A stretch of DNA of 64,000 nt from positions 1,664 through 65,663 of the forward strand of contig CAKOYB010000001.1 of NCBI GenBank assembly GCA_934130435.1. Reading direction: 5' to 3'. The stretch is from an uncultured Clostridia bacterium (GTDB lineage Bacteria > Bacillota > Clostridia > TANB77 > CAG-508). The notes under the pieces were generated by a model that worked only from the letters and a program-made list of their open reading frames with translations, made no database searches and was not told the DNA's origin. Position numbers and translations under genes: made by a program. Of the stretch, positions 1-64,000 are shown one piece after another (position 1 is the stretch's first letter; each line of letters starts with the position of its first letter).

Positions 1-122
1 AGTCGTTTTAGTTCTGTTAACTTTTTTTTCAGTTTTTCAACAATTTCCTCTTGAGTTGACTCTGGATTTAATTTTATTATTATTTCATCTTTTGCTGCTT
101 TTATTGTTATATTACTTCTCAT
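1..122 (-). CDS. minC: Partial CDS (N-terminus only), probable septum site-determining protein MinC
   Basis: ATG at 120-122 on the minus strand. N-terminal translation MRSNITIKAAKDEIIIKLNPESTQEEIVEKLKKKLTELKRL resembles the MinC N-terminus. It sits directly downstream of pbp2 in the conserved mreBCD-pbp2-minCDE order. Truncated by the window edge. Confidence 0.4.
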   Translation of the reverse strand, partial: MRSNITIKAAKDEIIIKLNPESTQEEIVEKLKKKLTELKR

Positions 123-145
123 ATTTTCCCCCCTATAGTTTTATT

Positions 146-2224
146 TTATCTTTCATTATATACAGTTGCTGACATATCTTCTTTTAAAACTTGTTCATCT
201 TCAATATTTGTTTCAAAGTATGCTTCTAAAATTTTTTTAGAAGCCTTTGCTGCATTAGAATCTGTTGACCCGTCTTCAAGGATAACTACAACCGCTACTT
301 CCGGATTGTCATATGGCGCAAATCCTACAAACCATCCATTTGTTACCTCTCCTGCTTGTGCAGAACCTGTTTTTCCTGCAACTGCCACCTTAAAGTTTCT
401 AAATACTGCATTTGCTGTTCCTCCCGCTGAAGTTACAAGCCTCATTCCACTTTTAACAATTCCAATTGTTTTTTGAGAAATTTTTAAGTTTGATTTTTGA
501 CTTGTGTCTATTCCTAATAAACCATTTACATATTTTCTTATCTCTTCTTTTGAAGTTTCAACTCCATCTGCATCTTTTACTCTTTTTATAACAGTAGGTG
601 TAATATAATTTCCGCCATTTGCTACCATGCTTACATATCTAGCCATTTGAAGAGGAGAGAAGTTGTTGTATCCTTGTCCAATTGCTGCTGATAATGTGTC
701 TGATAAATACCATCCTTGTCCTTTCTGCTCTGCAACTTCTTTACTTGCTAATGTTCCTGCTGTTTCTCCTGATAACTCAATTCCTGTTTTTTCTCCTAAT
801 CCATAAAACTTCGCATATTCGTCTAGTTTATCAATTCCTAATCTTCTTCCCATTTCATAGAAGAAATAGTTACATGATTTTTGGATTGCTGTCTTTATAT
901 TTACGTTTCCATGTCCTCTATGATATTGTGTGTAGTACCAACAAACTGGGTTATGGGCATATGGGTAAATTCCTCTATCATACACATATTCCCCTTCCTT
1001 TACTGCACCTTCCTCTAATGCTGCTGTTGCTGTAACCATTTTAAATGTTGAACCTGGTGCATATGCTCCTTGCGTTGCCCTACTGTGAAGTTTGTTATTC
1101 TCTTTTATATTTTCCCATTCCTCATTGCTAATTCCTCCCACAAAAACCTCTGGTTTAAAAGAAGGATAACTACACATCGCTAAAACTTCCCCAGAATTCA
1201 CATTCATAACAACTGCTGCCCCGAAGTTCGATTTTTTTCCAAGTTTTCTTAATTTGTTTACACTATCTTCAATTATTTCTTCTGTTTTTTTCTGCAGTTC
1301 ACTATCTATTGTTAGTGTAATATCTGAACCAGCTATTGCTTCATCTACTACATACGCATCTTTTATAGCTCCGTCGACAGACATGTAAATTTGTTTAGTT
1401 CCATTTTTTCCTTTTAGATATTTTTCAAATATATACTCTACACCTATTCTTCCTATATAGTCATTTGATAAATATCCTTCTTCTAGTTTTTGTTTTAGTT
1501 CATCTTCATTTATTTTTCCAATATATCCAATTATGTGAGCTGCTAATTCTCCGCTCGTATAGGTTCTTATTGGCTGTTCCGAAATATTTATTCCAGGAAA
1601 TTCACTATTTTGTTCATTAAACTGTATTGCACTTTTTTTACTAATATCTTCCGCAATTTTTATTGATTTAGTTGCACTGTATCCCTTAGTTGTTATTTCA
1701 TATCTAACAGCAATTATTCTTAATACTTCTTTTATATCTTTGCTGCTAATTTTATATTTTTCCTTAAATTTTTCTATACACTCTTCTGCTGTTGCATCTT
1801 GCTTTATTTTATATGTTTGTTTCCATTTATTAATTTTGTTTTCTGTTGAAAGAGTAAATTCATTATTTTCATTTATTGGAAAATTATTAATGTATTTATC
1901 TTCATTTTGTATAAGTAAATTAATTATTTTTAATATAGTATTATTTAGCGTTTCATCATCAGATTTTGTTTTATATAATTCCAGACTATATCCCGTTTTA
2001 GTTGTTGCAAGAATCTTTTCTTTTCGGTCTAATATTTTTCCTCTTGCCGCTTCTATTGTACTTTCTCTTGTAAGTCTAGAATCTGAAGTCTCTTTATATT
2101 CTTTTCCTTTAACAATTTGAAGCCTAAAGAGCTGTACTAATAACACTATGCTTACTATGTATACAAATGCTATAAGTGAATTATACCTTAAGTTAAAATT
2201 AGCTTTAATATTATTATTCTTCAA
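146..2224 (-). CDS. mrdA: Penicillin-binding protein 2 (peptidoglycan D,D-transpeptidase)
   Basis: 692 aa with an N-terminal TM helix, a PBP dimerisation domain and a transpeptidase domain with STFK, SCN and KTG motifs. Downstream of mreD. Confidence 0.85.
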   Translation of the reverse strand: MKNNNIKANFNLRYNSLIAFVYIVSIVLLVQLFRLQIVKGKEYKETSDSRLTRESTIEAARGKILDRKEKILATTKTGYSLELYKTKSDDETLNNTILKIINLLIQNEDKYINNFPINENNEFTLSTENKINKWKQTYKIKQDATAEECIEKFKEKYKISSKDIKEVLRIIAVRYEITTKGYSATKSIKIAEDISKKSAIQFNEQNSEFPGINISEQPIRTYTSGELAAHIIGYIGKINEDELKQKLEEGYLSNDYIGRIGVEYIFEKYLKGKNGTKQIYMSVDGAIKDAYVVDEAIAGSDITLTIDSELQKKTEEIIEDSVNKLRKLGKKSNFGAAVVMNVNSGEVLAMCSYPSFKPEVFVGGISNEEWENIKENNKLHSRATQGAYAPGSTFKMVTATAALEEGAVKEGEYVYDRGIYPYAHNPVCWYYTQYHRGHGNVNIKTAIQKSCNYFFYEMGRRLGIDKLDEYAKFYGLGEKTGIELSGETAGTLASKEVAEQKGQGWYLSDTLSAAIGQGYNNFSPLQMARYVSMVANGGNYITPTVIKRVKDADGVETSKEEIRKYVNGLLGIDTSQKSNLKISQKTIGIVKSGMRLVTSAGGTANAVFRNFKVAVAGKTGSAQAGEVTNGWFVGFAPYDNPEVAVVVILEDGSTDSNAAKASKKILEAYFETNIEDEQVLKEDMSATVYNER

Positions 2225-2242
2225 CTTAGCTTCCTTTCTTTT

Positions 2243-2776
2243 TTAAAAATATCTCGTTAATATCTTTTTTTCTTTAAAGTTTTCTTCTATTTTATAACCT
2301 AGTTTTATAATTAACGGATATAATATTATTGTTAAAATAAGATTAAATATTATCTCAATCATTAATATTCTTATAAAGTCTATTATTTCTATATATGCAC
2401 CGTTAAATAGAACATTCAAAGTATAAATTCCTGTCTCATAGATGATAGTTGTTAATGTTATTGTTATCATCATGGTTATTCTGCTATCTTTTGAAAACTT
2501 CTCATCTAAGTATCCTCCCATAAATCCAATTATTCCTAAAGCAATACCTCCAACTCCTATGTTTTTTCCAATAAAGAAATCTAAACATATTCCAAAAAAA
2601 ATGCCCAGACTACTTCCTAATGATTTACCTCCAAAAAGTCCAATAACTAGTACTAAAATTATAAATAAATTTGGTTTTATATTAGATAAATTAAACCATA
2701 AAAATAAATTAGTTTCTAGCAGGTATATAATTAAGAACACTACAATTAAGATACTAATTATAAAGGTTTTCTTCAT
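2243..2776 (-). CDS. mreD: Rod shape-determining protein MreD
   Basis: 177-aa polytopic membrane protein immediately after mreC in the mreBCD operon. Confidence 0.65.
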   Translation of the reverse strand: MKKTFIISILIVVFLIIYLLETNLFLWFNLSNIKPNLFIILVLVIGLFGGKSLGSSLGIFFGICLDFFIGKNIGVGGIALGIIGFMGGYLDEKFSKDSRITMMITITLTTIIYETGIYTLNVLFNGAYIEIIDFIRILMIEIIFNLILTIILYPLIIKLGYKIEENFKEKKILTRYF

Positions 2777-2802
2777 TTTTCTTTCCTTCCTATATTAATA
2801 GT

Positions 2803-3612
2803 TTAGTTTTTTATTACTAATACTGTCTCTAATGCATCAAAGTTAACTCCAGTTTCTACAGTAAAGGTTCTATCAGTTATATTTTTTGTGTTTTTTATTT
2901 TCTTTATTTTTCCTATATATATTCCCTTAGGATATATTCCTCCCATTCCAGACGTGTGTAATTTTTCTCCTTCTGTTAGCTGTGTATCTGTAGAAATATA
3001 ACTTGCATTTAAAGTATTGTTGTTTAATGTTCCTCTACATATAACATTGTCTTTTGAATTTTCTAAACTAGCACTAACTACATTTGAAGTGTCTATTAAT
3101 GTTTGAACCTTTGCTGTATCATTGGTTACAGAAATTATATGTCCAACTAGTCCTTCTGCTGCTATTACTGTCATGTTCTTTTCTATTCCACTATCTTTTC
3201 CCACGTTTATAACATAAACATTTGAATAATTACTTACATCTTTGCTAATTATATATCCAGGCACAGTTTTGTATTCTTTATATTGTTCTGTGAGATTTAA
3301 ATATTCTTTTAGTGTATTGTTCTCAGCTTGTATAATTTCAAGCTGTCTTAGTGATTCTTCAAGTTTTGTGTTTTTTTCTTTTAGTTTATTATTTTCATCT
3401 TTTAATGTATCTATATTTGCAAAAAAGCTTGAATTTCCAGACACTTTATTTTTTAAGTATTTTAGTCCATTTTCAATTGGCATGATTATATTACTAAATG
3501 CATTTTCTATATAAGAAAATTTCTCAATTTTTAAATTTGAAATAAAAACCAAAAATATCAATATAATTATAGTAATAATTACTCCTATAATGTTTGTTTT
3601 TCTCTTATCCAA
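2803..3612 (-). CDS. mreC: Rod shape-determining protein MreC
   Basis: 269 aa with an N-terminal TM helix, a coiled-coil (LKEKNTKLEESLRQLEIIQAEN) and an MreC beta domain. Between mreB and mreD. Confidence 0.8.
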   Translation of the reverse strand: MDKRKTNIIGVIITIIILIFLVFISNLKIEKFSYIENAFSNIIMPIENGLKYLKNKVSGNSSFFANIDTLKDENNKLKEKNTKLEESLRQLEIIQAENNTLKEYLNLTEQYKEYKTVPGYIISKDVSNYSNVYVINVGKDSGIEKNMTVIAAEGLVGHIISVTNDTAKVQTLIDTSNVVSASLENSKDNVICRGTLNNNTLNASYISTDTQLTEGEKLHTSGMGGIYPKGIYIGKIKKIKNTKNITDRTFTVETGVNFDALETVLVIKN

Positions 3613-3627
3613 AACATTTCTCCTTTA

Positions 3628-4695
3628 TCATATTCTTTTTCTATTTCTAATTGACTCTCTTAATTTTTTTATATCTTGTAGTGTTTTTCCTGCTCCATTT
3701 ACTACACAACTTAATGGTGCTTCTGCTATATACACTGGTATTTCTATTTTTTCACTCAAAAGCTTATCAATATCCTTTATAAGTGCTCCTCCTCCAGTAA
3801 GAATAATTCCTTTTCTCATTACATCAGCAGATAGTTCAGGTGGGGTTTTCTCTAATGTTATTTTTACACATTCAACAATTTCATTTATTGAATCTGAAAT
3901 TGCCTCCAAAACTTGATAAGAAGATATTTCCTGAACTCTTGGTAAACCTGTATTTAAATCTAAACCTCTAATTTCAATTGTTTCGTTTGTAACTGGGGGC
4001 TTTGCACATCCAATCCTTATTTTTATGTTCTCTGCTGTCGTTGTTCCTATTAGCAGATTAAACTCTTTTTTTACATAGTTCAAAATGTCTTCATCTAATT
4101 CATCTCCTGCAATTCTTATTGAATTGCTAACAACAATTCCTCCTAGCGAAATAACAGCAACTTCTGTTGTTCCTCCTCCAATGTCTACCACAATATTTCC
4201 TGATGGTTCTGAAATCTCCATATTTGCTCCAATTGCCGCAGCAATTGGTTCCTCAATTAGATATACTTCTTTCGCACCTGTTTGTACAATTGTTTCTTCT
4301 ACTGCTCTTCTTTCAACTTCTGTAATTCCAGATGGAACTCCAACAACTACTCTTAGCTTTTTAATATTATATTTTTTGCATAATTTTCCTATTATATTTT
4401 TTAATAATGCTTGTGTAGCTTTAAAATCTGCTATAACTCCATCCTTTAATGGCTTTACTGCTTTTATTCTCTGCGGTGTTCTTCCAAGCATCTCTCTTGC
4501 TTCTTCACCCCTTGCTATTACTTCTTTTCTTTTTTTATCTATTGCCACAACAGATGGTTCATCTAATACTATTCCTTTTTCTTTTATCAAAACTAATATA
4601 TTTGATGTTCCTAAGTCTATTGCCATATCGCAATAAGACAAATAAAAAGATTTAAAATTTAGATTTAACCCTTTCTTCTTCATATATCCTCCCAA
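3628..4695 (-). CDS. mreB: Rod shape-determining actin-like protein MreB
   Basis: 355 aa with actin/Hsp70-fold motifs (DLGTSN, GGGTTEVAVIS, ILTGGGALI). Confidence 0.9.
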   Translation of the reverse strand: MGGYMKKKGLNLNFKSFYLSYCDMAIDLGTSNILVLIKEKGIVLDEPSVVAIDKKRKEVIARGEEAREMLGRTPQRIKAVKPLKDGVIADFKATQALLKNIIGKLCKKYNIKKLRVVVGVPSGITEVERRAVEETIVQTGAKEVYLIEEPIAAAIGANMEISEPSGNIVVDIGGGTTEVAVISLGGIVVSNSIRIAGDELDEDILNYVKKEFNLLIGTTTAENIKIRIGCAKPPVTNETIEIRGLDLNTGLPRVQEISSYQVLEAISDSINEIVECVKITLEKTPPELSADVMRKGIILTGGGALIKDIDKLLSEKIEIPVYIAEAPLSCVVNGAGKTLQDIKKLRESIRNRKRI

Positions 4696-4706
4696 AATTG
4701 TTTATT

Positions 4707-5393
4707 TTACTTAGTTAATAAACTCTCAAAACTATTCTTTCCTATGATAATATGGTCTAGTAGCTCTATTCCAAGAATATTAGCTCCTTCATATATTCTA
4801 TCTGTTATACTATAATCCGATTTACTTGGAGTTGTATCTCCACTTGGATGATTATGTACTAAAATTATTTTTGGAGCTTGTATCTTTATAGCTCCATATA
4901 ATACTTCTTTTGGGTCTATCATAGCAAAATTTGTTCCTCCATATGAAATATCTTCTATTTTCAATACTACATTTTTGGAGTTCAACATAATTACTTTTGC
5001 CTTTTCTCGTTTTTCGTACATTAATTCATTCATTAGTAAATCAGCTGCATCTTTTGAATTATTAATTTTTATTTTTATATTTGAGATTGGTTTATTTATT
5101 CTTTTTGCTAACTCGCAAACAGCTTGTAATTGAATAGCTTTTACTTTTCCAATACCTTTTATGCTCATATACTCTTTTATAGAAATATCTTGTAAAAATG
5201 TTAAATCGTCTTTTAAATCATTATCTTTTATTTTTAATATTTTTTGTGCTAGTCCAACTGATGTTTCGTTTTTTGTTCCTGTTTTTATTATTATTGCCAA
5301 TAATTCTGAATTTGTTAATTTTTCTGCCCCATACATTTCAAGTTTCTCATATGGTCGTTCCGAATCTGGCAATTCCTTTATTTTAATTGGCAC
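4707..5393 (-). CDS. radC: RadC-family JAB-domain protein
   Basis: 228 aa with HhH-like N-terminus and the JAMM motif HNHPSGDTTPSKSD. Conserved position upstream of mreB. Confidence 0.85.
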   Translation of the reverse strand: MPIKIKELPDSERPYEKLEMYGAEKLTNSELLAIIIKTGTKNETSVGLAQKILKIKDNDLKDDLTFLQDISIKEYMSIKGIGKVKAIQLQAVCELAKRINKPISNIKIKINNSKDAADLLMNELMYEKREKAKVIMLNSKNVVLKIEDISYGGTNFAMIDPKEVLYGAIKIQAPKIILVHNHPSGDTTPSKSDYSITDRIYEGANILGIELLDHIIIGKNSFESLLTK

Positions 5394-5417
5394 TTTTAGC
5401 TCCTTTCGAAGCTCCCT

Positions 5418-5675
5418 TTATATTTTTCTATATATAAATATTGCTATTGCCATACCGATTATACTTGCTATGTTAATTTTAAATGATATAGCAAATGTGA
5501 TATTTATTATATTCAAATTTAATTCTACTGGTGAAGTAAGTCCAAAAGACTCACCATATCCAAGCCACCATAAGAAATCTACTGAAGAGGCAATTGTCCC
5601 TAAAAGTCCCCCTATTACTAATCCTGAGAATATAAATAAAAGTAATATCCATATATTTTTCTCTTTTGTAGCCAT
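5418..5675 (-). CDS. Small integral membrane protein (DUF4321-like)
   Basis: 85 aa with two predicted TM helices. Conserved small gene upstream of radC/maf in Firmicutes. Confidence 0.45.
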   Translation of the reverse strand: MATKEKNIWILLLFIFSGLVIGGLLGTIASSVDFLWWLGYGESFGLTSPVELNLNIINITFAISFKINIASIIGMAIAIFIYRKI

Positions 5676-5921
5676 TTTTTCCTCCTATTTTATGTATTTC
5701 TAATTTCATCTAATTTATCACTATTGTATTATATATTTAAAACTGCTTTTTTTCAATACATTTACTTTAAAAAATCTAATAATGCTATAGCAAATTACTT
5801 AAAATAACCTAATTTATAATTGTAACATTTTATGAGATTAATTTATATTATATATAAATTACCAAAAATTGTTTGTTTCTTTAATTCTATAATCATAGTA
5901 TAATTATTTTAGGGGGCTATT

Positions 5922-6440
5922 ATGCAAATAGAAAAAATTAATAACGATAAGCTAGAAATTCTTCTAAGTATTGAAGATTTAAAGGAAAATAATCTTGATG
6001 TACATTCTTTTTTAAGCAATTCTTCTGAAACACAGAATCTTTTTTTTGATATATTAGATTTAGCAAAAGAAAAATATGACTTTACAATAGAAGATGACAA
6101 ATTTATTGTAGAATCAATAAATTTGAACGAAAGCTTATTTTTGGTTACTATAACTAAGCTACTTTCTAGCTCTGCTTCAGATACTTCTCCTAATTCTCCA
6201 ACCATTTATCGTTCAGACTCATTTGAAGATTTTTATATACTTTATAATTTTATAAAGGACTATAATTTTGATAAATTCTGTACTATATACAGTTATCTAA
6301 ACTCTTTTTTTTATATTTTTAATAAAAAACCAGAAAAAAATTTAATTAGTATTTTAAATGAATATTGTACATATGAAAAATATACAAATTGCATTAATAA
6401 TATTTTATTAGAACATGGAAAACTACTTAAAATTAAATAA
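5922..6440 (+). CDS. mecA: Adapter protein MecA (short form)
   Basis: N-terminus MQIEKINNDKLEI... and C-terminus ...LSILNEYCTYEKY..LLEHGKLL align with B. subtilis MecA (MEIERIN... / LSILLEYAT..LEEYGKLI). Confidence 0.65.
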   Translation: MQIEKINNDKLEILLSIEDLKENNLDVHSFLSNSSETQNLFFDILDLAKEKYDFTIEDDKFIVESINLNESLFLVTITKLLSSSASDTSPNSPTIYRSDSFEDFYILYNFIKDYNFDKFCTIYSYLNSFFYIFNKKPEKNLISILNEYCTYEKYTNCINNILLEHGKLLKIK

Positions 6441-6470
6441 GGTGAGCTATTTAATATAAGCTCACCTTAT
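6439..6470. terminator. Bidirectional rho-independent terminator between convergent mecA and 6471..7217
   Basis: Perfect inverted repeat AAGGTGAGCT...AGCTCACCTT flanked by T/A runs. Confidence 0.6.
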
Positions 6471-7217
6471 TTATTCTCTTTTAAAAATTATGTCTTTCAT
6501 ATTTGTTTTATTTATATTTGATACCCCTTCTTTAGCTATATCTCCAATTGGAAGATCTAGTTCTATATTTGCTCTATATGACACATCTGATGATAATGTT
6601 ATCACCAAATCAAATGATATTTTTGTTTTTATTTGTTCTACATTTATATTTATATTATTTAGTAACTTACCATCATGAGTTAATTCTTTGTCATTTGAGA
6701 TATAGTTTTTACCCGTTTTATTTGTTACTCTAAAAGCTATAGTTCCACCCTGATTTGATATTTTTAAAGTTTCTAAATCTGATTCTATATCTCCTTTGTA
6801 AATTATATTATTGTTTATTTCATATTCCGTATTATATAAATATATATTATTGCTATTATCATTTTTAGCTGGTCTATAGAAAAAAATTTTTCCTACTTCT
6901 GGCTCTTCAGGTATTTCAATATTTTCAACTTTTATACTTTTTATATACTCTTCCTGTTTATTGTTTCTATTTCTTTGTATATTTAAGTATATATCATTAT
7001 TTTGATATACTTCAACATTCCAGTTATTTTCTTCGTCCTGTTTTTCCTGGTATCCTTCTGCAGTACTCACTGCAATAATTTCTGATAATTCAAATGGCAT
7101 ATTTCTTTCGCCTTCAACATTATATTTTAGTATTAAAAGAAAAATAATCACAATTACTAAAATTATAATGAAAAAATAAGAAATATTTTTTATTAATTTT
7201 TTTATTCGATTTGTCAT
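6471..7217 (-). CDS. Hypothetical membrane-anchored protein
   Basis: 248 aa with a single N-terminal TM helix and an acidic, N-rich extracytoplasmic region. No recognisable catalytic motif. Confidence 0.5.
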   Translation of the reverse strand: MTNRIKKLIKNISYFFIIILVIVIIFLLILKYNVEGERNMPFELSEIIAVSTAEGYQEKQDEENNWNVEVYQNNDIYLNIQRNRNNKQEEYIKSIKVENIEIPEEPEVGKIFFYRPAKNDNSNNIYLYNTEYEINNNIIYKGDIESDLETLKISNQGGTIAFRVTNKTGKNYISNDKELTHDGKLLNNININVEQIKTKISFDLVITLSSDVSYRANIELDLPIGDIAKEGVSNINKTNMKDIIFKRE

Positions 7218-7254
7218 AAGTCCTCCTATTTACAACAAACTTATTTATTATATT

Positions 7255-7725
7255 TTATGCTTTATTTTTTTCTCTTAATTTTTTAAAAAATTGCATTAAT
7301 ATTTCTTCACATTGTTCCTTTAGAATCCCTTCTTCTTTTTCTATTTTTGTATCAAGCTTAATACTTAATAAATCTATTTTTGAGCCACAAGCTCCCATTC
7401 TAAAGTCGTTTGCTCCAATATATACTTTTTTTATTCTAGAACTTATAATTGCCCCTGTACACATTGGACACGGTTCTAGTGTTACATATAATTCACAATT
7501 GTTTAATCTCCAATTTTTAATCCTTTTACTTGCTTTTTTTATGGCTATTATTTCAGCATGGTCTAATGCACATTTTCTTTTTTCTTTTCTATTATGTCCT
7601 CTCCCTATTATTTTTCCATCCAACACAACTACAGCCCCCACTGGAACTTCCATTTTGCAACATGCTTTTTTAGCTTCTTTTAATGCCTCTTGCATATAAT
7701 ACTCTTTATTCATATTCGCTCCCAA
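7255..7725 (-). CDS. tadA: tRNA-specific adenosine deaminase TadA
   Basis: CDA-fold zinc motifs HAE and PCPMC with conserved TadA spacing. Confidence 0.85.
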   Translation of the reverse strand: MGANMNKEYYMQEALKEAKKACCKMEVPVGAVVVLDGKIIGRGHNRKEKRKCALDHAEIIAIKKASKRIKNWRLNNCELYVTLEPCPMCTGAIISSRIKKVYIGANDFRMGACGSKIDLLSIKLDTKIEKEEGILKEQCEEILMQFFKKLREKNKA

Positions 7726-7780
7726 TTGAGCTAATATTCTTAATATTAAAAAAGCATAGTTTTTATTACTATGGCTTTAC

Positions 7781-7856
<76 letters not shown>

Positions 7857-8039
7857 GTATTAGCTCTATTTATATACATATAATAATATATTTTATATTA
7901 AAAATCAATAAAATAATTTAAATACATGAATTATTTTTTAATAAGTTAAATTTTTATTTATTATTTTTCATTATTTTTTTATTCTAAATATTGACTTTAT
8001 TCTGATATAGTGTTAATATAGTATATGCATTTAGCATTT

Positions 8040-8116
<77 letters not shown>

Positions 8117-8118
8117 AA

Positions 8119-8152
8119 AAGAAATCATGGTAAAACTGTGATTTCTTTTTTT
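8119..8152 (+). terminator. Rho-independent terminator after tRNA-Arg(TCT)
   Basis: Hairpin GAAATCA...TGATTTC followed by a T7 run. Confidence 0.6.
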
Positions 8153-8558
8153 ATAAACATTATTATTTTAAATTATTAATGCTTTTTTATAATAAAAATA
8201 CTACTAGCTTTGGGCATACTAGTAGTATTTCGAAAAGTTTTACTTTTCTATTTATTAGGGGTTTGCAGAAATTAATAAAATAAAGGGAGCTTTTGGAAAT
8301 ATTAGTAATTGTTCCTAAAACAAACATTAATTTCTGCAAGTTTAAAGACATTTTTAATAAACGTTATTGCGCTTGTTCTAATTATATATTTAAAAATCTT
8401 TTTAATTTTTGTGATTGTTTTTTTATTATAATTTTTCTAATTATAATAAAAATAGAAATAAATAAAATTATTTTGAAAAAAATCATTTTAAACCAATTTC
8501 TTTGAATTAAATTATGTTTTAATAATACAATTTTTACTCTGTATTGTCAAGAAAAACT

Positions 8559-9086
8559 TTACGACATAAATTTCCAAAATACGACAGCTGTTATCATTCC
8601 AGCCAAATCTGCAAGTAATGCAGCTATTAGTACAAATCTTGTCTTTTTAATTCCCACTGCGCTTGTATAAAGTGCAATTGTATATATTGTAGTTTCTGTA
8701 GCTCCCATAATTGTCGCAGCCATCAATCCAATTATTGAGTCTACACCATAATTCTTCATTATATCTGTTGCAACCGCTGTTGAAGCACTGCCTGATATTG
8801 GTCTAAGCATAGCTAAAGGAATAATTTCTGATGGAATTTTTAAGAAACTTAATATAGGCATTAAAGCTTGTATTATTGCATCAATTATCCCTGATTCCCT
8901 TAGAACTTTTATAGCCAAAAATAATCCCAGTAATGTTGGAAAAATATTCACAACTATTTTCATACCACTTTTAGCTCCTTCTAAGAATGAATCATACACT
9001 TTATTCTTTTCTACTGTTCCATATATAACAATAAATAATATTGTAATTGGAATTGCAATATTAGATAAGTAGTTAATGATCTTCAT
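8559..9086 (-). CDS. spmB: Spore maturation protein B (nucleoside-recognition/GATE domain membrane protein)
   Basis: 175-aa polytopic membrane protein. Forms the SpmA/SpmB family pair with the upstream gene. Confidence 0.75.
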   Translation of the reverse strand: MKIINYLSNIAIPITILFIVIYGTVEKNKVYDSFLEGAKSGMKIVVNIFPTLLGLFLAIKVLRESGIIDAIIQALMPILSFLKIPSEIIPLAMLRPISGSASTAVATDIMKNYGVDSIIGLMAATIMGATETTIYTIALYTSAVGIKKTRFVLIAALLADLAGMITAVVFWKFMS

Positions 9087-9093
9087 TTTATTC

Positions 9094-9669
9094 TTACATC
9101 CTTTTCATTAATATCTTTCCAGAAATAACTGCTGTTATAAATGCTACTATTGTAGATACCCAGACACCCATAATTATTTGAGTTGGATTTCTCGAACCCA
9201 AAGAACTTCTTATTGCAATCACAGTAGTCGGAATAATCTGTAATGAAGCAGTATTTATTAATATAAACATCGCCATTGAATCATTAAGTTTTTTCTTGTC
9301 TTTATTTTCTTTTTGCATACTCTCCATTGCTTTTAGTCCTAATGGTGTTGATGCATTTCCTAATCCTAATATATTTGCGACAACATTCATAGATATTTCT
9401 TGTTTTATTTTTTTATTATTTTTCATCTCTGGAAATATAAAATTTATCATTGGGTTTAAAAATTTAGTTAATTTTTTTATTAAACTTGTATTTACTGCAA
9501 TGTTCATTATTCCATTCCACAAGCAAATTGTCCCTAAGAATGTTATACACAAACTAACTGTTTCCTCTGCAGATTCAAATATAGAAGAATTTAATCTTTC
9601 TATATTTCCAGAAAAGATTGCATAAACAAATGAAATAATTATAAATATTGGCCAAATTATATTTAACAA
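9094..9669 (-). CDS. spmA: Spore maturation protein A
   Basis: 191-aa membrane protein with SpmA-like N-terminus MLNIIWPIFIIISF. Same operon as spmB. Confidence 0.75.
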   Translation of the reverse strand: MLNIIWPIFIIISFVYAIFSGNIERLNSSIFESAEETVSLCITFLGTICLWNGIMNIAVNTSLIKKLTKFLNPMINFIFPEMKNNKKIKQEISMNVVANILGLGNASTPLGLKAMESMQKENKDKKKLNDSMAMFILINTASLQIIPTTVIAIRSSLGSRNPTQIIMGVWVSTIVAFITAVISGKILMKRM

Positions 9670-9767
9670 TAAAATCCCTACTTTTGTTATTTTTTTACTT
9701 GTAATAATATATTCTATTCATTTTTATACAGAACATTTTTATTGTATTTTTTATTGTGTTTTTTATT

Positions 9768-9828
9768 GACTTAGTTTACAATATATGGTATTATACTTTT
9801 ATAAAATTTTGTCGAATTTTGTATTGTC
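9768..9828 (+). promoter_or_regulatory. abrB sigma-A-type promoter with downstream Spo0A (0A) boxes
   Basis: TTGACT(9768-9773), 17 nt spacer, TATTAT(9791-9796). Then TGTCGAA at 9810-9816 and TGTCATA at about 9822-9828, downstream of the promoter as in B. subtilis abrB. Confidence 0.45.
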
Positions 9829-9857
9829 ATAAATTGGTTTATTAGGAGGTAAAAAAT

Positions 9858-10103
9858 ATGAAATCAACAGGAATTGTAAGAAGAGTGGATGAATTGGGTA
9901 GAGTGGTAATCCCTATCGAATTAAGAAATAAATTTGATATTCAGGTAAAAGACCCTATAGAAATATATGTCCAAGAAAATACGATTGTTTTAAAAAAATA
10001 TGAACCAAATTGTATTTTTTGTGGTAATTCTAAAAACTTAATATCTTATAACGACAAATTAATTTGTAAAAAGTGTGCTGAAAAGATCCGCCAAGAATTA
10101 TAA
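9858..10103 (+). CDS. abrB: Transition-state regulator AbrB (SpoVT/AbrB swapped-hairpin domain)
   Basis: 81 aa starting MKSTGIVRRVDELGRVVIPIELR. Conserved synteny with rsmI and the yabB-like methyltransferase. Confidence 0.8.
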   Translation: MKSTGIVRRVDELGRVVIPIELRNKFDIQVKDPIEIYVQENTIVLKKYEPNCIFCGNSKNLISYNDKLICKKCAEKIRQEL

Positions 10104-10110
10104 ATATTTA

Positions 10111-10139
10111 AACGACCTTAATAATCTTAAGGTCGTTTT
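10111..10139. terminator. Bidirectional terminator between abrB and rsmI
   Basis: AAACGACCTTA...TAAGGTCGTTT perfect hairpin with flanking T/A runs. Confidence 0.6.
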
Positions 10140-10948
10140 ATAAATTTCATATAAATTTCATTTTTATTTTTATTTAATTCTTTTGATATTTTTTTTATTA
10201 TTTCCTTTTTCTCTAGGCCCTGTTCTTTATATATATTATATAGCTCTTCGGCACTTAAATTTTTAAAGTCATCGTTTTCTTCTTTATTGCCTTCAATTAT
10301 AATTACATACTCTCCTTTAGGATTTTCTAATAATTTTAAAAGTTCTTTTGCAGTACCTCTAATATAATCTTCATGAATTTTGGTTAGCTCCTTTGCTAAT
10401 ACAATATCTCTTTCACCTATACATTGGCTTAGTTCATTTATAGTATTTTTTAATTTATGGGGAGCCTCATATAATATAATTGTATTTTTACTTTTTTTAA
10501 TCTCATTAAGTTTTTCTATTCTATTTTTTTTATTTAATGGTAAAAAGCCTATAAACAAAAATTCCTTAGCATCTATTCCCGATGCTATTAATGCTGTAAT
10601 TAATGCACATGCTCCTGGAATTGGTATTACTGGTATTTGATTTTTTATACATTCGCGTACTATCACATCTCCCGGATCTGAAATAATAGGCGTTCCTGCA
10701 TCTGTTATTAATGCTATATTTTTATTTTCCATCAACTTGTCTATTAATATGTTTGTTTTTATTTCTTCATTATGCCTGTGATAGCTTATTAATGGTTTAG
10801 ATATTTCTAAATGATTTAACAGTTTTAGTGATTGCCTTGTGTCTTCTGCTGCAATATAGTCTACTTCTTTTAATATTCTTATTGCCCTTAGTGTTATATC
10901 TTCTAAATTACCGATTGGTGTAGCAACTAAATATAGTTTTCCTGGCAT
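10127..10948 (-). CDS. rsmI: 16S rRNA (cytidine1402-2'-O)-methyltransferase RsmI
   Basis: 273 aa; tetrapyrrole-methylase fold starting MPGKLYLVATPIGNLEDITLRA. The ATG overlaps the stop of the upstream gene (TAATG). Confidence 0.85.
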   Translation of the reverse strand: MPGKLYLVATPIGNLEDITLRAIRILKEVDYIAAEDTRQSLKLLNHLEISKPLISYHRHNEEIKTNILIDKLMENKNIALITDAGTPIISDPGDVIVRECIKNQIPVIPIPGACALITALIASGIDAKEFLFIGFLPLNKKNRIEKLNEIKKSKNTIILYEAPHKLKNTINELSQCIGERDIVLAKELTKIHEDYIRGTAKELLKLLENPKGEYVIIIEGNKEENDDFKNLSAEELYNIYKEQGLEKKEIIKKISKELNKNKNEIYMKFIKRP

Positions 10949-11697
10949 TACTTACCTTCCTTTCCATAAATCTGTAAAATTTCATCTGTATATTCATTTA
11001 CTTTATTATATATAATTAATGGCTTTTCAATATTTATAAATGATTTTGCATTTTTAGTAGCCTTAATTAAGAAGAACTTTGGATTGCTATTATAATATGA
11101 TTGTACCATTCTTAATCTTTTTGGCTCCAAATTATATTTTCTTAGAATACATACTAAATCTACTAATCTTTCTGGTCTATGAACCATATATAAACTACAA
11201 TTATTTTTCAATAAGTTTGCTGCTATTTTTACGAAATCTTCTAAATTTGCAGTTATTTCGTGCCTTGAAATAAGCTTTAGTGAAGTTTCATTTTTTATTC
11301 CAGAATTATCTTTTTTATATGGTGGATTGCAAACTATTGCATCAATAGAATTTTTCTCAAATATTTCTTCTAATTCTTTTACATTTTTATTAATAATTTC
11401 AAATTTTTCTTCTAACTTATTAAGTTTTGCACTTTTTTGAGCCATTTCGCACACTTCTTTTTGAATATCTATTCCATATATTTTCTTTAATTTTGTCTTT
11501 TCACACAAAAGCGTTGCAATAATCCCTGTACCTGTTCCTAAGTCTAATACTTTTGAATTTGCTGGTATTTCCTTTGCAAAATCAGCTAATAAAATACTAT
11601 CAATACCAAAGCAAAATCCATTTGTGTTTTGGATTATTTTTAATCCATTTAATTGCAAATCATCTATTCTCTCATTTTTTTCTAATTTTATTTTCAT
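10948..11697 (-). CDS. tRNA1(Val) (adenine37-N6)-methyltransferase-like SAM-dependent MTase (YabB/TrmN6 family)
   Basis: SAM motif VLDLGTGTG and the NPPY motif (VCNPPYKK). Position conserved relative to rsmI and abrB. Confidence 0.7.
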   Translation of the reverse strand: MKIKLEKNERIDDLQLNGLKIIQNTNGFCFGIDSILLADFAKEIPANSKVLDLGTGTGIIATLLCEKTKLKKIYGIDIQKEVCEMAQKSAKLNKLEEKFEIINKNVKELEEIFEKNSIDAIVCNPPYKKDNSGIKNETSLKLISRHEITANLEDFVKIAANLLKNNCSLYMVHRPERLVDLVCILRKYNLEPKRLRMVQSYYNSNPKFFLIKATKNAKSFINIEKPLIIYNKVNEYTDEILQIYGKEGK

Positions 11698-11806
11698 TTT
11701 TTTCCTAACTTTTATTAAAAATTATTCATATTATATAATAAATTTAAATAAATTGCAAAGATTCTAGCTTTTCACTTTTTATTCTTTGCTTTTAACTGGA
11801 GGATTG

Positions 11807-11980
11807 TATGGTTCAGAAATATAATGTTAAAGACCTAAATGAATTTAGAGGTAAAAATAAAAAAAATAAATTTAAAAAATATAAAGAAAATACATTATGT
11901 TCTTTAAATGAGGTAGAAAATTTTTTAGGAAATTGGAAAAAAGCATGGAAAGGAATTATGCTTTTTAAAATATTAAAATA
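11807..11980 (+). CDS. Hypothetical small basic protein (57 aa)
   Basis: ATG preceded by GGAGG at proper spacing, followed by a hairpin terminator. Below the ORF-track length cutoff, so found by manual translation. No recognisable homology. Confidence 0.3.
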
Positions 11981-12000
11981 ACGAGAAACTCGTTATTTTA
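11981..12000. terminator. Short hairpin terminator (AACGAG-AAA-CTCGTT + T run)
   Basis: Inverted repeat followed by ATTTT. Lies between the small ORF and the convergent gerM-like gene. Confidence 0.4.
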
Positions 12001-12561
12001 ATCATTTCTTTTAAAGTTTTCTTTAAAACTTATTTTGTTATCCTTAAATGACTTATTTTCTTCTCCTTCTATTAATATTTTTACTTCCGATACCTCATTC
12101 AATTCTGTTAAAGTATTTACAATTGAATATACTATCATACTTTCTTCATCTATTCCTTCTTTAGCGTTTTCTATAAATTCTTTTGATAAATCCACATATA
12201 CTGTGTTTTCTTTTATTGTACAGCTATTAACTTTTGTTCCTTCTGGTATAACACAACTTAATTTTTCACTCTCTGGCCCCTTTATCAGTTGCTCTATAAG
12301 GTATTTATATGGCTCATTATATAGTTCCTTTACATCAATACATCTTGATTCCGGAATTACAGAATTTGTTTCATTGTTCTTAAAGTATAGTGAAATTATA
12401 GTTTTTCTAATTTGGCTTTCCGATATTTCTTCTTGTGGAATATATTCATTTATCTCTTCTTTTTTATTTTTATTATTTAAAACTATATATACAGTAGCTA
12501 ATATAAGTAAAATTAATATTATTCCAAGTATAATTAATGTTCTGGCTTTCTTAAATTTCAT
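11998..12561 (-). CDS. GerMN-domain sporulation/germination lipoprotein-like protein
   Basis: 187 aa with an N-terminal TM/signal anchor and a GerMN-type domain pattern (LYF..., LIKGP, VYVDLSKEF, IVNTLTEL..V..V.ILIEG). Confidence 0.5.
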   Translation of the reverse strand: MKFKKARTLIILGIILILLILATVYIVLNNKNKKEEINEYIPQEEISESQIRKTIISLYFKNNETNSVIPESRCIDVKELYNEPYKYLIEQLIKGPESEKLSCVIPEGTKVNSCTIKENTVYVDLSKEFIENAKEGIDEESMIVYSIVNTLTELNEVSEVKILIEGEENKSFKDNKISFKENFKRND

Positions 12562-12633
12562 TAAATATTCCTCCTAAAAAAATAATTTACTTAATAATAT
12601 TAAGTAAATTATTTTTTTAGAACTTTTTTATCA

Positions 12634-14466
12634 TTATGGTTCTAAATTATCTTGTGTATTTGTTTGTGTTATATCTGTTTTTGTTTGTCCATTTTCTCCT
12701 TGATTATTTTTATCTTCTTGCTTATTTACAGTTTTCTTTTTAGTTCCAACCATTACTATTTTATTCATTGGAAGATATGTATCAGATGATAATGTCTCTT
12801 TATTTATTATTTTTCCATTTTGTTTAGTTATTTTATAAGTTATGCTTTTGTACCCATTATAACCTTTTTGTATTATTTTTTGTTTTCCTTCATCTAAAGT
12901 ATTTGTGTTTTGATATATAGTGTTGCATGGTGTTCTGCTAAGCACTTTGCTTTCTAGTTGAATTTCATTCTCATTTTCTTCTTTTATTCCCTTTATCGAG
13001 ATACTAACTGTACCATTTTTTGCAACGCCTTCTATTTTAATTGGATATTTTCTACTATTTTTAAATTTAAAGTCTTTTCCACCATATGAAACTGTTGCAT
13101 CTCTACCAGCAGGAACATAGCTTACTGCATATGTATGGTTATACCTTTGAACTATTTCTAGATTTGCATATAAAACTGCATTATATAGCGTTGTAGATAC
13201 TTGACATATTCCTCCACCATATGCTTGAACAACCTGCCCATTAACATATGCTCCGCCAAGTTTATATCCTTTTTCTTTAGTTGTGTTTCCTATTACTTTG
13301 TTGTAAGAAAAAACTTCCCCAGGCTTTAAAATTGTTCCATTTAATGTTTTGGCTGCAAGTGCTATATTACTTGCTCTATTTGTATTTCCTGCATCGAAAA
13401 CAGTAGTAAATTTAGATAAATATTCCTTAAATACCTTTTCTCCTAAATCTGAAACTGTTTTATTTGGTTTTGTTATTTTTAGTGGAATTTCATACTCTGT
13501 TTTTTCTTCTTCTATTATTTTTTTCGCTTCTTCCATATCTATATCAAAATCCAAACCATTTTGTTCAACATGTATTTCAAATGGATCTTCAGAAATATAA
13601 GCATCTTCTGGCTCTTTATATATTTCATTATGTATTTTTTCTAGATTTATTTTCTCTGGTTTTTGATTATCAACTTCTATATTAACAATATTGTCTTTAT
13701 CTTTCTCATTTAATAATTTTTTTATCTTTTTTAGTATGTTTTTCTCTAATAGGTCTTCTTTTACTATTAATCCTTCTTTTCCGTTTGTTATTATTAGTTT
13801 ATCTTTATCTATTTCATATGAATAATTTTCAATTTTTCCTGGTATTTCTTCTTCTATTGTTTTTAAGATACCATTTAAAATATCGTTATTATAATTAATA
13901 GTAATTTTCAAATTCTTCTTAATTATACTTGATAATAAAATTTGATAGTTATCAATTATTATATTGTTTCTTCTTCCAATTTTATAAGCATCATCAACTG
14001 CTTTCTTTATATTAATATCTAGTTCTATTTGTTCAGGTGTAATATTTTTTATATAATCATTATATTTTATTTGTATTTCTTCTTTTTTTATACTCTCTAC
14101 TCTATTGTTTATTTTATTATATGCTTCTTCTCTGGTTAAGTTTGATACATCTATTCCTTCAATATTTATACCATTAATTATCTTTTCATTGTTTAAGTTT
14201 AGTATTGCAAATACTGTCGAAATTACCATTAAAAATAATGTAACAATTAAAATAATTAATACTCTCTTTTTTACGTTAATTTTTTTAAGATCTTTTTCCG
14301 TTTGATTTTCTTCTGCCTCTGATGTCTCTGTATTTATATTGGTTTCTTGGTTGTTTGTATTTTCTTCGATATCATTTTCCATTTCTAATTTAGAGTTTTC
14401 TTCTAACTTTTCATTGCTTTCTGTTGTTTGTTCCACTGTTTTATCTTTTTTATTTTCTTCTTCCAT
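12634..14466 (-). CDS. VanW-family protein with C-terminal G5 domain
   Basis: 610 aa with an N-terminal TM helix and the VanW core (GGGICQVSTTLYNAVL...). C-terminal G5-like region. Confidence 0.8.
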   Translation of the reverse strand: MEEENKKDKTVEQTTESNEKLEENSKLEMENDIEENTNNQETNINTETSEAEENQTEKDLKKINVKKRVLIILIVTLFLMVISTVFAILNLNNEKIINGINIEGIDVSNLTREEAYNKINNRVESIKKEEIQIKYNDYIKNITPEQIELDINIKKAVDDAYKIGRRNNIIIDNYQILLSSIIKKNLKITINYNNDILNGILKTIEEEIPGKIENYSYEIDKDKLIITNGKEGLIVKEDLLEKNILKKIKKLLNEKDKDNIVNIEVDNQKPEKINLEKIHNEIYKEPEDAYISEDPFEIHVEQNGLDFDIDMEEAKKIIEEEKTEYEIPLKITKPNKTVSDLGEKVFKEYLSKFTTVFDAGNTNRASNIALAAKTLNGTILKPGEVFSYNKVIGNTTKEKGYKLGGAYVNGQVVQAYGGGICQVSTTLYNAVLYANLEIVQRYNHTYAVSYVPAGRDATVSYGGKDFKFKNSRKYPIKIEGVAKNGTVSISIKGIKEENENEIQLESKVLSRTPCNTIYQNTNTLDEGKQKIIQKGYNGYKSITYKITKQNGKIINKETLSSDTYLPMNKIVMVGTKKKTVNKQEDKNNQGENGQTKTDITQTNTQDNLEP

Positions 14467-14640
14467 ATTTGCCCTCCAGAAACAAAATTATTCTATATAA
14501 AAACATTATTATGCAATAACAAAATATTATCATAAAAGACAAAACTTTACAATATAATTTTATTTAAATAAATTCTTAATTAGGATAATAACTCTTTAAT
14601 TGTTTTTTAATTTTATTCTATTTTTTCTTCTTTATAACAA

Positions 14641-14838
14641 TTATTCATTAAAAAAAATTTTAGGAATTGATATATCTAGTGCAATAGAAATACTTTCCAT
14701 TACTTCTGTTGATGGATTGTCTCTTTCTCCTCTTTCTAAATGTGATAAATACCCTGCTGATATTCCTGCTTTGTCAGCAAGTTCTTGTAATTTCAATCCT
14801 CTTTTTTCCCTATATTCTCTTATCTTATTTTTATACAT
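14641..14838 (-). CDS. XRE-family helix-turn-helix transcriptional regulator (Cro/SinR-like)
   Basis: 65 aa; HTH_3 motif LKLQELADKAGISAGYLSHLERGER. Confidence 0.7.
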   Translation of the reverse strand: MYKNKIREYREKRGLKLQELADKAGISAGYLSHLERGERDNPSTEVMESISIALDISIPKIFFNE

Positions 14839-15005
14839 TTTTCACCTCTTGTGCCAATTTATTTGTCAAAATGTTATCATATTACAAATTGACAAGTCAA
14901 TACTTTTGTGTTATTTTAATAAAAAATTATTTTTTATTATACTACTAGACAAAATTTATATTATTTTATATAATAATGTATATTTATAGAAAAAGAGGTA
15001 TTATT

Positions 15006-15575
15006 ATGATTGGTGACATGATATCAAAAGCTAGAAAAGAAAAAGGAATGACAAAAACTGAACTTGCTAGACTTACAGAGATTAATATTGGTCATTTAAC
15101 TCACATTGAAAAAGGTGAAAGAAATCCAAGTCATAAAGCTTTAAAAAACATTTGTAAGGCTTTGAATATTCCTTATCAGCAATTAATGTATACATATGAT
15201 AAAACTGTAAATGAAGAACAAGAGTCTTATAATGTCATAAAACATATATCTTATAATAAAATGATAGCTGTAGACAACATTGGTGGTTTTATTGATTGTC
15301 CTCCTAATGTTCCAAGTTCTGCAATTGCATTAAAAGTCAAAGATGATTCAATGACATCTGTTTTTCCAAAAAATTCTTATGTATATGTGGAATTTAATTC
15401 CCCGCTTTCTAATAAGGATTTTGGTGTTTTTTGCTATAATAATAAAATATTAATAAGAAAATTCTTTGTTAGAAACGGAAAAATCACATTAAAAGCTTCT
15501 AATAAAGATTTTGAAGATATTAAAGTGTCAGATAATGACATATTCTATATTATTGGAAAGATTCTTGAAAAATAA
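15006..15575 (+). CDS. XRE-family repressor with C-terminal S24 LexA/CI-like peptidase domain
   Basis: HTH (MTKTELARLTEINIGHLTHIEKGER) plus an S24 domain with an Ser/Lys dyad context (KVKDDSM ... LIRKF). Start chosen at the ATG preceded by AAGAGG, not the upstream in-frame Met of the ORF track. Confidence 0.7.
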   Translation: MIGDMISKARKEKGMTKTELARLTEINIGHLTHIEKGERNPSHKALKNICKALNIPYQQLMYTYDKTVNEEQESYNVIKHISYNKMIAVDNIGGFIDCPPNVPSSAIALKVKDDSMTSVFPKNSYVYVEFNSPLSNKDFGVFCYNNKILIRKFFVRNGKITLKASNKDFEDIKVSDNDIFYIIGKILEK

Positions 15576-15661
15576 AATTATTTTTTATCAAAAATACTTG
15601 ATTTTAAAAATTTATAATAATATAATATTTATACTAAAGATGAAAATTTGAGGAGAAAAAA

Positions 15662-16123
15662 ATGGAATTATTAAAAAATATATTTTTTAATACAGATAAA
15701 TTAATTCAAGGTTCTAGTGTTAAAATTTCATACACTGGTTGTTTATATAATGAACATTCTTCTAATGTTTATCTACATTATGGATATGATAACGAATGGA
15801 AAGAAATAAATGAAATTCAAATGGAAAAAACCGATCTAGGTTTCCAAGCAGAATTAATTCTGCTTCCTTATTCTACATTAAATCTTTGCTTCAGAGATGA
15901 TAATGGAAATTGGGATAATAATCAGAATGCTAATTACATATTTGATATTTCACCTGTAGAGACTGCTTTAACATTATGTGAAGAAAACTCTGTTGATACT
16001 CGAAGACCATTAAGAAAATCATATATTTGGAGTAAAAAAATAAGATTAGCTATATATAAAATATTAGTTTATGTTCCAAAATTAATATCAGGAAATTATA
16101 AAAGAAAAATAACAGAAGAATAA
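15662..16123 (+). CDS. Hypothetical protein with a CBM25/26-like carbohydrate (starch)-binding module signature
   Basis: 153 aa with no signal peptide. Motif VYLHYGYDNEWKEINEIQMEK...FRDDNGNWDNNQNANY resembles CBM25. Confidence 0.35.
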   Translation: MELLKNIFFNTDKLIQGSSVKISYTGCLYNEHSSNVYLHYGYDNEWKEINEIQMEKTDLGFQAELILLPYSTLNLCFRDDNGNWDNNQNANYIFDISPVETALTLCEENSVDTRRPLRKSYIWSKKIRLAIYKILVYVPKLISGNYKRKITEE

Positions 16124-16159
16124 TAAAATAAAAAGTAATTTCTCGTATTTTTGTTAAAG

Positions 16160-16197
16160 AAAAAGAATGTCAATTGAATTTGACATTCTTTTTCTTT
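16160..16197. terminator. Bidirectional terminator between 15662..16123 and the convergent SDR gene
   Basis: AGAATGTCAA-TTGA-ATTGACATTCT hairpin followed by a T run. Confidence 0.55.
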
Positions 16198-16921
16198 ATA
16201 TATTCCAACCTCCATTAACGGAAATTATTTGCCCTGATATATATTCATCATCTATTAGCCATCTTATGCTTTTTACAATTTCCTCTGGCTCAGCTATTCT
16301 TCCTAATGGAATTTCCTTTTTTATCTCTTCTAGATCCTCTTTAGTTAAATCTTTATTCATATCTGTATTTATTAACCCTGGTGCAATTGAATTAACTCTT
16401 ATATTTGATGGTCCTAATTCTTTTGCCAGTGCTTTGGTCATTCCGTCTACAGCTGCTTTTGAAGCACTATAATGTACCTCGCATGATGCACCCATAATTC
16501 CCCAAATTGAAGAAATATTAATAATACATCCTTTTTTATTATGTATCATATTTTCTAATACTTCCTGTGTACAATAAAAAACTGAGTTTAAGTTTACATT
16601 CATCATTGTATTCCAGTCTTCTTCTGTTATATCCATAAAAGGTTTTATTTGATCTATTCCAGCATTATTTATTAATATATCTATGTTTTTAAACTTATCC
16701 AAAGTAAATTTAACTAATTTTTTTACTTCGTCCTTTTTAGAAACATCAGCTTTAAAAGTCTCTATATGAATATTATCCTCTGCTAGTTCTTTTTTAATTT
16801 CTTCTGCTGCTTCTTGTGACTTATTATAATTTAAAACAACATTATAGTTTTCCTTAGCTAATGTTCTTACTATCGCAGCTCCAATTCCTCTTGAGCCACC
16901 TGTAACAATTATTGTTTTCAT
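16196..16921 (-). CDS. SDR-family oxidoreductase (3-oxoacyl-ACP reductase FabG-like)
   Basis: TGGSRGIG Rossmann motif, NNAG, and catalytic S...YSASK. Confidence 0.8.
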   Translation of the reverse strand: MKTIIVTGGSRGIGAAIVRTLAKENYNVVLNYNKSQEAAEEIKKELAEDNIHIETFKADVSKKDEVKKLVKFTLDKFKNIDILINNAGIDQIKPFMDITEEDWNTMMNVNLNSVFYCTQEVLENMIHNKKGCIINISSIWGIMGASCEVHYSASKAAVDGMTKALAKELGPSNIRVNSIAPGLINTDMNKDLTKEDLEEIKKEIPLGRIAEPEEIVKSIRWLIDDEYISGQIISVNGGWNI

Positions 16922-17112
16922 GTGTCCTCCTTTATGAATTTGCTTAATATTTTTTATTTTTTTCCAATTATGCTCATTCTTTAAAATGAATAAAGCAATT
17001 TAAATCTCCCTTTGTTTTCGCCGATTTGAGTTTCCGAATACAATAAGGAAACCTTAAAGGCACTAGCAATTATAGCATTTTTTATATAATAGGAAACGAG
17101 AAATTTTCTAGT

Positions 17113-17158
17113 ATATAAAAAAATCAAGAATTAAGATTTCTCAAAACTCTTGATCTTT
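17113..17158 (-). terminator. Terminator downstream of the minus-strand tRNA-Lys/Glu/Thr cluster
   Basis: On the minus strand: ATCAAGAG...CTTGAT hairpin followed by TTTTTTT. Confidence 0.45.
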
Positions 17159-17234
<76 letters not shown>

Positions 17235-17244
17235 AATATGAAAT

Positions 17245-17319
17245 TGGTGACCCCTACGGGAATCGAACCCATGTCTCCGCCGTGAAAGGGCGATGTCTTA
17301 ACCGCTTGACCAAGGGGCC
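17245..17319 (-). tRNA. tRNA-Glu (anticodon TTC)
   Basis: Reverse complement GGCCCCTTGGTCAAGCGGTTAAGACA..CTTTCAC..GGTTCGATTCCC..CCA. Confidence 0.8.
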
Positions 17320-17323
17320 TCAT

Positions 17324-17399
17324 TGGTGAGCCATCGCAGACTCGAACTGCGGACAACTTGATTAAAAGTCAAGTGCTCTACCACCTGAGCTAATGGCCC
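17324..17399 (-). tRNA. tRNA-Lys (anticodon TTT)
   Basis: Reverse complement GGGCCATTAGCTCAGGTGGTAGAGC..CTTGA-CTTTTAA-TCAAG..GGTTCGAGTC..CCA. Confidence 0.8.
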
Positions 17400-17502
17400 A
17401 TGTCACCAATAATTAATAATATAAGCAGTCTTAAGTGCGACTGCCTATATATCATACTATATTTTTTCTCTCATGTCAATTGTTTTGTTAAAATTTTTAA
17501 AA

Positions 17503-17700
17503 TTATTTATTTAATTTTTCAATTATTTCATTGACATCTATTCCATGTACCATACATGCTTCTTCTATAGTTTCTGCTTGTGAAGCAGGACATCCTAAGC
17601 AGTGCATTCCTGCTTCTAATAATATTTCTGCTTTTTCTGGGCTATTTTCTAATAATTCCCCTATTGTCATATTTTTATCAATTTTCATTTTATCTTTCAA
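17503..17700 (-). CDS. DUF1858 hybrid-cluster-protein-associated redox disulfide domain protein
   Basis: 65 aa; MTIGELLENSPEKAEILLEAGMHCLGCPASQAETIEEACMVHGID matches the DUF1858/TIGR03980 pattern. Confidence 0.65.
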   Translation of the reverse strand: MKDKMKIDKNMTIGELLENSPEKAEILLEAGMHCLGCPASQAETIEEACMVHGIDVNEIIEKLNK

Positions 17701-17982
17701 ATATATTAAAAATATATTTTCTCCTTTCTAATTTTTTAATTATTTTATCATATTTTTTTAAAAAAGTATAGACAATATAAAAAATTTATTGTATTATGGT
17801 AAAAAATGTAAAAGGTGGTGATGTGTATTGATGTATTATTAGTTTTATTTTTTATCTTTTTTATTTTAAATGTTTCTATTTGTTTTTATTCAATTTATTT
17901 ATTTTTTGATATAAAAATTTTCCACAATTTGCAAGGTTCAAAATTAAATATTAAGAAAAATTCTTTATTTTAGGAGTAGTCT

Positions 17983-19710
17983 ATGTTTGTTAGTACTTTT
18001 AAGAGAAGGCTTATTTTTGTTTGTCTTTTTATGTTTTTAATCTTTTTCTTATATCTTTATTTTTTTTATTCAATTTTTTTGTCTGATAGTATAATTATTT
18101 TCTTTGCTATTCATCCATTTAATATTTGTAAAGAATACCCTAATGAATGGTTTATTTTTAAGAAATTCTTTATTATCACGGCTTTTTTCTCTAACTTAAT
18201 TATTTCAAATGTTTTATATTCAAATATTTTTAATAAGTCTTCTCAAACAAGTTATAACAATTATTCTCCATCTAATTTATCAGATTTATCATTGTATCTT
18301 GGAAATAACACTTTAAATGAACCTATATATATTCCCTCTTCTGGATTATATCAAAATATTCTTGTTACTGGAACAATAGGAACTGGCAAGACCAGCTCTG
18401 CTCTTTATCCTTTCACCCAGCAATTAATTTCATATAAATGTAATTCTTCGACTGAAAAAATTGGAATTCTTATATTGGATGTAAAGGGAAACTACTTTAA
18501 ACAAGTAAAAAAATATTGTTATGATTACAACAGAATTAATGATTTAATTATTATTGATTTAAATAATTCTACTTTTTATAATCCTCTGGATAAACCATAT
18601 TTGAAAGCATCAGTTTTAGCTAATAGATTAAAAACAATTCTTTGTTTATTTTCAAAAAACAATTCTGAATCATATTGGTTAGATAAAGCAGAGCAGGTCC
18701 TTGCTGAGTGCATTAAACTATGTAGACTTTATAATAATAACTATGTAACTTTTTTAGAAATTCATAATTTAATTACAATACCTAATTATTATTCTGATAA
18801 AGTTAAACAGCTAAGAGAACTTTTTATATCTGGAGCTTTTTCAGAAAAAGACTGTTTTAGTCTATTATCTTCCTTAAATTTTTTTGAAAAGGAATTTTCT
18901 CAATTAGATCCCCGAACATTATCTATATTAAAATCAGAAATCACTCTAATTACTAGTTGTTTTGTTTCTGATTTTGAAATAAAAAATATTTTTTGCCCAT
19001 CAAAAGAAAAAATAAATTTTCATGGATTCTCTGACTTAATAAAAAAAGGCAAAATTGTAGTTTTAAATATGAATATCTCAGAATATAAAAATTTGTCAAA
19101 AATAATAGCTGCATATTTAAAACTCGATTTTCAGTCAGAAATCTTGTCTCAACTATCTTATGGCTCAGCTAAACGAACTACAGCTTTTATAAGCGATGAG
19201 TATCAAGAGTATGTTACAGAAACTGATGCAGATTTTTTTTCTCAAAGTAGAGAAGCAAAATGTATTAACATTGTTTCTACTCAAAGCTATACTTCACTTC
19301 TTAATACTCTAAATAACAAATATGCTGTTCAAACTATTATTCAAAATCTTGTAAATAAATTATGGTTTAGAACAGATGATCTTTTTACAATTGAAGAGGC
19401 TCAAAAACAAATTGGAAAAACAGATAAACTTAAATATTCTAAAACAATTTCTGAAAACTCAAAAGAAACAAATTATAGTTTTATTGCGAAATCGTTTACT
19501 TCTGTAGATTCAAATATTTCAGAGAGCATAAATAGTTATTATAACTTTGACTACATTTATGATACTAATTTTTTTACTCAAAATTTAGAGACATTCTCAT
19601 GTCTCGGTTTTATTTCAAATGGTTCTTATATCTGCCCTCCTCAAAAAATTTCTTTAATTCCTTATTTTAAAAAAAATCTTAATTCAAATGGAGGTTACAA
19701 TGAAAAATAA
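17983..19710 (+). CDS. Type IV secretion coupling-protein-like ATPase (VirD4/TraG/TraD family)
   Basis: 575 aa. Two N-terminal TM helices, Walker A VTGTIGTGKTS, then ILILDVKGNY (the ilDpKGe motif of T4CPs). Size typical of Firmicutes T4CPs. Confidence 0.55.
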   Translation: MFVSTFKRRLIFVCLFMFLIFFLYLYFFYSIFLSDSIIIFFAIHPFNICKEYPNEWFIFKKFFIITAFFSNLIISNVLYSNIFNKSSQTSYNNYSPSNLSDLSLYLGNNTLNEPIYIPSSGLYQNILVTGTIGTGKTSSALYPFTQQLISYKCNSSTEKIGILILDVKGNYFKQVKKYCYDYNRINDLIIIDLNNSTFYNPLDKPYLKASVLANRLKTILCLFSKNNSESYWLDKAEQVLAECIKLCRLYNNNYVTFLEIHNLITIPNYYSDKVKQLRELFISGAFSEKDCFSLLSSLNFFEKEFSQLDPRTLSILKSEITLITSCFVSDFEIKNIFCPSKEKINFHGFSDLIKKGKIVVLNMNISEYKNLSKIIAAYLKLDFQSEILSQLSYGSAKRTTAFISDEYQEYVTETDADFFSQSREAKCINIVSTQSYTSLLNTLNNKYAVQTIIQNLVNKLWFRTDDLFTIEEAQKQIGKTDKLKYSKTISENSKETNYSFIAKSFTSVDSNISESINSYYNFDYIYDTNFFTQNLETFSCLGFISNGSYICPPQKISLIPYFKKNLNSNGGYNEK

Positions 19711-20023
19711 ATTAAATTTTATTTTTTTATTTTCTATTTTGTTTTTATTTTTATTCTCGCCTTTTTGTAATGCTGCATATTATCCCGATTTAGTTTCCAA
19801 ATTATTTAAAGCTTTTGAAAAGATAGAAAGTTGGTTTTTAAAGCTTTCTACTCCTGCAGCAGCTGTTGCTATATGTACTGGCGTTTTTATGAAAAAATTA
19901 AGCTTTGGAGATGAAGAAAAAATCAGAACTGGAAAAAAAATAATTCGAGGCTCAATTTTTTCATATGCTTTTATTTTATTAACAAATTTAATTCTTTCTG
20001 CTATCCAAGCCCTTTTAAAATAG
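19700..20023 (+). CDS. VirB2/TrbC-like pilin-like small membrane protein
   Basis: Signal peptide ending ...FCNA. Then hydrophobic helix, a charged loop KKLSFGDEEKIRTGKK, and a second hydrophobic helix: VirB2-like topology. Start at ATG 19700 after GGAGG; it overlaps the end of the T4CP-like gene. Confidence 0.45.
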   Translation: MKNKLNFIFLFSILFLFLFSPFCNAAYYPDLVSKLFKAFEKIESWFLKLSTPAAAVAICTGVFMKKLSFGDEEKIRTGKKIIRGSIFSYAFILLTNLILSAIQALLK

Positions 20024-20044
20024 TTCTAAAAGGAGTATTTTGTA

Positions 20045-20908
20045 TTGAATAATTCGACCACAAATTTAATTATTAATTCAATTAACACTATGCTTGAAAA
20101 AATCTTTTCCTCTGTTGATAATAATCTATACTCTGTATTAGATTATTTTGTGTTTATTGATACAGATATATTAAACGATAAATATCTTAATAAAATATTA
20201 GGTTCTAATACTTCTGGAATCCTCTTAATTTGTAATTCTTTGATTTTTGGAATATTATTATTTTTTTCAATTAAATATTTTTTCTCTCATCTTGGTATAA
20301 CAAACTCAGACCACCCAGTACAATTTATATTTAAACTAGTTGTTTTTTCAATACTAATGAATTTTTCTTTTTTTATTTGTAAAGAAATTATATATATTGT
20401 ATCTCTCATTTCTTCATCAATACGACAGATTGGTGAACGATTATTTTCATCTTCTATATGTTTTTCGAAATTAATTGAAAATCTAAATGTTATTATTTCT
20501 ACTAATACTTCTATTGATATATTTTCTTTAGATGGTTTAATAAAAAGCTTTTTATCTTTTGGTCTTTTAAGTCTTGCAATAACTTATTCTGTAAGATACG
20601 TTCTAATAAAAGTTTTTATTTTAATTTCCCCCTTTGCTTTTATTTGTTTAGTTAACACCTCTACTTCTATTTTTTTCAAGTCATGGATAAAATCCTTTCT
20701 TTCTTTATTATTAGAGCAGGTTTTTATTGCTATAGTTTTAACTTTTATTTTTTCTTTAAATTTTTCATCTTCACAACTCACTTCAAAATTTATTCTAGTT
20801 GGATCAATTCTTGTTTTGTCAAAGGCTAATCATTTCGTTCGAGAACTACTAGGAGGAATTGGAACAGATATTGGGTTAAATTTTTCAAGTATAAAAAAAA
20901 CATTTTAG
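20045..20908 (+). CDS. VirB6/TrbL-like polytopic membrane protein
   Basis: 287 aa with about 6 TM helices. TTG start with AGGAG 9 nt upstream. Position and topology fit VirB6-like; sequence similarity not verifiable here. Confidence 0.4.
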   Translation: MNNSTTNLIINSINTMLEKIFSSVDNNLYSVLDYFVFIDTDILNDKYLNKILGSNTSGILLICNSLIFGILLFFSIKYFFSHLGITNSDHPVQFIFKLVVFSILMNFSFFICKEIIYIVSLISSSIRQIGERLFSSSICFSKLIENLNVIISTNTSIDIFSLDGLIKSFLSFGLLSLAITYSVRYVLIKVFILISPFAFICLVNTSTSIFFKSWIKSFLSLLLEQVFIAIVLTFIFSLNFSSSQLTSKFILVGSILVLSKANHFVRELLGGIGTDIGLNFSSIKKTF

Positions 20909-20920
20909 GTAGGTGATTTT

Positions 20921-21205
20921 TTGAAATTTATTTTTCCTCAAAACTACAATTTTAATAATAAATTTTTGGGTATTATGGATTACTCAACACTAATATTAAA
21001 TATTATTTTTTATCTTTTTATTTTTTGTATTTCAAATTTATTATTTAAAAATATTAATTTAAAAATATTTTTTTGTATTTCTTTTTCTCTTCCTTTATTA
21101 ATACTTAGCTTAACTGGTATAAATAATGAAAATATTTTTCTTGTTTTTATATATTTAATATCTTATATTAAAAGACCTAAAATATATTTATTTAAAAAAT
21201 TTTAA
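20921..21205 (+). CDS. Small 2-TM membrane protein (possible VirB3-like)
   Basis: 94 aa. TTG start with AGGTGA RBS. In G+ T4SS the VirB3-like gene usually sits directly 5' of virB4. Confidence 0.3.
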   Translation: MKFIFPQNYNFNNKFLGIMDYSTLILNIIFYLFIFCISNLLFKNINLKIFFCISFSLPLLILSLTGINNENIFLVFIYLISYIKRPKIYLFKKF

Positions 21206-21278
21206 TTTGTTTTCATTGTATTCATTATTAAAAAATGTTATAATTTAGTCATATTGTTATTTAAGTGGGTGAATTATA

Positions 21279-22241
21279 ATGAAGTTAGAACAAAATGACA
21301 TGCCATTGCTTTTTTCTAGCACCGAAATCCCTGATATATTTTTTACCGAATACTTTTCTGGGGCATCAGGTGATTTTATAAAAGTGTATTTATATATATT
21401 ATTTCTTTCAAAATATAATAAGGATATAAAATTAAATGATTTATCAAAGAAAATCGCAATTACTCTTCCAGTTATTCAGGAAGCTCTTTCTTTCTGGGAA
21501 CAACAAGGAATTATTACTAAAAAGGGTTCTGGTTATATTGTAAATAATCTAAATGAAATTGAACTACATAAGCTATATTCACCAAAACTTTCAATTTCAG
21601 ATAAAACAACTGCAAAAACTGAAAAAGAAAAACTTCGTTCAAAAGCAATAGAATCTATTAATACTATGTTTTTTCAAGGAATTATGTCACCTTCTTGGTA
21701 TAGTGATATAGATTTATGGTTTAAGAAATATGAATTTGATGAAGAAGTAATGATTGCATTATTCAGATATTGTTTTGAAAAATCTGCTCTTCACAGAAAT
21801 TATGTAAAAGCTGTTGCAGATGCGTGGCACTTAAACAATATAAAAACTTTTTCTGAGTTAGATTCCTACTATGAAAAACAGGAAAAAATTAATAAAATAA
21901 AAAAGAGTATATCTAAGAAATTAGGTCTAACAAGAAAACTAACTCAATACGAAGAAGCTTACATAGAAAAATGGATCTCTGAATATAAATATAATCTTGA
22001 TGTAATAGAAATAGCCTTGAAAAAAACAACATCAAAATCTAATCCTAATTTTGATTACTTAGATAAAATGATTTCAGATTGGTATGACAAAAAACTTTTA
22101 AACTCAGATGATGTAAAAAAATATTTATTAGAATTTAAAAATAAATCTAAGCAAATTAAGGAATTAGAAAAAAAGACTAATTATCAAAATTATGATCAAA
22201 GAAATATTACAAACTTTGATGATTTATATGCAAACAATTAG
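21279..22241 (+). CDS. DnaD-domain replication initiation/membrane attachment protein
   Basis: 320 aa with a DnaD-like winged-helix N-terminus and C-terminal DDBH2 region (WYSDIDLWF..., YIEKWISEY, DYLDKMISDWYDKKL). Confidence 0.7.
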   Translation: MKLEQNDMPLLFSSTEIPDIFFTEYFSGASGDFIKVYLYILFLSKYNKDIKLNDLSKKIAITLPVIQEALSFWEQQGIITKKGSGYIVNNLNEIELHKLYSPKLSISDKTTAKTEKEKLRSKAIESINTMFFQGIMSPSWYSDIDLWFKKYEFDEEVMIALFRYCFEKSALHRNYVKAVADAWHLNNIKTFSELDSYYEKQEKINKIKKSISKKLGLTRKLTQYEEAYIEKWISEYKYNLDVIEIALKKTTSKSNPNFDYLDKMISDWYDKKLLNSDDVKKYLLEFKNKSKQIKELEKKTNYQNYDQRNITNFDDLYANN

Positions 22242-22261
22242 ACTAAAATGGAGGTTTTAAT

Positions 22262-23251
22262 TTGAATAATTCTACTTTAAAAGCATTGTTAAAAGAATAT
22301 GAACAATCTCGTTTAGAAAAAGAATTATTATTAGAAAAAAAATTAAATGATTTTTATGAAAATAATCCTGATGTAAGTTCTATTATTGAAAAAATAAATA
22401 GAACTTCAATTGAAATCTCTAAAAATATTCTTTTAAACAAAGATCCCAAAAAACAAAAGGAATTAGAATTAATTTTAGAAAAATATAAGAAGGAAAAACA
22501 ACTGTTATTAAAAAAGTTAAATATATCTGATGATTTTTTTCTTCCTGATTATTCTTGTAAATTATGTAATGATACTGGATATCTAGTTAACAATAGCACT
22601 ATTATGTGTAGTTGTTTAAAACAAAAATTATTAAATATCGAGTATAATAGATCCAACATTTCTAGTTTGGAAAAAGAAAATTTTAACACGTTTGATTTTA
22701 GTGTTTTCTCTAATAATGCAGATGAAAAAAAATATAATTCAAATATTTCTCCTAGAGAAAATATCAAAAAAATAAGAAAAATTTGTGAAGACTTTATACA
22801 AAACTTTAATAATCCCAAAGAAAAAAATTTACTTTTTACAGGCAATACTGGACTTGGAAAAACATTTTTAACAAACTGCATTGCAAATGAATTACTAAAA
22901 TCCGGTAAAACAGTATTATATCAAACTTCCCCTGTAATGCTTGACTCTATACTTGATTATAGATTTGGAAAAAATAATAATTTTAATTATTCCGATTTAT
23001 TATCTGTCGATTTGTTAATAATAGATGATTTAGGAACTGAAAGTTTAAATAATATGAAATTTTCAGAGTTATTTAATATTCTAAATACTAGGCTTTTAAA
23101 TCAAAATCATCATATAACAAAAACTATAATTTCAACAAATTTAAGCTTAAATAATTTATTCAAGACATATGATGAAAGAATTTTTTCAAGACTCGCTGGA
23201 TATTATAATATTTGCAAGTTTTTTGGTGATGATATACGTTTAAAAAAATAA
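22262..23251 (+). CDS. Helicase loader, DnaC/DnaI (IstB-like AAA+) family
   Basis: Zn-binding cysteines (CKLCNDTGY...CSC), Walker A FTGNTGLGKTFL, Walker B LLIIDDLGTE. Confidence 0.75.
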   Translation: MNNSTLKALLKEYEQSRLEKELLLEKKLNDFYENNPDVSSIIEKINRTSIEISKNILLNKDPKKQKELELILEKYKKEKQLLLKKLNISDDFFLPDYSCKLCNDTGYLVNNSTIMCSCLKQKLLNIEYNRSNISSLEKENFNTFDFSVFSNNADEKKYNSNISPRENIKKIRKICEDFIQNFNNPKEKNLLFTGNTGLGKTFLTNCIANELLKSGKTVLYQTSPVMLDSILDYRFGKNNNFNYSDLLSVDLLIIDDLGTESLNNMKFSELFNILNTRLLNQNHHITKTIISTNLSLNNLFKTYDERIFSRLAGYYNICKFFGDDIRLKK

Positions 23252-23266
23252 TACTTTTTAATAAAA

Positions 23267-23296
23267 TAAAAGAGAGGTCAATCCTCTCTTTTATTT
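23267..23296. terminator. Bidirectional terminator between dnaC-like and convergent gyrA
   Basis: AAAGAGAGG-TCAAT-CCTCTCTTT hairpin with flanking T runs. Confidence 0.5.
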
Positions 23297-23308
23297 TGTT
23301 CTTTTTTG

Positions 23309-25744
23309 CTATTCTTCAATATCTGGTGTAATTGTTTCTATACTTACAACTTTACAATTATCACTTGTTCTCATTAATGTAACTCCTTGCGTTGATCTTC
23401 CTAAAATACTTATATCTTTAACCTTCAACCTAATTATTGTTCCTGTATTTGTTATAAGCATAACATCTTCTTCGTCTGTTGCTATTCTTATTCCAACAAT
23501 TTTTCCGGTTTTAGGTGTAATTTTATATGTAATAACTCCTTTACCACCTCTTGTTTGAACTCTGTATTCATCTAATTCTGTTCTTTTTCCAAATCCATTT
23601 TCTGTTATAGCAAGAAGAGTAGCTTTGCTTCCTGAAATTATAGGTTCCATTCCAATGACTTCATCTCCATCATTTATCTTCATTCCTATAACTCCTTGTC
23701 CTGTTCTTCCTATTGGTCTTACGTCCTTTTCTGCAAATGTAATACATAATCCCTCTCTTGTTACTAGCACAACGTTATCTTCTCCATCTGTCATTCTTAC
23801 ATCTATCAACTCATCTCCATTTTTTAGAGTTATTGCTTGAAGTCCAGATTTTCTTGCTGAGTTATATTCTAATAATGCTGTCTTTTTTATCATTCCTGTT
23901 TTCGTAGCCATTAAAAGATATTTTCCTTCTGCAAAATTTGAAATCGGTATAACAGCTGAAATTTTTTCATCTCTATCTAATTGTAATAAATTAACTATGG
24001 CTGTTCCTTTGGCTGTCCTTCCAGCCTCAGGTATTTCATATCCTCTTAATCTGTAAAGTTTTCCTTTATTAGTAAAGAATAAAATTGTATCATGTGTAGA
24101 AGCAGTAAATATTTGCTTTACAAAGTCTTCTTCTCTTGTTGCAATTCCTGTTATTCCTTTTCCTCCTCTTCTTTGACTCTTATATGTGTCTATTGGCATT
24201 CTCTTAACATATCCAAAATGAGTTAATGCAATAACAGCTTGTTCTTCTTTTATTAGGTCTTCTATTTCAAAATCTCCTTCTGCTGCAACTATTTTTGTTT
24301 TTCTTTCGTCTCCAAATTTTTCTTTTACTTCAATTAGTTCTTTTTTTATAATATCAAAAACTAATTTTTCACTTCCTAGAACATCTTTTAAATATGCAAT
24401 TAACTTCATTAATTCTTCATATTCGTTTTCAATTTTTTCTCTTTGTAAGCCTGATAATGTTTTTAATCTCATATCAAGAATTGATTGGGCCTGAATTTCA
24501 GATAGTCCAAATCTTTGCATTAATCTTTCTTTTGCATCATCATATGAGTTCTTTATTATTTCAATAACTTCATCTATATTATCTAGAGCTATTTTTAATC
24601 CTTCTAAGATATGTGCCCTTGCTTCTGCCTTATCTAGGTCAAATTTTGTTCTTCTTAAAACAACTTCTTTTCTATGTTCAATATAATATTCCATACATTG
24701 TTTTAATGTTAATATTCTAGGTTCACCATTTACTAATGCAAGCATTATAATTCCAAATGTATCTTGCATTTGAGTATGTTTAAATAGTAAATTTAGTACA
24801 ACTTGTGCATTTGCATCTCTTTTTAGTTCAATTACTATTCTAACTTTCTCTTTTCTATCAGATTCATCTCTAATTTCTGAAATTCCTTCTATTTTCTTTT
24901 CTTTTGCTAGTTCAGAAATATTTTGAATTAATTTTGCTTTATTAACTTGGTATGGTAAAGATGAAACTATAATACGTTGTTTGTTTCCAGACATTTCTTC
25001 TATTTCTGTTTCAGCTCTTAATGTTATTTTTCCTTTTCCAGTTGTATACGCTTGTTTTATTCCTTCTCTTCCTAATATTAGTGCTCCTGTTGGGAAATCT
25101 GGTCCCTTTACAATTTTCATTAAATCTTCATCACTAATATCATCTTCATCGATAATTTTTATTATTCCATCTATAACCTCTGTTAAGTTATGTGGTGGAA
25201 TATTAGTTGCCATTCCAACTGCTATTCCAGATGAACCATTTATAAGAAGTGCCGGTATTTGAGCTGGTAAAACAGTTGGTTCTTGTAGTCTATCATCATA
25301 GTTTGGCATAAAATTTACGGTATTTTTTTCAATATCAGCCAACATGTAGTTTGATATTTTAGCCATTCTTGCTTCTGTATACCTCATTGCAGCAGCACCA
25401 TCACCATCTATTGATCCAAAATTTCCATGTCCATCAATTAGCATATATCTAAGAGAAAAGTCTTGTGCCATTCTAACCATTGCATCATATACAGCCGCAT
25501 CGCCGTGTGGATGATATCTTCCTAAAACTGAACCTACTGTATTTGCACATTTCCTGTATGGCTTATCTGATGTTATTCCATCTTCATGCATTGCATATAA
25601 TATTCTTCTATGTACTGGTTTTAATCCGTCTCTAACATCTGGTAATGCACGTGAAACTATAACACTCATAGCATAATCTATATATGCAGTCTTCATTTCT
25701 TTTTCAATGTCTCTTTCAATTATTGTTTCTCCTGGTCTGTCCAT
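23309..25744 (-). CDS. gyrA: DNA gyrase subunit A
   Basis: 811 aa; active-site region AMRYTEARM, GyrA box QRRGGKG. Full length. Confidence 0.95.
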   Translation of the reverse strand: MDRPGETIIERDIEKEMKTAYIDYAMSVIVSRALPDVRDGLKPVHRRILYAMHEDGITSDKPYRKCANTVGSVLGRYHPHGDAAVYDAMVRMAQDFSLRYMLIDGHGNFGSIDGDGAAAMRYTEARMAKISNYMLADIEKNTVNFMPNYDDRLQEPTVLPAQIPALLINGSSGIAVGMATNIPPHNLTEVIDGIIKIIDEDDISDEDLMKIVKGPDFPTGALILGREGIKQAYTTGKGKITLRAETEIEEMSGNKQRIIVSSLPYQVNKAKLIQNISELAKEKKIEGISEIRDESDRKEKVRIVIELKRDANAQVVLNLLFKHTQMQDTFGIIMLALVNGEPRILTLKQCMEYYIEHRKEVVLRRTKFDLDKAEARAHILEGLKIALDNIDEVIEIIKNSYDDAKERLMQRFGLSEIQAQSILDMRLKTLSGLQREKIENEYEELMKLIAYLKDVLGSEKLVFDIIKKELIEVKEKFGDERKTKIVAAEGDFEIEDLIKEEQAVIALTHFGYVKRMPIDTYKSQRRGGKGITGIATREEDFVKQIFTASTHDTILFFTNKGKLYRLRGYEIPEAGRTAKGTAIVNLLQLDRDEKISAVIPISNFAEGKYLLMATKTGMIKKTALLEYNSARKSGLQAITLKNGDELIDVRMTDGEDNVVLVTREGLCITFAEKDVRPIGRTGQGVIGMKINDGDEVIGMEPIISGSKATLLAITENGFGKRTELDEYRVQTRGGKGVITYKITPKTGKIVGIRIATDEEDVMLITNTGTIIRLKVKDISILGRSTQGVTLMRTSDNCKVVSIETITPDIEE

Positions 25745-25883
25745 TATAAAATAACCTCTTTTCTTTGCATTTTAAAGTACTTAAAATGCTTGTTTCCTTA
25801 CGGATTTATTATACTAAACCTTCCAAAAATATGCAAGAAAAAAAATACAAAAAAGCCAAAAAACCTTCTAATTTGCGACAAAC

Positions 25884-25914
25884 TTGACATAAACTTTTTT
25901 TTATGAGGTATAAT
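25884..25914 (+). promoter_or_regulatory. Putative sigma-A promoter (TTGACA-19-TATAAT) divergent from gyrA
   Basis: TTGACA 25884-25889, TATAAT 25909-25914. The 19-nt spacer is suboptimal. Confidence 0.3.
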
Positions 25915-25958
25915 AATTATAGATAATTTTAAAAATTATTTTATTTAAGGAGGCAATT

Positions 25959-26189
25959 GATGTCTTAGAACAGATAAATAAACAGAATCGTGAAAAAAAT
26001 ATAGACCAAACTTTTACATGTAACTATCAAGGTTGCATTGATATTGATAAACATCCATTGTTTTTTAAAACTGCTGAAAGAACAGAATATACAAAAGCCG
26101 ATGGAAGTTCTGCTGAAACTCTGGGTAATAATTCAATTATCTTTGATCCAAGCAATATCTTAAATGATCCAGACGAAATTGGAAGATAA
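25959..26189 (+). pseudogene. Start-less 76-codon ORF after a strong RBS and a 2-codon mini-ORF (probable gene remnant or leader)
   Basis: AAGGAGG(25947-25953) then TTG ATG TCT TAG. An overlapping +2 frame stays open for 76 codons with no ATG/GTG/TTG near its 5' end. Confidence 0.3.
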
Positions 26190-26201
26190 AATTAAATAAA
26201 A

Positions 26202-26239
26202 AAGCCGCTAACATTATTTCATTAAAGCGGTTTTTTTTT
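26202..26239 (+). terminator. Terminator-like hairpin with a T9 tract
   Basis: AAAGCCGC...GCGGTTTTTTTTT. Confidence 0.45.
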
Positions 26240-26316
26240 ATTATTTAATTAGTTAAAATTTTATAAGAACTTCTTTTTTCCTTCTTAATTTCATACAGTT
26301 TCATTTTTATAGTTTT

Positions 26317-27042
26317 TTATACCAAAATTTGTGCTAATTGTTTTTCTTCTTCTGATAAATTATAATTAATTCCTTTATTTTTTATTAATTTATGTATGTT
26401 TTCTATTTGTTTTGCTTCTTTAATTGTACTTTCTAATGGTATTATATCTTCTATTTCTGTTTTTATTTTTTTATATTCTCTTTCCATACCTTCCATGTCT
26501 TTTGCTGAATAACAGTTTTTCCAGTTGGAAATATATTTAGTTGTTTTTTCAATTGAATTAACTTGTCCCAAAAATTTATCTTCTATATTACTTTCAATTG
26601 TATTTAATATTGCATTCTTTCCTTTTTTTATTAATGTTGCTGTTCCCTTTTTCATTAGTTTGTTTTTGGCCGCATTGTTTACAACATTATTAATAACATC
26701 TGATACATTATCTATTATTCCACCTTTTTTAATTGCTGTTTGTACTTGGGATAAATTATCAAATTTTCCAGTAACAATTCCTAGTGCACTTTTTCCTAAA
26801 TCAATAGCTGAATTTATTGCAACATTTATCCCTTCTTTAAGCCCACTTGTTAACATAGTATTTTTTATGTTGATTATTTGGTCGTCAATTAATTTTGGAA
26901 AAATTGCCCTCAATCCAATATCTATGCCGGTATTAATTATTTTTCCAAATGTTGTTTCTAAAAAATTCTTTTGACTCTTCTCTGTTACTAATTCATTAGT
27001 TAATGTTCTAATTTCATTATTATTCTCTAACTTATTTTGCAT
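26317..27042 (-). CDS. Hypothetical soluble helical protein (241 aa), last gene of the gyrB-gyrA island
   Basis: No TM helix or signal peptide. Repetitive amphipathic N/K/I-rich helices. No recognisable motif. Confidence 0.5.
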   Translation of the reverse strand: MQNKLENNNEIRTLTNELVTEKSQKNFLETTFGKIINTGIDIGLRAIFPKLIDDQIINIKNTMLTSGLKEGINVAINSAIDLGKSALGIVTGKFDNLSQVQTAIKKGGIIDNVSDVINNVVNNAAKNKLMKKGTATLIKKGKNAILNTIESNIEDKFLGQVNSIEKTTKYISNWKNCYSAKDMEGMEREYKKIKTEIEDIIPLESTIKEAKQIENIHKLIKNKGINYNLSEEEKQLAQILV

Positions 27043-27098
27043 TATTATTATTTTGTAAAATACTTTTCTTTAAAATATTTTACATCCTCCTTTATTTT

Positions 27099-28109
27099 TT
27101 ATAGTAATATTTCATTTTTTATAATACTAATAAATTTTCTTTTTTCTTTTTTATTTAAAAAATTTATATTAACTTTATTATCTATTATTAAATTTATATT
27201 TGAAATAAAATCAATTTTTTCAATTTTACTTCTTAAATTTAAGGTTTTTTCTAGAATATTTTTACTTAATGCATTTTTATTATATTTGTTTAATATTATT
27301 TTTATATTATTTTTATTTTTTATTTTATTTATTATTTTATTTAATTCTAATAAATTATTTTCTATTATAAATATTTCTATATTCGCTTTTTTGAAAAAAT
27401 TTTCTTTATTAAAATCAAATAATAAATAATCATACTTTTCTTTTAAAGTTTTTATTTTATTATTTATATTTATTTTTTCTTCTTTACATTCTTTAATGTT
27501 TATTATACTTAAATTTTTATTTATTAAATTAAAAGATTTAATTCCTTTATTTGGTAAATAAATTTTTGTTATTGAATTACTCCATTCATCTCCATCTATT
27601 ATTAAAACTTTCTTACCAAATTTTTTAATCAATAATTCAGTAATTATAATTGAAAAAAATGTTTTTCCACTCCCTCTATTTCCAAATATTCTAATTGTTT
27701 TATTTTTTTGTTTTTTATTTAATATTTTAATTTTTTCATTAATTGTTTTTGAATTTGTTTTTTTTATTTTTATATAGGTTATATTATTTTGATTTATTAT
27801 TTTTTGATTTTTTTCATTAATATTTAAAATAAAAATAATTATTTTTATTTTATTATTTATTGTTCTTATTTTTTTTATTAGATTAATTAAACTAATATTT
27901 CCTATTAAACTTTCATTTAAAAATATTAAATCAACATTTTTGTCTTTTTCTAATATTTCAATTATTCCTTCTTTATATTGAATGTCTGAATTAATTATTT
28001 TTATTTTATTAATTTTTTTTATTTCATTTAATATTTTTGTATTATTAACAGCTGTTATTGTATTTATATTTTTTTCTTTATATAATTGTTCTTCTTTCAA
28101 ATTCATCAC
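27099..28109 (-). CDS. ParA/MinD/CpaE-like P-loop ATPase with N-terminal receiver-like domain
   Basis: 336 aa. N-terminal half resembles a pseudo-receiver (DLIFLNESL). C-terminal half has IFGNRGSGKTFFS...KKVLIIDGDEW, the ParA/MinD/TadZ arrangement. Overlaps the upstream ORF by 32 nt. Confidence 0.5.
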   Translation of the reverse strand: MMNLKEEQLYKEKNINTITAVNNTKILNEIKKINKIKIINSDIQYKEGIIEILEKDKNVDLIFLNESLIGNISLINLIKKIRTINNKIKIIIFILNINEKNQKIINQNNITYIKIKKTNSKTINEKIKILNKKQKNKTIRIFGNRGSGKTFFSIIITELLIKKFGKKVLIIDGDEWSNSITKIYLPNKGIKSFNLINKNLSIINIKECKEEKININNKIKTLKEKYDYLLFDFNKENFFKKANIEIFIIENNLLELNKIINKIKNKNNIKIILNKYNKNALSKNILEKTLNLRSKIEKIDFISNINLIIDNKVNINFLNKKEKRKFISIIKNEILL

Positions 28110-29907
28110 TTTCTATATTTACTAAAATATGATTTTCTCCAACAAACATTAAACATTCACCTCTTTTAAGAGTTTTTATTTCGATTTTTTCTTTTTCTGA
28201 AAGTGAAGAAAATTTACTTAATATTTTTATGTTATCCTCTTCTAATGAAAAAAAAGTTTTAATTTCCGAATTATTTAATATACTTTTTCCATAAACTCCA
28301 TTTTCCAGGCTAAAAATATCTGAAATATCTTGCGTAATAGCAACCGCACTTCCTCCATATTTTCTAATTGTTTTAAAAATCTTATAAATAAAACTTGCAA
28401 CTATTTTATTTGATGTTATTCCAATTAGTCTCCACACTTCGTCTAAATATATAGCTTTTTTTATCTTTCTATTATTTTTAATTTTATCCCAAAATAATTC
28501 TGTAAAGATATACATTCCATATTTTAAATTTTCTTCTCCTAAGTCATAAACATCTGCAACAATTAAACTATTATTTAATTCTACATTTGTATAATTATTA
28601 AAAAATTTTAAGGAACCTTTTATAAATGGTTTTAATTTTATTGCAAATATTTTTGTTTTATTATCATTATTTAAAACATTATATAAATCACTTAGAATTG
28701 GCATATCTTTTCTAGTTTTAAATATATATTTATTTTTTTCTTTTTTATATAAAGATTTATCTTCGAAATTTATATTTTTTAATTCATAACATTTAATAAT
28801 TTTTTCTTCTAAAATTCCTCTTTCCTCTTCATTTATTTCTCCAAAAATCAAATTAAAAAATCCAATTAATTTTAATATTTTTGTTTCTAAATATCCTTTT
28901 CCTTGTTCTTCTAAGCTTTCTTTTCTAATGTCTAAAATATTTATATATGTTTCAGAATTTGGTCCTATTTTTATTAATGTTCCATTTAAATTGGTACAAA
29001 GTTTTGTATATTCTCTTTCTGGATCTATAATAAATTGTTCTATTCCATTTAGTCTACTTCTTAATATTAATAATTTTGTAAAAAAAGATTTTCCAGCTCC
29101 ACTTGTTCCAAAAATACATATATTAGAGTTTTTATATTTTTTATCATTATATCTATCAATAAAAACAAGTGAATTATTATATATATTATTTCCTATATAT
29201 ATTCCTTCATCATCAAATATAGCAGATGATATAAATGGATATGTTGCACACATTCCAGATGTAAGCACATTTCTTTTTGCTGCATTTTTTATTTCTATGC
29301 TATTTTCTAGAAATGGCATTGTCGCTAAAAAAACTTGTTCTTGTCTAAAATATGCTTTTTTTGAATATAAACCTGAACTTTGCAAAATATTTTCTATTTT
29401 ATTTAAAATAAAATTTATTTCTTCCTTTTTTTGAGTAAATATATCTATATAAATATATAAATAAAATAATTCTTGATTATTTATTTGAATTTCTTTCCTC
29501 AAATATTTTGCATCACTATACGTAAATGCTGCAATTTCAATGTCTTGTCTATTTTCTGATGTTTCTTTTATTTGAGCACCAACATTTCCAATGTGATATG
29601 TTAAATCTTTTATTGCTTTTTGTGTATTTGCTTTCTCATAAAAAATTGAAATATTCATATTAATATTACTGTCTATCAATTTTTTTAATATAATATCTTC
29701 TTGTTCTCTGTTATAGTTATATATAATTAATCCAGAATAATACATTTCGTCTAATTCTAAATATTTTGGATTTTCTAAATTTAAATAGTTTGGGCAAATT
29801 TTATCTTTAAAACTAATTGCCCCTTCATATATATCAATTTTATTTTTAGGTTCTTTTTTTATTTTTAAAATTATTTTCTTTATTATTTTATTAATTATTT
29901 TCTTCAT
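28078..29907 (-). CDS. VirB4/ConE/TrsE-like T4SS ATPase, C-terminal 609-aa part
   Basis: Walker A CIFGTSGAGKSFF, IIDPEREY, Walker B AIYLDEVWRL, VAITQDISD. Upstream region has the NPKYLELDEMYYSGLIIYNY pattern of G+ VirB4 proteins. Confidence 0.65.
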   Translation of the reverse strand: MKKIINKIIKKIILKIKKEPKNKIDIYEGAISFKDKICPNYLNLENPKYLELDEMYYSGLIIYNYNREQEDIILKKLIDSNINMNISIFYEKANTQKAIKDLTYHIGNVGAQIKETSENRQDIEIAAFTYSDAKYLRKEIQINNQELFYLYIYIDIFTQKKEEINFILNKIENILQSSGLYSKKAYFRQEQVFLATMPFLENSIEIKNAAKRNVLTSGMCATYPFISSAIFDDEGIYIGNNIYNNSLVFIDRYNDKKYKNSNICIFGTSGAGKSFFTKLLILRSRLNGIEQFIIDPEREYTKLCTNLNGTLIKIGPNSETYINILDIRKESLEEQGKGYLETKILKLIGFFNLIFGEINEEERGILEEKIIKCYELKNINFEDKSLYKKEKNKYIFKTRKDMPILSDLYNVLNNDNKTKIFAIKLKPFIKGSLKFFNNYTNVELNNSLIVADVYDLGEENLKYGMYIFTELFWDKIKNNRKIKKAIYLDEVWRLIGITSNKIVASFIYKIFKTIRKYGGSAVAITQDISDIFSLENGVYGKSILNNSEIKTFFSLEEDNIKILSKFSSLSEKEKIEIKTLKRGECLMFVGENHILVNIESDEFERRTII

Positions 29908-29918
29908 ATTTATTCCTT

Positions 29919-30476
29919 TTAAAAAATTTTTCTATTAATAAATGAATTATATATTTTTTTAATTTCATCTATTTTTTGAATTTTTATAATAGAGTTTCCA
30001 CATCTGCTTAATGAATCTTTTATTTTTAAGAATTTTTCATTTAAGTCTTCTCTTATTTCATTAATTTTTTTTTCATCCTCTATCTCTGATTTTATTAATA
30101 AATAAAATTTTTTTAATGTGGATTTTTTTTCTATATTTTTTTGATTAATAAAATTAATATAATTATCTATCAGGTTTACTATATTTAAATTATTTAAACC
30201 CATTTCCTTTTCTTTTTGAAAATTTACATTTTTAATTATTTTGTTTAAATCTTCTTTATTGCTTTGAATTATAATTTGTGTTTCTCTACTACAATTTTTT
30301 AAAAAGATTTTATATGAGTTTAATATTGCTTGTTTTTCAAATTCTGTTTTTAAATTATAATTAATTGGATTTACTTTTATTATTATAAAAAATATATTAT
30401 TTTTTACTTTAATAATTCCATCACAAAAAAACTGCTCTATTGGCAACCATTCTTGAATACTATTATTTTTTTTCAT
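29919..30476 (-). CDS. VirB4/ConE-like N-terminal fragment (185 aa)
   Basis: SIQEWLPIEQFFCDGIIKVKNN...VNPINYNLKTEFEKQAILNSYKIFLKN matches the conserved N-terminus of G+ VirB4 homologues (Tn916 Orf16, ConE, TcpF). The stop lies 11 nt before the ATG of the C-part, in a different frame. RBS AGGAGA upstream. Confidence 0.55.
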   Translation of the reverse strand: MKKNNSIQEWLPIEQFFCDGIIKVKNNIFFIIIKVNPINYNLKTEFEKQAILNSYKIFLKNCSRETQIIIQSNKEDLNKIIKNVNFQKEKEMGLNNLNIVNLIDNYINFINQKNIEKKSTLKKFYLLIKSEIEDEKKINEIREDLNEKFLKIKDSLSRCGNSIIKIQKIDEIKKIYNSFINRKIF

Positions 30477-30565
30477 TTTTCTCCTTGGAAATTAATTGAT
30501 TAAACTTTTTTGATAAAATTAATTAAAATAAGAATTAAATTAAATATTGATCTAATAATAAATTT

Positions 30566-30593
30566 ATTATATATAAAATATCATTTTTGTCAA
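30566..30593 (-). promoter_or_regulatory. Putative sigma-A promoter for the island operon
   Basis: On the minus strand: TTGACA (complement of 30588-30593), 16 nt spacer, TATAAT (complement of 30566-30571). About 90 nt upstream of the 30476 ATG. Confidence 0.4.
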
Positions 30594-31042
30594 CAAAAAT
30601 AATATTTCAATTTTCGACAAAAAATTTTTTTTAATTTTTTATTTTTTTTGTATATATTTTTTTAGTTTGTGCATAATATTAGTATAAGGTTAATACTAGT
30701 TAAACAAAGAAAAGTATGAGATTAAGGTTTTGTATTTTTCGAACCAAGATTTATTATGGTGGTGTATTTTTATCATAATAAGTCGGAAGTACGAGTATAA
30801 TATGTGTTTGTATGCTGTTGTATATGGCTAAATTATATGTATTATATTCAAGTTAAGAGTATACTTATATTTTAGTCTATTATTTCTAGTCCCTCTGGGA
30901 TGACTATAGTTGGCTGAGGTGTATTTATATTCGAGTGACTGATTATTAAAGGTGGAAAATTGCTTAGTTGTGCAGCAATGTACATTAGGTGAGTATTTAT
31001 CTTTAATGGTTTTAACTACGATTAATATTAGCCTTATAGATA

Positions 31043-31069
31043 ATAGCCCGAGATCCTGTCTCGGGCTAT
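31043..31069 (-). terminator. GC-rich hairpin immediately downstream of gyrB
   Basis: AGCCCGAGA-TCCTG-TCTCGGGCT. An unusually GC-rich perfect 9-bp stem in an AT-rich genome; the trailing U tract is weak. Confidence 0.45.
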
Positions 31070-31072
31070 TAA

Positions 31073-33013
<1,941 letters not shown>

Positions 33014-33065
33014 CTACTATAATCTTGTTTAATTTATTATATCTTTATTTTAAAAAAAATCAAGT

Positions 33066-34133
33066 TTAATTTATTTTTCCTCTTTTTACTTCAAAACTTT
33101 TAATTTCTAAATTTTGTATTTTTATATTATTTGTGCATGTTATTATTATTTGTGTATTTTTTATGCTTTCTAAAAATGCTATTTTTCTTTTATCATCTAG
33201 TTCAGACATAAAATCATCTAATAATAAAACTGGATATTCTCCAATTTCATCAAAAATTACCTCTAATTCTGCTAATTTTAAAGATAGTATTGCTGTTCTT
33301 TGTTGACCTTGAGATCCATATACATCTACTTGCTTATTATTTATATAAAAAATAATATCATCTCTGTGAATTCCTTTTTTTGTATATCCCTTTTTTATAT
33401 CTTCAGCTCTGCTCTTTTTTAATTCTTTGAGAAATTTTTCTTTTTCAAAACAATCCGAAATATATTTGATTTCTATTTCTTCTTTACCTTCTGTTATATT
33501 TTCATGTATTTTTTTTATTTTATTTTTTAATTTTTCTATAAATTCATTTCTATAATTATTTATTTTTTCTCCATAAATAGATAAATTTTCATCATAAATG
33601 TCCATTAAATTTTCATCAAATTTTTCATAATTTATTTTTTTTAGATAATTATTTTTCTCTTCTAATGTTTTCATATATCTGTTATAGTTATAAATATAAT
33701 TTGGTTTTACCTGGCTAATTAACATATTTAAAAATTTTCTTCTTCTTGCAGGACCATTTTTTATTATATTTATATCTTCTGGAGAAAACATTACAATATT
33801 TACATTTCCTATTAATTCACTTAATTTTTTTAATGGTATATTGTTTAACATAAATTTTTTGTTTTTATTATCTAAAGTAAAATTTATTTTTCCGTCTCTA
33901 TCTTTTTTTTGATAATAAATTTCAACTTCCAAATTATCTTTTTGAAAATTTATTAATTCTTTATCCTTATTAGTTCTAAATGACTTTCCCATTGAACAAA
34001 TAAATATTGATTCAATTATATTTGTTTTTCCTTGTGCGTTATCTCCAAAAAAAACATTAATTCCATTTGATAACTCAATTTTTTCTTTTTCATAGTTTCT
34101 AAAATTTTTAATTGATATATCTTTTATATACAT
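33066..34133 (-). CDS. recF: DNA replication and repair protein RecF
   Basis: Walker A GDNAQGKTN, SMC-like signature, Walker B LLLDD. Confidence 0.9.
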   Translation of the reverse strand: MYIKDISIKNFRNYEKEKIELSNGINVFFGDNAQGKTNIIESIFICSMGKSFRTNKDKELINFQKDNLEVEIYYQKKDRDGKINFTLDNKNKKFMLNNIPLKKLSELIGNVNIVMFSPEDINIIKNGPARRRKFLNMLISQVKPNYIYNYNRYMKTLEEKNNYLKKINYEKFDENLMDIYDENLSIYGEKINNYRNEFIEKLKNKIKKIHENITEGKEEIEIKYISDCFEKEKFLKELKKSRAEDIKKGYTKKGIHRDDIIFYINNKQVDVYGSQGQQRTAILSLKLAELEVIFDEIGEYPVLLLDDFMSELDDKRKIAFLESIKNTQIIITCTNNIKIQNLEIKSFEVKRGKIN

Positions 34134-34143
34134 ATTTATCTCA

Positions 34144-35256
34144 CTATTTCATCCTTATTGGTAATATCATATATGTATAATTTTCATTTTCTATTGGTTT
34201 TATTATACATGGAGATATACTGCTTCCAAGTTCTATAAATATTTCTTCATCATCTATTACCTTTAATGCATCTAAGAAATATTTTGGATTAAAAGCAATT
34301 TCTAAGTTCTTTCCTTCAGTTTGAAGAAAAATTTCTTCTTTAGCATCTCCTGTTTGGTTTGTGCAAGATATTGTTATCTTTCCTACTTCAATTGATATTT
34401 TTACTGGGTATTTTTTTTCTTTTTCTGTAGAAGATGCAGAAATAAGACTTATTCTTTCAAAACATTCTTGTAAATCTCTTTTATTTACTCTTATTCTTGT
34501 TTCCCATTCTTTAGGAATTACATTTCTATAATTCAAAAATTCTCCATCTAATAGTCTTGTAACTACTTTACAATTTTCCATTTCAAATAATGCCTGATTT
34601 TTTGAAATTCCTATTTTTATTAAATCAAATGAATCTAATATTATTTTATTAACTTCATTTAATGTCTTTCCTGGAATAACGGCTTTAAAATCACTATTTT
34701 TTTCTTCCAAAAAATTACTTGCCCATGCTAGTCTAAATCCGTCAACTGCAACAACATTTAATTTATTATTTTCTATTTCAAATAAACAACCAGTAAATAC
34801 AGGTTTATTTTCTTCTGAACTTACTCCAAAAATTGTTTTTCTAATCATTGACTTTAATGTTTTCTGTTCTAATTCAACAGAATTCTCTATATTAATTCTT
34901 GGTAATTCAGGAAATTCTTCTGGATTCATAGTAGCTAATTTATATAAAGACCCTTCACATTCTATTACTAATAAGTTTTTATCATTTAACGTAATTGTTA
35001 TTTCTGTATCTGGTAGTTTTCTTATTATTTCACTAAACATAATTGCATTTACTACTGTATTTCCTTGTTCTTCAACTGTACTTTCTATAATGTATTCTAT
35101 TCCTATTTCTAAATCATAAGTTGTTAATTTTATTTCATTATCATTAGTTTGAATTAATATTCCTTCTAGTATAGGCATTGTAGTTTTAGAAGAAACACCT
35201 TTTACTACGGAATTAATTGCTTTAAGCAATTTATCTTTTTCGCATATTATTTTCAT
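34144..35256 (-). CDS. dnaN: DNA polymerase III beta sliding clamp
   Basis: 370 aa, three-domain clamp. Position between dnaA and recF. Confidence 0.9.
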   Translation of the reverse strand: MKIICEKDKLLKAINSVVKGVSSKTTMPILEGILIQTNDNEIKLTTYDLEIGIEYIIESTVEEQGNTVVNAIMFSEIIRKLPDTEITITLNDKNLLVIECEGSLYKLATMNPEEFPELPRINIENSVELEQKTLKSMIRKTIFGVSSEENKPVFTGCLFEIENNKLNVVAVDGFRLAWASNFLEEKNSDFKAVIPGKTLNEVNKIILDSFDLIKIGISKNQALFEMENCKVVTRLLDGEFLNYRNVIPKEWETRIRVNKRDLQECFERISLISASSTEKEKKYPVKISIEVGKITISCTNQTGDAKEEIFLQTEGKNLEIAFNPKYFLDALKVIDDEEIFIELGSSISPCIIKPIENENYTYMILPIRMK

Positions 35257-35577
35257 AAAATCACTCCTTTATATAAATATAATATTTTTAGTATTAATAG
35301 TATTAGGTACAGTGGATTATGTGGAAAAGTATGTATATTGTTTATATTTCATTAAAAACTAATGTTAATTAAATTGTGTAAAAACTAAATAAATATCCAC
35401 ATATAAAAATTTTTAATGTTAAAAACTAAGATATAAACAATATATTAACATACAATTCACATATTAATGTGAATATCCAATGTAGCTGTTCCGTAAGAAT
35501 AAAAACATTTAAAAAACAAAACATTTATTTTAACAAACAATTTTTTTAAAAAAGTTTATTAAACATTTTTATATCAA
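35257..35577. promoter_or_regulatory. dnaA-dnaN intergenic origin segment (AT-rich; candidate DNA-unwinding element with degenerate DnaA boxes)
   Basis: TGTGGAAAA (35320-35328) and ATATCCACA (35393-35401). Very AT-rich. Matches the bipartite oriC layout of Firmicutes. Confidence 0.45.
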
Positions 35578-36927
35578 TTATTCTTTATCTAATAAAATTT
35601 TTTTAACACTTTCCACAATTAATTTTGTATTGTTAGTATTATTTGATTTAGAATTAGATCTAATTTCAGATTCTATTTTTGAGCAAGCATGCATTACAGT
35701 TGTGTGATCTCTTTTTCCAAAGGAATCACCAATCTTGGTAAAAGGCATATTAGCCAAATCCCTACATAGAAACATTGCTATTTGTCTTGGATATGCAATA
35801 TCATTTGATCTTTTTGAGCTTTTTATATCTCTTTGCGAAATATTAAAATATTTTGAAACAACTTCTTGAATATATTCAGCAGAAATAACCTTTTCTTTTT
35901 TTGAAATAACTTCATTTATACATTGTTCAGCAAGTTCTATAGAAATTGGACTATGAGTTAAAGAAGCTTTTGCAAGAATTTTATTTAATGTTCCCTCTAA
36001 TTCTCTTATATTAGAATCTACCTTTATTGCAATATTTGAAAGAATATTATCATCAATAATTATATTTTCAATTTGTACTTTTTTTCTTAATATTGCTAAA
36101 CGAGTTTCATAGTCTGCATTTGAAATGTCTGCCATTAATCCCCATTCGAAACGAGATTTTAGTCTATCTTCTAAATTATCAATATCTTTTGGAGGTTTGT
36201 CACTAGACATTATAATTTGACATCCATTTTCATGAAGAGTATTAAAGGTATGGAAAAATTCTTCTTGTACTTGTTTTTTTCCAGCAATAAATTGAATGTC
36301 ATCAATTAATAAAACATCAATATTTCTATATTTGTTTCTAAATTGTTCATTTGTATTATCTTTTATACAATTAATAAATTCATTTGTAAATTTTTCGGAA
36401 GTTACATATAAAACTTTTTTGTCTGAAAAAGTTTTAAGTATTTCGTTTCCTATAGCCTGCATTAAGTGCGTTTTTCCTAAACCAACTCCACCATATAAAA
36501 AAAGTGGATTATATGATGTAGCAGGAGCTTCGGCAACAGCTAATGCAGCAGCTTGAGCAAATCTATTGTTATTTCCAACAACATATGTATCAAAAGTATA
36601 ATTTGGGTTTAGTCCACTAGAAGAATTATTATTTTTTTCAGAAAAAGTTGGTGTAACTGTATTTTTTTCATCATTTTCATCTGGACATACTGTTGCTATT
36701 TCATACTTTTTGTTTGTTAGATAATTAAAAGTATTAACTATTAAATCATGATATTTGTTTTCAATAACATCTTTTTGAAATGGAGATGAAAGTCTAAAAA
36801 TAATTGTTGTATCTGTTATTTCTTCTATTTCAATAGGATTAATCCAAGTTATAAAAGAGATATTGCTCATTTCATCTTTTAAAAGCATTTTTGCATTGTT
36901 TAGAAGTTCAATTTCGTCCCTTTTCAT
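35578..36927 (-). CDS. dnaA: Chromosomal replication initiator DnaA
   Basis: 449 aa; AAA+ Walker A GGVGLGKTHL and C-terminal DnaA-box-binding domain. Confidence 0.95.
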   Translation of the reverse strand: MKRDEIELLNNAKMLLKDEMSNISFITWINPIEIEEITDTTIIFRLSSPFQKDVIENKYHDLIVNTFNYLTNKKYEIATVCPDENDEKNTVTPTFSEKNNNSSSGLNPNYTFDTYVVGNNNRFAQAAALAVAEAPATSYNPLFLYGGVGLGKTHLMQAIGNEILKTFSDKKVLYVTSEKFTNEFINCIKDNTNEQFRNKYRNIDVLLIDDIQFIAGKKQVQEEFFHTFNTLHENGCQIIMSSDKPPKDIDNLEDRLKSRFEWGLMADISNADYETRLAILRKKVQIENIIIDDNILSNIAIKVDSNIRELEGTLNKILAKASLTHSPISIELAEQCINEVISKKEKVISAEYIQEVVSKYFNISQRDIKSSKRSNDIAYPRQIAMFLCRDLANMPFTKIGDSFGKRDHTTVMHACSKIESEIRSNSKSNNTNNTKLIVESVKKILLDKE

Positions 36928-36957
36928 TTTTTCTCCTTTTTATAAATTATACACAGG

Positions 36958-37076
36958 TTATCCACAATATGTGGATAACTAAAATAGTATTTATTTTTTT
37001 CTGCTGATATATAATATCAGAAAAGCAAAAAAAAAGTCAATAATAATGTGGAAAAAAAACAAAAAAATGTGGATAA
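36958..37076. promoter_or_regulatory. DnaA-box cluster upstream of dnaA (oriC / dnaA promoter region)
   Basis: Perfect TTATCCACA (36958-36966) and inverted TGTGGATAA (36970-36978). TGTGGAAAA (37047-37055). Perfect TGTGGATAA (37068-37076). Confidence 0.7.
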
Positions 37077-37214
37077 TTTCTTAAAAGTGTTTATTTCCGT
37101 AAACTTTAGAAGAAATATATTGACACACAAAATTTATTATTGTATAATAAGTAATGCTTTAAAAAAATAAATGTAAAAAATAAAATATTTTATAAATTAT
37201 GATGGAGGTGCAAA

Positions 37215-37349
37215 ATGAAAAGAACTTTTCAACCAAAAAAAAGACAAAGAAGTAAAGAACATGGTTTTTTAAAAAGAATGAAAACTAAAGCTGGAAGAAA
37301 CATATTAAAAGCAAGAAGATTAAAAGGAAGAAAAAAATTAACAGCATAA
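37215..37349 (+). CDS. rpmH: 50S ribosomal protein L34
   Basis: Manual translation gives [52 protein letters not shown]. Below the ORF-track size cutoff. Confidence 0.9.
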
Positions 37350-37404
37350 TAAACAGGGCCGCATATAGTGGTCCTGTTTGTGATAAATAATAAAGAGTGA
37401 TGTA

Positions 37405-37765
37405 ATGAGAAATACAGATACATTAAAAAAAAATTATGAATTTAATAAAATTTTAAACAAAGGAAAGTATTGCACAGGCAATTATATAGAATGTTTTTTT
37501 CAAAAAAATAATCGAAAAGTAAATTTAATTCGGAATTGCTGTTAGTTCTAAAGCTGGAAATGCAGTTGAAAGAAATAAAGTAAAAAGATTAATAAGGGAA
37601 AGCTACAAGAATTTTGGGTCTGAAATTAAATTAGGTTATAGTATGGTTTTTTTATGGAAGAAGAAAAACAACATTAAATTTGCCAATTTTTATAACATAA
37701 AAGATGATTTAGAAAAAATTTTTAAAGAAATGGACATATACATTGATAAAGAAAATAATTATTAG
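37405..37765 (+). CDS. rnpA: RNase P protein component RnpA, interrupted by a +1 frameshift near 37531-37537
   Basis: Frame 1 gives [46 protein letters not shown]. Frame 2 from 37532 continues [25 protein letters not shown]..., the conserved RnpA core. Total span of 361 nt equals 3n+1. Confidence 0.7.
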
Positions 37766-37964
37766 AATAATTTTATTTTATAAAAAAAATATTTCGACAT
37801 TTCTAAAAGCACATGGAATAGAATGTAGGTATTATCCAACATGTTCGGAATACAGTATACAAGCGATAGAAAAGTATGGAGTAATAAAAGGCGTTTTTAT
37901 TTCGATGATTAGATTTCTTAAATGTAATCCATTTTCTAAAGGTGGATATGATCCTTTAAAATAG
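37743..37964 (+). CDS. yidD: Membrane protein insertion efficiency factor YidD
   Basis: [18 protein letters not shown]...[15 protein letters not shown] matches the YidD signature. Overlaps the rnpA 3' end. Confidence 0.7.
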
Positions 37965-37974
37965 GAGGATAGTT

Positions 37975-38832
37975 ATGTTTTCTACAATAGCAAATTTATT
38001 TGGTTATTTGTTAAACTTCTTATATAATATAATAAATAACTACGGCTTAGCCATTATTCTTTTCACAATACTTGTTAAAGTATTAATGTTGCCTTTAACT
38101 ATAAAACAACAAAAAAACATGATAAAATCATCTAAAATTCAAAAAGAGATGAATTCAATACAATTTAAGTATAAGAATAATCCAGAAATGATGAATAAAG
38201 AAATAATGGAGTTGTATAAAAGGGAAAAGATGAATCCAATGAGTGGATGTTTTAGTTCAGTAGTCCAAATTATTTTAATTTTATCTGTTTTTTATATGGT
38301 TAGAAGTCCACTTACATATATGAGAAAAATTGACTCAAGCAAACTTGAAGAATATAAAAAACAATATGTAACATCATCCACAAATTATCCAGAAATTGAA
38401 ATTATTAGAAATGTTCCTGAGACTGAAAAAGATGCAAAACTTAATATGCAATTTTTAGGACTAGATCTTAGTTCAATACCAAATGTAAATTATAAAGATT
38501 ATAAATCTTTTATAATACCTGCTTTATATGTTATTTCTTCAATAGTATCTATGAAAATAACAATGAAATCACAAAATAATTTGTTAAATAAAAATAAGGA
38601 AAATGGAGAAGAAAGCGAAAATACTGAAAAAGAAAATAAGACCGATGATGAAAATCAATTAGAAGCAATGCAATCTATGAATAAAAGCATGTCATATATG
38701 ATGCCAATTATGGCGGTTTCTATTTCTTTAATTGCACCACTTGGATTAGGATTATATTGGCTTGTTAGTAACCTATTAATGATAGGAGAGAGACTTTTAA
38801 TAGATAATGTTATTTTAAAAGAGGAGAAATAA
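37975..38832 (+). CDS. yidC: Membrane protein insertase YidC/SpoIIIJ
   Basis: 285 aa; YidC/Oxa1 short Gram-positive form in conserved position. Confidence 0.85.
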   Translation: MFSTIANLFGYLLNFLYNIINNYGLAIILFTILVKVLMLPLTIKQQKNMIKSSKIQKEMNSIQFKYKNNPEMMNKEIMELYKREKMNPMSGCFSSVVQIILILSVFYMVRSPLTYMRKIDSSKLEEYKKQYVTSSTNYPEIEIIRNVPETEKDAKLNMQFLGLDLSSIPNVNYKDYKSFIIPALYVISSIVSMKITMKSQNNLLNKNKENGEESENTEKENKTDDENQLEAMQSMNKSMSYMMPIMAVSISLIAPLGLGLYWLVSNLLMIGERLLIDNVILKEEK

Positions 38833-38834
38833 TT

Positions 38835-39524
38835 ATGGAAGAAAGCAGAATCTTTGAAGGAAAAACTTCTACTCAGGCAATTGAAAAAGGATTAAAGGAA
38901 TTAGGAATATCAAGAGAAGAAGCGGAAATTGAAATTCTTGAAAATGAGGAAAAAAGAAGTTTTTTTAGTATTTTAGAACCTAGGACAGTAAAAGTAAAAA
39001 TCACAAAGAAAGAGAAAAAAGAAGTTATAAAGAATCAAAAAGCAAAAAAACAAATTGATACTAAAACTGCAGAAATTTGTAAAGAAAAAATAGAGAAATT
39101 TTTATCAGATTTTTTTAAATCTCAAAATTATGGTAAGATAGAATACAAAGTTTATTATGACAAGTTTTATATATATGTGGATATAGAAGGAAACAATACA
39201 AATTATTTAATTGGATATAGGGGAGAGGTTTTAAATTCTCTTCAAACAATATTAAATTGTATTATTAGAAGCGAAAACATTGATAAAATAAAAGTTATTT
39301 TAAATGTTTCTGGATATAAAGAAAAAAGGAAAAAAAGCCTAGAGGAGTTGGCAGAAAAAATTTCTAAAACAGTTATAAGAACACAAAAAAGAGTTATTTT
39401 AGAGCCTATGTCAGCATACGAAAGAAAAATAATACATTCAAAACTACAAGATAACCCTAAAGTTGCAACAGAAAGTATAGGAGAAGAACCAAATAGAAAG
39501 GTAATTATATTTTTAAAAAAATAA
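38835..39524 (+). CDS. jag: Jag/KhpB RNA-binding protein (KH + R3H)
   Basis: 229 aa with N-terminal Jag_N, KH and a C-terminal R3H motif. Follows yidC. Confidence 0.8.
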   Translation: MEESRIFEGKTSTQAIEKGLKELGISREEAEIEILENEEKRSFFSILEPRTVKVKITKKEKKEVIKNQKAKKQIDTKTAEICKEKIEKFLSDFFKSQNYGKIEYKVYYDKFYIYVDIEGNNTNYLIGYRGEVLNSLQTILNCIIRSENIDKIKVILNVSGYKEKRKKSLEELAEKISKTVIRTQKRVILEPMSAYERKIIHSKLQDNPKVATESIGEEPNRKVIIFLKK

Positions 39525-39615
39525 ATCATAAAAATCAGAGGTCAAAGGTCAGATTTTTATAATTATTTGTAATAATTATAAAGGGCTTTTGACTTTTTTG
39601 AAAGGAATTATAAAT

Positions 39616-40977
39616 ATGAGTACAATCGCAGCAATATCAACAGCGCAAGGAAATGGCGGAATAGGAATAGTTAGAATAAGTGGAAAAGAAACATTTAATA
39701 TATTAGAAAAAATATTTAAACCAAAGGAAAAAGCACAGATTAAAGGTTATACAATTAAATATGGACATATAGTTGATGAAAAAAACGAAATAATTGATGA
39801 GGTTCTAGTTTCGTATTTTATTTCACCCAAAAGTTATACAACAGAAAACATGTGCGAAATAAATTCTCATGGTAATAATGTGGTTCTAAAAAGAGTTTTA
39901 GAATTATGCTTAAAAAATGGAGCTAGTCTTGCTGAGCCAGGGGAATTTACAAAAAGAGCTTTTTTGAATGGAAGAATAGATTTATCTCAAGCAGAAGCAG
40001 TTATTGATTTAATAAATTCAAAAAGTATTAAAGAACAAAAAGTGTCAATAAGTCAATTAAATGGAGGGCTGTCTAATACTATTCATAAGATAAAAAACCA
40101 AATTTTAGAAGAATTAAGCGATATTGAGGCATCTATAGATTATCCTGAATATGATATTGAAGAAAAAAATAGAAGAAAATTAAAAGAAAAAGTCGAAATA
40201 GTAAAAAAAGAGTTAATAAAACTTGAAAGCAGTTTTGATAATGGAAAAATAATTAGAGATGGCATTAAGGTTGCAATAGTAGGCAGTCCAAACGCAGGAA
40301 AATCAACATTGCTAAATGCATTGCTTAATGAAGAGAGGTCAATTGTAACAAATGTAGAAGGAACAACACGAGATACAATAGAAGAATTTGTTACAATTCA
40401 AGGAGTAGTATTTAAAATTATTGATACAGCGGGAATTAGAGAATCGAAGGATATTGTTGAGAAAATAGGAATAAAAAGAAGTTTAGAAGCGATAAATACT
40501 GCAGATTTAGTTATTATGATTATTGATTCAAGTAAAAAGATTTCATATAAGGAAGAGGAAATATTAAATAAAATAAAGGATAAAAAAATTATAATTGCAT
40601 TAAATAAATGCGATTTAAAAGGCCAAAAACAGGATTTTAGCACATTAAAAAAATATACAAATAACATTTTAGAAATTTCAGCAATTAATAAAGAAGGAGT
40701 AGAAGAATTATCTAATAAAATGATAGAAATTTTTGATGTGAATGCAATTACAACAGATAGCTCAGAAATGATAACAAATATAAGGCATAAAAATATAATA
40801 TCAGCATCAATTAAGATATTAAAAGAAATTATTAATACAATAGATAAAGAAATTCCAATTGATATGTGCGCCATATATTTGAGAGATTTAATAGAAAAAA
40901 TGAATGAGATAACAGGAGAAAATGTAACAGAAGATATAATTAATAAAATATTTTCAAAATTTTGTTTAGGAAAGTAA
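39616..40977 (+). CDS. mnmE: tRNA modification GTPase MnmE
   Basis: Start at MSTIAAISTAQGNGGIGIVRISG, with AAAGGA RBS; the ORF-track start 39589 is probably too early. G-domain GSPNAGKST, C-terminal CLGK. Confidence 0.9.
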   Translation: MSTIAAISTAQGNGGIGIVRISGKETFNILEKIFKPKEKAQIKGYTIKYGHIVDEKNEIIDEVLVSYFISPKSYTTENMCEINSHGNNVVLKRVLELCLKNGASLAEPGEFTKRAFLNGRIDLSQAEAVIDLINSKSIKEQKVSISQLNGGLSNTIHKIKNQILEELSDIEASIDYPEYDIEEKNRRKLKEKVEIVKKELIKLESSFDNGKIIRDGIKVAIVGSPNAGKSTLLNALLNEERSIVTNVEGTTRDTIEEFVTIQGVVFKIIDTAGIRESKDIVEKIGIKRSLEAINTADLVIMIIDSSKKISYKEEEILNKIKDKKIIIALNKCDLKGQKQDFSTLKKYTNNILEISAINKEGVEELSNKMIEIFDVNAITTDSSEMITNIRHKNIISASIKILKEIINTIDKEIPIDMCAIYLRDLIEKMNEITGENVTEDIINKIFSKFCLGK

Positions 40978-40989
40978 AAGGAGAAGAAA

Positions 40990-42891
40990 ATGCAATATTT
41001 AGCAGGAAATTATGATGTGGCAGTTATTGGAGCAGGACACGCGGGTTGTGAAGCAGCTTTGGCAGCAGCTAGAATGGGAATGAAAACAGTAATTTTTTCA
41101 ATAAGTTTAGAGGCAATTGCAAATATGCCATGTAATCCACATATAGGAGGTTCTTCAAAGGGACATTTAGTTAGAGAAATAGATGCTCTTGGAGGAGAAA
41201 TGGGCAAAAATATTGATAAGACATTTATACAGCTAAGAATGTTAAATACTTCAAAGGGTCCAGCTGTATATTCGTTAAGAGCCCAAGCAGACAGAAAAAT
41301 GTATCATATAGAAATGAAGCATACTCTTGAAAAACAAGAAAACTTAGACATTAAACAAGCAGAGATAACTAATATAAATGTTAAAAATGGAAAAATTCAA
41401 TCTATAGAAACAAATATTGGTGCTATTTATAATGTGAAATCACTAATAATTGCAACAGGTACATATTTAAAAGGAAAGATTTTTATTGGTGATGTTTCAT
41501 ATGAAAGTGGACCAGATGGAGTATTTCCGGCAAATAGATTATCAGAAAGTTTAAAAAAATTAAATATTAAATTAGTTAGATTCAAAACAGGTACTCCTGC
41601 AAGAATTAACAGTAAAACTATAGATTTTTCAAAAATGGAAAGACAAGATGGGGATTCTAATCCAGAAATGTTTTCTTTTGACGATAAAAAAGTAAATAGG
41701 GAACAAAAACCATGTTATCTAACTTATACAAACGAAAAAACGCATGATATTATAAGAAAAAACTTAAATAGATCTCCAATGTATTCAGGAAAAATTGAAG
41801 GAACAGGTCCTAGATATTGTCCATCCATTGAAGATAAGGTTGTACGTTTTAGTGACAAACCAAGACATCAAGTATTTGTTGAACCAGTTGGAAATGCTAC
41901 AGAAGAAATGTATATTCAGGGGATGAGTTCATCATTGCCTGAGGATGTACAAATAAAAATGTATCGAACAATACCAGGACTTGAAAAAGCTGAATTTACT
42001 AGACCAGCATATGCAATAGAATATGATTGCATAGATCCTTCACAGCTAAAATTATCTCTTGAAATAAAGGAAATAGAAGGAATGTATTTTGCAGGACAAA
42101 TAAATGGTACGTCAGGATATGAAGAAGCTGCTGCACAAGGAATTGTTGCAGGAATAAATGCAAGTTTAAAACTAAAAAACAAAGAGCCACTTATAATAGA
42201 TAGATCAGAAGGATATATAGGAGTACTTATAGATGATATAGTAACAAAAGGAACCAATGAACCATATAGAATGATGACTTCAAGAGCAGAATATAGACTT
42301 TTGTTAAGGCAAGATAATGCAGATTTAAGATTAACACCAAAAGGATACGAATGCGGACTTATTACGCAAAAAAGATATGATAAATTTATAAAGAAAAGAA
42401 AAAATATAGAAAAAGAAATTGAAAGGTTAAGAAAAATTACAATAAAGCCAACAGATGAAGTTAACGAATATTTAAAAAAACATAATTCTTCTCAAATAAC
42501 AAATGGGATAAAGCTTTCTGAATTGTTAAAGAGAACCGAACTGACATATGATTCATTAAAAAAAATTGATGCAAAAAGACCAAAATTAACAAAAATGGAA
42601 AAACAGGAAGTAGAAATCCAAATAAAATATGAGGGATATTTAAAACTTCAAGAGCAACAAGTTGAAAAATTTAAAAAAATGGAAAATAAAAAATTAAATG
42701 ACAAAATTAACTATGAAGAAATAAAGGGATTGAGCTTAGAAGCAAAGCAAAAACTATCCAAAATTAAACCAATATCAATTGGACAGGCATCTAGAATCTC
42801 TGGTGTATCTCCAGCAGATATAACAGTTTTATTAATTTTTTTGGAACAAAATAAAAAAAATAATCAGTTTATTGATAAACAGAACCATTAA
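40990..42891 (+). CDS. mnmG: tRNA uridine 5-carboxymethylaminomethyl modification enzyme MnmG
   Basis: 633 aa; FAD motif [15 protein letters not shown]. Confidence 0.9.
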
Positions 42892-42947
42892 ACACATTAT
42901 TTTCAATGCCTTTTATACTGTCAGTATAATTTTGAAAGGAAGAAAGA

Positions 42948-43664
42948 ATGAACAAAGAAGAATTTATAAAAAAGTTGGATGAGAATATAAAAAAAATGAA
43001 TATTAATTTAAGTAATAGTGAATTAGAAAAATTTTATAAATACAAAGAACTTCTTATAGAATGGAATAGTAAAATTAATCTAACAGCTATTGTGGATGAT
43101 ATAGATATTATTAATAAACATTTTGTTGACTCCATAATTATAAATAAGTATGTAAATAAAGAAAAGGTGATAGATATTGGTACAGGGGCCGGTTTCCCTG
43201 GAATACCTTTAAAAATAATAAATGACAAATTAGAGGTTACTTTATTAGATTCATTAAATAAAAGGGTGAATTTTTTAAATATAGTAATTAATGAGCTGAA
43301 TTTAAATAACATAGAAGCAATTCATGGGAGAGCAGAAGAGGTTTTTAAAAATAAAAAATATAGAGAAATGTATGATATTGCAACATCAAGGGCTGTTGCA
43401 CAGTTAAATGTATTAGTTGAATATATGTTACCAGCAGTAAAAGTTGGAGGTACATGTATTTGCATGAAAGGAAATAATATAAAAGAAGAACTTGATAAAT
43501 CAAGCAAAGCAATAAAAGTTTTAGGAGGAAAATTAGAAAAAGTTGAAGAATTTGTAATTCCTAATACTGATTATAAAAGAAATATTATAATAATAAAGAA
43601 AGAAAAAACAACTCCTATAAAGTATCCTAGAAAAGCAGGAATTCCTTCTAAGGAGCCAATTTAA
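42948..43664 (+). CDS. rsmG: 16S rRNA m7G527 methyltransferase RsmG
   Basis: 238 aa; SAM motif DIGTGAGFPGIPL. Confidence 0.9.
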   Translation: MNKEEFIKKLDENIKKMNINLSNSELEKFYKYKELLIEWNSKINLTAIVDDIDIINKHFVDSIIINKYVNKEKVIDIGTGAGFPGIPLKIINDKLEVTLLDSLNKRVNFLNIVINELNLNNIEAIHGRAEEVFKNKKYREMYDIATSRAVAQLNVLVEYMLPAVKVGGTCICMKGNNIKEELDKSSKAIKVLGGKLEKVEEFVIPNTDYKRNIIIIKKEKTTPIKYPRKAGIPSKEPI

Positions 43665-43763
43665 AGAAATAGTTTTTAAAAATAAAAACTAAAAAAATAT
43701 ATTGACATATTGAGAAAAATTTTATATTATAAATATACTTAAAAAAGATTAGGAGGAGCATCA

Positions 43764-44555
43764 GTGGGAAAAATTATATCAATAGCAAATCAAAAAGGTG
43801 GAGTAGGAAAGACTACAACAGCAATAAATTTAAGTACTGTACTAGCAAAAAGAAATAAAAAAGTTTTATTAATAGATACAGATCCACAGGGAAATGCAAC
43901 GAGTGGTGTTGGAGAAACAAAAGAAACAGAAAATTCAATTTATGAGGTTTTAATTGAAGAAACAAAAATGGAAGAAGCTATAATAAAAACAAAAATTAAA
44001 AACCTTTTTCTATGTCCATCCAATATTAATCTTGCAGGAGCAGAAGTTGAACTAGTTTCAATGATGTCAAGAGAAAGAAGATTAAAAGAAAAATTAGATG
44101 AAATTAAACAAAAATTTGATTATATAATAATAGATTGTCCACCATCTTTGGGATTAATTACGTTAAATGCTTTTACAGCATCTGATAGTGTACTAATTCC
44201 GGTACAGTGTGAATACTATGCACTAGAAGGATTAGGACAATTAATTAATACAATTAATTTGGTAAAAAAACATTTAAATAGTAAACTAGAAGTAGAAGGA
44301 GCAGTTTTAACAATGTTTGACACAAGGACAAACCTATCAAAACAAGTAGTAGATGAAGTAAAAGGTTATTTTAATAACAAAGTATTTAAAACTGTAATTC
44401 CAAGAAATGTAAAGCTGAGTGAAGCTCCAAGTTATGGATTACCAATAACTTTATATGATCCAAGATCAAAAGGAGCAAAATGTTATGACAAACTAGGAAG
44501 GGAAGTTATAAAAAATAATGAAGAGCAACAAAAAGCAAAACATATGAGAGAATGA
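43764..44555 (+). CDS. soj: Chromosome partitioning ATPase Soj/ParA
   Basis: Deviant Walker A KGGVGKTT. Confidence 0.85.
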   Translation: MGKIISIANQKGGVGKTTTAINLSTVLAKRNKKVLLIDTDPQGNATSGVGETKETENSIYEVLIEETKMEEAIIKTKIKNLFLCPSNINLAGAEVELVSMMSRERRLKEKLDEIKQKFDYIIIDCPPSLGLITLNAFTASDSVLIPVQCEYYALEGLGQLINTINLVKKHLNSKLEVEGAVLTMFDTRTNLSKQVVDEVKGYFNNKVFKTVIPRNVKLSEAPSYGLPITLYDPRSKGAKCYDKLGREVIKNNEEQQKAKHMRE

Positions 44556-44574
44556 AAAGTAAAAGGAGAATGAA

Positions 44575-45426
44575 ATGGCAAAGAAAACAGGATTAGGAAA
44601 AGGACTTAATGCATTATTTACAGAAAATAATATAAAAATAGAAAAAGATGAAGAAATTAAAGAAGGAGAAAAGGTAGTAAACTTGAAAATTACTACTGTT
44701 GAACCAAATAGAAATCAGCCAAGAAAAGTTTTTAATGAGGAAGCATTGGAAGAACTTGCTGAATCAATAAAAAGATATGGATTAATTCAGCCAATTATAG
44801 TGACTAAAAAAGAGGATTACTATCAAATTATTGCTGGAGAGAGAAGATGGAGAGCTTCAAAGAAGGCAGGACTAGATACAATTCCAGCAATAGTAAGAGA
44901 AGATAATGAACAAAAAAATAAAGAAATTGCGCTTATAGAGAATATACAAAGAGAAGATCTAAATGCATTTGAAAAAGCATCTGGTATAAAATTATTAATG
45001 AATGAATATGGCTTAACACAGCAACAAGTTGCAGATATAATTGGAAAAAGTAGAAGTGGTGTTGCTAATACTTTAAGAATTTTAAACCTTGATGAAAGAG
45101 TTTTAGATTTAGCAAAAGAAGGAAAACTAACAGAAGCCCACTGTAGAGCTTTATTAGCTTATGATGATGGCGAAACTCAATATAAATCAGCTTTAAAAAT
45201 AATTGAGAAAGGTTCATCTGTTAGAGAAGTTGAGCATAGAACTAAAAGAGCGACATCTAAAAAAATTGATAAAAGATATGAGCCAATTTATAGAGATATA
45301 GAAGATTCTTTTCAAGAGTTTTTTGGAACAAAGGTTAAGTTAAATGCAGGTGCAAGAAAAGGAAAAATAGTAATTGAATATAATTCAAATGATGATTTAA
45401 CAAGAATACTAGATTTAATAAAATAA
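44575..45426 (+). CDS. spo0J: Chromosome partitioning protein Spo0J/ParB
   Basis: ParB box GERRWRA, HTH. Confidence 0.85.
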   Translation: MAKKTGLGKGLNALFTENNIKIEKDEEIKEGEKVVNLKITTVEPNRNQPRKVFNEEALEELAESIKRYGLIQPIIVTKKEDYYQIIAGERRWRASKKAGLDTIPAIVREDNEQKNKEIALIENIQREDLNAFEKASGIKLLMNEYGLTQQQVADIIGKSRSGVANTLRILNLDERVLDLAKEGKLTEAHCRALLAYDDGETQYKSALKIIEKGSSVREVEHRTKRATSKKIDKRYEPIYRDIEDSFQEFFGTKVKLNAGARKGKIVIEYNSNDDLTRILDLIK

Positions 45427-45600
45427 AAATATTTGTGTTAATAAAGACAAAAATAATAATATTTATTAGAAGATACTAACTTAAGCTATAAATAATATAA
45501 CATATGAATAAATAAAAAGAGATTTTAGAAAGAATTGTATTGACAAAAATGAGAAAACTATGTTATTATATATACTGTTACTGAATTTGGTAACAAATAT

Positions 45601-45692
<92 letters not shown>

Positions 45693-45792
45693 AATAATAA
45701 ATGGTGATGAATAGTAAACAGTGAATGATTATTAATGATATAATTAAATTATTCATACTTCACTATTCATTATTATTTAGAATAAATAATTT

Positions 45793-45883
45793 GGAGGCTT
45801 ACCCAAGTGGTTGAAGGGGACAGTTTGCTAAACTGTTAGGGTTCGCAAGGGCCGCGAGGGTTCAAATCCCTCAGCTTCCGCCA
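45793..45883 (+). tRNA. tRNA-Ser (anticodon GCT)
   Basis: GGAGGCTTACCCAAGTGGTTGAAGGG.., loop TTGCTAA, long variable arm, GGTTCAAATCC, CCA. Confidence 0.8.
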
Positions 45884-45885
45884 AA

Positions 45886-45913
45886 AAGGCTTTATACTTT
45901 TGTATAAAGCCTT
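45886..45913 (+). terminator. Terminator after the tRNA-Ser pair
   Basis: AAGGCTTTATAC-TTTT-GTATAAAGCCTT hairpin. Confidence 0.5.
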
Positions 45914-45957
45914 TAAACATTTATGAATTCTTTACTTTTATAAATTCAAATGATATA

Positions 45958-47199
45958 ATGAAAAAAATAAAAAATAAAAAGGAGAAATTGAAAATTGTGT
46001 ATAGAAAAACATATGTTGAGGTTAATATAGATAATCTAAAGAATAATGTGAAAAATCTTGTTAATTACTATAATGATTATAAATATTATTTTGGTGTGGT
46101 AAAAGGAAACTGCTATGGACACGGAATAAAATATGTTGTTAATGAGATTATAGAAAGTGGCATAAACTATTTAGCAGTATCTTCATTAGAAGAGGCATTG
46201 GAAATTAGAAATTTCAATAAAGAAATTCCAATTTTAATACTAGAACCAATAGATTTAGAGTATTTAGATATATGTGTACAAAACAATATAACAGTTACTA
46301 TTCATGATTATAGTTATGCAAAAGAATTAATTAATAAAAATATAGAAGATAATTTAAAAATCCACTTAAAAATAGATTCAGGTATGAATAGATTAGGATT
46401 TAAAGATAAAGATGAGCTAAAAGATATATATTTAAAACTAAAAGATAAAAATAATATAAAGATAGAGGGAATATTTACTCATTTTGCGACACTTGGAATA
46501 AATGATAAGGAATGGGATAAACAACTAGAGAAATTTAAAGATATAACAAGTAAGATAAATATAAAAGAAATACCAATTGTACATTTATATAAAAGTGCAT
46601 CTTTTATAAATCACCCAAAGCTTAGCTTTGATAATGGAATAAGAATGGGCATAGTAATGTATGGATATTACACAAAACCAATATATAGTAACAAAGGCGT
46701 AAAAAACAAATTAAGAAAAATAAAAAGAGAATTTTATAAAAAAAGAAATAAAATTAGTAATACAAATTTAGAATTACCAATAGAAATAGAACCAGCCTTT
46801 AAAATGTATACTCAATTTTTACAAATTAAAAAAGTTAAAAAAGGTGAATTTGTTGGATATGGTGCTACATATAAAGCAAAAGAAGATATAACAATAGGAA
46901 TAATGGCAGCTGGTTATGATGATGGAATTTTTAGAAAGAGTAAAGGAAGATATGTAACAATAAATAATAAGAGGTATCAAATAATTGGAGATGTTGGTAT
47001 GGGAATGACAGCAGTTAAAATTGATGATACAGTTTCAATTAAAGACAAAATAACACTAATAGGAGATTTAACGCCAATAAGAGAAGTTGCGAAACATAAC
47101 GAAACTACAATATATGAAACAATGTGTAATATTGGAAAACAAATTCCAAGAGTATATTTAAAAGATAATAAAATTGAAAATATTGAAGAGGGAAAATAA
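45958..47199 (+). CDS. alr: Alanine racemase
   Basis: PLP motif VVKGNCYGHG. 413 aa with a racemase C-terminal beta domain. Confidence 0.8.
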   Translation: MKKIKNKKEKLKIVYRKTYVEVNIDNLKNNVKNLVNYYNDYKYYFGVVKGNCYGHGIKYVVNEIIESGINYLAVSSLEEALEIRNFNKEIPILILEPIDLEYLDICVQNNITVTIHDYSYAKELINKNIEDNLKIHLKIDSGMNRLGFKDKDELKDIYLKLKDKNNIKIEGIFTHFATLGINDKEWDKQLEKFKDITSKINIKEIPIVHLYKSASFINHPKLSFDNGIRMGIVMYGYYTKPIYSNKGVKNKLRKIKREFYKKRNKISNTNLELPIEIEPAFKMYTQFLQIKKVKKGEFVGYGATYKAKEDITIGIMAAGYDDGIFRKSKGRYVTINNKRYQIIGDVGMGMTAVKIDDTVSIKDKITLIGDLTPIREVAKHNETTIYETMCNIGKQIPRVYLKDNKIENIEEGK

Positions 47200-47200
47200 T

Positions 47201-48418
47201 ATGAAAACTGAAATAAAAGTTTTAATAATTGGAACAGATATTAATGCTTATTATATGTCAAGATGTTATCATGAACTAACAGGAAAAAAAGCAGATATAA
47301 TCGGAAATAGAGCAATACCATATACTAATATCTCAAATCCAATTATTATAAACGATTTTAATAAAAAGGAAAATTTTATAAATGCTTTAATTGAATATGG
47401 TAAAAAAAATAGCAATAAAAAAGTTTTATTAATAGCCACTAGTGATATGTATGTTAAAATGGTTATGGAGGAATCAAGTTTACTGGAAAAATATTATGTA
47501 TTTAATTATCCCGAAATTAAAATAATAAATAATTTACTTGTAAAAGAAAACTTTTATAAAAAATATAAAGATATGGGATTAGATATGCCTAAGACATATT
47601 TTTATAATTGTAGCAAGGAAATAGGAGTAGACAGTGTAATTAATTATTTTTCAGAATATCCTCTAATAATAAAACCAAGCGATGTTGTTGAGTATCATAA
47701 TCTAGATATAGTTTTGGATAAAGTATTTAAGGTGTATGAAGAAAGCGAATTAGAAAAAACTATTAGTAAGATAAAAAATGCAAATTACAAAGGCACTTTA
47801 ATTGTACAAGAATTTATTCCTGGTGATGATTCACAATTATTTGATTCGCTTTTTTATGTTGGAAAAGACAAAAAAGCAAAATTAGCAACATTTGCTCAAA
47901 TTGGATTACAAGAACGTACACCGACGGGAATTGGAAATTGTACAGTTTTAGTTAATGGATTTGATGAACATGGTTATAAGGATGAAATTATATATAAACT
48001 AAAGGAATTTATAGAAAAAATAGGATATCAGGGATTTGCAGAATTTGATATAAAATATGATAGTAGAGATAAGAAATATAAAGTTTTAGAAATAAATCCA
48101 AGACAGTCAAGAAGTGGGTATTATATGGCAGGATGTGGATATAATTTAATTGAAACTTTAATAAATGATTTGGTAGAAAATAAAAATATGGAATTTAAAA
48201 TAATAAAAGAAAAGGTTGTTTTAAGTTTTGTACCAAAAAGAATAATTAATAAATATATTGAAAACAAAAATCTAAAAAAAGAAATAAATGACATATTAAA
48301 AACTAAAAAAATAATTGATCCATTAAATTATGAAAAAGATAAGAATTTAAAAAGAAAATTATATCTCTTTTATAGAAAAATTAATTATATGAAAAAATAT
48401 AAAAAATATAAATTTTAA
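47201..48418 (+). CDS. ATP-grasp family carboxylate-amine ligase
   Basis: Pre-ATP-grasp Rossmann N-terminus. ATP-grasp signatures (IIKPSD..., TLIVQEFIPGDD, EINPR). Start at ATG 47201 after GAAGAGGG. Confidence 0.65.
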   Translation: MKTEIKVLIIGTDINAYYMSRCYHELTGKKADIIGNRAIPYTNISNPIIINDFNKKENFINALIEYGKKNSNKKVLLIATSDMYVKMVMEESSLLEKYYVFNYPEIKIINNLLVKENFYKKYKDMGLDMPKTYFYNCSKEIGVDSVINYFSEYPLIIKPSDVVEYHNLDIVLDKVFKVYEESELEKTISKIKNANYKGTLIVQEFIPGDDSQLFDSLFYVGKDKKAKLATFAQIGLQERTPTGIGNCTVLVNGFDEHGYKDEIIYKLKEFIEKIGYQGFAEFDIKYDSRDKKYKVLEINPRQSRSGYYMAGCGYNLIETLINDLVENKNMEFKIIKEKVVLSFVPKRIINKYIENKNLKKEINDILKTKKIIDPLNYEKDKNLKRKLYLFYRKINYMKKYKKYKF

Positions 48419-48433
48419 TTAATAAAAAATAAA

Positions 48434-48641
48434 ATTAAAAAATAAATATTTAAAAATAAAATTTAATAAAATAAAATTATTATAAAAATAATTAATAATT
48501 AATATAAATAATATTTTTAAAATAAATTATAATTAAAAAGATTAAAATAAAAAAATAATAATAAAATCAATTTTAATAATATTAAAAAAAGTATAAATTA
48601 AAAATAAATATTTAAAAATAAAATTTAATAAAATAAAATTA
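48434..48641. repeat. Pair of ~45-bp near-identical direct repeats within a 480-bp A/T-only low-complexity spacer
   Basis: ATTAAAAAATAAATATTTAAAAATAAAATTTAATAAAATAAAATTA at about 48434-48479 and again at about 48597-48641, with a 1-nt difference. Confidence 0.5.
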
Positions 48642-48899
48642 CTAGAAATAAATAACTATAAATTAATTTAAATAAAATTTATAAAAATAAATTATAATCA
48701 AAAAAAATTAATTTAATAAAACAGTATTAATCAGAAATAGAAATAATGCTAAAATTAATTTAAATAATATTCAAAAAAAATGAAAATTCAAATAAAGATT
48801 TAAAAATGTAATTTAGTAAAATAAAACTTTTAGATATAAAAAGCATCATAAAACAAATAGTATTGAAAAGAAAAGATTAATAAATTTAAAGGAGAAAAG

Positions 48900-50423
48900 A
48901 TGAAAAATAATACTTTAAATAAATATATTGAAATATTAAAGAATGAAAAACTATATGTAGAAGATAATATAAAACCAGAAATTAAAGAAAAGGAAGTAGA
49001 AATATTTACATATGATTCAAGACAAGTTAAAAAGCACACTTTGTTTTTATGCAAAGGAGCAAATTTTAAAAAAGAATTTCTAGAAAATGCATTAAAAAAT
49101 GGAGCAATTGCATATGTTGCTGAGGAAACATATAAAGATTATAGTAAACCTTTTATTATTGTTTCTGATATTAGAAAAACTATTGCGGTTCTTTCTGATT
49201 TATATACAAATTATCCCGAAAAAGAAATTAACATGATTGGAATAACTGGAACAAAGGGAAAATCAACAACAACATATTATTTAAAATATATTTTAGATGA
49301 ATATATGAAAAATAACAACAAAAATGATACTGCAATAATTTCATCAATTGATACTTATGATGGAGTAGAAACTAAGGAGGCAGTTTTAACAACACCGGAA
49401 GCACTAGAATTGCATAAACATATAAGAAATGCAGTAGATTCTAAAATAGATAATTTGGTTATGGAAGTTTGTTCACAGGCACTAAAAACAGAAAGAGTGT
49501 ATGGAATTTTATATAAATATGGCATTTTCTTAAATATATCGGAAGATCATATTAGTAACATAGAGCATAAAGATTATGAAGATTATTTTTCATCAAAATT
49601 AAAGATATTTGATCAAACTGAAATAGCTGTTATAAATTTAAATTCAGATAATTTAGAAAGAATATTAAAATCAGCCCAAAAAGCAAAAAAAATAATTACT
49701 TTTGGAACTACAGAAGATGCAGATGTATATGGATATGATATAAAAAAGAATGGACTAAAAACAATATTTAAAGTAAAAACAAATAAATTTAATAAAGAGA
49801 TAGAATTAACAATGCCAGGATTATTTAATGTGGAAAATGCTTTAGCTGCAATTGCAGTCGCTAATGATATGGATATTCCATATGAAGATATTTTCAATGG
49901 ATTAAAAAAAGCTAAAGCGAGTGGTAGAATGGAGGTATATTCTGATAAAAATAAAAAAGTTATTGTTATAGTTGATTATGCGCATAATAAATTAAGTTTC
50001 CAAAAATTATACGAATCTACTATTAAAGAGTATCCAAAGAGAAATATAATAACTGTATTTGGCTGTCCAGGGAATCATGCTCAAAACAGAAGAAAAGATT
50101 TAGGCGAATTATCTGGAAAATATTCAAATATGAATTATCTAACAATGGAAGATCCAAGAAATGAGGATCCAGAAAAAATATGTGAAGAAATTTCAGAATA
50201 TATAAAAAAGGAAAATGGTAAATTTAAGATTATTGTAGATAGAGGACAAGCAATAAAACAGGCAATTTTAGAAGCAAAACCAAATTCAGTGATCTTAATT
50301 ACTGGAAAAGGCAATGAGACAGTTCAGTATGTTAAAGGAAAATATATTGAATGTGAAACAGATGTACAATATGCGAAAAAATATCTAAAAGAGTTAGACG
50401 GAAAAAAATCAAAAATAAAATAA
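48900..50423 (+). CDS. murE: UDP-N-acetylmuramoyl-L-alanyl-D-glutamate--2,6-diaminopimelate (or L-lysine) ligase MurE
   Basis: Aligns along its length with B. subtilis MurE: DSRQVKKHTLFLC.., NGAIAYVAEE, GITGTKGKSTT, DYAHN, ITGKGNETVQ. Confidence 0.8.
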   Translation: MKNNTLNKYIEILKNEKLYVEDNIKPEIKEKEVEIFTYDSRQVKKHTLFLCKGANFKKEFLENALKNGAIAYVAEETYKDYSKPFIIVSDIRKTIAVLSDLYTNYPEKEINMIGITGTKGKSTTTYYLKYILDEYMKNNNKNDTAIISSIDTYDGVETKEAVLTTPEALELHKHIRNAVDSKIDNLVMEVCSQALKTERVYGILYKYGIFLNISEDHISNIEHKDYEDYFSSKLKIFDQTEIAVINLNSDNLERILKSAQKAKKIITFGTTEDADVYGYDIKKNGLKTIFKVKTNKFNKEIELTMPGLFNVENALAAIAVANDMDIPYEDIFNGLKKAKASGRMEVYSDKNKKVIVIVDYAHNKLSFQKLYESTIKEYPKRNIITVFGCPGNHAQNRRKDLGELSGKYSNMNYLTMEDPRNEDPEKICEEISEYIKKENGKFKIIVDRGQAIKQAILEAKPNSVILITGKGNETVQYVKGKYIECETDVQYAKKYLKELDGKKSKIK

Positions 50424-50428
50424 AATAA

Positions 50429-50462
50429 TAAAAACTTTTAGTGCAACTAAAAGTTTTTTATT
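50429..50462. terminator. Bidirectional terminator between murE and the convergent arginase-family gene
   Basis: AAAACTTTTAGT-GCAA-CTAAAAGTTTT hairpin. Confidence 0.55.
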
Positions 50463-51346
50463 ATTCTATTTAATATTTCTATTGCTATTTTTTTTGTTTT
50501 ATTTTCCACATCATTTACAGGATTAAATTCTACAAAATCAATTGATTTAATTTGTTTTTTATTATCTATCATGTAATCAACAAAAGAAAATGCTTCGGTT
50601 AAAGAAATACCATTTTTAGCAGGAGTTGAAACACCAGGAGCAATAGATGGATCGATAACATCAATATCAAAACTAATATGTATGCCATTTGTACCAGCAG
50701 AAGCAATTTCAAAGGCTTTTTTATAAATGACATCAATTCCTTGTTCTTGTATATCAGAGGTTGTGAAAATTGTTACTCCAGCGTCTTTTAAATTTTCTAA
50801 TTCTCCAGGAGAATCTATATCTCTTGCTCCAACTAAAACAGCATTTTTAGGATTAAAAAAATTACCATTATGATAATCTGCTAAAAATTTTTTTTCGTAA
50901 TTACATATAGCAGCAAAAGGCAATCCATGAATATTTCCAGAAGGAGTAGTTTCAAAAGTATTAAAATCACCATGTGCATCAAACCAAATAATCCCAAGAT
51001 TATTATATTTTTTTATAGAAGCTAATGCAGATCCAATAGCAATACTATGATCACCGCCTATAGTGATAGGAAGAATATTATTTTTTAATGTTTTATATGA
51101 TTCTTTATATAGTTTTTTATTTAAATAGTTTATTGATTTTAAATTTTTATATTTATTATTTTTTTCAAAATTTTTAATTGGATAGTGTTTAAAACCTATA
51201 TTTATAATTTTTTTTATTTTTATATTTTTTTTAAGATTGGAAATCAAACTATTAGGACCAAATCTAGATCCATAAACATGTACACCACAATCAGAAGAAG
51301 CTTTTAAAATATTAAATTTCATTTTTTTGTCCTTTCTTTTTTTCAT
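50447..51346 (-). CDS. Arginase/agmatinase/formiminoglutamase-family (ureohydrolase) protein
   Basis: Mn-binding motifs GGDHS, DAHGD, SFDIDVIDP. Confidence 0.75.
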   Translation of the reverse strand: MKKRKDKKMKFNILKASSDCGVHVYGSRFGPNSLISNLKKNIKIKKIINIGFKHYPIKNFEKNNKYKNLKSINYLNKKLYKESYKTLKNNILPITIGGDHSIAIGSALASIKKYNNLGIIWFDAHGDFNTFETTPSGNIHGLPFAAICNYEKKFLADYHNGNFFNPKNAVLVGARDIDSPGELENLKDAGVTIFTTSDIQEQGIDVIYKKAFEIASAGTNGIHISFDIDVIDPSIAPGVSTPAKNGISLTEAFSFVDYMIDNKKQIKSIDFVEFNPVNDVENKTKKIAIEILNRIIKNF

Positions 51347-52632
51347 ATTATATCACTTTAGAGAAGAGAAGTAAACAATTGTAAAAAATAAAAGTATAAA
51401 ATAATATACAATAAAAAAACATATAAATAATTATTAACAAAAAAATTAATAAAAAATTATAAATAAAAAATTTTTAAAGAAAATAATAAAAAAATAAATA
51501 ATAAAAAAACAAAAAATATTATTAAAAAATAAAAAAATAATTATTTATAATTATAAATATAATTTAAATCATTAATATAAAAGATAAATAAAAATAATTG
51601 AATAAAAAATTATAAATATGCTCCAAAGTATAAGTTTAGACTAAAAGAGAAAAAGAAATATTATGTATACTTAAAAAAAATATAAAAGTACATATTGAAT
51701 ATTATGAATTTAAAGTAACTTTAAAAAATAATATTTTAAAGAAACAGGTGCTGCTAAAAAGACAACAAGCATAAAACAATATAGAATAATTTTTTAATGC
51801 TTATTTATAAGGCGATATGCTTAAAAAAAATGAGAATATCCCTAGAATAGGGGACTACATTGTGGAAAACTTTTTGGAGGATTTAGAAGATAAAAATATA
51901 TGCAGAAGCACAAAGATAAATGAAAAATTATTATAAATAAATGAATTTTTATAATGAGAAAAGTCGAAAAAACGTTGAAAATAGATAAAAACAAAAAAAT
52001 ATGAAGATTTAAAAAGATATATATATTATTTAGAGCAAAATCTCGTAAAGAAATATAGAATAGATATAATAGAAATAATATGAGTTTAAAGTAAAAGATA
52101 ATTTATAATTTAAAATACCCCAAAGCAGCAAAACATTGTAATGCGTAGTAAAATTAAATTAATGTGGAAAACTTTTTTTATTGGTTAAGCTGCATGTGTT
52201 TAAAATTTAAATTAATAATTATAAATTATGTGATATATTATTAAAATATTTTAAAATAGTAGCACACCGACAAAAAGACAAACACAAAAGACCTAAAAAC
52301 TTTTTTAAAGAAGGTCTAATTTGATTTCTTTCGAAATTATATCTAGACACATGTAAACATAAAAGGTTTAAAAAACAAATATGAGAAGAATTATAAAAAT
52401 TATGTTTTACGTTTAAAAAATTATTTTATTATAGTAAGATTATAAAAATTATAAAAAATAATAGACTGTAAAATTAAAAATAAAATGAATATTATATTTA
52501 AAATAAAAAAATAATAAAATATAAATATTTTAAATAAAAAAAATATTTATATTAAAAATAAAAATAAAATAAAAAAATTAAAATTTAAAATTAAAAATTA
52601 ATATAAAATTGATAAAAAATAAATGAGTCATA
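51347..52632. other. 1.3-kb AT-rich gene desert with degenerate ORF fragments and an internal repeated motif
   Basis: No ORF of 60 aa or more on either strand. Short ATG-initiated fragments of 15-40 codons. TGTGGAAAACTTTTT occurs at about 51862 and about 52163. Confidence 0.4.
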
Positions 52633-52658
52633 TAAAATATGGCTCATTTATTTTTTAT
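52620..52658. terminator. Palindromic terminator after the minus-strand activase/dehydratase-like operon
   Basis: AAATGAGTCATAT...ATGGCTCATTT flanked by A/T runs. Confidence 0.5.
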
Positions 52659-52662
52659 ATAA

Positions 52663-54150
52663 TTAAACAGTACTTTTTTCAAAATTAATAGAATTATTAG
52701 TTTGATTAGATGTTAAATTATCTTTAGCGACACTCATCATTAACTTTATTCTATTGGTTTGATTAGATTCACTTGCACCTGGATCATAATCTACTGGAGA
52801 GATATTGGCATCGGGATACTGCTCTCTAATTGATTTAATAACTCCCTTTCCTACAACATGATTTGGTAAACAAGCAAAAGGCTGAACACAAATTATATTA
52901 GGAATATCATTTTCAATATATTCAATCATTTCTGCAGTTAAGAACCAACCTTCACCAGTTTGGTTTCCAATTGATAAAATATCCTTTACTTTATCTTCTA
53001 GATGCCAGATATCGCATACAGGAAGATAATCTTTTTTTGAAGTTGATAATGCAATTTTCATATCTTTTTCAAGAATATCTATTACTTTTATTGCCATTTT
53101 TGAAATATCTGATTTAGTTTTATCTATTTTTAGAAGACTATTAAAAGTTATTTTATGAGTCATCATAAATTTTACAAATCCCATAAAATCTGGTAAAACA
53201 ACTTCGGCACCTTCTTGTTCTAATAAATTAACAACAAAATTATTACCAAATGGGTGGTATTTTATTAATACTTCACCAACAACACCAACCTTAGGTTTTT
53301 TTATAGATGTATCTAATTCTATTTTTTCAAAGTCACTTACTATTTCATATATTGCTTTTTTAAAGTCTTTACTTGATGATTTTTTAATTAGAGATTTTCC
53401 TTTTTCCATCCATTTATTAAATAGTGATTCGGTTTCTCCCTTATTAACTTCATAGACTCTATTTTTGGTTAACATTTTCTGAAGTAAATCACCAAGAATG
53501 ACGCCTTTAATCATTTTTTCTAACATTGGAATTGTTAATTTGAAACCTGGATTTTTTTCCATTCCAACGAGGTTAAAAGATATAACAGGTACACTTGAAA
53601 ATCCCGCATCTTTAAGAGCTTTACGAATAAATCCGATGTAATTTGTTGCACGGCATCCACCACCCGTTTGAGACATCATTATAGCAGTTTTATTTATGTC
53701 ATATTTTCCAGATTGTAAAGCTTCAATAAACTGTCCTGTTGTTAGGATAGAAGGATAACAAGCATCATTATTTACATATTTAAGACCTGTTTCTACAGTG
53801 TGAGGAGTACATTCCCTTAAGTATTCAACATTATAGCCCTCCGATGCAACAGCAGTTGTAATAAACTCAAAATGAATAGGAAGCATTTGTGGCACAAGAA
53901 TTGTATAATCTTTTTTCATTTCCTTTGTAAAAGGTATTCTTGTTAAACCATATTTTACATCATCAGCACATTTACAAATTGATTTGTTTTCAATACGTTT
54001 ATTCATACTAGCTAATAGCGAACGTATACGAATTCTAACAGCTCCTAGATTGTTAACCTCATCTATTTTAATTAATGTATACATTTTTTCAAAACTTGAT
54101 AATATTTCTTCAACTTGATCTGTAGTTACTGCGTCAACACCGACAACCAA
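52663..54150 (-). CDS. 2-hydroxyacyl-CoA dehydratase-family (HgdB/BcrB-like) protein
   Basis: 495 aa. Overlaps the upstream activase-like gene by 17 nt. Conserved Cys-containing dehydratase-like segments. Confidence 0.6.
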
Positions 54151-56965
54151 AAGAATTCAATTGAACAAGTTCAAGGTTATCTTGATGTCCAACTACTTCA
54201 GCTGCAGCATATAATCTAGAGTGATATACCCATTGATTAACAACACGAAGCCTTTGATTTAGTTTTGCCATATGAGAAATGCTATCTTCAGTTAGGACAC
54301 AAAGACCAAGACTTGTAATTAGTGTATCGATTCCATGATTAATTTCTGGGTCAACGTGATAAGGCCTTCCTGCAAGAACAATACCTTTTAAATTATTTTC
54401 ATTCATGTATTTTAAAGTGTTTTCACCTTTTTTTCGAATATCTTGCTTACATTTCTGATATTCCGCTTCAGCTTTTTGAGCAGCCTCTAATAATTCTTTT
54501 TTAGTAAAGTTGTACTTAGAAAACTCTGGAAGCTCTAAAATTCTTTTAGTTAAGTTTTTTGCATCTAGAGGTAGAAAAGGATTTAAAAATGTAATATCTG
54601 GGTTTTTTAATTCTTCAACATTATTTTTTAACACTTCAGAATAAGAAATTACAATTGGACAATTATATTTATTATCTGCACTTTCAAATTCTTTTCTAGA
54701 ATATGGTATACAAGGATAGAAAATTGTTTTAATACCTTTTTCAAGTAAACTTATAATATGGCCATGAGAAAGTTTTGCTGGATAGCAAACAGATTCAGAT
54801 GGCATTGATTCCATACCTTTTTCATATGTAGCTCGAGTACTCTTTTCTGAAATAATAACTCTAAAACCAAGATTGGTTAAAAACGTAAACCAAAAAGGGT
54901 AATCTTCATACATATTTAAAACTCTTGGAATTCCTATTTCTCCTCTAGGAGCCTTATTGATATCCAGTGGTTTATAATCAAATAATCTTTCATATTTGTA
55001 TTTAATTAAATTTGGAAGATCGTGAACAGAAGAGTCTAAACCAGCACCTTTTTCACATCTATTTCCAGAAATAAACTTCTTTCCATTGCTAAATTTATTA
55101 ATAGTTAATAAGCAGTGATTTTCACATTTATTACATCTAGCATGAGATGTTGTGATTTTTAGATTTTCAAGTTCGTCGTTTTTTAGTATTTTTGAAGTGT
55201 ATTCCATATCAAAATTTGACTCATATTGTTCTTCAGCAAGTAAAGCTACACCATATGCTCCCATAAGACCAGCAATATCTGGACGAATTACATTTTTTCC
55301 AACAATTAATTCAAAGCTTCTTAAAACAGCATCATTGTAAAATGTTCCGCCTTGAACAACAATATTATCTCCAAGAGTTTTTACATCTCTAACTTTCATA
55401 ACTTTTTGAATAGCATTTTTTATTACAGAGTATGATAATCCGGCAGAGATATCTCCTACTTCATATCCTTCTTTTTGTGCTTGTTTTATTTTAGAGTTCA
55501 TAAAAACTGTACATCTAGAACCTAAATCTACTGGGTTTTTAGAAGTGATTGCTTCTTTAACAAAGTCAGATATGGAAATATTTAAACTCTTGGCAAATGT
55601 TTCAATAAATGATCCACAACCAGAAGAACAAGCTTCATTAAGCATGATATTATCAATTACACCATTTTTAATTTTTATATATTTCATATCTTGGCCGCCA
55701 ATGTCAACAATACTTGTTACATCTGGAAGAAATTTTTTAGCAGCTGTATAGTGAGCAATTGTTTCAATTTCATTTAAATCAACATTTAAAGCTGTTTGAA
55801 TTAGTTTCTCTCCATATCCAGTAATACCACTATATCTAATAGTTGCTTTTTCAGGAAGAATAGAATATAAATGCTTTAACATGGAAATAACGCTTTTTAA
55901 AGGATTTCCTTCATTATTTTCATAAAGTGAAAATAACAAGGCTCCATCTCTATCTATTAATACAAGCTTAGTTGTTGTTGAGCCAGCATCAATACCTAAA
56001 AAGCAATCTCCTGAAAAAACATCTAAAGATTTTTTTGGTACAGTATCTTTTTCGTGCCTATTTTTAAATTCTTGATATTCTTCAGAAGATGAGAATAATG
56101 GAGATAGAGGTGCAGAGGTTGTATCTTTTGAATTTCTTAGTGTTTCTATCTTATTTTTTAGATCTTCAGAAGATATAGGAGTATAATCTAAAGAATCTAA
56201 AACAGCGCCCTTAGCAACAAGTAAGTGAGCTTCTTCTGGAATTATAATCTCATTATCTTTTAAATTTAATGTTTCTATAAATCTGTTTCTAAGTTCAGAA
56301 AGATAATTTAAAGGACCACCCAAAAAAGCAACTTTTCCTCTAATAGGTCTTCCACAAGCTAAACCGCTAATTGTTTGATTAACTACAGCTTGAAAAATAG
56401 AAGCAGCTAAATCTTCTTTAGCAGCGCCTTCGTTTATAAGTGGTTGAATATCTGTTTTTGCAAATACTCCACATCTAGAAGCTATTGGATATATTGTTTT
56501 GTGCCTTTTTGCAAGTTCGTTTAATCCCGCAGTATCTGTATGCAATAAAGAAGCCATTTGATCTAGAAAGGCTCCTGTTCCACCAGCACAAGTGCCGTTC
56601 ATTCTTTGTTCAATTGATTTGTCAAAATATATAATTTTAGCATCTTCTCCACCTAATTCAATTACAACATCTGTTTCAGGAATATATTTTTCAACAGAAC
56701 GTTTACAAGAAACAACCTCTTGTATAAAAGGTAATTCAAGAAACTGAGAAGCGGACATAGCACCAGATCCAGTAAGAGCAATAGTAAACTTGTAATCACA
56801 ATACTTAGAACATAAAGTTTCCAATACAGAACAAACTGTATTTTTTGTATCAGAGAAATGCCTTTTATAATCTGTATATATAGTTTTTAAATTATCATCC
56901 ATAATAACTATTTTAACTGTTGTAGAACCAACATCTAGTCCCACATGAAGTATTTTTTTATCCAT
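54134..56965 (-). CDS. CoA-substrate-specific enzyme activase-family protein (tandem BadF/BadG/BcrA/BcrD ATPase domains + C-terminal DUF2229-like region)
   Basis: Two ASKHA ATPase domains ([15 protein letters not shown]..., [15 protein letters not shown]...). Start set at ATG 56965 with GGAGG 5 nt upstream; the ORF-track start is a TTG further 5'. Confidence 0.75.
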
Positions 56966-57072
56966 AAAAACCTCCAATTATTATTGAACTTCAAACCTTA
57001 TTGTATATCTTTATGCGAGTTTTGTCAATGTAAAGGACTGGAAGTAAAGTAAAAAGGAAACATTTATAATTG

Positions 57073-57741
57073 TTATTTTATACATATAAAATCTTTAATT
57101 TTATTAAATTTAGTTTCTCCAATTCCAGAAACATTTTTTATATCCTCAATCTTGTTAAATTTAGTATTTTTATTTCTATAATCAATTATCTTTAATGCAG
57201 TAGATGGACCTATTCCGGGTAATGTTTCTAATTGAGTTTGCGTGGCATTGTTAATATTTACTTTCTCAATAGGGGTTGATGCTGAGTCTTCAGTATAATT
57301 GTCAGAGACAATTGCTAATCCATCATCACTAGAAATAGTATCAACTTCGGATGGATCATTCTTATTTGGAATATATATTTTTTGACCATCAGATAAAATA
57401 AAAGCCAAATTAATATTTGAAAGATCGGCAGAGTCAGTTAATCCATCAGCAGATTCAATTGCGTCTTTTATTCTGGAATTTGATGGCAAAGAAAATACTC
57501 CAGGTGAGTTTACTTCACCAGTAATATAAATAACAATAGAAGACTTTTCTGCTGAAGATTCTTCTATAGAATCATTTTTGATAAAAACGTCATTTTCATA
57601 AGATAAAAAATTTTCATTGATAGAATCGGAATATGAAAAACTATTAAAAGTTATAATAAAATAAAATAGAATTATTAAAAACATACCCGAGATGCAACTA
57701 ATAAAAATTATTTTTTGTTTTTTGTCTAAATTACTAAACAT
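57073..57741 (-). CDS. comEA: Competence protein ComEA (SLBB + tandem helix-hairpin-helix DNA-binding domain)
   Basis: N-terminal TM helix, SLBB region, C-terminal HhH motifs (LETLPGIGPSTALKII ... NVSGIGETKFNKI). Confidence 0.8.
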   Translation of the reverse strand: MFSNLDKKQKIIFISCISGMFLIILFYFIITFNSFSYSDSINENFLSYENDVFIKNDSIEESSAEKSSIVIYITGEVNSPGVFSLPSNSRIKDAIESADGLTDSADLSNINLAFILSDGQKIYIPNKNDPSEVDTISSDDGLAIVSDNYTEDSASTPIEKVNINNATQTQLETLPGIGPSTALKIIDYRNKNTKFNKIEDIKNVSGIGETKFNKIKDFICIK

Positions 57742-57837
57742 AAAATCACCTCTAAAAATAAAAAATCAAAAATAATTATTGAGTATTGAAAAATAAACAA
57801 TAATAATATATATTAATAAATAATAGGGAGAAGAATA

Positions 57838-59121
57838 ATGAAGATATTAAAAAAAGAATTAAAAATAATACTAATAACTATTATCGTAATTGAAATTTGT
57901 TTCTTTTTATCTTTGAGTTGTCATGGAGAAAATGAAGAACTCAAAGAATTTGAAGATATAACTGCTCAGAATTTGTACTTAGCTCAAACAGATACAGGAA
58001 AAGTGCTATATCAGAAAAATGCAGAAAATAAAATTTATCCAGCGAGTACAACTAAATTATTAACAGCTATCTTAGTTGCAGAAAATTGTGATTTAAATGA
58101 TAAGGCAACAGTAAGTGAAAGAGCAGTAAGAAGTGTTCCATCAGGATATGTGAATGCAAATTTACAAGTGGAGGAAGAATTAACAGTAGATCAGCTTTTA
58201 CATGTAATGTTAATTTCATCAGCAAATGATGCAGCAAATGTATTAGCAGAACATGTGGCTGGGTCAATTGAAAGCTTTGCAAGTATGATGAATACAAGAG
58301 CAAGTGAACTTGGTTGTACAAACTCTAATTTTACCAATCCAAGTGGATTACATGAGAAAAATCATTATACAACAGCACATGACTTATTTTTAATAGGAAA
58401 AACAGCTATAAAAAATGATAAGATAAGAAATTGCTTATCAATGGCAAGTTATACCTTACCAAACACAGAAAAATATACAGGGGCAGAAAGAAGATTTTCA
58501 ACAACAAATTATTTAATAAAAAAAAGTTTATCAAAGTATTATTATAAGTACTGCATAGGAGCAAAGACAGGATATACAGGTGATGCGAAAAATTGTATTA
58601 TAGCATTTGCACAAAAAGATGGAATAGAATTGACCGCTGTAGTTATGGGAGAAAATGCAAAGGGAAAAAAATTTTTAGATGCAAAAGAAATGTTTGAATA
58701 CATCTATGATAATTATGAAGAAAAGTCAATTATAAAAAAAGGAGAATTGATTGAAAAGATAAAAATTAAAAATGGGACAAACAAAACAAAAAACTTAAAT
58801 GTCATTGCTAAGGATGATATAAAGATTCTTGAAAGAAAGAATGAAAATATTGAAAATAATAATAAAACAATCGAATATACAAAAAGTGTAGCCCCAATTT
58901 CTAAAAATGAAACTATTGGAAAAATTAGATTTGAAAATAGTGGTGTAGAATATAGTACAGATATTATAGCACAAGACTCTGTTGAGGAAAACAAAACAGG
59001 GAAATACATAATATATATATTAATTATTTTATTATTAATATATATATTACAAACTACTAGAAAAAGCAATAAAAATACTAGAAAAAAATGTAAAAAAAGT
59101 AAATATGGTGGAAGATATTAG
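57838..59121 (+). CDS. D-alanyl-D-alanine carboxypeptidase (S11 family, PBP5/DacB-like)
   Basis: Signal peptide. SXXK motif ASTTK, SAND (SSAND), KTG. C-terminal PBP5_C-like domain and a TM anchor. Confidence 0.8.
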   Translation: MKILKKELKIILITIIVIEICFFLSLSCHGENEELKEFEDITAQNLYLAQTDTGKVLYQKNAENKIYPASTTKLLTAILVAENCDLNDKATVSERAVRSVPSGYVNANLQVEEELTVDQLLHVMLISSANDAANVLAEHVAGSIESFASMMNTRASELGCTNSNFTNPSGLHEKNHYTTAHDLFLIGKTAIKNDKIRNCLSMASYTLPNTEKYTGAERRFSTTNYLIKKSLSKYYYKYCIGAKTGYTGDAKNCIIAFAQKDGIELTAVVMGENAKGKKFLDAKEMFEYIYDNYEEKSIIKKGELIEKIKIKNGTNKTKNLNVIAKDDIKILERKNENIENNNKTIEYTKSVAPISKNETIGKIRFENSGVEYSTDIIAQDSVEENKTGKYIIYILIILLLIYILQTTRKSNKNTRKKCKKSKYGGRY

Positions 59122-59212
59122 AAAAACAAGTATATATATTGATATATAAAGAAAGATTGGAAAATATATTAAAGTTAGATAAATATTAAAACAAATCAGT
59201 ATTTCTAATAAC

Positions 59213-59245
59213 AAAAAAAGAAGTAGATTTTAATTTATCTACTTC
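59213..59245 (-). terminator. Terminator for minus-strand tRNA-Arg(ACG); also a stem-loop at the dacB-like 3' end
   Basis: GAAGTAGAT...ATCTACTTC hairpin, followed by T7 on the minus strand. Confidence 0.5.
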
Positions 59246-59246
59246 T

Positions 59247-59323
59247 TGGTGCGCCTGGAGGGATTCGAACCCCCGGTCTTCCGGTTCGTAGCCGAACGCT
59301 TTATCCAGCTAAGCTACAAGCGC
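59247..59323 (-). tRNA. tRNA-Arg (anticodon ACG)
   Basis: Reverse complement GCGCTTGTAGCTTAGCTGGATAAAGC..TTCGG-CTACGAA-CCGGA..GGTTCGAATCC..CCA. Confidence 0.8.
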
Positions 59324-59424
59324 ATATCCATATTATACAGTTATTCTTTTATAAAATCAATATTTTTTTAAAAACATATTGATTTTTTTATACAACTATG
59401 CTATACTATTTTAGTATTAAACAT

Positions 59425-59500
59425 AGAGGTGTAGCGCAGTTGGTAGCGCACGTGGTTTGGGACCATGGGGTCGCAGGTTCGAATCCTGTCACCTCTACCA
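59425..59500 (+). tRNA. tRNA-Pro (anticodon TGG)
   Basis: Anticodon loop TTTGGGA with G37. GGGGTCGCAGGTTCGAATCCTGTC core typical of tRNA-Pro. CCA end. Confidence 0.75.
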
Positions 59501-59643
59501 TTTTTAAACAGTAAATTTGATTTGCTGTTTTTTTGTTTCAGTAGGAAATCCCAATAATTTATAAAATGCAGACACATGTCAGCTTTTTTTATTTTTATTA
59601 TTGACAAATTTAACTTTTCTTTTTATAATAGTTAATGAGTTTT

Positions 59644-59719
59644 GCGTTATTAGCTCAGTTGGTAGAGCAGCGGACTCTTAATCCGAAGGTCCAGGGTTCG
59701 ACCCCCTGATGACGCACCA
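59644..59719 (+). tRNA. tRNA-Lys (anticodon CTT)
   Basis: GCGTTATTAGCTCAGTTGGTAGAGC..CGGA-CTCTTAA-TCCG..GGTTCGACCCC..CCA. Followed by hairpin AATCGAC...GTCGATT + T8. Confidence 0.8.
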
Positions 59720-59951
59720 AGAATAATATCGTTATATTAAACGAGTAAAAAATCGACTGTAATGGTCGATTTTTTTTGTAAAAAAAAACTAATTTAAAAA
59801 ATTAGATTAAATGAAGTATGAAAAAAAAACTAAAAACAGTAAAAGTTATATACTAATTCTTTTAAATAAACAATTGAAAAGATAGATATATTGTGATATT
59901 ATTGTAAAAACAAAAAATATAAAGTTGAATAGATAAAAAGGAGAAGTTAAA

Positions 59952-62366
59952 ATGTACAATTTTAGACAGATAGAGAAAAAATGGCAAGAATACTGGGAAA
60001 AGAATAAAACATTTAAGGTAGATGCATGGGATTTTTCTAAACCTAAGTTTTATGCACTAGATATGTTTCCATATCCATCAGGAGTAGGCCTTCATGCTGG
60101 GCATCCTGAGGGATATACTGCTACAGATATAGTAGCACGTATGAAAAGAATGCAGGGATTTAATGTGCTTCACCCAATGGGATATGATTCTTTTGGTCTT
60201 CCGGCAGAACAGTATGCAATACAAACAGGTAATCATCCTGCAAAGTTTACAGAAAAAAATATAAAAACATTTGAAGGACAATTGAAAAGACTTGGATTTT
60301 CATATGATTGGGATAGAGTAATATCTACTAGTGATCCTAGTTATTATAAATGGACACAATGGATATTTAAAAAACTATATGAAGATGGATATGCTAAGCA
60401 AATTTATATGCCAGTTAATTGGTGTGAAGAGCTAGGGACAGTTTTAGCAAATGATGAAGTAATAGATGGCAAAAGTGAAAGAGGAGGATATCCTGTAATT
60501 CGTAAATATATGAAACAATGGATTATTGATATTCCTGCTTTTGCAGAAGATCTTCTAAAAGGATTAGATGAAATTGATTGGCCAGAATCTACTAAAGAGA
60601 TACAAAGAAACTGGATTGGAAAATCTGAAGGTGTGGAAGTAGAATTTAAAATTAAAGGCGGAGGAGAATTCTCAATATTTACCACATGTATAGAAACAAT
60701 TTATGGTATCACTTTTATGGTATTAGCTCCAGAAAACAAATTGGTAGATAAATTAAAAGACAGAATAAAAAATTGGGATGAAGTAACTAAATATAGAGAG
60801 GAAACAGCTAAGAAATCTGACTTAGATAGAACTGAATTAAATAAAACTAAGAGTGGAGTTAAATTAGATGGCATTTTTGCAATTAACCCAGCTAATGGAA
60901 AAGAGGTAGAAGTCTTTTTAGGAGACTTTGTTCTAGCAAGTTATGGAACAGGAGCAGTTATGGCTGTACCAAGTCATGATCAAAGAGATTTTGAGTATGC
61001 ACAGGAACATAATATACCAATGATTCAGGTTATAGATGGACGTGATACTACAGAATGTGCTTTTGAAAAGCAGGATTATCTAAATAAAGGTTGCAAATTA
61101 ATTAATAGTGGAGAGTTTACAGGATTAACAGTAGAAGAAGCTAAAATTGCTATTACTGATAAGCTTATTAAAATGAAATGTGCTAAAAAGAAAAATAATT
61201 ATCATATAAGAGAGTGGATTTTTGCACGTCAAAGATTCTGGGGAGAACCTATACCGATTATTCATTTAGAGGATGGAAGAGACATTGTACTAGAAGATAA
61301 GGATTTACCGCTAGTGTTGCCAGAGATGGATGACTATAAAAGCAAAAATGGTCAAGCACCTTTGGAGAATGCAACGGAATGGAAAAATGTTGAAATAGAT
61401 GGCGTAAAAGGTGTAAGAGAAACATCAACAATGCCTGGATCAGCAGGATCAAGTTGGTATTTTTTAAGATATATAGACCCAGATAATAACAGTGCTTTTG
61501 CAGATCCTAAATTAATTGAACATTGGATGCCAGTGGACTTATATGTTGGAGGACCGGAACATGCAGTTGGGCATTTACTATATTCTAGGATGTGGAATAT
61601 ATATTTGTATAAAAAAGGTTTAGTTAGCGTCAAAGAACCATTTAAAAAACTAGTTCATCAAGGAATGATATTAGGTTCAAATGGTATAAAGATGGGAAAA
61701 CGTTTTCCAGAATATGTAGTAAACCCAGATGATATAGAAAAAGAATATGGAACTGATACTCTTAGAATGTATGAAATGTTTATGGGACCACTTGAAGCAG
61801 ATAAACCATGGAATGATAAAGCTGTTAGGGGCATAAAGAAATTCTTGGACCGTGTTTGGAGACTATATCATGAGGAAATAAGAGAATTTAAAGATAATCC
61901 AAATTTGGATAAGGTATATAATCAAACGGTAAAAAAGGTAACGGAAGATTATGAATCATTAAATTTTAATACTGCAATATCACAAATGATGATATTTGTT
62001 AACGCTGTATATAAGGAAGAAACTTGGAACTTAGAATATGCTAAAAACTTTGTTAAATTATTAAATCCAATAGTCCCACATATTACTGAAGAAATATGGA
62101 GTGAAGTATTTAATAATTCAGAAACGATTGCTTATGAAGCGTGGCCTACATATGATATATCAAAATTAGTTGATGATACATATGAAATGGTTGTGCAAGT
62201 AAATGGTAAATTAAGAGGTAAAATAGAAGTGCCTATCTCATATACAGATGAAGAAATGAAAAAAGCGGCAAAAGAAATAGATAATATAAAAAATATAATA
62301 AAAGGAAAAGACATTATAAAAGAAATAGTTGTACCTAAAAAACTTGTTAATATAGTTGTGAAATAG
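59952..62366 (+). CDS. leuS: Leucyl-tRNA synthetase
   Basis: 804 aa; HIGH (HAGHPEGY), KMSKS-like KMGKR, CP1 editing domain. Confidence 0.95.
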   Translation: MYNFRQIEKKWQEYWEKNKTFKVDAWDFSKPKFYALDMFPYPSGVGLHAGHPEGYTATDIVARMKRMQGFNVLHPMGYDSFGLPAEQYAIQTGNHPAKFTEKNIKTFEGQLKRLGFSYDWDRVISTSDPSYYKWTQWIFKKLYEDGYAKQIYMPVNWCEELGTVLANDEVIDGKSERGGYPVIRKYMKQWIIDIPAFAEDLLKGLDEIDWPESTKEIQRNWIGKSEGVEVEFKIKGGGEFSIFTTCIETIYGITFMVLAPENKLVDKLKDRIKNWDEVTKYREETAKKSDLDRTELNKTKSGVKLDGIFAINPANGKEVEVFLGDFVLASYGTGAVMAVPSHDQRDFEYAQEHNIPMIQVIDGRDTTECAFEKQDYLNKGCKLINSGEFTGLTVEEAKIAITDKLIKMKCAKKKNNYHIREWIFARQRFWGEPIPIIHLEDGRDIVLEDKDLPLVLPEMDDYKSKNGQAPLENATEWKNVEIDGVKGVRETSTMPGSAGSSWYFLRYIDPDNNSAFADPKLIEHWMPVDLYVGGPEHAVGHLLYSRMWNIYLYKKGLVSVKEPFKKLVHQGMILGSNGIKMGKRFPEYVVNPDDIEKEYGTDTLRMYEMFMGPLEADKPWNDKAVRGIKKFLDRVWRLYHEEIREFKDNPNLDKVYNQTVKKVTEDYESLNFNTAISQMMIFVNAVYKEETWNLEYAKNFVKLLNPIVPHITEEIWSEVFNNSETIAYEAWPTYDISKLVDDTYEMVVQVNGKLRGKIEVPISYTDEEMKKAAKEIDNIKNIIKGKDIIKEIVVPKKLVNIVVK

Positions 62367-62408
62367 TATAGTCTACAATTAAATTAAAAATATTTATTAA
62401 TGAAGATA

Positions 62409-62439
62409 TTCTCTCCCAGTTAAATGGGAGAGTTTTTTA
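62409..62439 (+). terminator. Rho-independent terminator after leuS
   Basis: CTCTCCCA-GTTAAA-TGGGAGAG + TTTTTTAT. Confidence 0.55.
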
Positions 62440-62546
62440 TATTGTATAGGAAAAATAGAGTCTGGATGTGAGACAAGAGAATGTACAATTAGAATTCGTA
62501 AGATTTTATAGAAATATGTAGGATTAATATTCTACATATTTTATAC

Positions 62547-62584
62547 AAACAAATGTTTACAAATGCAAACTATGATGGTATAAT
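62547..62584 (+). promoter_or_regulatory. Putative promoter (TTTACA-17-TATAAT) overlapped by a palindrome AAAC-N4-GTTT (candidate LexA/SOS-box-like operator)
   Basis: AAACAAATGTTT (62547-62558) is a perfect palindrome resembling the clostridial GAAC-N4-GTTT LexA box with degenerate outer bases. -35 at 62556-62561, -10 at 62579-62584. Confidence 0.3.
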
Positions 62585-62614
62585 ATAAATAGAATTTTTG
62601 CTGGAGAATGAATA

Positions 62615-63871
62615 ATGGAAAAACAATATTTATGTATAGATTTGAAAACATTTTTTGCTTCTGTTGAATGCGTGGAAAGAGGATTAGACCCATTTAGCAC
62701 AAATTTAGTTGTAACAGATCCAAGTAGAGGAAAAGGGGCAATCTGCTTAGCCATAACTCCAAAAATGAAAGAACAAGGAATAAAAAATAGGTGTAGAGTT
62801 TTTGAAATTCCCCCGAATATAAAATATATTGTAGCCATACCAAGAATGAAAAAATATATTGAATATTCTGCTAATGTGTATGAAATTTATTTAAAATATG
62901 TAGCAAAAGAAGATATGCATGTATATTCAATAGATGAGGTTTTTTTGGATGTTACTAGTTATTTGAAATATTATGGAATGTCTGCTAGTGAATTAGCAAA
63001 AAAAATAATGAAAGACATATTTGATACATACGGCCTTACTGCAACAGCTGGGGTTGGTACAAACATGTATTTAGCTAAAATAGCTTTAGATATAACAGCA
63101 AAACATAATAAGAGTAATATTGGATATTTAAATGAGGAAAAATATAAAGAGGAGCTATGGCATCATAAACCATTAAAAGACTTTTGGCAAATTGGAAATG
63201 GAATAGAAAAAAGGTTAAATAAAATGCAAATCTTTGATATGTATGATATTGCACATACAGAAACCAAAAAATTATATAAAGAATTTGGAGTAAATGCTAA
63301 ATATTTAATAGAACATTCTTGGGGAAAAGAAACATGTACAATATCAGATATTAAAGAATATAAACCAAAGAATAGCTCAATATCAACGAGCCAAATATTA
63401 TTTAAAGATTATAATTATGAAAATGCAAGATTAGTGCTAAAAGAGATGGTTGAAATTTTATCTCAAAGACTTGTTAAAGATGATTTATTAACAGATTGTA
63501 TTAAACTGTATATTGGGTATTCTAAAGACATAATGAAGGCAACTGGTGGAAGTAAAAAACTACCTTATTTTACAAATCTTTATTCAAAACTTTCTTTTGA
63601 ATTTGATAAGCTATTTACTATGACAACTTATAAGAATGTGCCAATAAGGAAAATAGGAATATCTTTTGAAAGGCTGAAAAATGAAAATGCTGAACAAATA
63701 AATCTATTTGATAATATTGAATTAAATGATAAAGAAAAAAGATTAGAAAAATCTATAATTGAAATAAAGGCTGCACTGGGAAAAAATGCAATATTAAGAG
63801 GAATGAATTTGCAAGAGGAAGCAACAACTATAATTAGAAATAAACTAATAGGAGGACATAATGGAGAATAA
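62615..63871 (+). CDS. Y-family translesion DNA polymerase (UmuC/DinB/UvrX-like)
   Basis: Catalytic motifs LCIDLKTFFASVE and SIDEVFLDV. Little-finger domain at the C-terminus. Confidence 0.8.
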   Translation: MEKQYLCIDLKTFFASVECVERGLDPFSTNLVVTDPSRGKGAICLAITPKMKEQGIKNRCRVFEIPPNIKYIVAIPRMKKYIEYSANVYEIYLKYVAKEDMHVYSIDEVFLDVTSYLKYYGMSASELAKKIMKDIFDTYGLTATAGVGTNMYLAKIALDITAKHNKSNIGYLNEEKYKEELWHHKPLKDFWQIGNGIEKRLNKMQIFDMYDIAHTETKKLYKEFGVNAKYLIEHSWGKETCTISDIKEYKPKNSSISTSQILFKDYNYENARLVLKEMVEILSQRLVKDDLLTDCIKLYIGYSKDIMKATGGSKKLPYFTNLYSKLSFEFDKLFTMTTYKNVPIRKIGISFERLKNENAEQINLFDNIELNDKEKRLEKSIIEIKAALGKNAILRGMNLQEEATTIIRNKLIGGHNGE

Positions 63872-64000
63872 TAAAGAAGATAATAGAGCAAAACAGTTTA
63901 TGTCATTTGATGCATTAAAAGGATTAAGAGAAGCATTGGAAGAAAAAGAAAAAATAGAAGAGTCAAAATTTTCTCAAGAAGAGCACATTAAATCTAAAAT
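63861..64000 (+). CDS. Partial CDS, possible YolD-like accessory protein of Y-family polymerases
   Basis: GGAGG RBS. ATG overlaps the end of the polymerase gene, suggesting translational coupling. N-terminus MENNKEDNRAKQFMSFDALKGLREAL. Truncated by the window end. Confidence 0.3.
   Translation, partial: MENNKEDNRAKQFMSFDALKGLREALEEKEKIEESKFSQEEHIKSK

What the first reader, a model, noticed from the sequence alone, without database searches (positions are those of the whole stretch)
17983..21205. Second T4SS-like block: coupling-protein-like ATPase, VirB2-like pilin-like, VirB6-like and VirB3-like membrane proteins, between a tRNA cluster and the dnaD/dnaC-like genes
The 575-aa protein has 2 N-terminal TM helices, Walker A GTIGTGKTS and the T4CP-diagnostic ILILDVKGN (ilDpKGe) motif. 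The 107-aa product starting at 19700 has a signal peptide plus helix-loop-helix, the VirB2/TrbC-pilin topology. It is followed by a 6-TM protein and a 94-aa 2-TM protein. Genes overlap or are tightly spaced with RBSs (two use TTG starts), suggesting an operon. No relaxase, VirB1-like hydrolase or VirB8/VirB11 homologue lies nearby, so this is not a canonical intact ICE.
Basis: partly seen in the sequence, partly recalled or inferred. Interest (0 to 1): 0.7.

Follow-up and report, generated by a model that had tools for sequence, protein, structure and literature searches.

The report
Domesticated chromosomal type IV secretion system
A conjugation-type (type IV) secretion machine with its own pilin has become a permanent, vertically inherited part of the chromosome beside the replication origin in a large clade of uncultured low-GC gut Clostridia; so far this arrangement has been described only for the ultra-small Patescibacteria.

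Summary
17983-21205 encodes a TrwB/TraD-type coupling ATPase, a VirB2-like pilin (true start 19700), a VirB6-fold membrane protein and a PrgI/VirB3-like protein. A fifth gene was missed: a conserved ~50-aa membrane protein at 17815-17973.

This is neither an ICE nor a remnant. In 80 species-level genomes the order is kept: small ORF, T4CP, pilin, VirB6, VirB3, DnaD, DnaC, gyrA, p241, ParA-like, VirB4, TrsD-like. dN/dS is 0.065-0.09, the same as the adjacent dnaD/dnaC. T4CP distances track GyrA distances (r=0.95). The synteny persists in lineages whose GyrA is only 63% identical. The "first block" between gyrB and gyrA supplies a split VirB4 (TrsD-like N-domain plus ATPase).

Mobile relatives at 34-39% identity carry the same genes contiguously, with a relaxase, a wall hydrolase and Tad-pilus genes. 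The chromosomal version is therefore a domesticated descendant that has lost relaxase and hydrolase locally. The 64-kb window has no relaxase, integrase or att repeats.

Function is inferred, not shown: a host-retained, pilus-capable translocon that is not used for self-transfer. The closest analogue is the origin-proximal, relaxase-less, pilin-bearing T4SS of Patescibacteria, which recent reviews call unique among monoderms.

The parts
17769..17797 (+). Promoter-like site (TAGACA-17-TATTAT) upstream of the small ORF and T4CP
   Evidence: Consensus scan, 10 of 12 matches. Weak evidence: promoter-like matches are not enriched over shuffles in this AT-rich DNA.
17815..17973 (+). Conserved small membrane protein (~50 aa; ATG at 17821). 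One TM followed by an 'HNxQGSKLxIKK' tail. Function unknown; new part of the block.
   Evidence: tblastn hits in 72 of 80 related loci, always just upstream of the T4CP. Aligned in 45 loci, with RBSs, and a stop 3-30 nt from or overlapping the T4CP start. Median dN/dS 0.2.
17983..19710 (+). Type IV coupling protein (T4CP), TrwB/TraD type, membrane-anchored P-loop ATPase
   Evidence: PF10412 36.1 bits (cutoff 20.5) and TIGR03743 E 8.7e-9. Walker A/B and TQS invariant in 55 species. dN/dS 0.076. Relatives sit in conjugative clusters.
19700..20023 (+). VirB2/TrbC-like T4SS pilin (107 aa): signal peptide, then two hydrophobic helices joined by the charged loop KKLSFGDEEKIRTGKK
   Evidence: PF18895 25.2 bits for the window protein (cutoff 26.6). 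46 of 47 orthologues hit PF18895 and 12 of 47 hit PF04956. Alignment. RBS. dN/dS 0.086.
20045..20908 (+). VirB6/TrbL-like polytopic membrane protein
20921..21205 (+). VirB3/PrgI-like two-TM protein (TTG start)
   Evidence: 19 of 50 orthologues hit PrgI and 5 hit TcpE. hhalign 91% probability, E 1e-6, to the PrgI domain of the Vescimonas PrgI-VirB4 fusion; BLASTP 3e-6. 31% identity to the VirB3 gene next to VirB4 in mobile relative L089. dN/dS 0.074.
29919..30476 (-). TrsD-like protein: the N-terminal domain of VirB4 as a separate polypeptide
   Evidence: NF041427 TrsD E 1.3e-8 over its full length, and CD1110 VirB4 model positions 2-158. 37% identity to residues 20-202 of the unsplit 861-aa VirB4 of L089.
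28078..29907 (-). VirB4 ATPase (C-terminal two thirds)
   Evidence: PDB 4AG5 VirB4 E 2.4e-38. NF045971 312.6 bits over model positions 180-732. PF19044, AAA_10 and DUF87. 42.5% identity to L089 VirB4 residues 244-831.
27099..28109 (-). ParA/MinD-like P-loop protein with an N-terminal receiver-like domain (TadZ/CpaE-like architecture). Candidate positioning or assembly factor.
   Evidence: PF01656 CbiA 32.6 bits. The orthologue alignment shows a conserved N-domain, a variable linker and GxxGxGK[ST]. The N-domain is 36% identical to the first gene of the Tad-like module next to the T4SS in L089. The TadZ-like reading is an inference.
26317..27042 (-). Conserved soluble all-helical protein of unknown function (p241), last gene of the VirB4 operon
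   Evidence: 1603 homologues, none with a Pfam domain. Syntenic in related loci. dN/dS 0.09. The AF2 model is poor (pLDDT 61) and has no fold match.
30566..30593 (-). Perfect sigma-70 consensus (TTGACA-16-TATAAT) upstream of the TrsD-VirB4 operon
   Evidence: 12 of 12 match, the best in the scanned 14 kb. Sequence read.
21279..23251 (+). DnaD-like and DnaC-like replication genes. Context, not part of the machine: they are co-oriented with the T4CP block, with no terminator until 23260-23300.
   Evidence: PF07261 and NF005304 336 bits. Terminator. A possible own extended -10 promoter at about 21216-21244, read by eye.

Best explanation
The four genes, together with a small upstream ORF and the four-gene block between gyrA and gyrB, form one monoderm-type type IV secretion system. 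Its parts are a T4CP, a VirB2-like pilin, VirB6, VirB3/PrgI, a split VirB4 (TrsD-like N-domain plus ATPase), a ParA/TadZ-like protein and two unknowns.

The system is fixed in the chromosome 6-19 kb from oriC and is inherited vertically across a large clade of uncultured, low-GC gut Clostridia. It descends from a family of conjugative elements that encode the same genes contiguously, along with a relaxase, a wall hydrolase and Tad-pilus genes. Locally, the chromosomal version has lost the relaxase, the hydrolase and all mobility functions.

Inferred mechanism (not shown):
- VirB3, VirB6 and the two VirB4 polypeptides form the membrane translocon.
- VirB4 drives extraction and polymerisation of the Sec-exported pilin into a short pilus or conduit.
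- The T4CP hexamer recruits a cytoplasmic substrate and feeds it to the channel.

Because selection acts at host level and there is no local relaxase, the substrate is probably not the element itself. The most likely use is contact-dependent delivery or exchange with neighbouring cells, protein or DNA, as proposed for the Patescibacteria T4SS.
For: Shown:
- Component identities.
- Conserved gene order in 80 species-level loci, out of 295 species with a relative of the T4CP.
- Conserved protein lengths.
- dN/dS of 0.065-0.09 for T4CP, pilin, VirB6, VirB3 and p241, against 0.062 and 0.089 for the adjacent dnaD and dnaC.
- Invariant ATPase motifs.
- Pairwise T4CP and VirB6 distances track GyrA distances (Pearson 0.945 and 0.88), as well as or better than DnaD does (0.86).
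- The T4CP-pilin-VirB6-VirB3-DnaD-DnaC order persists at 35-46% T4CP identity and 63% GyrA identity.
- Two rearranged genomes (L054, L066) still keep the two blocks within 10 kb.
- The 64-kb window is otherwise housekeeping, with no integrase or relaxase and no att-like repeats.
- Mobile relatives L084 and L089 carry the same set contiguously with relaxase PF03432, MobC, an M23 or C39 peptidase and RcpC-TadZ-CpaF. The unsplit VirB4 of L089 aligns to both window polypeptides.

Precedent in the literature: Patescibacteria have an origin-proximal, relaxase-less T4SS with TrsD+VirB4, PrgI, VirB6 and PF18895 pilins. It is essential in Southlakia.
Against: - No functional data exist. Expression, pilus formation and substrate are all inferred.
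- No VirB8-like or VirB1-like (hydrolase) component was found near either block, so the machine may be incomplete or may use unrecognised parts (p241, the small ORF).
- A relaxase could be encoded elsewhere in the genome, which I could not inspect.
- The window pilin scores just below Pfam's cutoff (25.2 against 26.6 bits), and the window VirB6 has no Pfam hit of its own.
- The T4CP family profile finds no solved T4CP by sequence.
- The VirB4 block is much lower in GC (19%) than its surroundings, which is unexplained.
- A direct phylogenetic link to the Patescibacteria clade was not tested.
Confidence: 0.8

Rival explanations
1. The block is a decaying remnant of an integrated conjugative element, left behind after the relaxase, hydrolase and VirB8 were lost, and is no longer functional.
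For: The window has no relaxase, integrase or VirB1/VirB8/VirB11. The genes are split into two blocks. Mobile relatives have the complete set.
Against: dN/dS of 0.065-0.09 matches the housekeeping neighbours. ORFs are intact and of constant length in 45-70 species each. The ATPase motifs are invariant. Synteny is retained down to 63% GyrA identity. A remnant would not survive that long.
Confidence: 0.03
2. It is part of a currently mobile ICE or genomic island inserted next to the tRNA cluster.
For: A tRNA-Thr/Glu/Lys cluster lies 600 bp upstream. The T4SS genes are of conjugative ancestry. DnaD/DnaC-like genes are common in mobile-element replication modules.
Against: There is no integrase, relaxase or att-like direct repeat. 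The same flanking housekeeping genes appear in 80 species. Distances track GyrA. The DnaC-like protein matches the Clostridial chromosomal equivalog NF005304 at 336 bits. GC of the T4CP block equals its surroundings.
Confidence: 0.03
3. It is a DNA-uptake (competence) machine, like the H. pylori ComB T4SS or the archaeal Ced system. The pilus would capture DNA and pass it to ComEA/ComEC.
For: It has a VirB2-like pilin, VirB6, VirB3 and VirB4 without a relaxase, the core composition of ComB and Ced. A ComEA gene is in the window at 57073-57741. The clade has reduced genomes, according to the literature, if it is TANB77.
Against: From established knowledge, ComB and Ced lack a coupling protein. 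Here the T4CP is one of the best-conserved parts, with invariant catalytic motifs. In Southlakia the T4SS is essential independently of ComEC. Whether the clade lacks ComG-type pseudopilus genes is unknown.
Confidence: 0.1
4. The 575-aa protein is not a coupling protein but another membrane-anchored HerA/FtsK-superfamily ATPase, and the small membrane proteins only mimic T4SS topology.
For: The family profile finds no solved T4CP. hhalign to a CD1115 VirD4 is weak. There are weak PADLOC hits to mad8, HerA and SspF. Only 49 plasmid records match.
Against: PF10412 is above its curated cutoff. Homologues at 30-39% identity are the T4CP of clusters with TrbL-VirB8-VirB9-VirB10-VirB11 plus relaxase (L088), or VirB4, PF18895 pilin and relaxase PF03432 (L089). 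Independent family or fold evidence supports each neighbour.
Confidence: 0.03

Closest known systems
Chromosomal T4SS of Patescibacteria/CPR (Southlakia epibionticum SEML1_0006-0019; Quinonero-Coronel et al. 2025, PMC12102498; Wang et al. 2023, PMC10633639)
   Same: Monoderm, MPF_FATA-related. Chromosomal and close to dnaA/dnaN. No associated relaxase. TrsD-like protein plus VirB4, PrgI-type VirB3, VirB6, and VirB2-like pilins detected with PF18895/PF04956. Conserved across a whole lineage of reduced-genome organisms.
   Different: The host is a Clostridia clade, not CPR. There is one pilin gene rather than arrays of 2-11. The T4CP is in the cluster and strongly conserved; in CPR it is usually elsewhere and non-essential in Southlakia. 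No VirB1- or VirB8-like genes are nearby. The cluster is split by gyrA-dnaC-dnaD. Phylogenetic relatedness of VirB4 to the CPR clade was not tested, and neither was essentiality.
Conjugative T4SS family in uncultured Clostridiales-type mobile elements (loci L089 and L084 found here), related to MPF_FATA systems such as pGO1 Trs (TrsC/TrsD/TrsE) and CTn2 (CD1110 VirB4)
   Same: Homologous T4CP (34-36% identity), PF18895 pilin (36%), VirB6, VirB3 and VirB4 (34-42%). L084 also has the TrsD/VirB4 split. A ParA/TadZ-like protein is linked to the cluster. VirB4 matches CD1110, Mycoplasma-ICE and TraC-type models.
   Different: The mobile relatives are contiguous. They carry relaxase PF03432 plus MobC (L089), ParB and a primase (L084), an M23 or C39 peptidase and a Tad-pilus module. 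The window system has none of these nearby, is embedded in housekeeping genes and is inherited vertically.
R388 Trw / Agrobacterium VirB-VirD4 (MPF_T) and Legionella Dot/Icm
   Different: No outer-membrane core (VirB7/9/10), no VirB5, VirB8 or VirB11. Sequence identity to solved components is 7-18%.
DNA-import T4SS-like systems: H. pylori ComB and archaeal Ced
   Same: Relaxase-less, host-beneficial machines fixed in the chromosome, built from VirB2-, VirB3-, VirB4- and VirB6-like parts.
   Different: Those systems have no coupling protein (established knowledge). The best CedB-model hit seen here was to the Vescimonas fusion, not the window protein.

Membership tests
T4CP (VirD4/TrwB/TraD coupling proteins) | N-terminal transmembrane anchor | tested here: met
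   Hydropathy shows segments at 2-49 and 56-80.
T4CP (VirD4/TrwB/TraD coupling proteins) | P-loop NBD with conserved Walker A and B | tested here: met
   G130, G133, G135-K-T, D405-E406 and T433-Q-S are invariant in 55 species.
T4CP (VirD4/TrwB/TraD coupling proteins) | Match to a T4CP-specific profile above the curated threshold | tested here: met
   PF10412 36.1 bits against 20.5. PF12696 21.6 against 22, just below. All 120 best homologues carry PF10412.
T4CP (VirD4/TrwB/TraD coupling proteins) | All-alpha domain inserted in the NBD; hexameric ring | not tested
A helical insertion at about residues 205-350 is inferred from the sequence only.
T4CP (VirD4/TrwB/TraD coupling proteins) | Encoded with T4SS genes; homologues act in conjugative clusters | tested here: met
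   L088 (MPF_T cluster plus relaxase, 30% identity) and L089 (relaxase PF03432, 36%).
VirB2/TrbC-type T4SS pilin | Signal peptide followed by two hydrophobic helices joined by a short charged loop; mature size about 70-90 aa | tested here: met
   Alignment of 47 orthologues and hydropathy. AxA-type cleavage context (FCNA/AYY).
VirB2/TrbC-type T4SS pilin | Profile match (PF18895 or PF04956) | tested here: inconclusive
   The window protein scores 25.2 bits against a cutoff of 26.6. 46 of 47 orthologues hit PF18895 at E<=0.01 and 12 of 47 hit PF04956, best 4.8e-6. There is no plasmid homologue by tblastn.
VirB2/TrbC-type T4SS pilin | Polymerises into a pilus | not testable with these tools
   Needs microscopy or biochemistry.
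VirB6/TrbL | Polytopic inner-membrane protein with the VirB6 helical fold | tested here: met
VirB6/TrbL | Sequence-profile match to PF04610 | tested here: inconclusive
   The window protein has no hit. 20 of 49 orthologues hit, best E 3.8e-5. Distant orthologues hit TrbL, TrbL_3 or TrbL_4 weakly.
VirB3/PrgI | Small protein (~95-110 aa) with two TMs, homologous to PrgI/VirB3 | tested here: met
   Two TMs. hhalign 91% probability, E 1e-6, to the PrgI domain of a PrgI-VirB4 fusion. 19 of 50 orthologues hit PF12666 weakly.
VirB3/PrgI | Encoded next to or fused with VirB4 | tested here: not met
   In the window it is 7 kb from VirB4 on the other strand. The adjacency holds in the mobile relatives L084 and L089.
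VirB4 | Homology to the VirB4 ATPase domain, including a solved structure | tested here: met
   4AG5 E 2.4e-38. NF045971 scores 312.6 bits against a cutoff of 325 because the N-domain is a separate protein.
Integrative conjugative element / conjugative MPF_FATA system | Relaxase (and oriT) associated with the T4SS | tested here: not met
   None in the 64-kb window or in the conserved flanks of 80 loci. The rest of the genome was not inspected.
Integrative conjugative element / conjugative MPF_FATA system | Integrase or recombinase and element boundaries | tested here: not met
   No integrase. Only low-complexity repeats.
Integrative conjugative element / conjugative MPF_FATA system | Cell-wall hydrolase (VirB1-like) and VirB8-like protein | tested here: not met
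   Neither is recognisable near either block. p241 and the small ORF remain unassigned.
Patescibacteria-type chromosomal T4SS | Chromosomal, origin-proximal, no relaxase nearby | tested here: met
   dnaA at 35578-36927, DnaA boxes at 36958-37076, GC-skew switch at about 36 kb. The two blocks lie 6-19 kb away.
Patescibacteria-type chromosomal T4SS | TrsD + VirB4, PrgI, VirB6 and PF18895-type pilin | tested here: met
Patescibacteria-type chromosomal T4SS | VirB4 falls in the monophyletic CPR clade; arrays of divergent pilins; essential for growth | not tested
   No CPR sequences could be brought in. There is a single pilin gene here. Essentiality needs experiments.

The most novel reading that the evidence does not exclude
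A whole order-level clade of uncultured, reduced-genome gut Clostridia, plausibly GTDB TANB77 and relatives, has converted a conjugative T4SS into a core, pilus-forming organelle. Together with the clade's conserved Tad pilus, this organelle would mediate obligate contact-dependent exchange with other cells. That would be the first non-Patescibacteria example of a T4SS serving as a housekeeping lifestyle determinant in a monoderm, and a possible reason these bacteria resist cultivation.
Probability: 0.15. Interest if true: 0.85.

Novelty: new variant of a known kind. Interest (0 to 1): 0.68.

Why it matters
Current reviews state that VirB2-type pilins do not occur in Gram-positive T4SSs except in Patescibacteria. 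They also call the Patescibacteria system unique among monoderms (PMC12857230).

This locus shows the same solution in Clostridia: relaxase-less, origin-proximal, pilin-bearing and vertically inherited. It also reveals relaxase-bearing mobile relatives that carry a PF18895 pilin. These give a concrete evolutionary route from conjugation machine to host organelle.

The clade is abundant in human and animal guts and uncultured. If it is TANB77, it is the taxon most consistently linked to the response to checkpoint immunotherapy, and surface pilins of that order are already reported to be immunostimulatory (PMC11680825). A second conserved surface filament system would therefore be of direct interest. 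It also offers testable hypotheses about why these organisms cannot be grown alone.

Tried and rejected
1. Sequence-profile searches of the VirB6, pilin, VirB3 and T4CP families against PDB sequences found nothing useful. Fold comparison was needed for VirB6.
2. hhalign of the T4CP profile against a CD1115-type VirD4, and against the window VirB4, aligned only the Walker A region. The protein is TrwB/TraD-type, not TraG/VirD4-type.
3. The AF2 model of p241 was poor (pLDDT 61) and Foldseek gave only generic helical repeats. p241 stays unassigned. An earlier weak Imm-NTF2 hit (E 0.016) was not pursued as VirB8-like.
4. The PADLOC and PHROGs scans gave no convincing defence or phage assignment.
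5. The afdb50 fold library was unavailable, so I could not list the organisms of structural neighbours or test the CPR link that way.
6. Rfam found only tRNAs in the window.
7. The repeat search for att sites returned only AT-rich chance matches.
8. The ORF-like stretch at 25923-26189 (+) between gyrA and p241 has no canonical start and no conservation in related loci. I dismissed it.
9. The TANB77 paper holds no supplementary tables as text, so I could not confirm that the related MAGs belong to TANB77.
10. Promoter-like matches are no more frequent than in shuffled sequence (115 against 110.6). Only the perfect 12 of 12 site is worth mention.

Full report
**Setting.** The window is a low-GC (~25%) Firmicute chromosome segment that contains the replication origin. 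The genes dnaA (35578-36927), dnaN, recF and gyrB (31073-33004) lie on the minus strand. The GC skew changes sign at about 36 kb, and four DnaA boxes sit at 36958-37076. gyrA (23309-25744, -) is separated from gyrB by a 5.3-kb, 19%-GC insert. All other genes in the 64 kb are housekeeping: mrdA, mreBCD, radC, yidC, jag, mnmEG, rsmG, soj/spo0J, comEA, leuS and others. There is no integrase or relaxase.

**The observation.**
- The 575-aa protein has the quoted GTIGTGKTS and ILILDVKGN motifs and N-terminal hydrophobic segments.
- A GGAGG six bases before the ATG at 19700 supports the 107-aa pilin start.
- The TTG starts of the 287-aa and 94-aa genes are backed by RBSs and by the N-termini of orthologues.
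- One gene was missed: a ~50-aa single-TM protein at 17815/17821-17973. Its stop lies 10 nt before the T4CP start. It gives tblastn hits in 72 of 80 related loci, always in that position, has the conserved tail 'HNxQGSKLxIKK', and shows a median dN/dS of 0.2.

**Component identities.**
- *T4CP.* Pfam TrwB_AAD_bind scores 36.1 bits (cutoff 20.5), TraG-D_C 21.6 (cutoff 22), and TIGR03743 gives E 8.7e-9. The protein is divergent. Only 49 of 72,556 plasmids match, the best at 29% identity. The family profile finds no solved T4CP, and hhalign to a CD1115 VirD4 aligns only the P-loop. A search of 1.84 billion cluster representatives gives a smooth gradient of relatives. Their contexts settle the question. 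At 30% identity the homologue is the T4CP of a TrbL-VirB8-VirB9-VirB10-T4CP-VirB11 cluster with a relaxase (L088). At 36% it is the T4CP of a cluster with relaxase PF03432, MobC, VirB4 and a PF18895 pilin (L089).
- *Pilin.* The window protein is just under the PF18895 cutoff (25.2 against 26.6 bits). However, 46 of 47 orthologues hit PF18895 and 12 hit TrbC/VirB2 PF04956. The alignment shows a signal peptide, a hydrophobic helix, an invariant charged loop (KFSFGDEEKIRTGKK) and a second hydrophobic helix.
- *VirB3.* There are weak PrgI and TcpE hits in orthologues. hhalign gives 91% probability, E 1e-6, over the full length to the PrgI domain of a Vescimonas PrgI-VirB4 fusion.

**The partner block between gyrB and gyrA.**
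- The 609-aa protein is a VirB4: PDB 4AG5 at E 2.4e-38 and the CD1110 model at positions 180-732 with 312.6 bits.
- The 185-aa protein upstream of it is TrsD-like, that is, the VirB4 N-terminal domain as a separate polypeptide (NF041427, E 1.3e-8). The unsplit 861-aa VirB4 of L089 aligns to both: 37% identity to the 185-aa protein and 42.5% to the 609-aa protein.
- Next comes a protein with a receiver-like N-domain and a degenerate ParA/MinD P-loop. Its N-domain is 36% identical to the first gene of the Tad-like module next to the T4SS of L089.
- The last gene encodes a conserved all-helical 241-aa protein that belongs to no known family.
- A perfect TTGACA-16-TATAAT lies upstream of this operon.

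**Not an ICE, not a remnant.** A scan of one genome per GTDB species found relatives of the T4CP in 295 species. All 80 loci kept are gut MAGs, most labelled uncultured Clostridia or Clostridium sp., a few Lachnospiraceae, Bacilli or Bacillota.
- In essentially every locus long enough, the order is DUF1858, [small ORF], T4CP, pilin, VirB6, VirB3, DnaD, DnaC, gyrA, p241, ParA-like, VirB4, TrsD-like.
- Protein lengths are constant and the catalytic motifs are invariant.
- dN/dS between close pairs is 0.076 (T4CP), 0.086 (pilin), 0.065 (VirB6), 0.074 (VirB3) and 0.09 (p241), against 0.062 and 0.089 for dnaD and dnaC.
- Pairwise T4CP and VirB6 distances correlate with GyrA distances (Pearson 0.945 and 0.88), as well as or better than DnaD does (0.86).
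- More distant genomes keep the T4CP-pilin-VirB6-VirB3-DnaD-DnaC order next to gyrA. These have T4CP identity of 35-46%, and L090 has GyrA identity of only 63%.
- Two rearranged genomes (L054, L066) still hold both blocks within 10 kb.
- No att-like repeats flank the region.

**Origin.** Homologues in a Clostridiales MAG (L084) and in L089 carry the same genes contiguously.
- L084 has T4CP, pilin, VirB6, a C39 peptidase, VirB3, TrsD and VirB4, together with ParB and a DUF3991/Toprim primase.
- L089 has relaxase PF03432, MobC and an M23 peptidase alongside the T4SS genes.
- In both, an RcpC-TadZ-CpaF Tad-pilus module follows.

The window system is therefore best read as a domesticated descendant of this family of mobile T4SSs. 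It has lost relaxase, hydrolase and mobility genes locally and was split by rearrangement around gyrA.

**Comparison with the literature.** The Patescibacteria T4SS is described as chromosomal and often next to dnaA/dnaN. It is relaxase-less and has TrsD+VirB4, PrgI, VirB6 and PF18895/PF04956 pilins. It is nested in MPF_FATA and essential for epibiotic growth of Southlakia. A 2025 review states that VirB2 and VirB5 are not found in Gram-positive T4SSs apart from this exception, and calls it unique among monoderms. I found no paper describing a T4SS in TANB77, CAG-508 or similar clades. The TANB77 paper reports only a clade-exclusive Tad pilus cluster. Its description of TANB77 fits the related MAGs: uncultured, low GC, reduced genome, inconsistent NCBI names. 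I could not verify membership.

**Function.** This part is inference. The conserved T4CP argues for export of a cytoplasmic substrate rather than a ComB/Ced-type uptake machine. Host-level purifying selection and the lack of a local relaxase argue against self-transfer. The pilin, the ParA/TadZ-like protein and the ancestral link to Tad genes suggest a surface filament and contact apparatus. The substrate, any missing VirB8/VirB1 functions, and the roles of p241 and the small ORF all remain open.

Noticed in passing
window 25745-31072: gyrB and gyrA, usually adjacent in Firmicutes, are separated by the 5.3-kb TrsD-VirB4-ParA-p241 operon. Its GC is only 19%, against about 25% around it. The same insertion is conserved in related genomes. 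The extreme AT bias is unexplained.
   Followed up: partly
L084:19508-22286 and L089:17457-21854: In the mobile relatives the T4SS is directly followed by a Tad-pilus module (CbiA/TadZ-like, RcpC/CpaB, AAA_31, T2SSE/CpaF). The literature reports a clade-exclusive Tad pilus cluster in TANB77 (PMC11680825). The T4SS and the Tad pilus may have been acquired together and may work together.
   Followed up: partly
L083:1864-2235 (= window 20908-21279): In the public record that carries the identical VirB6 protein, no gene is called for the 94-aa VirB3-like ORF (TTG start). This component is probably missing from many automatic annotations.
   Followed up: no
window 30600-31040: About 440 bp of non-coding DNA lies between the gyrB terminator (31040-31068) and the perfect promoter of the VirB4 operon. 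On the minus strand it is unusually C-rich for this genome. It has no Rfam match.
   Followed up: no
window 36928-37974 and 35257-35577: Probable oriC. There are four DnaA boxes (TTWTCCACA) at 36958, 36970, 37047 and 37068 upstream of dnaA, and one at 35320 between dnaA and dnaN. The GC-skew sign changes at about 36 kb. A lone DnaA box at 17918 lies inside the small ORF upstream of the T4CP.
   Followed up: partly
window 21216-21244: A TTGTAT-17-TATAAT with an upstream TG (extended -10) sits between the VirB3-like gene and dnaD. dnaD-dnaC may therefore have their own promoter as well as read-through from the T4SS genes. The only strong terminator is at 23260-23300.
   Followed up: no
window 12634-16123: A set of genes is syntenic with the T4CP block in many related loci: a VanW/G5/PG_binding_4 protein (12634-14466, -), a LexA-like HTH+S24 peptidase (14976-15575, +) with a divergent small HTH gene (14641-14838, -), and a CBM53/CBM25-like 153-aa protein (15662-16123). 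No link to the T4SS was tested.
   Followed up: no
window 25923-26189 (+): An 88-codon open frame between gyrA and p241 is preceded by AAGGAGG but has no canonical start codon in frame. It has no homologue in the 80 related loci.
   Followed up: yes
window 57073-57741 (-): A ComEA-like competence DNA receptor gene (helix-hairpin-helix C-terminus) is present, so at least part of a conventional DNA-uptake pathway exists in this organism (identified by reading the sequence only).
   Followed up: no

What the first reader, a model, noticed from the sequence alone, without database searches (positions are those of the whole stretch)
17983..30476. The two T4SS-like blocks look like one operon broken by a rearrangement that trapped dnaD-like, dnaC-like and gyrA between them
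Block 1 ends with a VirB3-like small membrane gene (20921-21205, plus). In Gram-positive T4SS the virB3-like gene lies immediately 5' of virB4. The virB4-like gene is 9 kb away on the opposite strand (30476-28078), after dnaD-like, dnaC-like and gyrA. Inverting 21279-30476 would restore a canonical order T4CP-VirB2-VirB6-VirB3-VirB4-ParA-like-241aa. Alternatively a two-step insertion occurred. Either way a conjugation-like gene set has become interleaved with essential replication genes next to oriC, which would make it hard to lose. It may be domesticated, for example for DNA or protein export during sporulation, or a decaying ICE.
Basis: inference. Interest (0 to 1): 0.75.

Follow-up and report, generated by a model that had tools for sequence, protein, structure and literature searches.

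The report
Clade-wide domesticated secretion system at oriC
The two conjugation-like gene blocks are the two halves of one ancient, vertically inherited type IV secretion system with no DNA-transfer enzyme, fixed beside the replication origin of a large clade of uncultured small-genome gut Clostridia, so it is neither a recently broken operon nor a decaying mobile element.

Summary
Block 1 is a 50-aa membrane ORF, a T4CP, a VirB2-like pilin, VirB6-like and VirB3/PrgI-like. Block 2 is a TrsD-like ORF, the VirB4 ATPase, a TadZ/CpaE-like ATPase and a 241-aa protein. They lie on opposite strands, separated by dnaD-like, dnaC-like and gyrA, 6-19 kb from oriC.

The rearrangement story is only partly right.
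- The same layout occurs in 46 species-level genomes.
- All 49 gyrB-anchored metagenomic relatives carry the VirB4-type ORFs right after gyrB.
- The genes are intact. dN/dS is 0.07 for VirB4 and 0.13-0.28 for the others (0.45 for TadZ-like). Their divergence tracks housekeeping genes.
- No relaxase or integrase lies in the 64 kb, and no inverted repeats lie at the proposed breakpoints.
- A distant lineage (GyrA 68% identical) already has gyrA between the halves and dnaD after VirB3, with all genes co-directional. The window's layout therefore reflects an inversion of about 12.6-23.3 kb, not of 21279-30476.

"Decaying ICE" is rejected and "domesticated" is supported. The closest known analogue is the chromosomal, origin-proximal, relaxase-less T4SS of Patescibacteria. 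Function is inferred, not shown.

In passing I found a covariation-supported structured RNA of about 355 nt, with no Rfam match, between gyrB and block 2.

The parts
17821..17973 (+). Conserved 50-aa single-pass membrane ORF, first gene of block 1
   Evidence: It has an RBS and start codon directly upstream of the T4CP. tblastn finds it immediately upstream of the T4CP, on the same strand, in 13 loci and in outgroup L091.
17983..19710 (+). VirD4/TrwB-type coupling ATPase (T4CP)
   Evidence: PF10412 E 4.5e-9 and PF12696. It has an N-terminal TM segment. Walker A GTIGTGKT and Walker B ..DE.. are conserved. dN/dS about 0.28. The best plasmid homologue is only 29% identical.
19688..20023 (+). VirB2/TrbC-like T4SS pilin (signal peptide plus two hydrophobic helices around a charged loop)
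   Evidence: 33 of 34 orthologues hit PF18895 and 12 hit PF04956. dN/dS about 0.23.
20045..20908 (+). VirB6/TrbL-like polytopic membrane protein
   Evidence: At least 4 TM segments. 11 of 34 orthologues hit PF04610. A clade profile hits the VirB6-position genes of L081, L082 and L087. dN/dS about 0.18.
20921..21205 (+). VirB3/PrgI-like two-TM protein
   Evidence: 8 of 34 orthologues hit PF12666. The N-terminal motif FIFPQNY..K..G..DY is shared with the genes directly 5' of VirB4 in L081 and L082. dN/dS about 0.16.
21279..23251 (+). dnaD-like and dnaC-like (PRK06835) helicase-loading genes. These are context genes that always follow VirB3.
   Evidence: An extended -10 promoter lies at 21217-21243 and there is no terminator after VirB3. 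The adjacency to VirB3 is kept in the clade and in L091.
23260..23300 (.). Terminator-like hairpin (18-bp stem) between the convergent dnaC-like gene and gyrA. It lies at the right-hand junction of the invertible segment.
23309..25744 (-). gyrA, the gene that separates the two T4SS halves in every lineage examined
26317..27042 (-). 241-aa soluble all-helical protein of unknown function, last gene of block 2
   Evidence: No Pfam or PDB match. It has 1603 homologues. It is the last gene of the VirB4-TadZ-TadA-TadB/C clusters in L089, L090 and L092, and lies next to gyrA in L091 and L092. dN/dS about 0.15. The AF2 model has low confidence.
27099..28109 (-). TadZ/CpaE-like protein (pseudo-receiver plus MinD/ParA-type ATPase), likely an assembly or positioning factor
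   Evidence: CbiA E 8.6e-8. The clade consensus shows a receiver-like N-domain and a G..GVGKS motif. A clade profile hits the gene after VirB4 in L081, L088, L089, L090 and L092, at E from 7e-36 to 3e-66. dN/dS about 0.45, the least constrained of the set.
28078..29907 (-). VirB4 ATPase (C-terminal two thirds of canonical VirB4)
   Evidence: NF045971 312 bits and PF19044. PDB 4AG5 E 2.4e-38. Walker A is identical in 78 of 79 orthologues. dN/dS 0.07.
29919..30476 (-). TrsD/TraC-like protein (VirB4 N-terminal domain encoded as a separate gene)
   Evidence: NF041427 and the NF045971 N-terminus. It is a separate ORF in all relatives and carries PF26593 in the outgroups. It is fused to VirB4 in L082.
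30566..30619 (-). Block-2 promoter (TTGACA-16-TATAAT, 12 of 12 matches) with an upstream TGTCGAA repeat motif that may be an operator
   Evidence: The -35 hexamer is invariant in 24 of 24 species. TGTCGAA(N5-6)TGTCGAAC is conserved in most of them.
30684..31071 (+). Candidate structured non-coding RNA (core 30684-31037 plus terminator hairpin 31043-31071), read divergently from block 2 towards gyrB. Its functional link to the T4SS is unknown.
   Evidence: The region is conserved at 66-73% nucleotide identity. The consensus structure has 128 pairs, 78 with compensatory changes. 97.2% of cells are paired, against 84.7% in shuffles and about 40% in slid controls. The z-score is -9.3 on the + strand and -2.9 on the - strand. 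There is no Rfam match. One copy is found in 113 clade loci and none in the outgroups.
31073..33004 (-). gyrB (context gene). The dnaA-dnaN-recF-gyrB run precedes block 2 in all relatives.

Best explanation
The nine genes encode one relaxase-less, monoderm-type (MPF-FATA-like) type IV secretion system. It was fixed in the chromosome beside oriC long ago and has been inherited vertically by a large clade of uncultured, AT-rich, small-genome gut Clostridia.

Inferred mechanism. VirB3/PrgI-like, VirB6-like, the split VirB4 (TrsD-like subunit plus ATPase) and the VirD4-type coupling ATPase would form the membrane translocon. The VirB2-like pilin would be exported through Sec and assembled on that platform into a conjugative-type pilus or conduit. 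The TadZ-like ATPase would position or nucleate the machine. The 241-aa protein is an accessory factor inherited from an ancestral VirB4-TadZ-TadA-TadB/C operon.

Because there is no relaxase, integrase or att site, the system does not move itself. It most likely serves the host cell in contact-dependent interaction or macromolecule exchange with neighbouring cells. Options are adhesion or pilus function, DNA or protein export through the coupling protein, or uptake. This would parallel the chromosomal, origin-proximal T4SS of Patescibacteria.

The system is expressed as two units. Block 2 has its own consensus promoter and a terminator-like hairpin, so it is predicted to be transcribed independently of gyrB and gyrA. 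Block 1 has no terminator before dnaD-dnaC and may read through into them.

The split around gyrA is ancient. The window's opposite-strand layout results from an inversion of the segment from the VanW-like gene to dnaC.

Shown: gene identities, conservation, selection, synteny history, absence of mobility genes. Inferred: assembly, substrates, physiological role.
For: - Breadth: a scan of species-representative genomes gave 212 confirmed VirB4 relatives. The 80 kept are 66-72% identical and are all uncultured Clostridia MAGs, including a circular 1.57-Mb genome.
- Synteny: dnaA-dnaN-recF-gyrB-TrsD-VirB4-TadZ-x241-gyrA | dnaC-dnaD-VirB3-VirB6-pilin-T4CP is found in 46 loci.
- Test not anchored on VirB4: 49 of 49 metagenomic loci anchored on gyrB (at least 84% identity) carry TrsD/VirB4 downstream.
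- Vertical descent: distances of each T4SS protein correlate with concatenated housekeeping distances (r 0.72-0.90). VirB4 (mean distance 0.26) is more conserved than DnaA or RecF (0.34).
- Selection: dN/dS is 0.07 for VirB4, 0.135 TrsD, 0.145 x241, 0.155 VirB3, 0.18 VirB6, 0.23 pilin, 0.275 T4CP. For comparison DnaA is 0.075 and RecF 0.10.
- ATPase motifs are conserved.
- No relaxase or integrase was found in the window. Every ORF of 100 aa or more that does not lie inside a larger gene was scanned.
- The nearest plasmid homologues are at most 33% (VirB4) and 29% (T4CP) identical.
- Antiquity: L091 (GyrA 68%, VirB4 50% identical) has all nine genes with gyrA between the halves and dnaD after VirB3. 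L089, L090 and L092 show VirB4-TadZ-TadA-TadB/C-x241, next to gyrB or gyrA.
- Transcription signals.
- Analogy: Patescibacteria carry a relaxase-less MPF-FATA-derived T4SS with TrsD, VirB4, PrgI, VirB6 and PF18895 pilins, often near dnaA and dnaN. That paper cites Wang et al. 2023 for several components being essential for epibiotic growth of one strain (PMC12102498; PMC12857230).
Against: - No VirB1-like cell-wall hydrolase and no VirB8-like protein lie in or near either block, so the apparatus may be incomplete or use unlinked genes.
- A relaxase could be encoded elsewhere in the genome. Only 64 kb, plus 10 kb either side of the anchor gene in relatives, was visible.
- The VirB3, VirB6 and window-copy pilin assignments rest on weak profile hits plus position.
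- The TadZ-like gene is weakly constrained (dN/dS 0.45). In this species it is shorter than in relatives (336 aa against about 400).
- In L089 and L090, VirB4 sits with Tad genes and no block-1 genes lie within 10 kb. VirB4 might therefore serve a Tad-type pilus rather than, or as well as, a T4SS channel.
- One contig (L117) has a truncated TrsD followed by capsule genes. This is either a chimeric assembly or a real loss.
- There are no expression or functional data.
- Assignment of the clade to GTDB order TANB77 is from memory and was not tested.
Confidence: 0.8

Rival explanations
1. A contiguous T4SS operon of an ICE integrated near oriC was broken by a single inversion of 21279-30476 (or by a two-step insertion). 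This trapped dnaD, dnaC and gyrA, and the remnant is now decaying or merely hard to delete.
For: VirB3-like genes sit immediately 5' of VirB4 in distant contiguous clusters (L081, L082). The blocks are on opposite strands in the window. Block 2 has very low GC, 16-20%.
Against: - The same layout occurs in 46 species.
- No inverted repeats lie at the proposed breakpoints.
- gyrB and gyrA stay collinear.
- Outgroup L091 already has gyrA between the halves, with dnaD downstream of VirB3.
- All genes are intact with dN/dS of 0.07-0.45.
- There is no integrase, relaxase or att-like repeat.
- Low GC is unlikely to mark recent acquisition, because the genes are vertically inherited.
Confidence: 0.03
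2. It is a functional conjugation system, either an ICE fixed in place or a chromosome-mobilising system. Its relaxase and oriT lie elsewhere in the genome, and it transfers chromosomal DNA starting near oriC.
For: A coupling protein is retained with intact ATPase motifs. Relaxases and T4CPs are often encoded far from virB4 (PMC12102498). The window encodes ComEA, MecA and RadC, so DNA-handling functions are present. A conserved structured element lies next to block 2.
Against: No relaxase lies in the 64 kb or in the flanks of about 170 related loci, judged from the called genes and their Pfam labels and from homology to the window's proteins. Inheritance is strictly vertical with a fixed position. 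The conserved element folds strand-specifically as RNA with many G-U pairs, which does not fit a DNA oriT.
Confidence: 0.1
3. The two blocks are functionally separate. Block 2 (TrsD-VirB4-TadZ-x241) is an accessory module of a Tad/Flp-type pilus. Block 1 is an independent remnant.
For: In L089, L090 and L092, and in L081 and L088, VirB4 is followed by TadZ and a T2SSE-type ATPase, plus T2SSF-like gene(s) in the first three. In L089, L090 and L092 an x241 homologue closes the cluster. No block-1 genes lie within 10 kb in L089 or L090. An order-wide conserved Tad pilus cluster is described for TANB77 (PMC11680825).
Against: VirB3- and VirB6-like proteins have no known function without VirB4, and only one VirB4 is seen. 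Blocks 1 and 2 co-occur in every locus long enough to show both, and also in L091. L081 and L082 place components of both blocks in one cluster. Block-1 genes are under purifying selection.
Confidence: 0.1
4. The genes persist only by hitch-hiking between essential genes and have no function of their own.
For: They are interleaved with gyrB, gyrA, dnaD and dnaC near oriC.
Against: Linkage does not protect against point mutations. Yet ORFs stay intact across species with synonymous divergence of about 0.5-1. dN/dS is as low as 0.07, and catalytic motifs are invariant. The promoter is conserved in 24 of 24 species.
Confidence: 0.02

Closest known systems
Chromosomal T4SS of Patescibacteria/CPR (Quinonero-Coronel et al. 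2025, PMC12102498. Wang et al. 2023, as cited in that paper and in PMC12857230, reported that it is essential in Ca. Southlakia epibionticum.)
   Same: Both are relaxase-less and chromosomal, largely vertically inherited, and MPF-FATA-like. Both have a separate TrsD-like gene plus VirB4, a PrgI/VirB3-like gene, a VirB6-like gene and VirB2-like pilins detected with PF18895. Both often lie next to dnaA and dnaN, in small-genome uncultured organisms.
   Different: The host here is a Clostridia lineage, not Patescibacteria. There is a single pilin gene rather than an array. The T4CP is linked to the locus. A TadZ-like ATPase and the 241-aa protein are part of the locus. The two halves straddle gyrA and abut dnaD and dnaC. 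Whether this VirB4 belongs to the Patescibacteria VirB4 clade, or is sister to it, was not tested.
pGO1/pSK41 Trs and pIP501 Tra conjugation systems (MPF-FATA, TrsD/TrsE type)
   Same: Both have a split VirB4 N-domain protein (TrsD/TraD, NF041427) followed by the VirB4 ATPase, a PrgI/TrsC-like VirB3, and a T4CP.
   Different: Those systems are plasmid-borne and have a relaxase, an oriT, a VirB1-type hydrolase and VirB8-like proteins, but no VirB2-like pilin. Best plasmid identities are at most 33% for VirB4 and 29% for the T4CP.
Exapted DNA-exchange T4SS-like systems: archaeal Ced and Helicobacter ComB (from general knowledge and PMC12102498)
   Same: Both are conjugation-derived machineries kept on the chromosome for host functions without a relaxase. 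Ced works together with a type IV pilus.
   Different: The component sets differ. Ced and ComB lack a T4CP, whereas this system keeps one. There is no evidence here for the direction of transport or for the substrate.
Conserved Tad-type pilus cluster of order TANB77 (Kim et al. 2024, PMC11680825)
   Same: Both are envelope-machine gene clusters conserved across an uncultured small-genome gut Clostridia clade, and both include TadZ/CpaE-like proteins. Outgroups of the window's clade have VirB4 fused into TadZ-TadA-TadB/C clusters.
   Different: That cluster is CpaB-TadZ-CpaE-TadA-TadBC plus pilins, and the paper does not mention VirB, T4SS or conjugation. No T2SSE or T2SSF gene lies in the window or within 10 kb of VirB4 in the 80 genome loci (L001-L080). 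Whether the window's clade is TANB77 was not tested.

Membership tests
Type IV secretion system, monoderm MPF-FATA type | VirB4-family ATPase | tested here: met
   NF045971 at 312 bits (just under the equivalog cutoff of 325), PF19044 E 5e-22, PDB 4AG5 E 2.4e-38, and conserved Walker A/B.
Type IV secretion system, monoderm MPF-FATA type | VirB3/PrgI-like and VirB6-like membrane components next to the ATPase genes | tested here: met
   8 of 34 orthologues hit PrgI and 11 of 34 hit TrbL/VirB6. Clade profiles hit the genes in the equivalent positions of L081, L082 and L087. The window copies themselves score below threshold.
Type IV secretion system, monoderm MPF-FATA type | VirD4-type coupling protein | tested here: met
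   PF10412 at 36 bits, above its gathering score, with conserved ATPase motifs.
Type IV secretion system, monoderm MPF-FATA type | VirB1-like peptidoglycan hydrolase and VirB8-like protein in the locus | tested here: not met
   Neither was found among the window's ORFs scanned against Pfam and NCBIfam. A VanW/G5/PG-binding protein (12634-14466) is adjacent but belongs to a different family.
Integrative conjugative element / conjugative plasmid | Relaxase (MOB) and oriT | tested here: not met
   No relaxase lies in the 64-kb window or in the flanks of related loci. By contrast, L082 carries Relaxase plus MobC.
Integrative conjugative element / conjugative plasmid | Integrase or recombinase, flanking direct repeats, and patchy strain-variable distribution | tested here: not met
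   There is no integrase and no meaningful repeats. The set is present in 49 of 49 gyrB-anchored relatives, and its divergence is congruent with housekeeping genes.
Patescibacteria-type chromosomal T4SS | Relaxase-less, TrsD plus VirB4, PF18895 pilin, near dnaA/dnaN | tested here: met
   The features are as listed in PMC12102498.
Patescibacteria-type chromosomal T4SS | VirB4 falls in the monophyletic Patescibacteria VirB4 clade | not tested
The nearest relatives by sequence are unnamed, or named only as Clostridia/Clostridiales MAGs, or lie in chromosomal contexts like the window's.
Patescibacteria-type chromosomal T4SS | Required for growth on a partner cell | not testable with these tools
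   The clade is known here only from MAGs.
Tad/Flp pilus system | TadA/CpaF (T2SSE) ATPase and TadB/C (T2SSF) platform in the locus | tested here: not met
   tblastn with the L089 and L090 T2SSE and T2SSF proteins found nothing in the window or in 80 clade loci. Only the TadZ-like gene and the x241 homologue remain.

The most novel reading that the evidence does not exclude
This clade of uncultured, reduced-genome gut Clostridia depends on a pilus-forming, relaxase-less T4SS as a core, near-essential cell function for contact-dependent exchange with partner cells. The clade is possibly GTDB order TANB77, which has been linked to immunotherapy response. This would be a Firmicutes counterpart, and possibly a relative or donor lineage, of the essential Patescibacteria T4SS. 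The system may work together with a Tad pilus. The newly seen 355-nt structured RNA lies next to its promoter, and any functional link between the two is untested. If true, it would help explain why the clade resists cultivation. It would also overturn the view that VirB2-type pili among monoderms are unique to Patescibacteria.
Probability: 0.2. Interest if true: 0.9.

Novelty: new variant of a known kind. Interest (0 to 1): 0.68.

Why it matters
A December 2025 T4SS review (PMC12857230) treats Patescibacteria as the only monoderms whose T4SS carries VirB2-like pilins and is needed for growth.

Here a comparable relaxase-less, origin-proximal, pilin-bearing T4SS is fixed across at least dozens, and probably hundreds, of species of uncultured gut Clostridia. 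Its VirB4 evolves more slowly than DnaA. That points to a core cellular role for a conjugation-derived machine in a second, unrelated group of small-genome uncultured bacteria. It also gives a concrete hypothesis for their lifestyle and for their resistance to cultivation.

For annotation, these loci should not be called ICEs. The work also shows that gyrB and gyrA have been kept apart by a secretion module for a very long time. Finally, it turns up a large, strongly covarying RNA that has no described family.

Tried and rejected
Only AT-rich chance matches of 16 nt or less, or about 70% complementary, were found.
- Profile searches of the 241-aa and VirB6-like families against PDB sequences gave nothing significant.
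- AlphaFold2 on the 241-aa protein with a 38-sequence alignment gave mean pLDDT 49.7 and an all-helical model. No fold search was run because the model is unreliable.
- Rfam searches of the whole window at gathering thresholds, and of 30400-31150 at E up to 1, found only tRNAs.
- DnaA-box clustering in the gyrB-TrsD spacer is absent. The boxes cluster around dnaA only.
- Plasmid searches for close mobile relatives found nothing above 33% identity.
- The attempt to name outgroup organisms through cluster members yielded almost no names.
- A 77-codon ORF with an ATT start between x241 and gyrA (25956-26189, +) is not conserved, so it was dropped.
- Low GC of block 2 as evidence of recent acquisition was rejected, because the genes are vertically inherited.
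- Polarity of the inversion inside the clade could not be resolved. A neighbour-joining tree nests the co-directional loci among window-type loci, while the outgroup is co-directional. The segment has probably flipped more than once.

Full report
**What is in the window**

The window is about 25% GC. It is the origin region of a Firmicute chromosome. dnaA lies at 35578-36927 (-), perfect DnaA boxes at 36958-37076, and the cumulative GC-skew minimum near 36 kb. yidC-jag-mnmE-mnmG-rsmG-soj-spo0J lie to the right, and dnaN-recF-gyrB to the left.

- a TrwB/VirD4-type coupling ATPase (17983-19710, +);
- a 111-aa pilin-like protein (19688-20023);
- a polytopic 287-aa protein (20045-20908);
- a two-TM 94-aa protein (20921-21205);
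- a DnaD-like gene (21279-22241);
- a DnaC-like gene of the PRK06835 family (22262-23251);
- gyrA (23309-25744, -);
- a 241-aa protein (26317-27042, -);
- a CbiA/ParA-type 336-aa protein (27099-28109, -);
- the VirB4 region (28078-30476, -).

Three corrections apply.

First, the VirB4 region is two ORFs in different frames. One is a 185-aa TrsD/TraC-like protein that corresponds to the VirB4 N-domain. The other is a 609-aa ATPase (PDB 4AG5 E 2.4e-38). The split is conserved in every relative: thousands of homologues are 560-625 aa long.

Second, the "ParA-like" protein has a receiver-like N-domain and a MinD-type ATPase domain. It belongs with TadZ/CpaE proteins. The chromosome's own Soj/Spo0J pair is elsewhere, at 43764-45426.

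Third, a conserved 50-aa membrane ORF (17821-17973) precedes the T4CP.

The weak single-sequence assignments are backed by orthologue sets. 33 of 34 pilin orthologues hit PF18895 and 12 hit TrbC/VirB2. 11 of 34 hit TrbL/VirB6. 8 of 34 hit PrgI.

**Is it a recent rearrangement or a decaying element?**

No. A scan of one genome per GTDB species with the VirB4 ATPase gave 212 confirmed relatives. The 80 kept are 66-72% identical. All are uncultured "Clostridia/Clostridium sp." MAGs from human, rabbit, chicken, mouse and ruminant guts, and one is a circular 1.57-Mb genome.

46 loci show the window's order and orientation: dnaA-dnaN-recF-gyrB-TrsD-VirB4-TadZ-x241-gyrA, then dnaC-dnaD-VirB3-VirB6-pilin-T4CP on the other strand.

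That search was anchored on VirB4, so I repeated it anchored on gyrB in metagenome contigs. All 49 loci with at least 1.5 kb downstream of gyrB carry TrsD/VirB4 there. The one oddity is L117. There a TrsD fragment is fused to a glycosyltransferase and followed by capsule genes. This is either a chimeric assembly or a genuine replacement.

Pairwise distances of each T4SS protein correlate with concatenated GyrB-GyrA-DnaN-RecF-DnaA distances (r 0.72-0.90). VirB4 is on average more conserved (distance 0.26) than DnaA or RecF (0.34).

Nei-Gojobori dN/dS on the closest pairs:

| Gene | dN/dS |
|---|---|
| VirB4 | 0.07 |
| TrsD-like | 0.135 |
| x241 | 0.145 |
| VirB3-like | 0.155 |
| VirB6-like | 0.18 |
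| pilin | 0.23 |
| T4CP | 0.275 |
| TadZ-like | 0.45 |
| GyrA / GyrB | 0.03 |
| DnaA | 0.075 |
| RecF | 0.10 |

Walker motifs are essentially invariant.

No relaxase, integrase or att-like repeat exists in the 64 kb. The neighbours are housekeeping genes: VanW-like, an XRE-S24 repressor, a CBM protein, an SDR (FabG-like), tRNAs, mreBCD, PBP2, alr, a Mur ligase, leuS and dinB. The closest plasmid homologues are at most 33% (VirB4) and 29% (T4CP) identical.

"Decaying ICE" is therefore rejected and "domesticated" is supported.

**History of the arrangement**

More distant VirB4 clusters were traced to their contigs.

- L081 (VirB4 49% identical, 40% GC) has a contiguous VirB6-x-VirB3-TrsD-VirB4-TadZ-...-T2SSE cluster.
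- L082 (44%, VirB4 fused) is a relaxase-bearing element with VirB3-VirB4-pilin-T4CP-M23-VirB6.

But L091, a lineage with GyrA 68%, GyrB 67% and VirB4 50% identity to the window, already shows this order, all co-directional:

dnaA-dnaN-recF-gyrB-(two metabolic genes)-TrsD-VirB4-TadZ fragment-83 aa-x241-gyrA-(one G5-domain gene, opposite strand)-sORF-T4CP-pilin-VirB6-VirB3-dnaD.

gyrA between the halves, and dnaD after VirB3, are therefore old features.

Within the clade four loci have the whole segment from the VanW-like gene to at least the start of block 1 in the co-directional orientation. These are L048, L055 and L074, plus L057, which is inferred from partial evidence. The contigs end before dnaC. 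A neighbour-joining tree nests these loci among window-type loci. The roughly 10.7-kb segment (about 12.6-23.3 kb in the window) has therefore probably inverted more than once.

There are no repeats at its ends. It would also break the canonical gyrB-to-gyrA collinearity, which is in fact preserved.

In L089, L090 and L092 the block-2 unit is TrsD-VirB4-TadZ-TadA(T2SSE)-TadB/C(T2SSF)-x241. It lies next to gyrB in L089 and next to gyrA in L092. The 241-aa protein is thus the last gene of an ancestral VirB4-Tad composite operon. The window's clade has lost TadA and TadB/C from this locus.

**Transcription signals (consensus matches plus conservation, not expression data)**

- A hairpin follows gyrB.
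- Block 2 has a perfect TTGACA-16-TATAAT promoter (30593-30566). Its -35 hexamer is invariant in 24 of 24 species, and it is preceded by conserved TGTCGAA direct repeats.
- A terminator-like hairpin follows x241 (about 26200-26233).
- gyrA and dnaD have their own promoter-like sites.
- No terminator separates VirB3 from dnaD.
- A terminator-like hairpin with an 18-bp stem lies between dnaC and gyrA.

**Most likely function**

The gene set is a monoderm T4SS translocon (VirB3, VirB4 with its TrsD-like subunit, VirB6, T4CP) plus a VirB2-type pilin, a positioning ATPase and two accessory proteins. It has no DNA-processing genes.

The closest described system is the chromosomal T4SS of Patescibacteria. 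That system is relaxase-less and MPF-FATA-derived. It has TrsD + VirB4, PrgI, VirB6 and PF18895 pilins, and often lies near dnaA and dnaN. It is reported as essential for epibiotic growth in one cultured strain (PMC12102498; PMC12857230).

By analogy I infer a host-serving, contact-dependent role: pilus or adhesion function, and export or exchange of protein or DNA through the coupling protein. Substrate and direction are unknown.

Three caveats remain. No VirB1-like or VirB8-like gene is linked. A relaxase could lie elsewhere in the genome. And the Tad linkage leaves open that VirB4 also serves a Tad-type pilus.

The clade resembles GTDB order TANB77: uncultured, reduced genomes, labelled Clostridiales by NCBI. 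A conserved Tad pilus cluster, but no T4SS, has been reported for that order (PMC11680825; bioRxiv 10.1101/2022.02.09.479829). That identification rests on my memory of CAG-type names and was not tested. Literature searches found no description of this locus.

**Noticed on the way: a structured RNA**

The 597-bp gyrB-TrsD spacer contains a non-coding element conserved at 66-73% nucleotide identity across species whose synonymous sites are near saturation.

- On the window's + strand, opposite to the flanking genes, RNAalifold predicts 11 helices and 128 pairs. 78 pairs show compensatory changes.
- 97.2% of cells are paired, against 84.7 ± 0.4% in column shuffles and 37-43% when partners are slid. 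The covariation score is 0.405, against 0.169 and about 0.07.
- The window copy folds at -135.8 kcal/mol, z = -9.3. The opposite strand gives z = -2.9.
- Many invariant G-U pairs make the structure strand-specific.
- A conserved -35/-10 pair on the + strand, which I read by eye in the alignment, and the hairpin beside gyrB's stop codon bracket an RNA of about 355-390 nt.
- nhmmer finds exactly one copy in 113 of 160 clade loci. Where its position was examined it lies in the gyrB-TrsD spacer. It finds none in the outgroups.
- One subclade with a short spacer appears to lack it.
- Rfam has no match.

Its function, and any link to the T4SS, are unknown.

**Verdict**

The feature is a new variant of a known kind (an exapted chromosomal T4SS) in an unexpected host group, and an apparently undescribed RNA lies next to it.

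Noticed in passing
window 30684-31071 (+), in the spacer between gyrB and the TrsD-like gene: A conserved, strongly covarying structured RNA candidate. The core is about 355 nt, followed by a terminator hairpin. It has 11 helices and 128 pairs, 78 of them with compensatory changes, and a z-score of -9.3. Rfam has no match. One copy is found in 113 of 160 clade loci and none in the outgroups. It is read divergently from the block-2 promoter.
   Followed up: yes
window 30596-30625 (-), and alignment A7 columns about 680-700: Direct repeats TGTCGAA(N5-6)TGTCGAAC lie immediately upstream of the invariant -35 of the block-2 promoter and are conserved in most species. They may be an operator for an unknown regulator. 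A related TTCGA(G/A)C motif recurs in unpaired parts of the neighbouring RNA.
   Followed up: partly
L089 9460-15969; L090 9439-15980; L092 10001-16119; L081 2352-9795; L088 2277-7085: In related lineages VirB4 (with its TrsD-like partner) heads a composite operon with a TadZ-like gene, a T2SSE (TadA/CpaF-like) ATPase and T2SSF-like gene(s). In L089, L090 and L092 the x241 homologue closes it. I did not find this recurrent T4SS-Tad hybrid arrangement described in the literature searched.
   Followed up: partly
window about 12634-23251, compared with L048, L055, L057, L074 and L091: The segment from the VanW-like gene through the tRNAs and block 1 to dnaD-dnaC occurs in both orientations relative to gyrA within the clade. 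The co-directional loci are nested among window-type loci in a neighbour-joining tree, which suggests repeated inversion. No repeats were found at the junctions.
   Followed up: partly
L117 3427-12541: In one metagenomic contig the first 78 or so residues of the TrsD-like gene are fused to a glycosyltransferase, followed by a Wza/Wzc-type polysaccharide cluster in place of VirB4 through gyrA. GC rises only slightly. This is either a chimeric assembly or a real replacement of block 2.
   Followed up: partly
window 5922-6440 (+), 4707-5393 (-), 57073-57741 (-): MecA, RadC and ComEA homologues are present. The organism therefore has at least part of a conventional competence and DNA-receptor toolkit besides the T4SS.
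   Followed up: no
window 8559-9669 (-) and 11998-12561 (-): A SpmA/SpmB-like pair (two Gate-domain proteins) and a GerM-like (Germane) protein suggest a sporulation heritage. In outgroups L086, L089 and L090 the spmA/spmB pair lies directly upstream of TrsD-VirB4.
   Followed up: no
window 14976-15575 (+): An XRE-HTH plus Peptidase_S24 (CI/LexA-like, autocleavable) repressor lies 2.4 kb upstream of block 1. It was not detected at the corresponding place in the co-directional loci, so a link to the T4SS is doubtful.
   Followed up: partly
window 47174-48418 (+) and 51000-53000; 52663-54150 (-); 6471-7217 (-): Very low-GC patches (18-19%) coincide with an ATP-grasp protein and an intergenic or unknown region. 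Two ORFs (495 aa and 248 aa) have no Pfam or NCBIfam match.
   Followed up: no
L085 2385-2555 and L092 7503-7673: A 56-aa ORF matching the RecF N-terminus sits upstream of VirB4 in a lineage where dnaA-recF-gyrB are no longer adjacent. It may be a relic of the former origin-proximal neighbourhood.
   Followed up: no

What the first reader, a model, noticed from the sequence alone, without database searches (positions are those of the whole stretch)
25745..31072. About 5.3 kb gene island splitting the normally adjacent gyrB-gyrA pair
In essentially all Firmicutes gyrB and gyrA are adjacent and usually co-transcribed, as dnaA-dnaN-recF-gyrB-gyrA. Here 5.3 kb is inserted between them. It carries a VirB4/ConE-like ATPase in two ORFs, a receiver+ParA/CpaE-like ATPase, a 241-aa helical protein and a plus-strand ORF remnant. 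The insert is more AT- and N/K/I-rich than the flanking housekeeping genes. It has its own sigma-A-like promoter (30566-30593, minus strand) and RBS. gyrB is followed by an unusually GC-rich hairpin terminator (31043-31069), so gyrA would need its own promoter. This looks like a chromosomally fixed remnant or module of a conjugation-like apparatus at the most conserved locus of the chromosome.
Basis: partly seen in the sequence, partly recalled or inferred. Interest (0 to 1): 0.8.

Follow-up and report, generated by a model that had tools for sequence, protein, structure and literature searches.

The report
Inherited secretion machine between gyrase genes
A large lineage of uncultured gut Clostridia carries, between its two DNA-gyrase genes, half of a conjugation-derived type IV secretion gene set with no DNA-nicking enzyme nearby, plus an undescribed six-armed structured RNA; it is an inherited part of the chromosome, not a mobile-element remnant.

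Summary
In detail: 5.3 kb separates gyrB (31073-33004) from gyrA (23309-25744). It is neither a recent insert nor a remnant. All 54 related loci that hold both gyrase genes have the VirB4-like gene between them, and relatives occur in hundreds of species-level genomes. VirB4 divergence tracks GyrB divergence (r=0.82).

The island is half of a Firmicutes-type type IV secretion (T4SS) gene set: a TrsD-like protein, a VirB4 ATPase, a pseudo-receiver+ParA ATPase and an orphan 241-aa protein. The other half lies beyond gyrA, upstream of dnaB/dnaI: coupling protein, VirB2-like pilin, VirB6-like protein and a VirB3-position protein. No relaxase, integrase or cell-wall hydrolase is present in the 64 kb.

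The island promoter carries an exact Spo0A-box sequence (TGTCGAA), 26 nt upstream of the -35 in most of the 39/49 loci that have it. It also occurs in all nine RNA-less loci.

It has 125 pairs, 97.7% paired, 69 with compensatory changes, and forms a pseudo-sixfold six-way junction.

The closest analogue is the relaxase-less, dnaA-proximal T4SS of Patescibacteria. The function of both the machine and the RNA is inferred, not shown.

The parts
31043..31069 (.). Bidirectional terminator hairpin shared by gyrB (- strand) and the RNA gene (+ strand)
   Evidence: GC-rich stem AGCCCGAGA/TCTCGGGCU read. Stem sequences differ between relatives but keep pairing. It folds as a 14-bp hairpin.
30684..31037 (+). 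Structured non-coding RNA (about 390 nt with terminator). Closing stem P1 (30684-30701 with 31020-31037) and five hairpin arms: H2 30709-30740, H3 30748-30784, H4 30793-30849, H5 30857-30932, H6 30935-31016
   Evidence: RNAalifold gives -101.5 kcal/mol on the + strand versus -9.6 on the - strand. There are 125 pairs, 97.7% of cells paired versus 36-45% with slid partners, and 69 pairs with compensatory changes versus 19-24; 0/500 shuffles reach the observed values. Single-sequence MFE is -137 kcal/mol, z = -10.7. No Rfam match even at E<=10.
30648..30677 (+). Promoter of the RNA gene: -35 TTGTAT (30648-30653), 18-nt spacer, -10 CATAAT (30672-30677)
   Evidence: TTGnAT-N18-(C/T)ATAAT, always with an 18-nt spacer, lies directly upstream of P1 in 86 of 145 RNA copies examined. 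These columns are conserved.
30613..30619 (-). Spo0A-box sequence TGTCGAA, 26 nt upstream of the -35 of the island promoter
   Evidence: An exact box in this orientation occurs in 39 of 49 loci, in most of them 26 nt from TTGAC(A/T) and in a few 16 nt. Background is 0.063 per kb. All nine RNA-less loci have it, four of them as tandem TGTCGAA-N3-TGTCGAA. The same heptamer lies between the abrB promoter and its start codon in this window.
30566..30593 (-). Sigma-A-type promoter of the island operon (TTGACA-16-TATAAT)
   Evidence: Only 12/12 match in the region. A TTGAC(A/T) -35-type hexamer is present in this interval in all 49 loci examined.
29919..30476 (-). TrsD/TraC-N-like protein (185 aa): the N-terminal domain of VirB4 encoded as a separate gene
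   Evidence: NCBIfam TrsD/TraD E 1.3e-8 over 10-199 of 201 positions (34.9 bits, far below the 200-bit cutoff), and VirB4 CD1110 profile positions 2-158. Relatives carry precomputed PF26593 TraC-like. It is fused to VirB4 in the 849-aa protein of L211.
28078..29907 (-). VirB4-type ATPase (609 aa), Walker A GTSGAGKS and Walker B YLDE intact
   Evidence: Pfam P-loop_TraG, AAA_10 and DUF87. NCBIfam CD1110-family VirB4, 312.6 bits (cutoff 325), profile 180-732. PDB 4AG5, E 2.4e-38. 5621 relatives found; the top 120 are at least 68% identical.
27099..28109 (-). Pseudo-receiver + ParA/MinD-type ATPase (336 aa), TadZ/CpaE-like architecture. Least conserved gene, missing in some relatives
   Evidence: CbiA in 14/14 and AAA_31 in 12/14 family members. 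PDB profile hits to PF-32, MinD and Soj. AF2 model pLDDT 82.9 with an N-terminal (beta-alpha)5 domain. Foldseek finds MinD/ParA/HypB and, lower, PleD. Absent in L004-type loci. A ParA-like gene also follows VirB4 in sister clusters.
26317..27042 (-). Orphan all-helical 241-aa protein, lineage-specific
   Evidence: 1603 relatives, none with a Pfam domain or a name. 74% mean column identity. AF2 pLDDT only 52.8. No homologue in sister T4SS clusters.
26196..26230 (.). Hairpin terminator after the 241-aa gene (CCGCU...AGCGG followed by a U-run)
   Evidence: Read.
25923..26189 (+). Plus-strand open frame without a usable start codon; window-specific filler
   Evidence: Relatives have only about 100-200 nt between the 241-aa gene and gyrA.
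25808..25836 (-). gyrA's own promoter-like site, TTGCAT-17-TATAAT
   Evidence: Read. The -35 is weak (3/6), so the scan did not list it.
17983..19710 (+). Type IV coupling protein (VirD4-like, 575 aa); Walker A GTIGTGKT and Walker B SDEY
   Evidence: Pfam TrwB_AAD_bind 36.1 bits (cutoff 20.5) and TraG-D_C. 35% identical over its full length to the coupling protein of the relaxase-bearing element L211.
19688..20023 (+). VirB2-like T4SS pilin (111 aa, signal peptide plus two hydrophobic helices)
   Evidence: PF18895 T4SS_pilin in 10/10 family members and TrbC/VirB2 in 3/10. The window copy scores 25.2 bits, just under the 26.6 cutoff.
20045..20908 (+). VirB6-like polytopic membrane protein (287 aa)
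   Evidence: Weak TrbL/VirB6 hits in 6 of 11 members, best E 0.0023. Homologues occur in L087 and in the conjugative element L211.
20921..21205 (+). 94-aa two-helix membrane protein at the VirB3/PrgI position
   Evidence: No Pfam hit. Its homologue lies directly upstream of TrsD/VirB4 in L087 and L211.
21279..23251 (+). Housekeeping dnaB-like (DnaD domains, 21279-22241) and dnaI-like helicase loader (22262-23251), downstream of and on the same strand as the second T4SS half
   Evidence: Pfam DnaB_2 E 4e-28. NCBIfam PRK06835, 336 bits. The order is conserved in all loci that reach this far. A bidirectional terminator lies at 23260-23300.

Best explanation
This is one half of a vertically inherited, relaxase-less type IV secretion apparatus. 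It descends from the conjugation machinery of monoderm bacteria and has become a fixed chromosomal feature of a large lineage of uncultured, low-GC gut Clostridia.

Shown:
- The gene set is a TrsD-like protein, VirB4, a pseudo-receiver-ParA protein and an orphan protein between gyrB and gyrA. Beyond gyrA lie a coupling protein, a VirB2-like pilin, a VirB6-like protein and a VirB3-position protein, upstream of dnaB/dnaI.
- Its position is constant and its divergence tracks that of gyrase.
- No relaxase, integrase or hydrolase is present in the 64-kb window.
- ATPase motifs are intact.

Inferred:
- The two ATPases (presumably hexameric, as in known T4SSs), the VirB6/VirB3-like membrane proteins and the pilin assemble an envelope-spanning translocon.
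- It moves a macromolecule (protein, or DNA processed by an enzyme encoded elsewhere) to or from neighbouring cells. It does not serve self-transfer of a mobile element.
- The gyrB-proximal operon is switched on by phosphorylated Spo0A at the transition to stationary phase or sporulation. Spo0A would act through tandem 0A boxes just upstream of a sigma-A promoter.

Divergent from that promoter, and ending at gyrB's terminator, is a separate gene for a stable ~390-nt RNA. Its six helices radiate from a junction whose six linker strands all read roughly KUY|GAGCNAA|GAKU. I infer that it acts in trans as a multivalent protein-binding scaffold. It is not required for the secretion genes, because one subclade keeps them without it.
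For: Synteny:
- VirB4 lies between gyrB and gyrA in 54/54 loci, in the same order on both sides.

Vertical descent:
- Pairwise identity of VirB4 versus GyrB gives r=0.82, the same as GyrB versus GyrA (0.81). Mantel test 0/999.
- Codon-position GC is within the genome's range.

T4SS identity.
- Every T4SS-like protein except the 241-aa one has a homologue in a bona fide conjugative element that carries a relaxase, MobC and an M23 hydrolase (L211).
- The nearest plasmid VirB4 is 32.7% identical, and 756 of 1141 matching plasmids are conjugative.
- The family collapses to one 50%-identity cluster representative, with sisters at 43-50%.

No relaxase or integrase in the window.

Spo0A box; abrB control.

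RNA.

Analogue: Patescibacteria carry a chromosomal MPF-FATA-derived T4SS (VirB4, TrsD, PrgI/VirB3, VirB6, VirB2-like) that mostly lacks a relaxase and often lies near dnaA/dnaN (PMC12102498).
Against: - No experiment or expression data exist; every functional step is inferred.
- Only 64 kb of this genome was seen. A relaxase, VirB8-like protein and cell-wall hydrolase could be encoded elsewhere, so conjugation or chromosome mobilisation is not excluded.
- The retained coupling protein is the component that normally recruits relaxase-DNA complexes.
- The VirB6-like assignment is weak, and the VirB3-like assignment rests on gene position and homology to uncharacterised neighbours.
- Spo0A itself was not seen in the window, and the box could bind another factor.
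- No 0A box was found upstream of the coupling-protein half in the 5 loci that include that region.
- Nine loci keep the T4SS genes without the RNA, so any RNA-T4SS link is unproven.
Confidence: 0.6

Rival explanations
1. A working chromosomal conjugation system. The apparatus still transfers DNA, using a relaxase and oriT encoded elsewhere in the genome (or an unrecognised relaxase), and so mobilises chromosomal DNA or other elements between cells of this lineage.
For: A coupling protein with intact Walker motifs is retained. The nearest relatives with known context are conjugative. A ParA-like ATPase accompanies the system, and from my own knowledge (not checked here) the gonococcal DNA-secreting T4SS requires ParA/ParB homologues.
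Against: There is no relaxase, MobC or hydrolase in 64 kb or in any 20-kb related locus examined. The VirB4 and GyrB identity matrices correlate as expected for co-divergence, although that does not exclude transfer of other DNA.
Confidence: 0.15
2. A DNA-uptake machine. The T4SS has been turned around to import DNA, as in the Helicobacter ComB system or the archaeal Ced system.
For: A relaxase-less T4SS with a pilin is compatible with import. Spo0A-linked expression at stationary phase resembles the timing of competence. PMC12102498 notes that in one Patescibacteria class (ABY1) the T4SS loci commonly include the competence gene comF and the recombination genes recG and radA.
Against: The window already encodes ComEA (57073-57741), which points to the ordinary competence pathway. 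ComB-type systems lack a VirD4 coupling protein (own knowledge), whereas one is kept here.
Confidence: 0.12
3. A decaying remnant of an integrative conjugative element: non-functional genes that happen to persist.
For: The relaxase and hydrolase are missing and the genes are split into two blocks. The ParA-like gene is poorly conserved (27-58% identity), extremely AT-rich (11.9% GC), and lost or fragmented in some loci.
Against: ORFs are intact in the loci examined. VirB4 pairwise identity is 67-98% (median 75%) across 41 species-level genomes. The catalytic motifs are invariant. The promoter and 0A box are conserved. The orphan 241-aa protein has 74% mean column identity.
Confidence: 0.04
4. 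A currently mobile element (ICE or genomic island) that repeatedly targets the gyrB-gyrA spacer.
For: The island is AT-rich, and variable extra DNA occurs between gyrB and the island and within it (gaps up to 6.8 kb).
Against: There is no integrase, and the terminal direct repeats expected of an integrated element were not looked for. The order is the same in all loci, including the half beyond gyrA that is interleaved with dnaB/dnaI. Co-divergence with gyrase is clear. A deeper lineage (GyrB 68% identical) also has traCN-virB4 downstream of gyrB.
Confidence: 0.03
5. The conserved 400-nt element is not an RNA gene. It would instead be a DNA-level element, for example a single-strand origin or promoter, or an oriT-like structure used when the strand is transferred, or an array of protein-binding sites.
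For: It lies next to T4SS genes. Its six repeated GAGCNAA-type motifs could be binding sites. Long hairpins also form in single-stranded DNA.
Against: More than 20 pairs are invariant G-U on the + strand and would be A-C mismatches on the other strand. It has its own conserved promoter with fixed 18-nt spacing and a terminator. It tracks gyrB, not the T4SS genes, when insertions separate them. The T4SS persists without it.
Confidence: 0.1

Closest known systems
Chromosomal relaxase-less T4SS of Patescibacteria/CPR (Quinonero-Coronel et al. 2025, PMC12102498)
   Same: The component list matches: VirB4, a separate TrsD-like protein, PrgI/VirB3-like, VirB6-like and VirB2-like pilin, with a coupling protein. 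It derives from the monoderm MPF-FATA conjugation class and mostly lacks a relaxase. It is chromosomal and often next to dnaA/dnaN, in lineages with reduced genomes.
   Different: The host here is a Clostridia lineage with sporulation-linked genes (spmA/spmB, abrB), not CPR. The genes are split into two blocks flanking gyrA and interleaved with gyrB, gyrA and dnaB/dnaI. There is one pilin gene, not arrays. The set also includes a pseudo-receiver-ParA ATPase, an orphan 241-aa protein, a Spo0A-box promoter and an adjacent structured RNA. Whether the two VirB4 clades are sisters was not tested.
Conjugative T4SS of Firmicutes plasmids and ICEs (pSK41/pGO1 TrsD-TrsE, pCF10 PrgI-PrgJ, C. difficile CD1110 family)
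   Same: VirB4 is homologous (27-33% identity; NCBIfam CD1110 and TraC models). The TrsD+VirB4 split, the T4SS_pilin family, the coupling protein and the VirB6-like protein all match. An uncultured relaxase-bearing element (L211) shares five of the proteins.
   Different: There is no relaxase, MobC, peptidoglycan hydrolase, VirB8-like protein or adhesin in the locus. It is not mobile: the chromosomal position is fixed across hundreds of species and it co-diverges with gyrase.
TadZ/CpaE of Tad pilus systems
   Same: The 336-aa protein has the same two-domain build: an atypical receiver-like (beta-alpha)5 domain without the phospho-acceptor Asp, followed by a MinD/ParA ATPase.
   Different: It is not next to CpaF/TadB/TadC genes, it follows VirB4, and sister T4SS clusters have the same pairing. 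TadZ itself was not among the top 50 fold matches. The Tad-like pilus cluster reported for the TANB77 order (PMC11680825) is a different locus.
Large structured bacterial RNAs of unknown function (OLE, ROOL, GOLLD, raiA)
   Same: It is a stand-alone, several-hundred-nucleotide, highly structured RNA with strong covariation, found in uncultured or anaerobic Firmicutes. It has its own promoter and terminator.
   Different: It matches no Rfam family, even at E<=10. It is extremely G/U-rich and C-poor, with many G-U pairs. Its architecture is a pseudo-sixfold six-way junction with repeated GAGCNAA linkers. Its genomic address is fixed, convergent with gyrB.

Membership tests
Type IV secretion system, monoderm conjugation type (MPF-FATA/FA) | VirB4-family ATPase with intact Walker A/B | tested here: met
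   GTSGAGKS and YLDE are invariant in the 18-sequence alignment. The best NCBIfam score is 312.6 bits against a 325-bit cutoff.
Type IV secretion system, monoderm conjugation type (MPF-FATA/FA) | Type IV coupling protein (VirD4/TraG/TrwB family) | tested here: met
   TrwB_AAD_bind 36.1 bits versus cutoff 20.5. 35% identity over its full length to the coupling protein of L211.
Type IV secretion system, monoderm conjugation type (MPF-FATA/FA) | VirB6-like polytopic channel protein | tested here: inconclusive
   TrbL/VirB6 hits in 6/11 members, but best E only 0.0023. Homologues occur in two other T4SS clusters.
Type IV secretion system, monoderm conjugation type (MPF-FATA/FA) | VirB3/PrgI-like small membrane protein next to VirB4 | tested here: inconclusive
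   No Pfam hit. The homologue lies directly upstream of TrsD/VirB4 in L087 and L211. In the window it is separated from VirB4.
Type IV secretion system, monoderm conjugation type (MPF-FATA/FA) | VirB8-like protein and peptidoglycan hydrolase (VirB1/CwlT/TcpG type) | tested here: not met
   None found in the 64-kb window or in the related loci's gene tables. The rest of the genome was not seen.
Integrative conjugative element / conjugative plasmid | Relaxase with oriT | tested here: not met
   No Relaxase/MOB or MobC domain in the window or related loci, in contrast to L211.
Integrative conjugative element / conjugative plasmid | Integrase/excisionase and variable presence among relatives | tested here: not met
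   No integrase. The genes are present at the same site in 54/54 loci and co-diverge with GyrB.
Patescibacteria-type co-opted chromosomal T4SS | VirB4 + TrsD + VirB3/PrgI + VirB6 + VirB2-like pilin, no relaxase, ori-proximal | tested here: met
   The component list and dnaA proximity match the description in PMC12102498.
Patescibacteria-type co-opted chromosomal T4SS | VirB4 inside the monophyletic Patescibacteria clade | not tested
   No Patescibacteria VirB4 sequences could be obtained. The host is a Clostridia lineage by record titles.
TadZ/CpaE | Atypical receiver domain plus MinD/ParA ATPase | tested here: met
   AF2 model pLDDT 82.9 with (beta-alpha)5 plus a ParA fold. Foldseek matches MinD/ParA. 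CbiA in 14/14 members. The residue at the phospho-acceptor position after beta3 is N/S, not D.
TadZ/CpaE | Encoded within a tad/cpa pilus locus (CpaF, TadB/C, Flp) | tested here: not met
   The neighbours are VirB4 and the orphan protein. The same holds in sister clusters.
Any Rfam RNA family | Covariance-model match | tested here: not met
   No hit at gathering thresholds. Only three chance-level hits at E 3.7-9 in 30350-31200.
Spo0A regulon promoter | 0A box TGNCGAA, often tandem at 10-bp spacing, at a fixed position relative to the promoter | tested here: met
   Present in 39/49 loci, at a 26-nt offset from the -35 in most of them; background 0.063 per kb. Tandem TGTCGAA-N3-TGTCGAA occurs in several loci. 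An abrB-type box lies between the abrB promoter and its start codon in the same window.
Spo0A regulon promoter | Binding by, and response to, Spo0A~P | not testable with these tools
   Needs EMSA, ChIP or expression data. spo0A itself is not in the window.

The most novel reading that the evidence does not exclude
The six-armed RNA would be a new class of structured RNA whose pseudo-sixfold junction docks onto a ring-shaped hexamer, for example the VirB4 or coupling-protein ATPase encoded next to it, or another hexameric nucleic-acid enzyme of the replication cluster. Together with the Spo0A-controlled, relaxase-less T4SS it would form an RNA-assisted cell-to-cell transfer or sensing device. 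This reduced-genome, never-cultured gut lineage would depend on that device, in parallel to the T4SS genes reported as essential for epibiotic growth in the Patescibacteria class Saccharimonadia.
Probability: 0.1. Interest if true: 0.9.

Novelty: new variant of a known kind. Interest (0 to 1): 0.78.

Why it matters
If the reading is right, conjugation machinery has been domesticated a second time. It would have occurred independently of, or ancestrally to, the Patescibacteria case, in a major uncultured order-level group of gut Clostridia. From memory this is probably GTDB order TANB77, which has been linked to immunotherapy response; I could not verify that assignment.

The machine is wired into the most conserved gene cluster of the chromosome and apparently into the Spo0A developmental switch. 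That gives a concrete, testable handle on how these never-cultured, small-genome bacteria interact with other cells.

The adjacent RNA is a clean new family. It has unusually strong covariation support, a fixed genomic address and a rare pseudo-sixfold architecture. It is a ready target for metatranscriptomics and cryo-EM.

For annotation, the result shows that a split gyrB-gyrA pair and a 'split VirB4' in these MAGs are genuine features, not misassemblies or pseudogenes.

Tried and rejected
- **241-aa protein.** The AF2 model was too poor (pLDDT 52.8), so no fold search was run. It has no Pfam or NCBIfam hit.
- **Rfam.** Gathering and E<=10 scans found nothing for the RNA.
- **RNA in mobile-element collections.** No exact-pattern match in viral contigs. 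No blastn match in PLSDB plasmids or phage genomes. The RNA is therefore not visibly tied to mobile elements.
- **Minus-strand RNA reading.** Rejected: -9.6 versus -101.5 kcal/mol.
- **Covariance model.** A full-length model was not attempted, because the alignment exceeds the tool's 400-column limit. nhmmer was used instead.
- **Plus-strand ORF remnant.** No start codon, no Pfam hit, and no homologue in 200 loci. I treat it as filler.
- **Spo0A boxes upstream of the coupling-protein half.** None in the 5 loci that include that region.
- **TANB77 membership.** The supplements of PMC11680825 are not held, and 'CAG-567' occurs in no searchable paper. The name stays unverified.
- **TANB77 'conserved pilin' paper.** It describes a Tad-like cluster, not this T4SS.
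- **Low GC as a sign of horizontal transfer.** Rejected after per-gene GC and GC3 comparison.
- **Programmed frameshift joining the 185-aa and 609-aa ORFs.** Rejected because relatives have the two ORFs in different relative frames, or in the same frame separated by a stop.

Full report
**What is in the window**

On the minus strand the order is dnaA (35578-36927), dnaN, recF and gyrB (31073-33004). Four ORFs follow: 185 aa (29919-30476), 609 aa (28078-29907), 336 aa (27099-28109) and 241 aa (26317-27042). Then comes gyrA (23309-25744).

Beyond gyrA, on the plus strand and converging on it, lie four more genes:
- a 575-aa coupling-protein-like ATPase (17983-19710);
- a 111-aa pilin-like protein;
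- a 287-aa polytopic membrane protein;
- a 94-aa two-helix protein.

These are followed on the same strand by a DnaD-domain dnaB-like gene and a dnaI-like helicase loader. The rest of the window is ordinary origin-region housekeeping: yidC, jag, mnmE, mnmG, rsmG, soj, spo0J, cell-wall genes, leuS and dinB. It also holds sporulation-linked genes (spmA/spmB, abrB) and comEA. There is no relaxase, integrase or transposase module.

**What the proteins are**

*VirB4 and its split N-domain.* The 609-aa protein is a VirB4-type ATPase. It hits Pfam P-loop_TraG, AAA_10 and DUF87. Against the NCBIfam 'VirB4-like conjugal transfer ATPase, CD1110 family' model it scores 312.6 bits over profile positions 180-732, just below the 325-bit curated cutoff. 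It matches the solved VirB4 C-terminal domain 4AG5 at E 2.4e-38.

The 185-aa protein matches the TrsD/TraD family over its whole length, though at only 34.9 bits against a 200-bit cutoff. It also matches positions 2-158 of the same VirB4 profile. The 'VirB4 in two ORFs' is therefore the TrsD+TrsE-type arrangement, not a broken gene. Relatives keep two ORFs in varying relative frames. One distant relative has them fused into 849 aa.

*ParA-like protein.* The 336-aa protein has a MinD/ParA ATPase domain: CbiA in 14/14 family members, and PDB hits to PF-32, MinD and Soj. A confident AF2 model (pLDDT 82.9) shows an N-terminal (beta-alpha)5 domain in front of it. Foldseek returns MinD, ParA and HypB and, lower down, the response regulator PleD. 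The phospho-acceptor position is N/S rather than D. It is therefore a pseudo-receiver, as in TadZ/CpaE.

*Orphan protein.* The 241-aa protein belongs to an unnamed family of about 1600 members with no Pfam domain. Its model was too poor to use.

*Second half.* On the far side of gyrA:
- the coupling protein passes Pfam's TrwB_AAD_bind threshold;
- the pilin family hits T4SS_pilin in 10/10 members and TrbC/VirB2 in 3/10;
- the 287-aa family gives weak TrbL/VirB6 hits in 6/11 members;
- the 94-aa protein has no Pfam hit.

In a bona fide conjugative element with relaxase, MobC and an M23 hydrolase (L211), I found homologues of the 94-aa protein (directly upstream of VirB4), TrsD+VirB4, the pilin, the coupling protein (35% identity over the full length) and the 287-aa protein.

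**Distribution and descent**

The VirB4-like protein has thousands of relatives. The best 120 are at least 68% identical and 558-624 aa long. All 80 loci returned come from uncultured Clostridia, Clostridiaceae or 'Clostridium sp.' MAGs, except two records titled only 'uncultured bacterium'; one is Clostridium sp. CAG:567.

A tblastn survey of 86 loci shows one invariant order on one strand: dnaA-dnaN-recF-gyrB-TrsD-VirB4-(ParA)-241aa-gyrA. On the other strand the order is dnaI-dnaB-94aa-287aa-pilin-coupling protein. In all 54 loci that hold both gyrase genes, VirB4 lies between them. The gyrB-gyrA spacing is 3.8-13.6 kb.

Across 41 genomes the matrix of pairwise VirB4 identities correlates with that of GyrB (r=0.82) as well as GyrB does with GyrA (0.81). 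The Mantel test gives 0/999. At 50% clustering the family is a single representative. A few sisters lie at 43-50%, and everything else at roughly 27-40% consists of full-length conjugative VirB4s. The best plasmid match is 32.7%.

One sister (VirB4 50%, GyrB 68%) again has TrsD-VirB4-ParA a few genes downstream of gyrB. The linkage therefore predates the lineage surveyed.

Per-gene GC and GC3 do not set the island apart from other weakly constrained genes of this 25.8% GC genome.

These results exclude a recent insertion, a mobile island and a decaying remnant.

**Regulatory signals**

The island promoter (30593-30566, minus strand) is a perfect TTGACA-16-TATAAT. Exactly 26 nt upstream of its -35 lies TGTCGAA (30613-30619), the consensus Spo0A box.

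An exact box in the same orientation is present in 39 of 49 loci, in most of them at that 26-nt offset and in a few at 16 nt. The background is 0.063 per kb. Several loci have the tandem TGTCGAA-N3-TGTCGAA arrangement. From my own knowledge of the Spo0A-DNA structure, that spacing matches a Spo0A dimer site. The nine loci that lack the RNA gene still have the box or boxes.

In the same window a TGTCGAA lies between the abrB promoter and its start codon. That is the classical position for repression by Spo0A. I infer Spo0A~P control of the gyrB-proximal operon, but this is not shown.

No box was seen upstream of the coupling-protein half in the 5 loci that include that region.

A hairpin terminator follows the 241-aa gene, and gyrA has its own TTGcat-17-TATAAT site.

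**An unrecognised RNA gene**

The roughly 600 nt between gyrB and the TrsD-like gene are conserved at the DNA level (65-75% identity) in nearly all relatives. No ORF explains this.

*Structure and covariation.*
- Folded as RNA on the window's plus strand, 20 sequences give a consensus of -101.5 kcal/mol with 125 pairs. The minus strand gives -9.6 kcal/mol.
- On the named structure, 97.7% of cells are standard pairs, against 36-45% when partners are slid.
- 69 pairs show compensatory changes, against 19-24 in the slid controls. No shuffle out of 500 reaches any observed measure.
- More than 20 pairs are invariant G-U, which fixes the strand.
- The window copy folds to -137 kcal/mol (z = -10.7) into the same shape.

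*Gene boundaries.* A promoter with TTGnAT, a fixed 18-nt spacer and (C/T)ATAAT precedes the first helix in 86 of 145 copies. The gene ends at the hairpin 31043-31069, which also terminates gyrB and covaries.

*Architecture.* The RNA is a closing stem plus five long arms. The six junction strands all read roughly KUY|GAGCNAA|GAKU, giving a pseudo-sixfold six-way junction.

*Novelty and distribution.* No Rfam family matches, and nothing similar is found in viral contigs, plasmids or phages. In 120 further metagenome loci no recognised gene other than gyrB lies at its 3' end. On its 5' side the nearest recognised gene is the TrsD-like gene, or in one locus VirB4, transcribed divergently. Both neighbours are seen in 69 loci; in most of the rest the locus ends before one of them. 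It follows gyrB when insertions separate the two neighbours. One subclade lacks it, and one genome has a second copy.

**Comparison with what is known**

The closest described system is the chromosomal T4SS of Patescibacteria. It comprises VirB4, TrsD, PrgI/VirB3, VirB6 and VirB2-like pilins of MPF-FATA ancestry, usually has no relaxase, and often lies next to dnaA/dnaN (PMC12102498).

The present system has the same parts list and the same kind of address, but in a Clostridia lineage. It also differs in five ways:
- it is split around gyrA;
- it includes a pseudo-receiver-ParA ATPase;
- it includes an orphan protein;
- its promoter carries a Spo0A box;
- an RNA gene lies beside it.

Full-text searches pairing TANB77 with type IV secretion, or CAG-508 with conjugation/VirB4, turned up no description of this system. 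The TANB77 'conserved pilin' paper concerns a Tad-like cluster elsewhere in the genome. Whether this lineage is TANB77 could not be verified.

**Verdict**

The best reading is a vertically inherited, co-opted T4SS, with function inferred by analogy, together with a new structured RNA family. I rate it a new variant of a known kind, of high interest mainly for three reasons: the RNA, the order-wide fixation inside the replication gene cluster, and the Spo0A link.

Noticed in passing
window 30684-31037 (+), with promoter 30648-30677 and terminator 31043-31069: A conserved ~390-nt structured RNA gene with no Rfam match. It is a pseudo-sixfold six-way junction, convergent with gyrB and divergent from the T4SS operon.
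   Followed up: yes
window 30613-30619 (-); related loci L010-L083: An exact Spo0A-box heptamer TGTCGAA lies upstream of the island promoter's -35 (26 nt in most loci), often in tandem at 10-bp spacing. It is conserved in 39/49 loci and in all nine RNA-less loci.
   Followed up: partly
window 9810-9816 (+), upstream of abrB (9858-10103): TGTCGAA lies between a TTGACT-17-TGgTATTAT promoter and the abrB start codon, the classical position for Spo0A repression. This suggests a working Spo0A regulon in this organism.
   Followed up: partly
window 37793-37799 (-): Another exact TGTCGAA in the dnaA-upstream (putative oriC) region. A possible Spo0A site at the origin; not examined.
   Followed up: no
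window 17983-21205 (+): The second half of the T4SS gene set (coupling protein, VirB2-like pilin, VirB6-like protein, VirB3-position protein). It lies directly upstream of, and on the same strand as, dnaB-like and dnaI-like genes, with only 73 nt and no predicted terminator before dnaB.
   Followed up: yes
L070 4014-4435: A second full-length copy of the RNA. It sits in a 2.4-kb AT-rich, internally repetitive non-coding stretch inserted between dnaN and recF.
   Followed up: partly
L045, L050, L056, L059, L062, L064, L072, L079, L082 (gyrB to TrsD-like gene interval): A subclade in which the gyrB to TrsD-like gene spacer (245-529 nt) holds no RNA gene. It keeps the 0A box(es), the promoter and all T4SS genes.
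   Followed up: partly
L208 and L209 (GC 22-24%): A more distant lineage (GyrB 68%, VirB4 50% identical) with the order gyrB, acetyltransferase, M20 peptidase, TrsD-like, VirB4, ParA-like. The gyrB linkage is older than the lineage surveyed. No RNA homologue was detected there.
   Followed up: partly
L087 (GC 40%): A sister cluster (VirB4 50%) with a contiguous order: VirB6-like, one further gene, 94-aa homologue, TraC-like, VirB4, ParA-like. About 3 kb (four genes) further on is a T2SSE-type (VirB11/PilB-like) ATPase. It may show the ancestral unsplit gene order.
   Followed up: no
window 57073-57741 (-): A ComEA-like gene (SLBB + HHH_3). The ordinary competence DNA receptor is therefore present, which bears on the DNA-uptake hypothesis.
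   Followed up: no
L004, L006 (between recF and gyrB): Some relatives carry an 84-aa RemA-like gene between recF and gyrB. The window lacks it: its recF-gyrB gap is 61 nt.
   Followed up: no
window 17822-17911 (+): A short, very hydrophobic open frame (about 29 aa) with a GGTGGTG ribosome-binding-like site. It lies in the leader upstream of the coupling-protein gene. It may be a leader peptide or a chance ORF.
   Followed up: no
window 27099-28109 (-): The ParA-like gene is 11.9% GC with 57% Asn+Lys+Ile and contains several short tandem repeats. It is the compositional extreme of the window and the least conserved gene of the set.
   Followed up: partly
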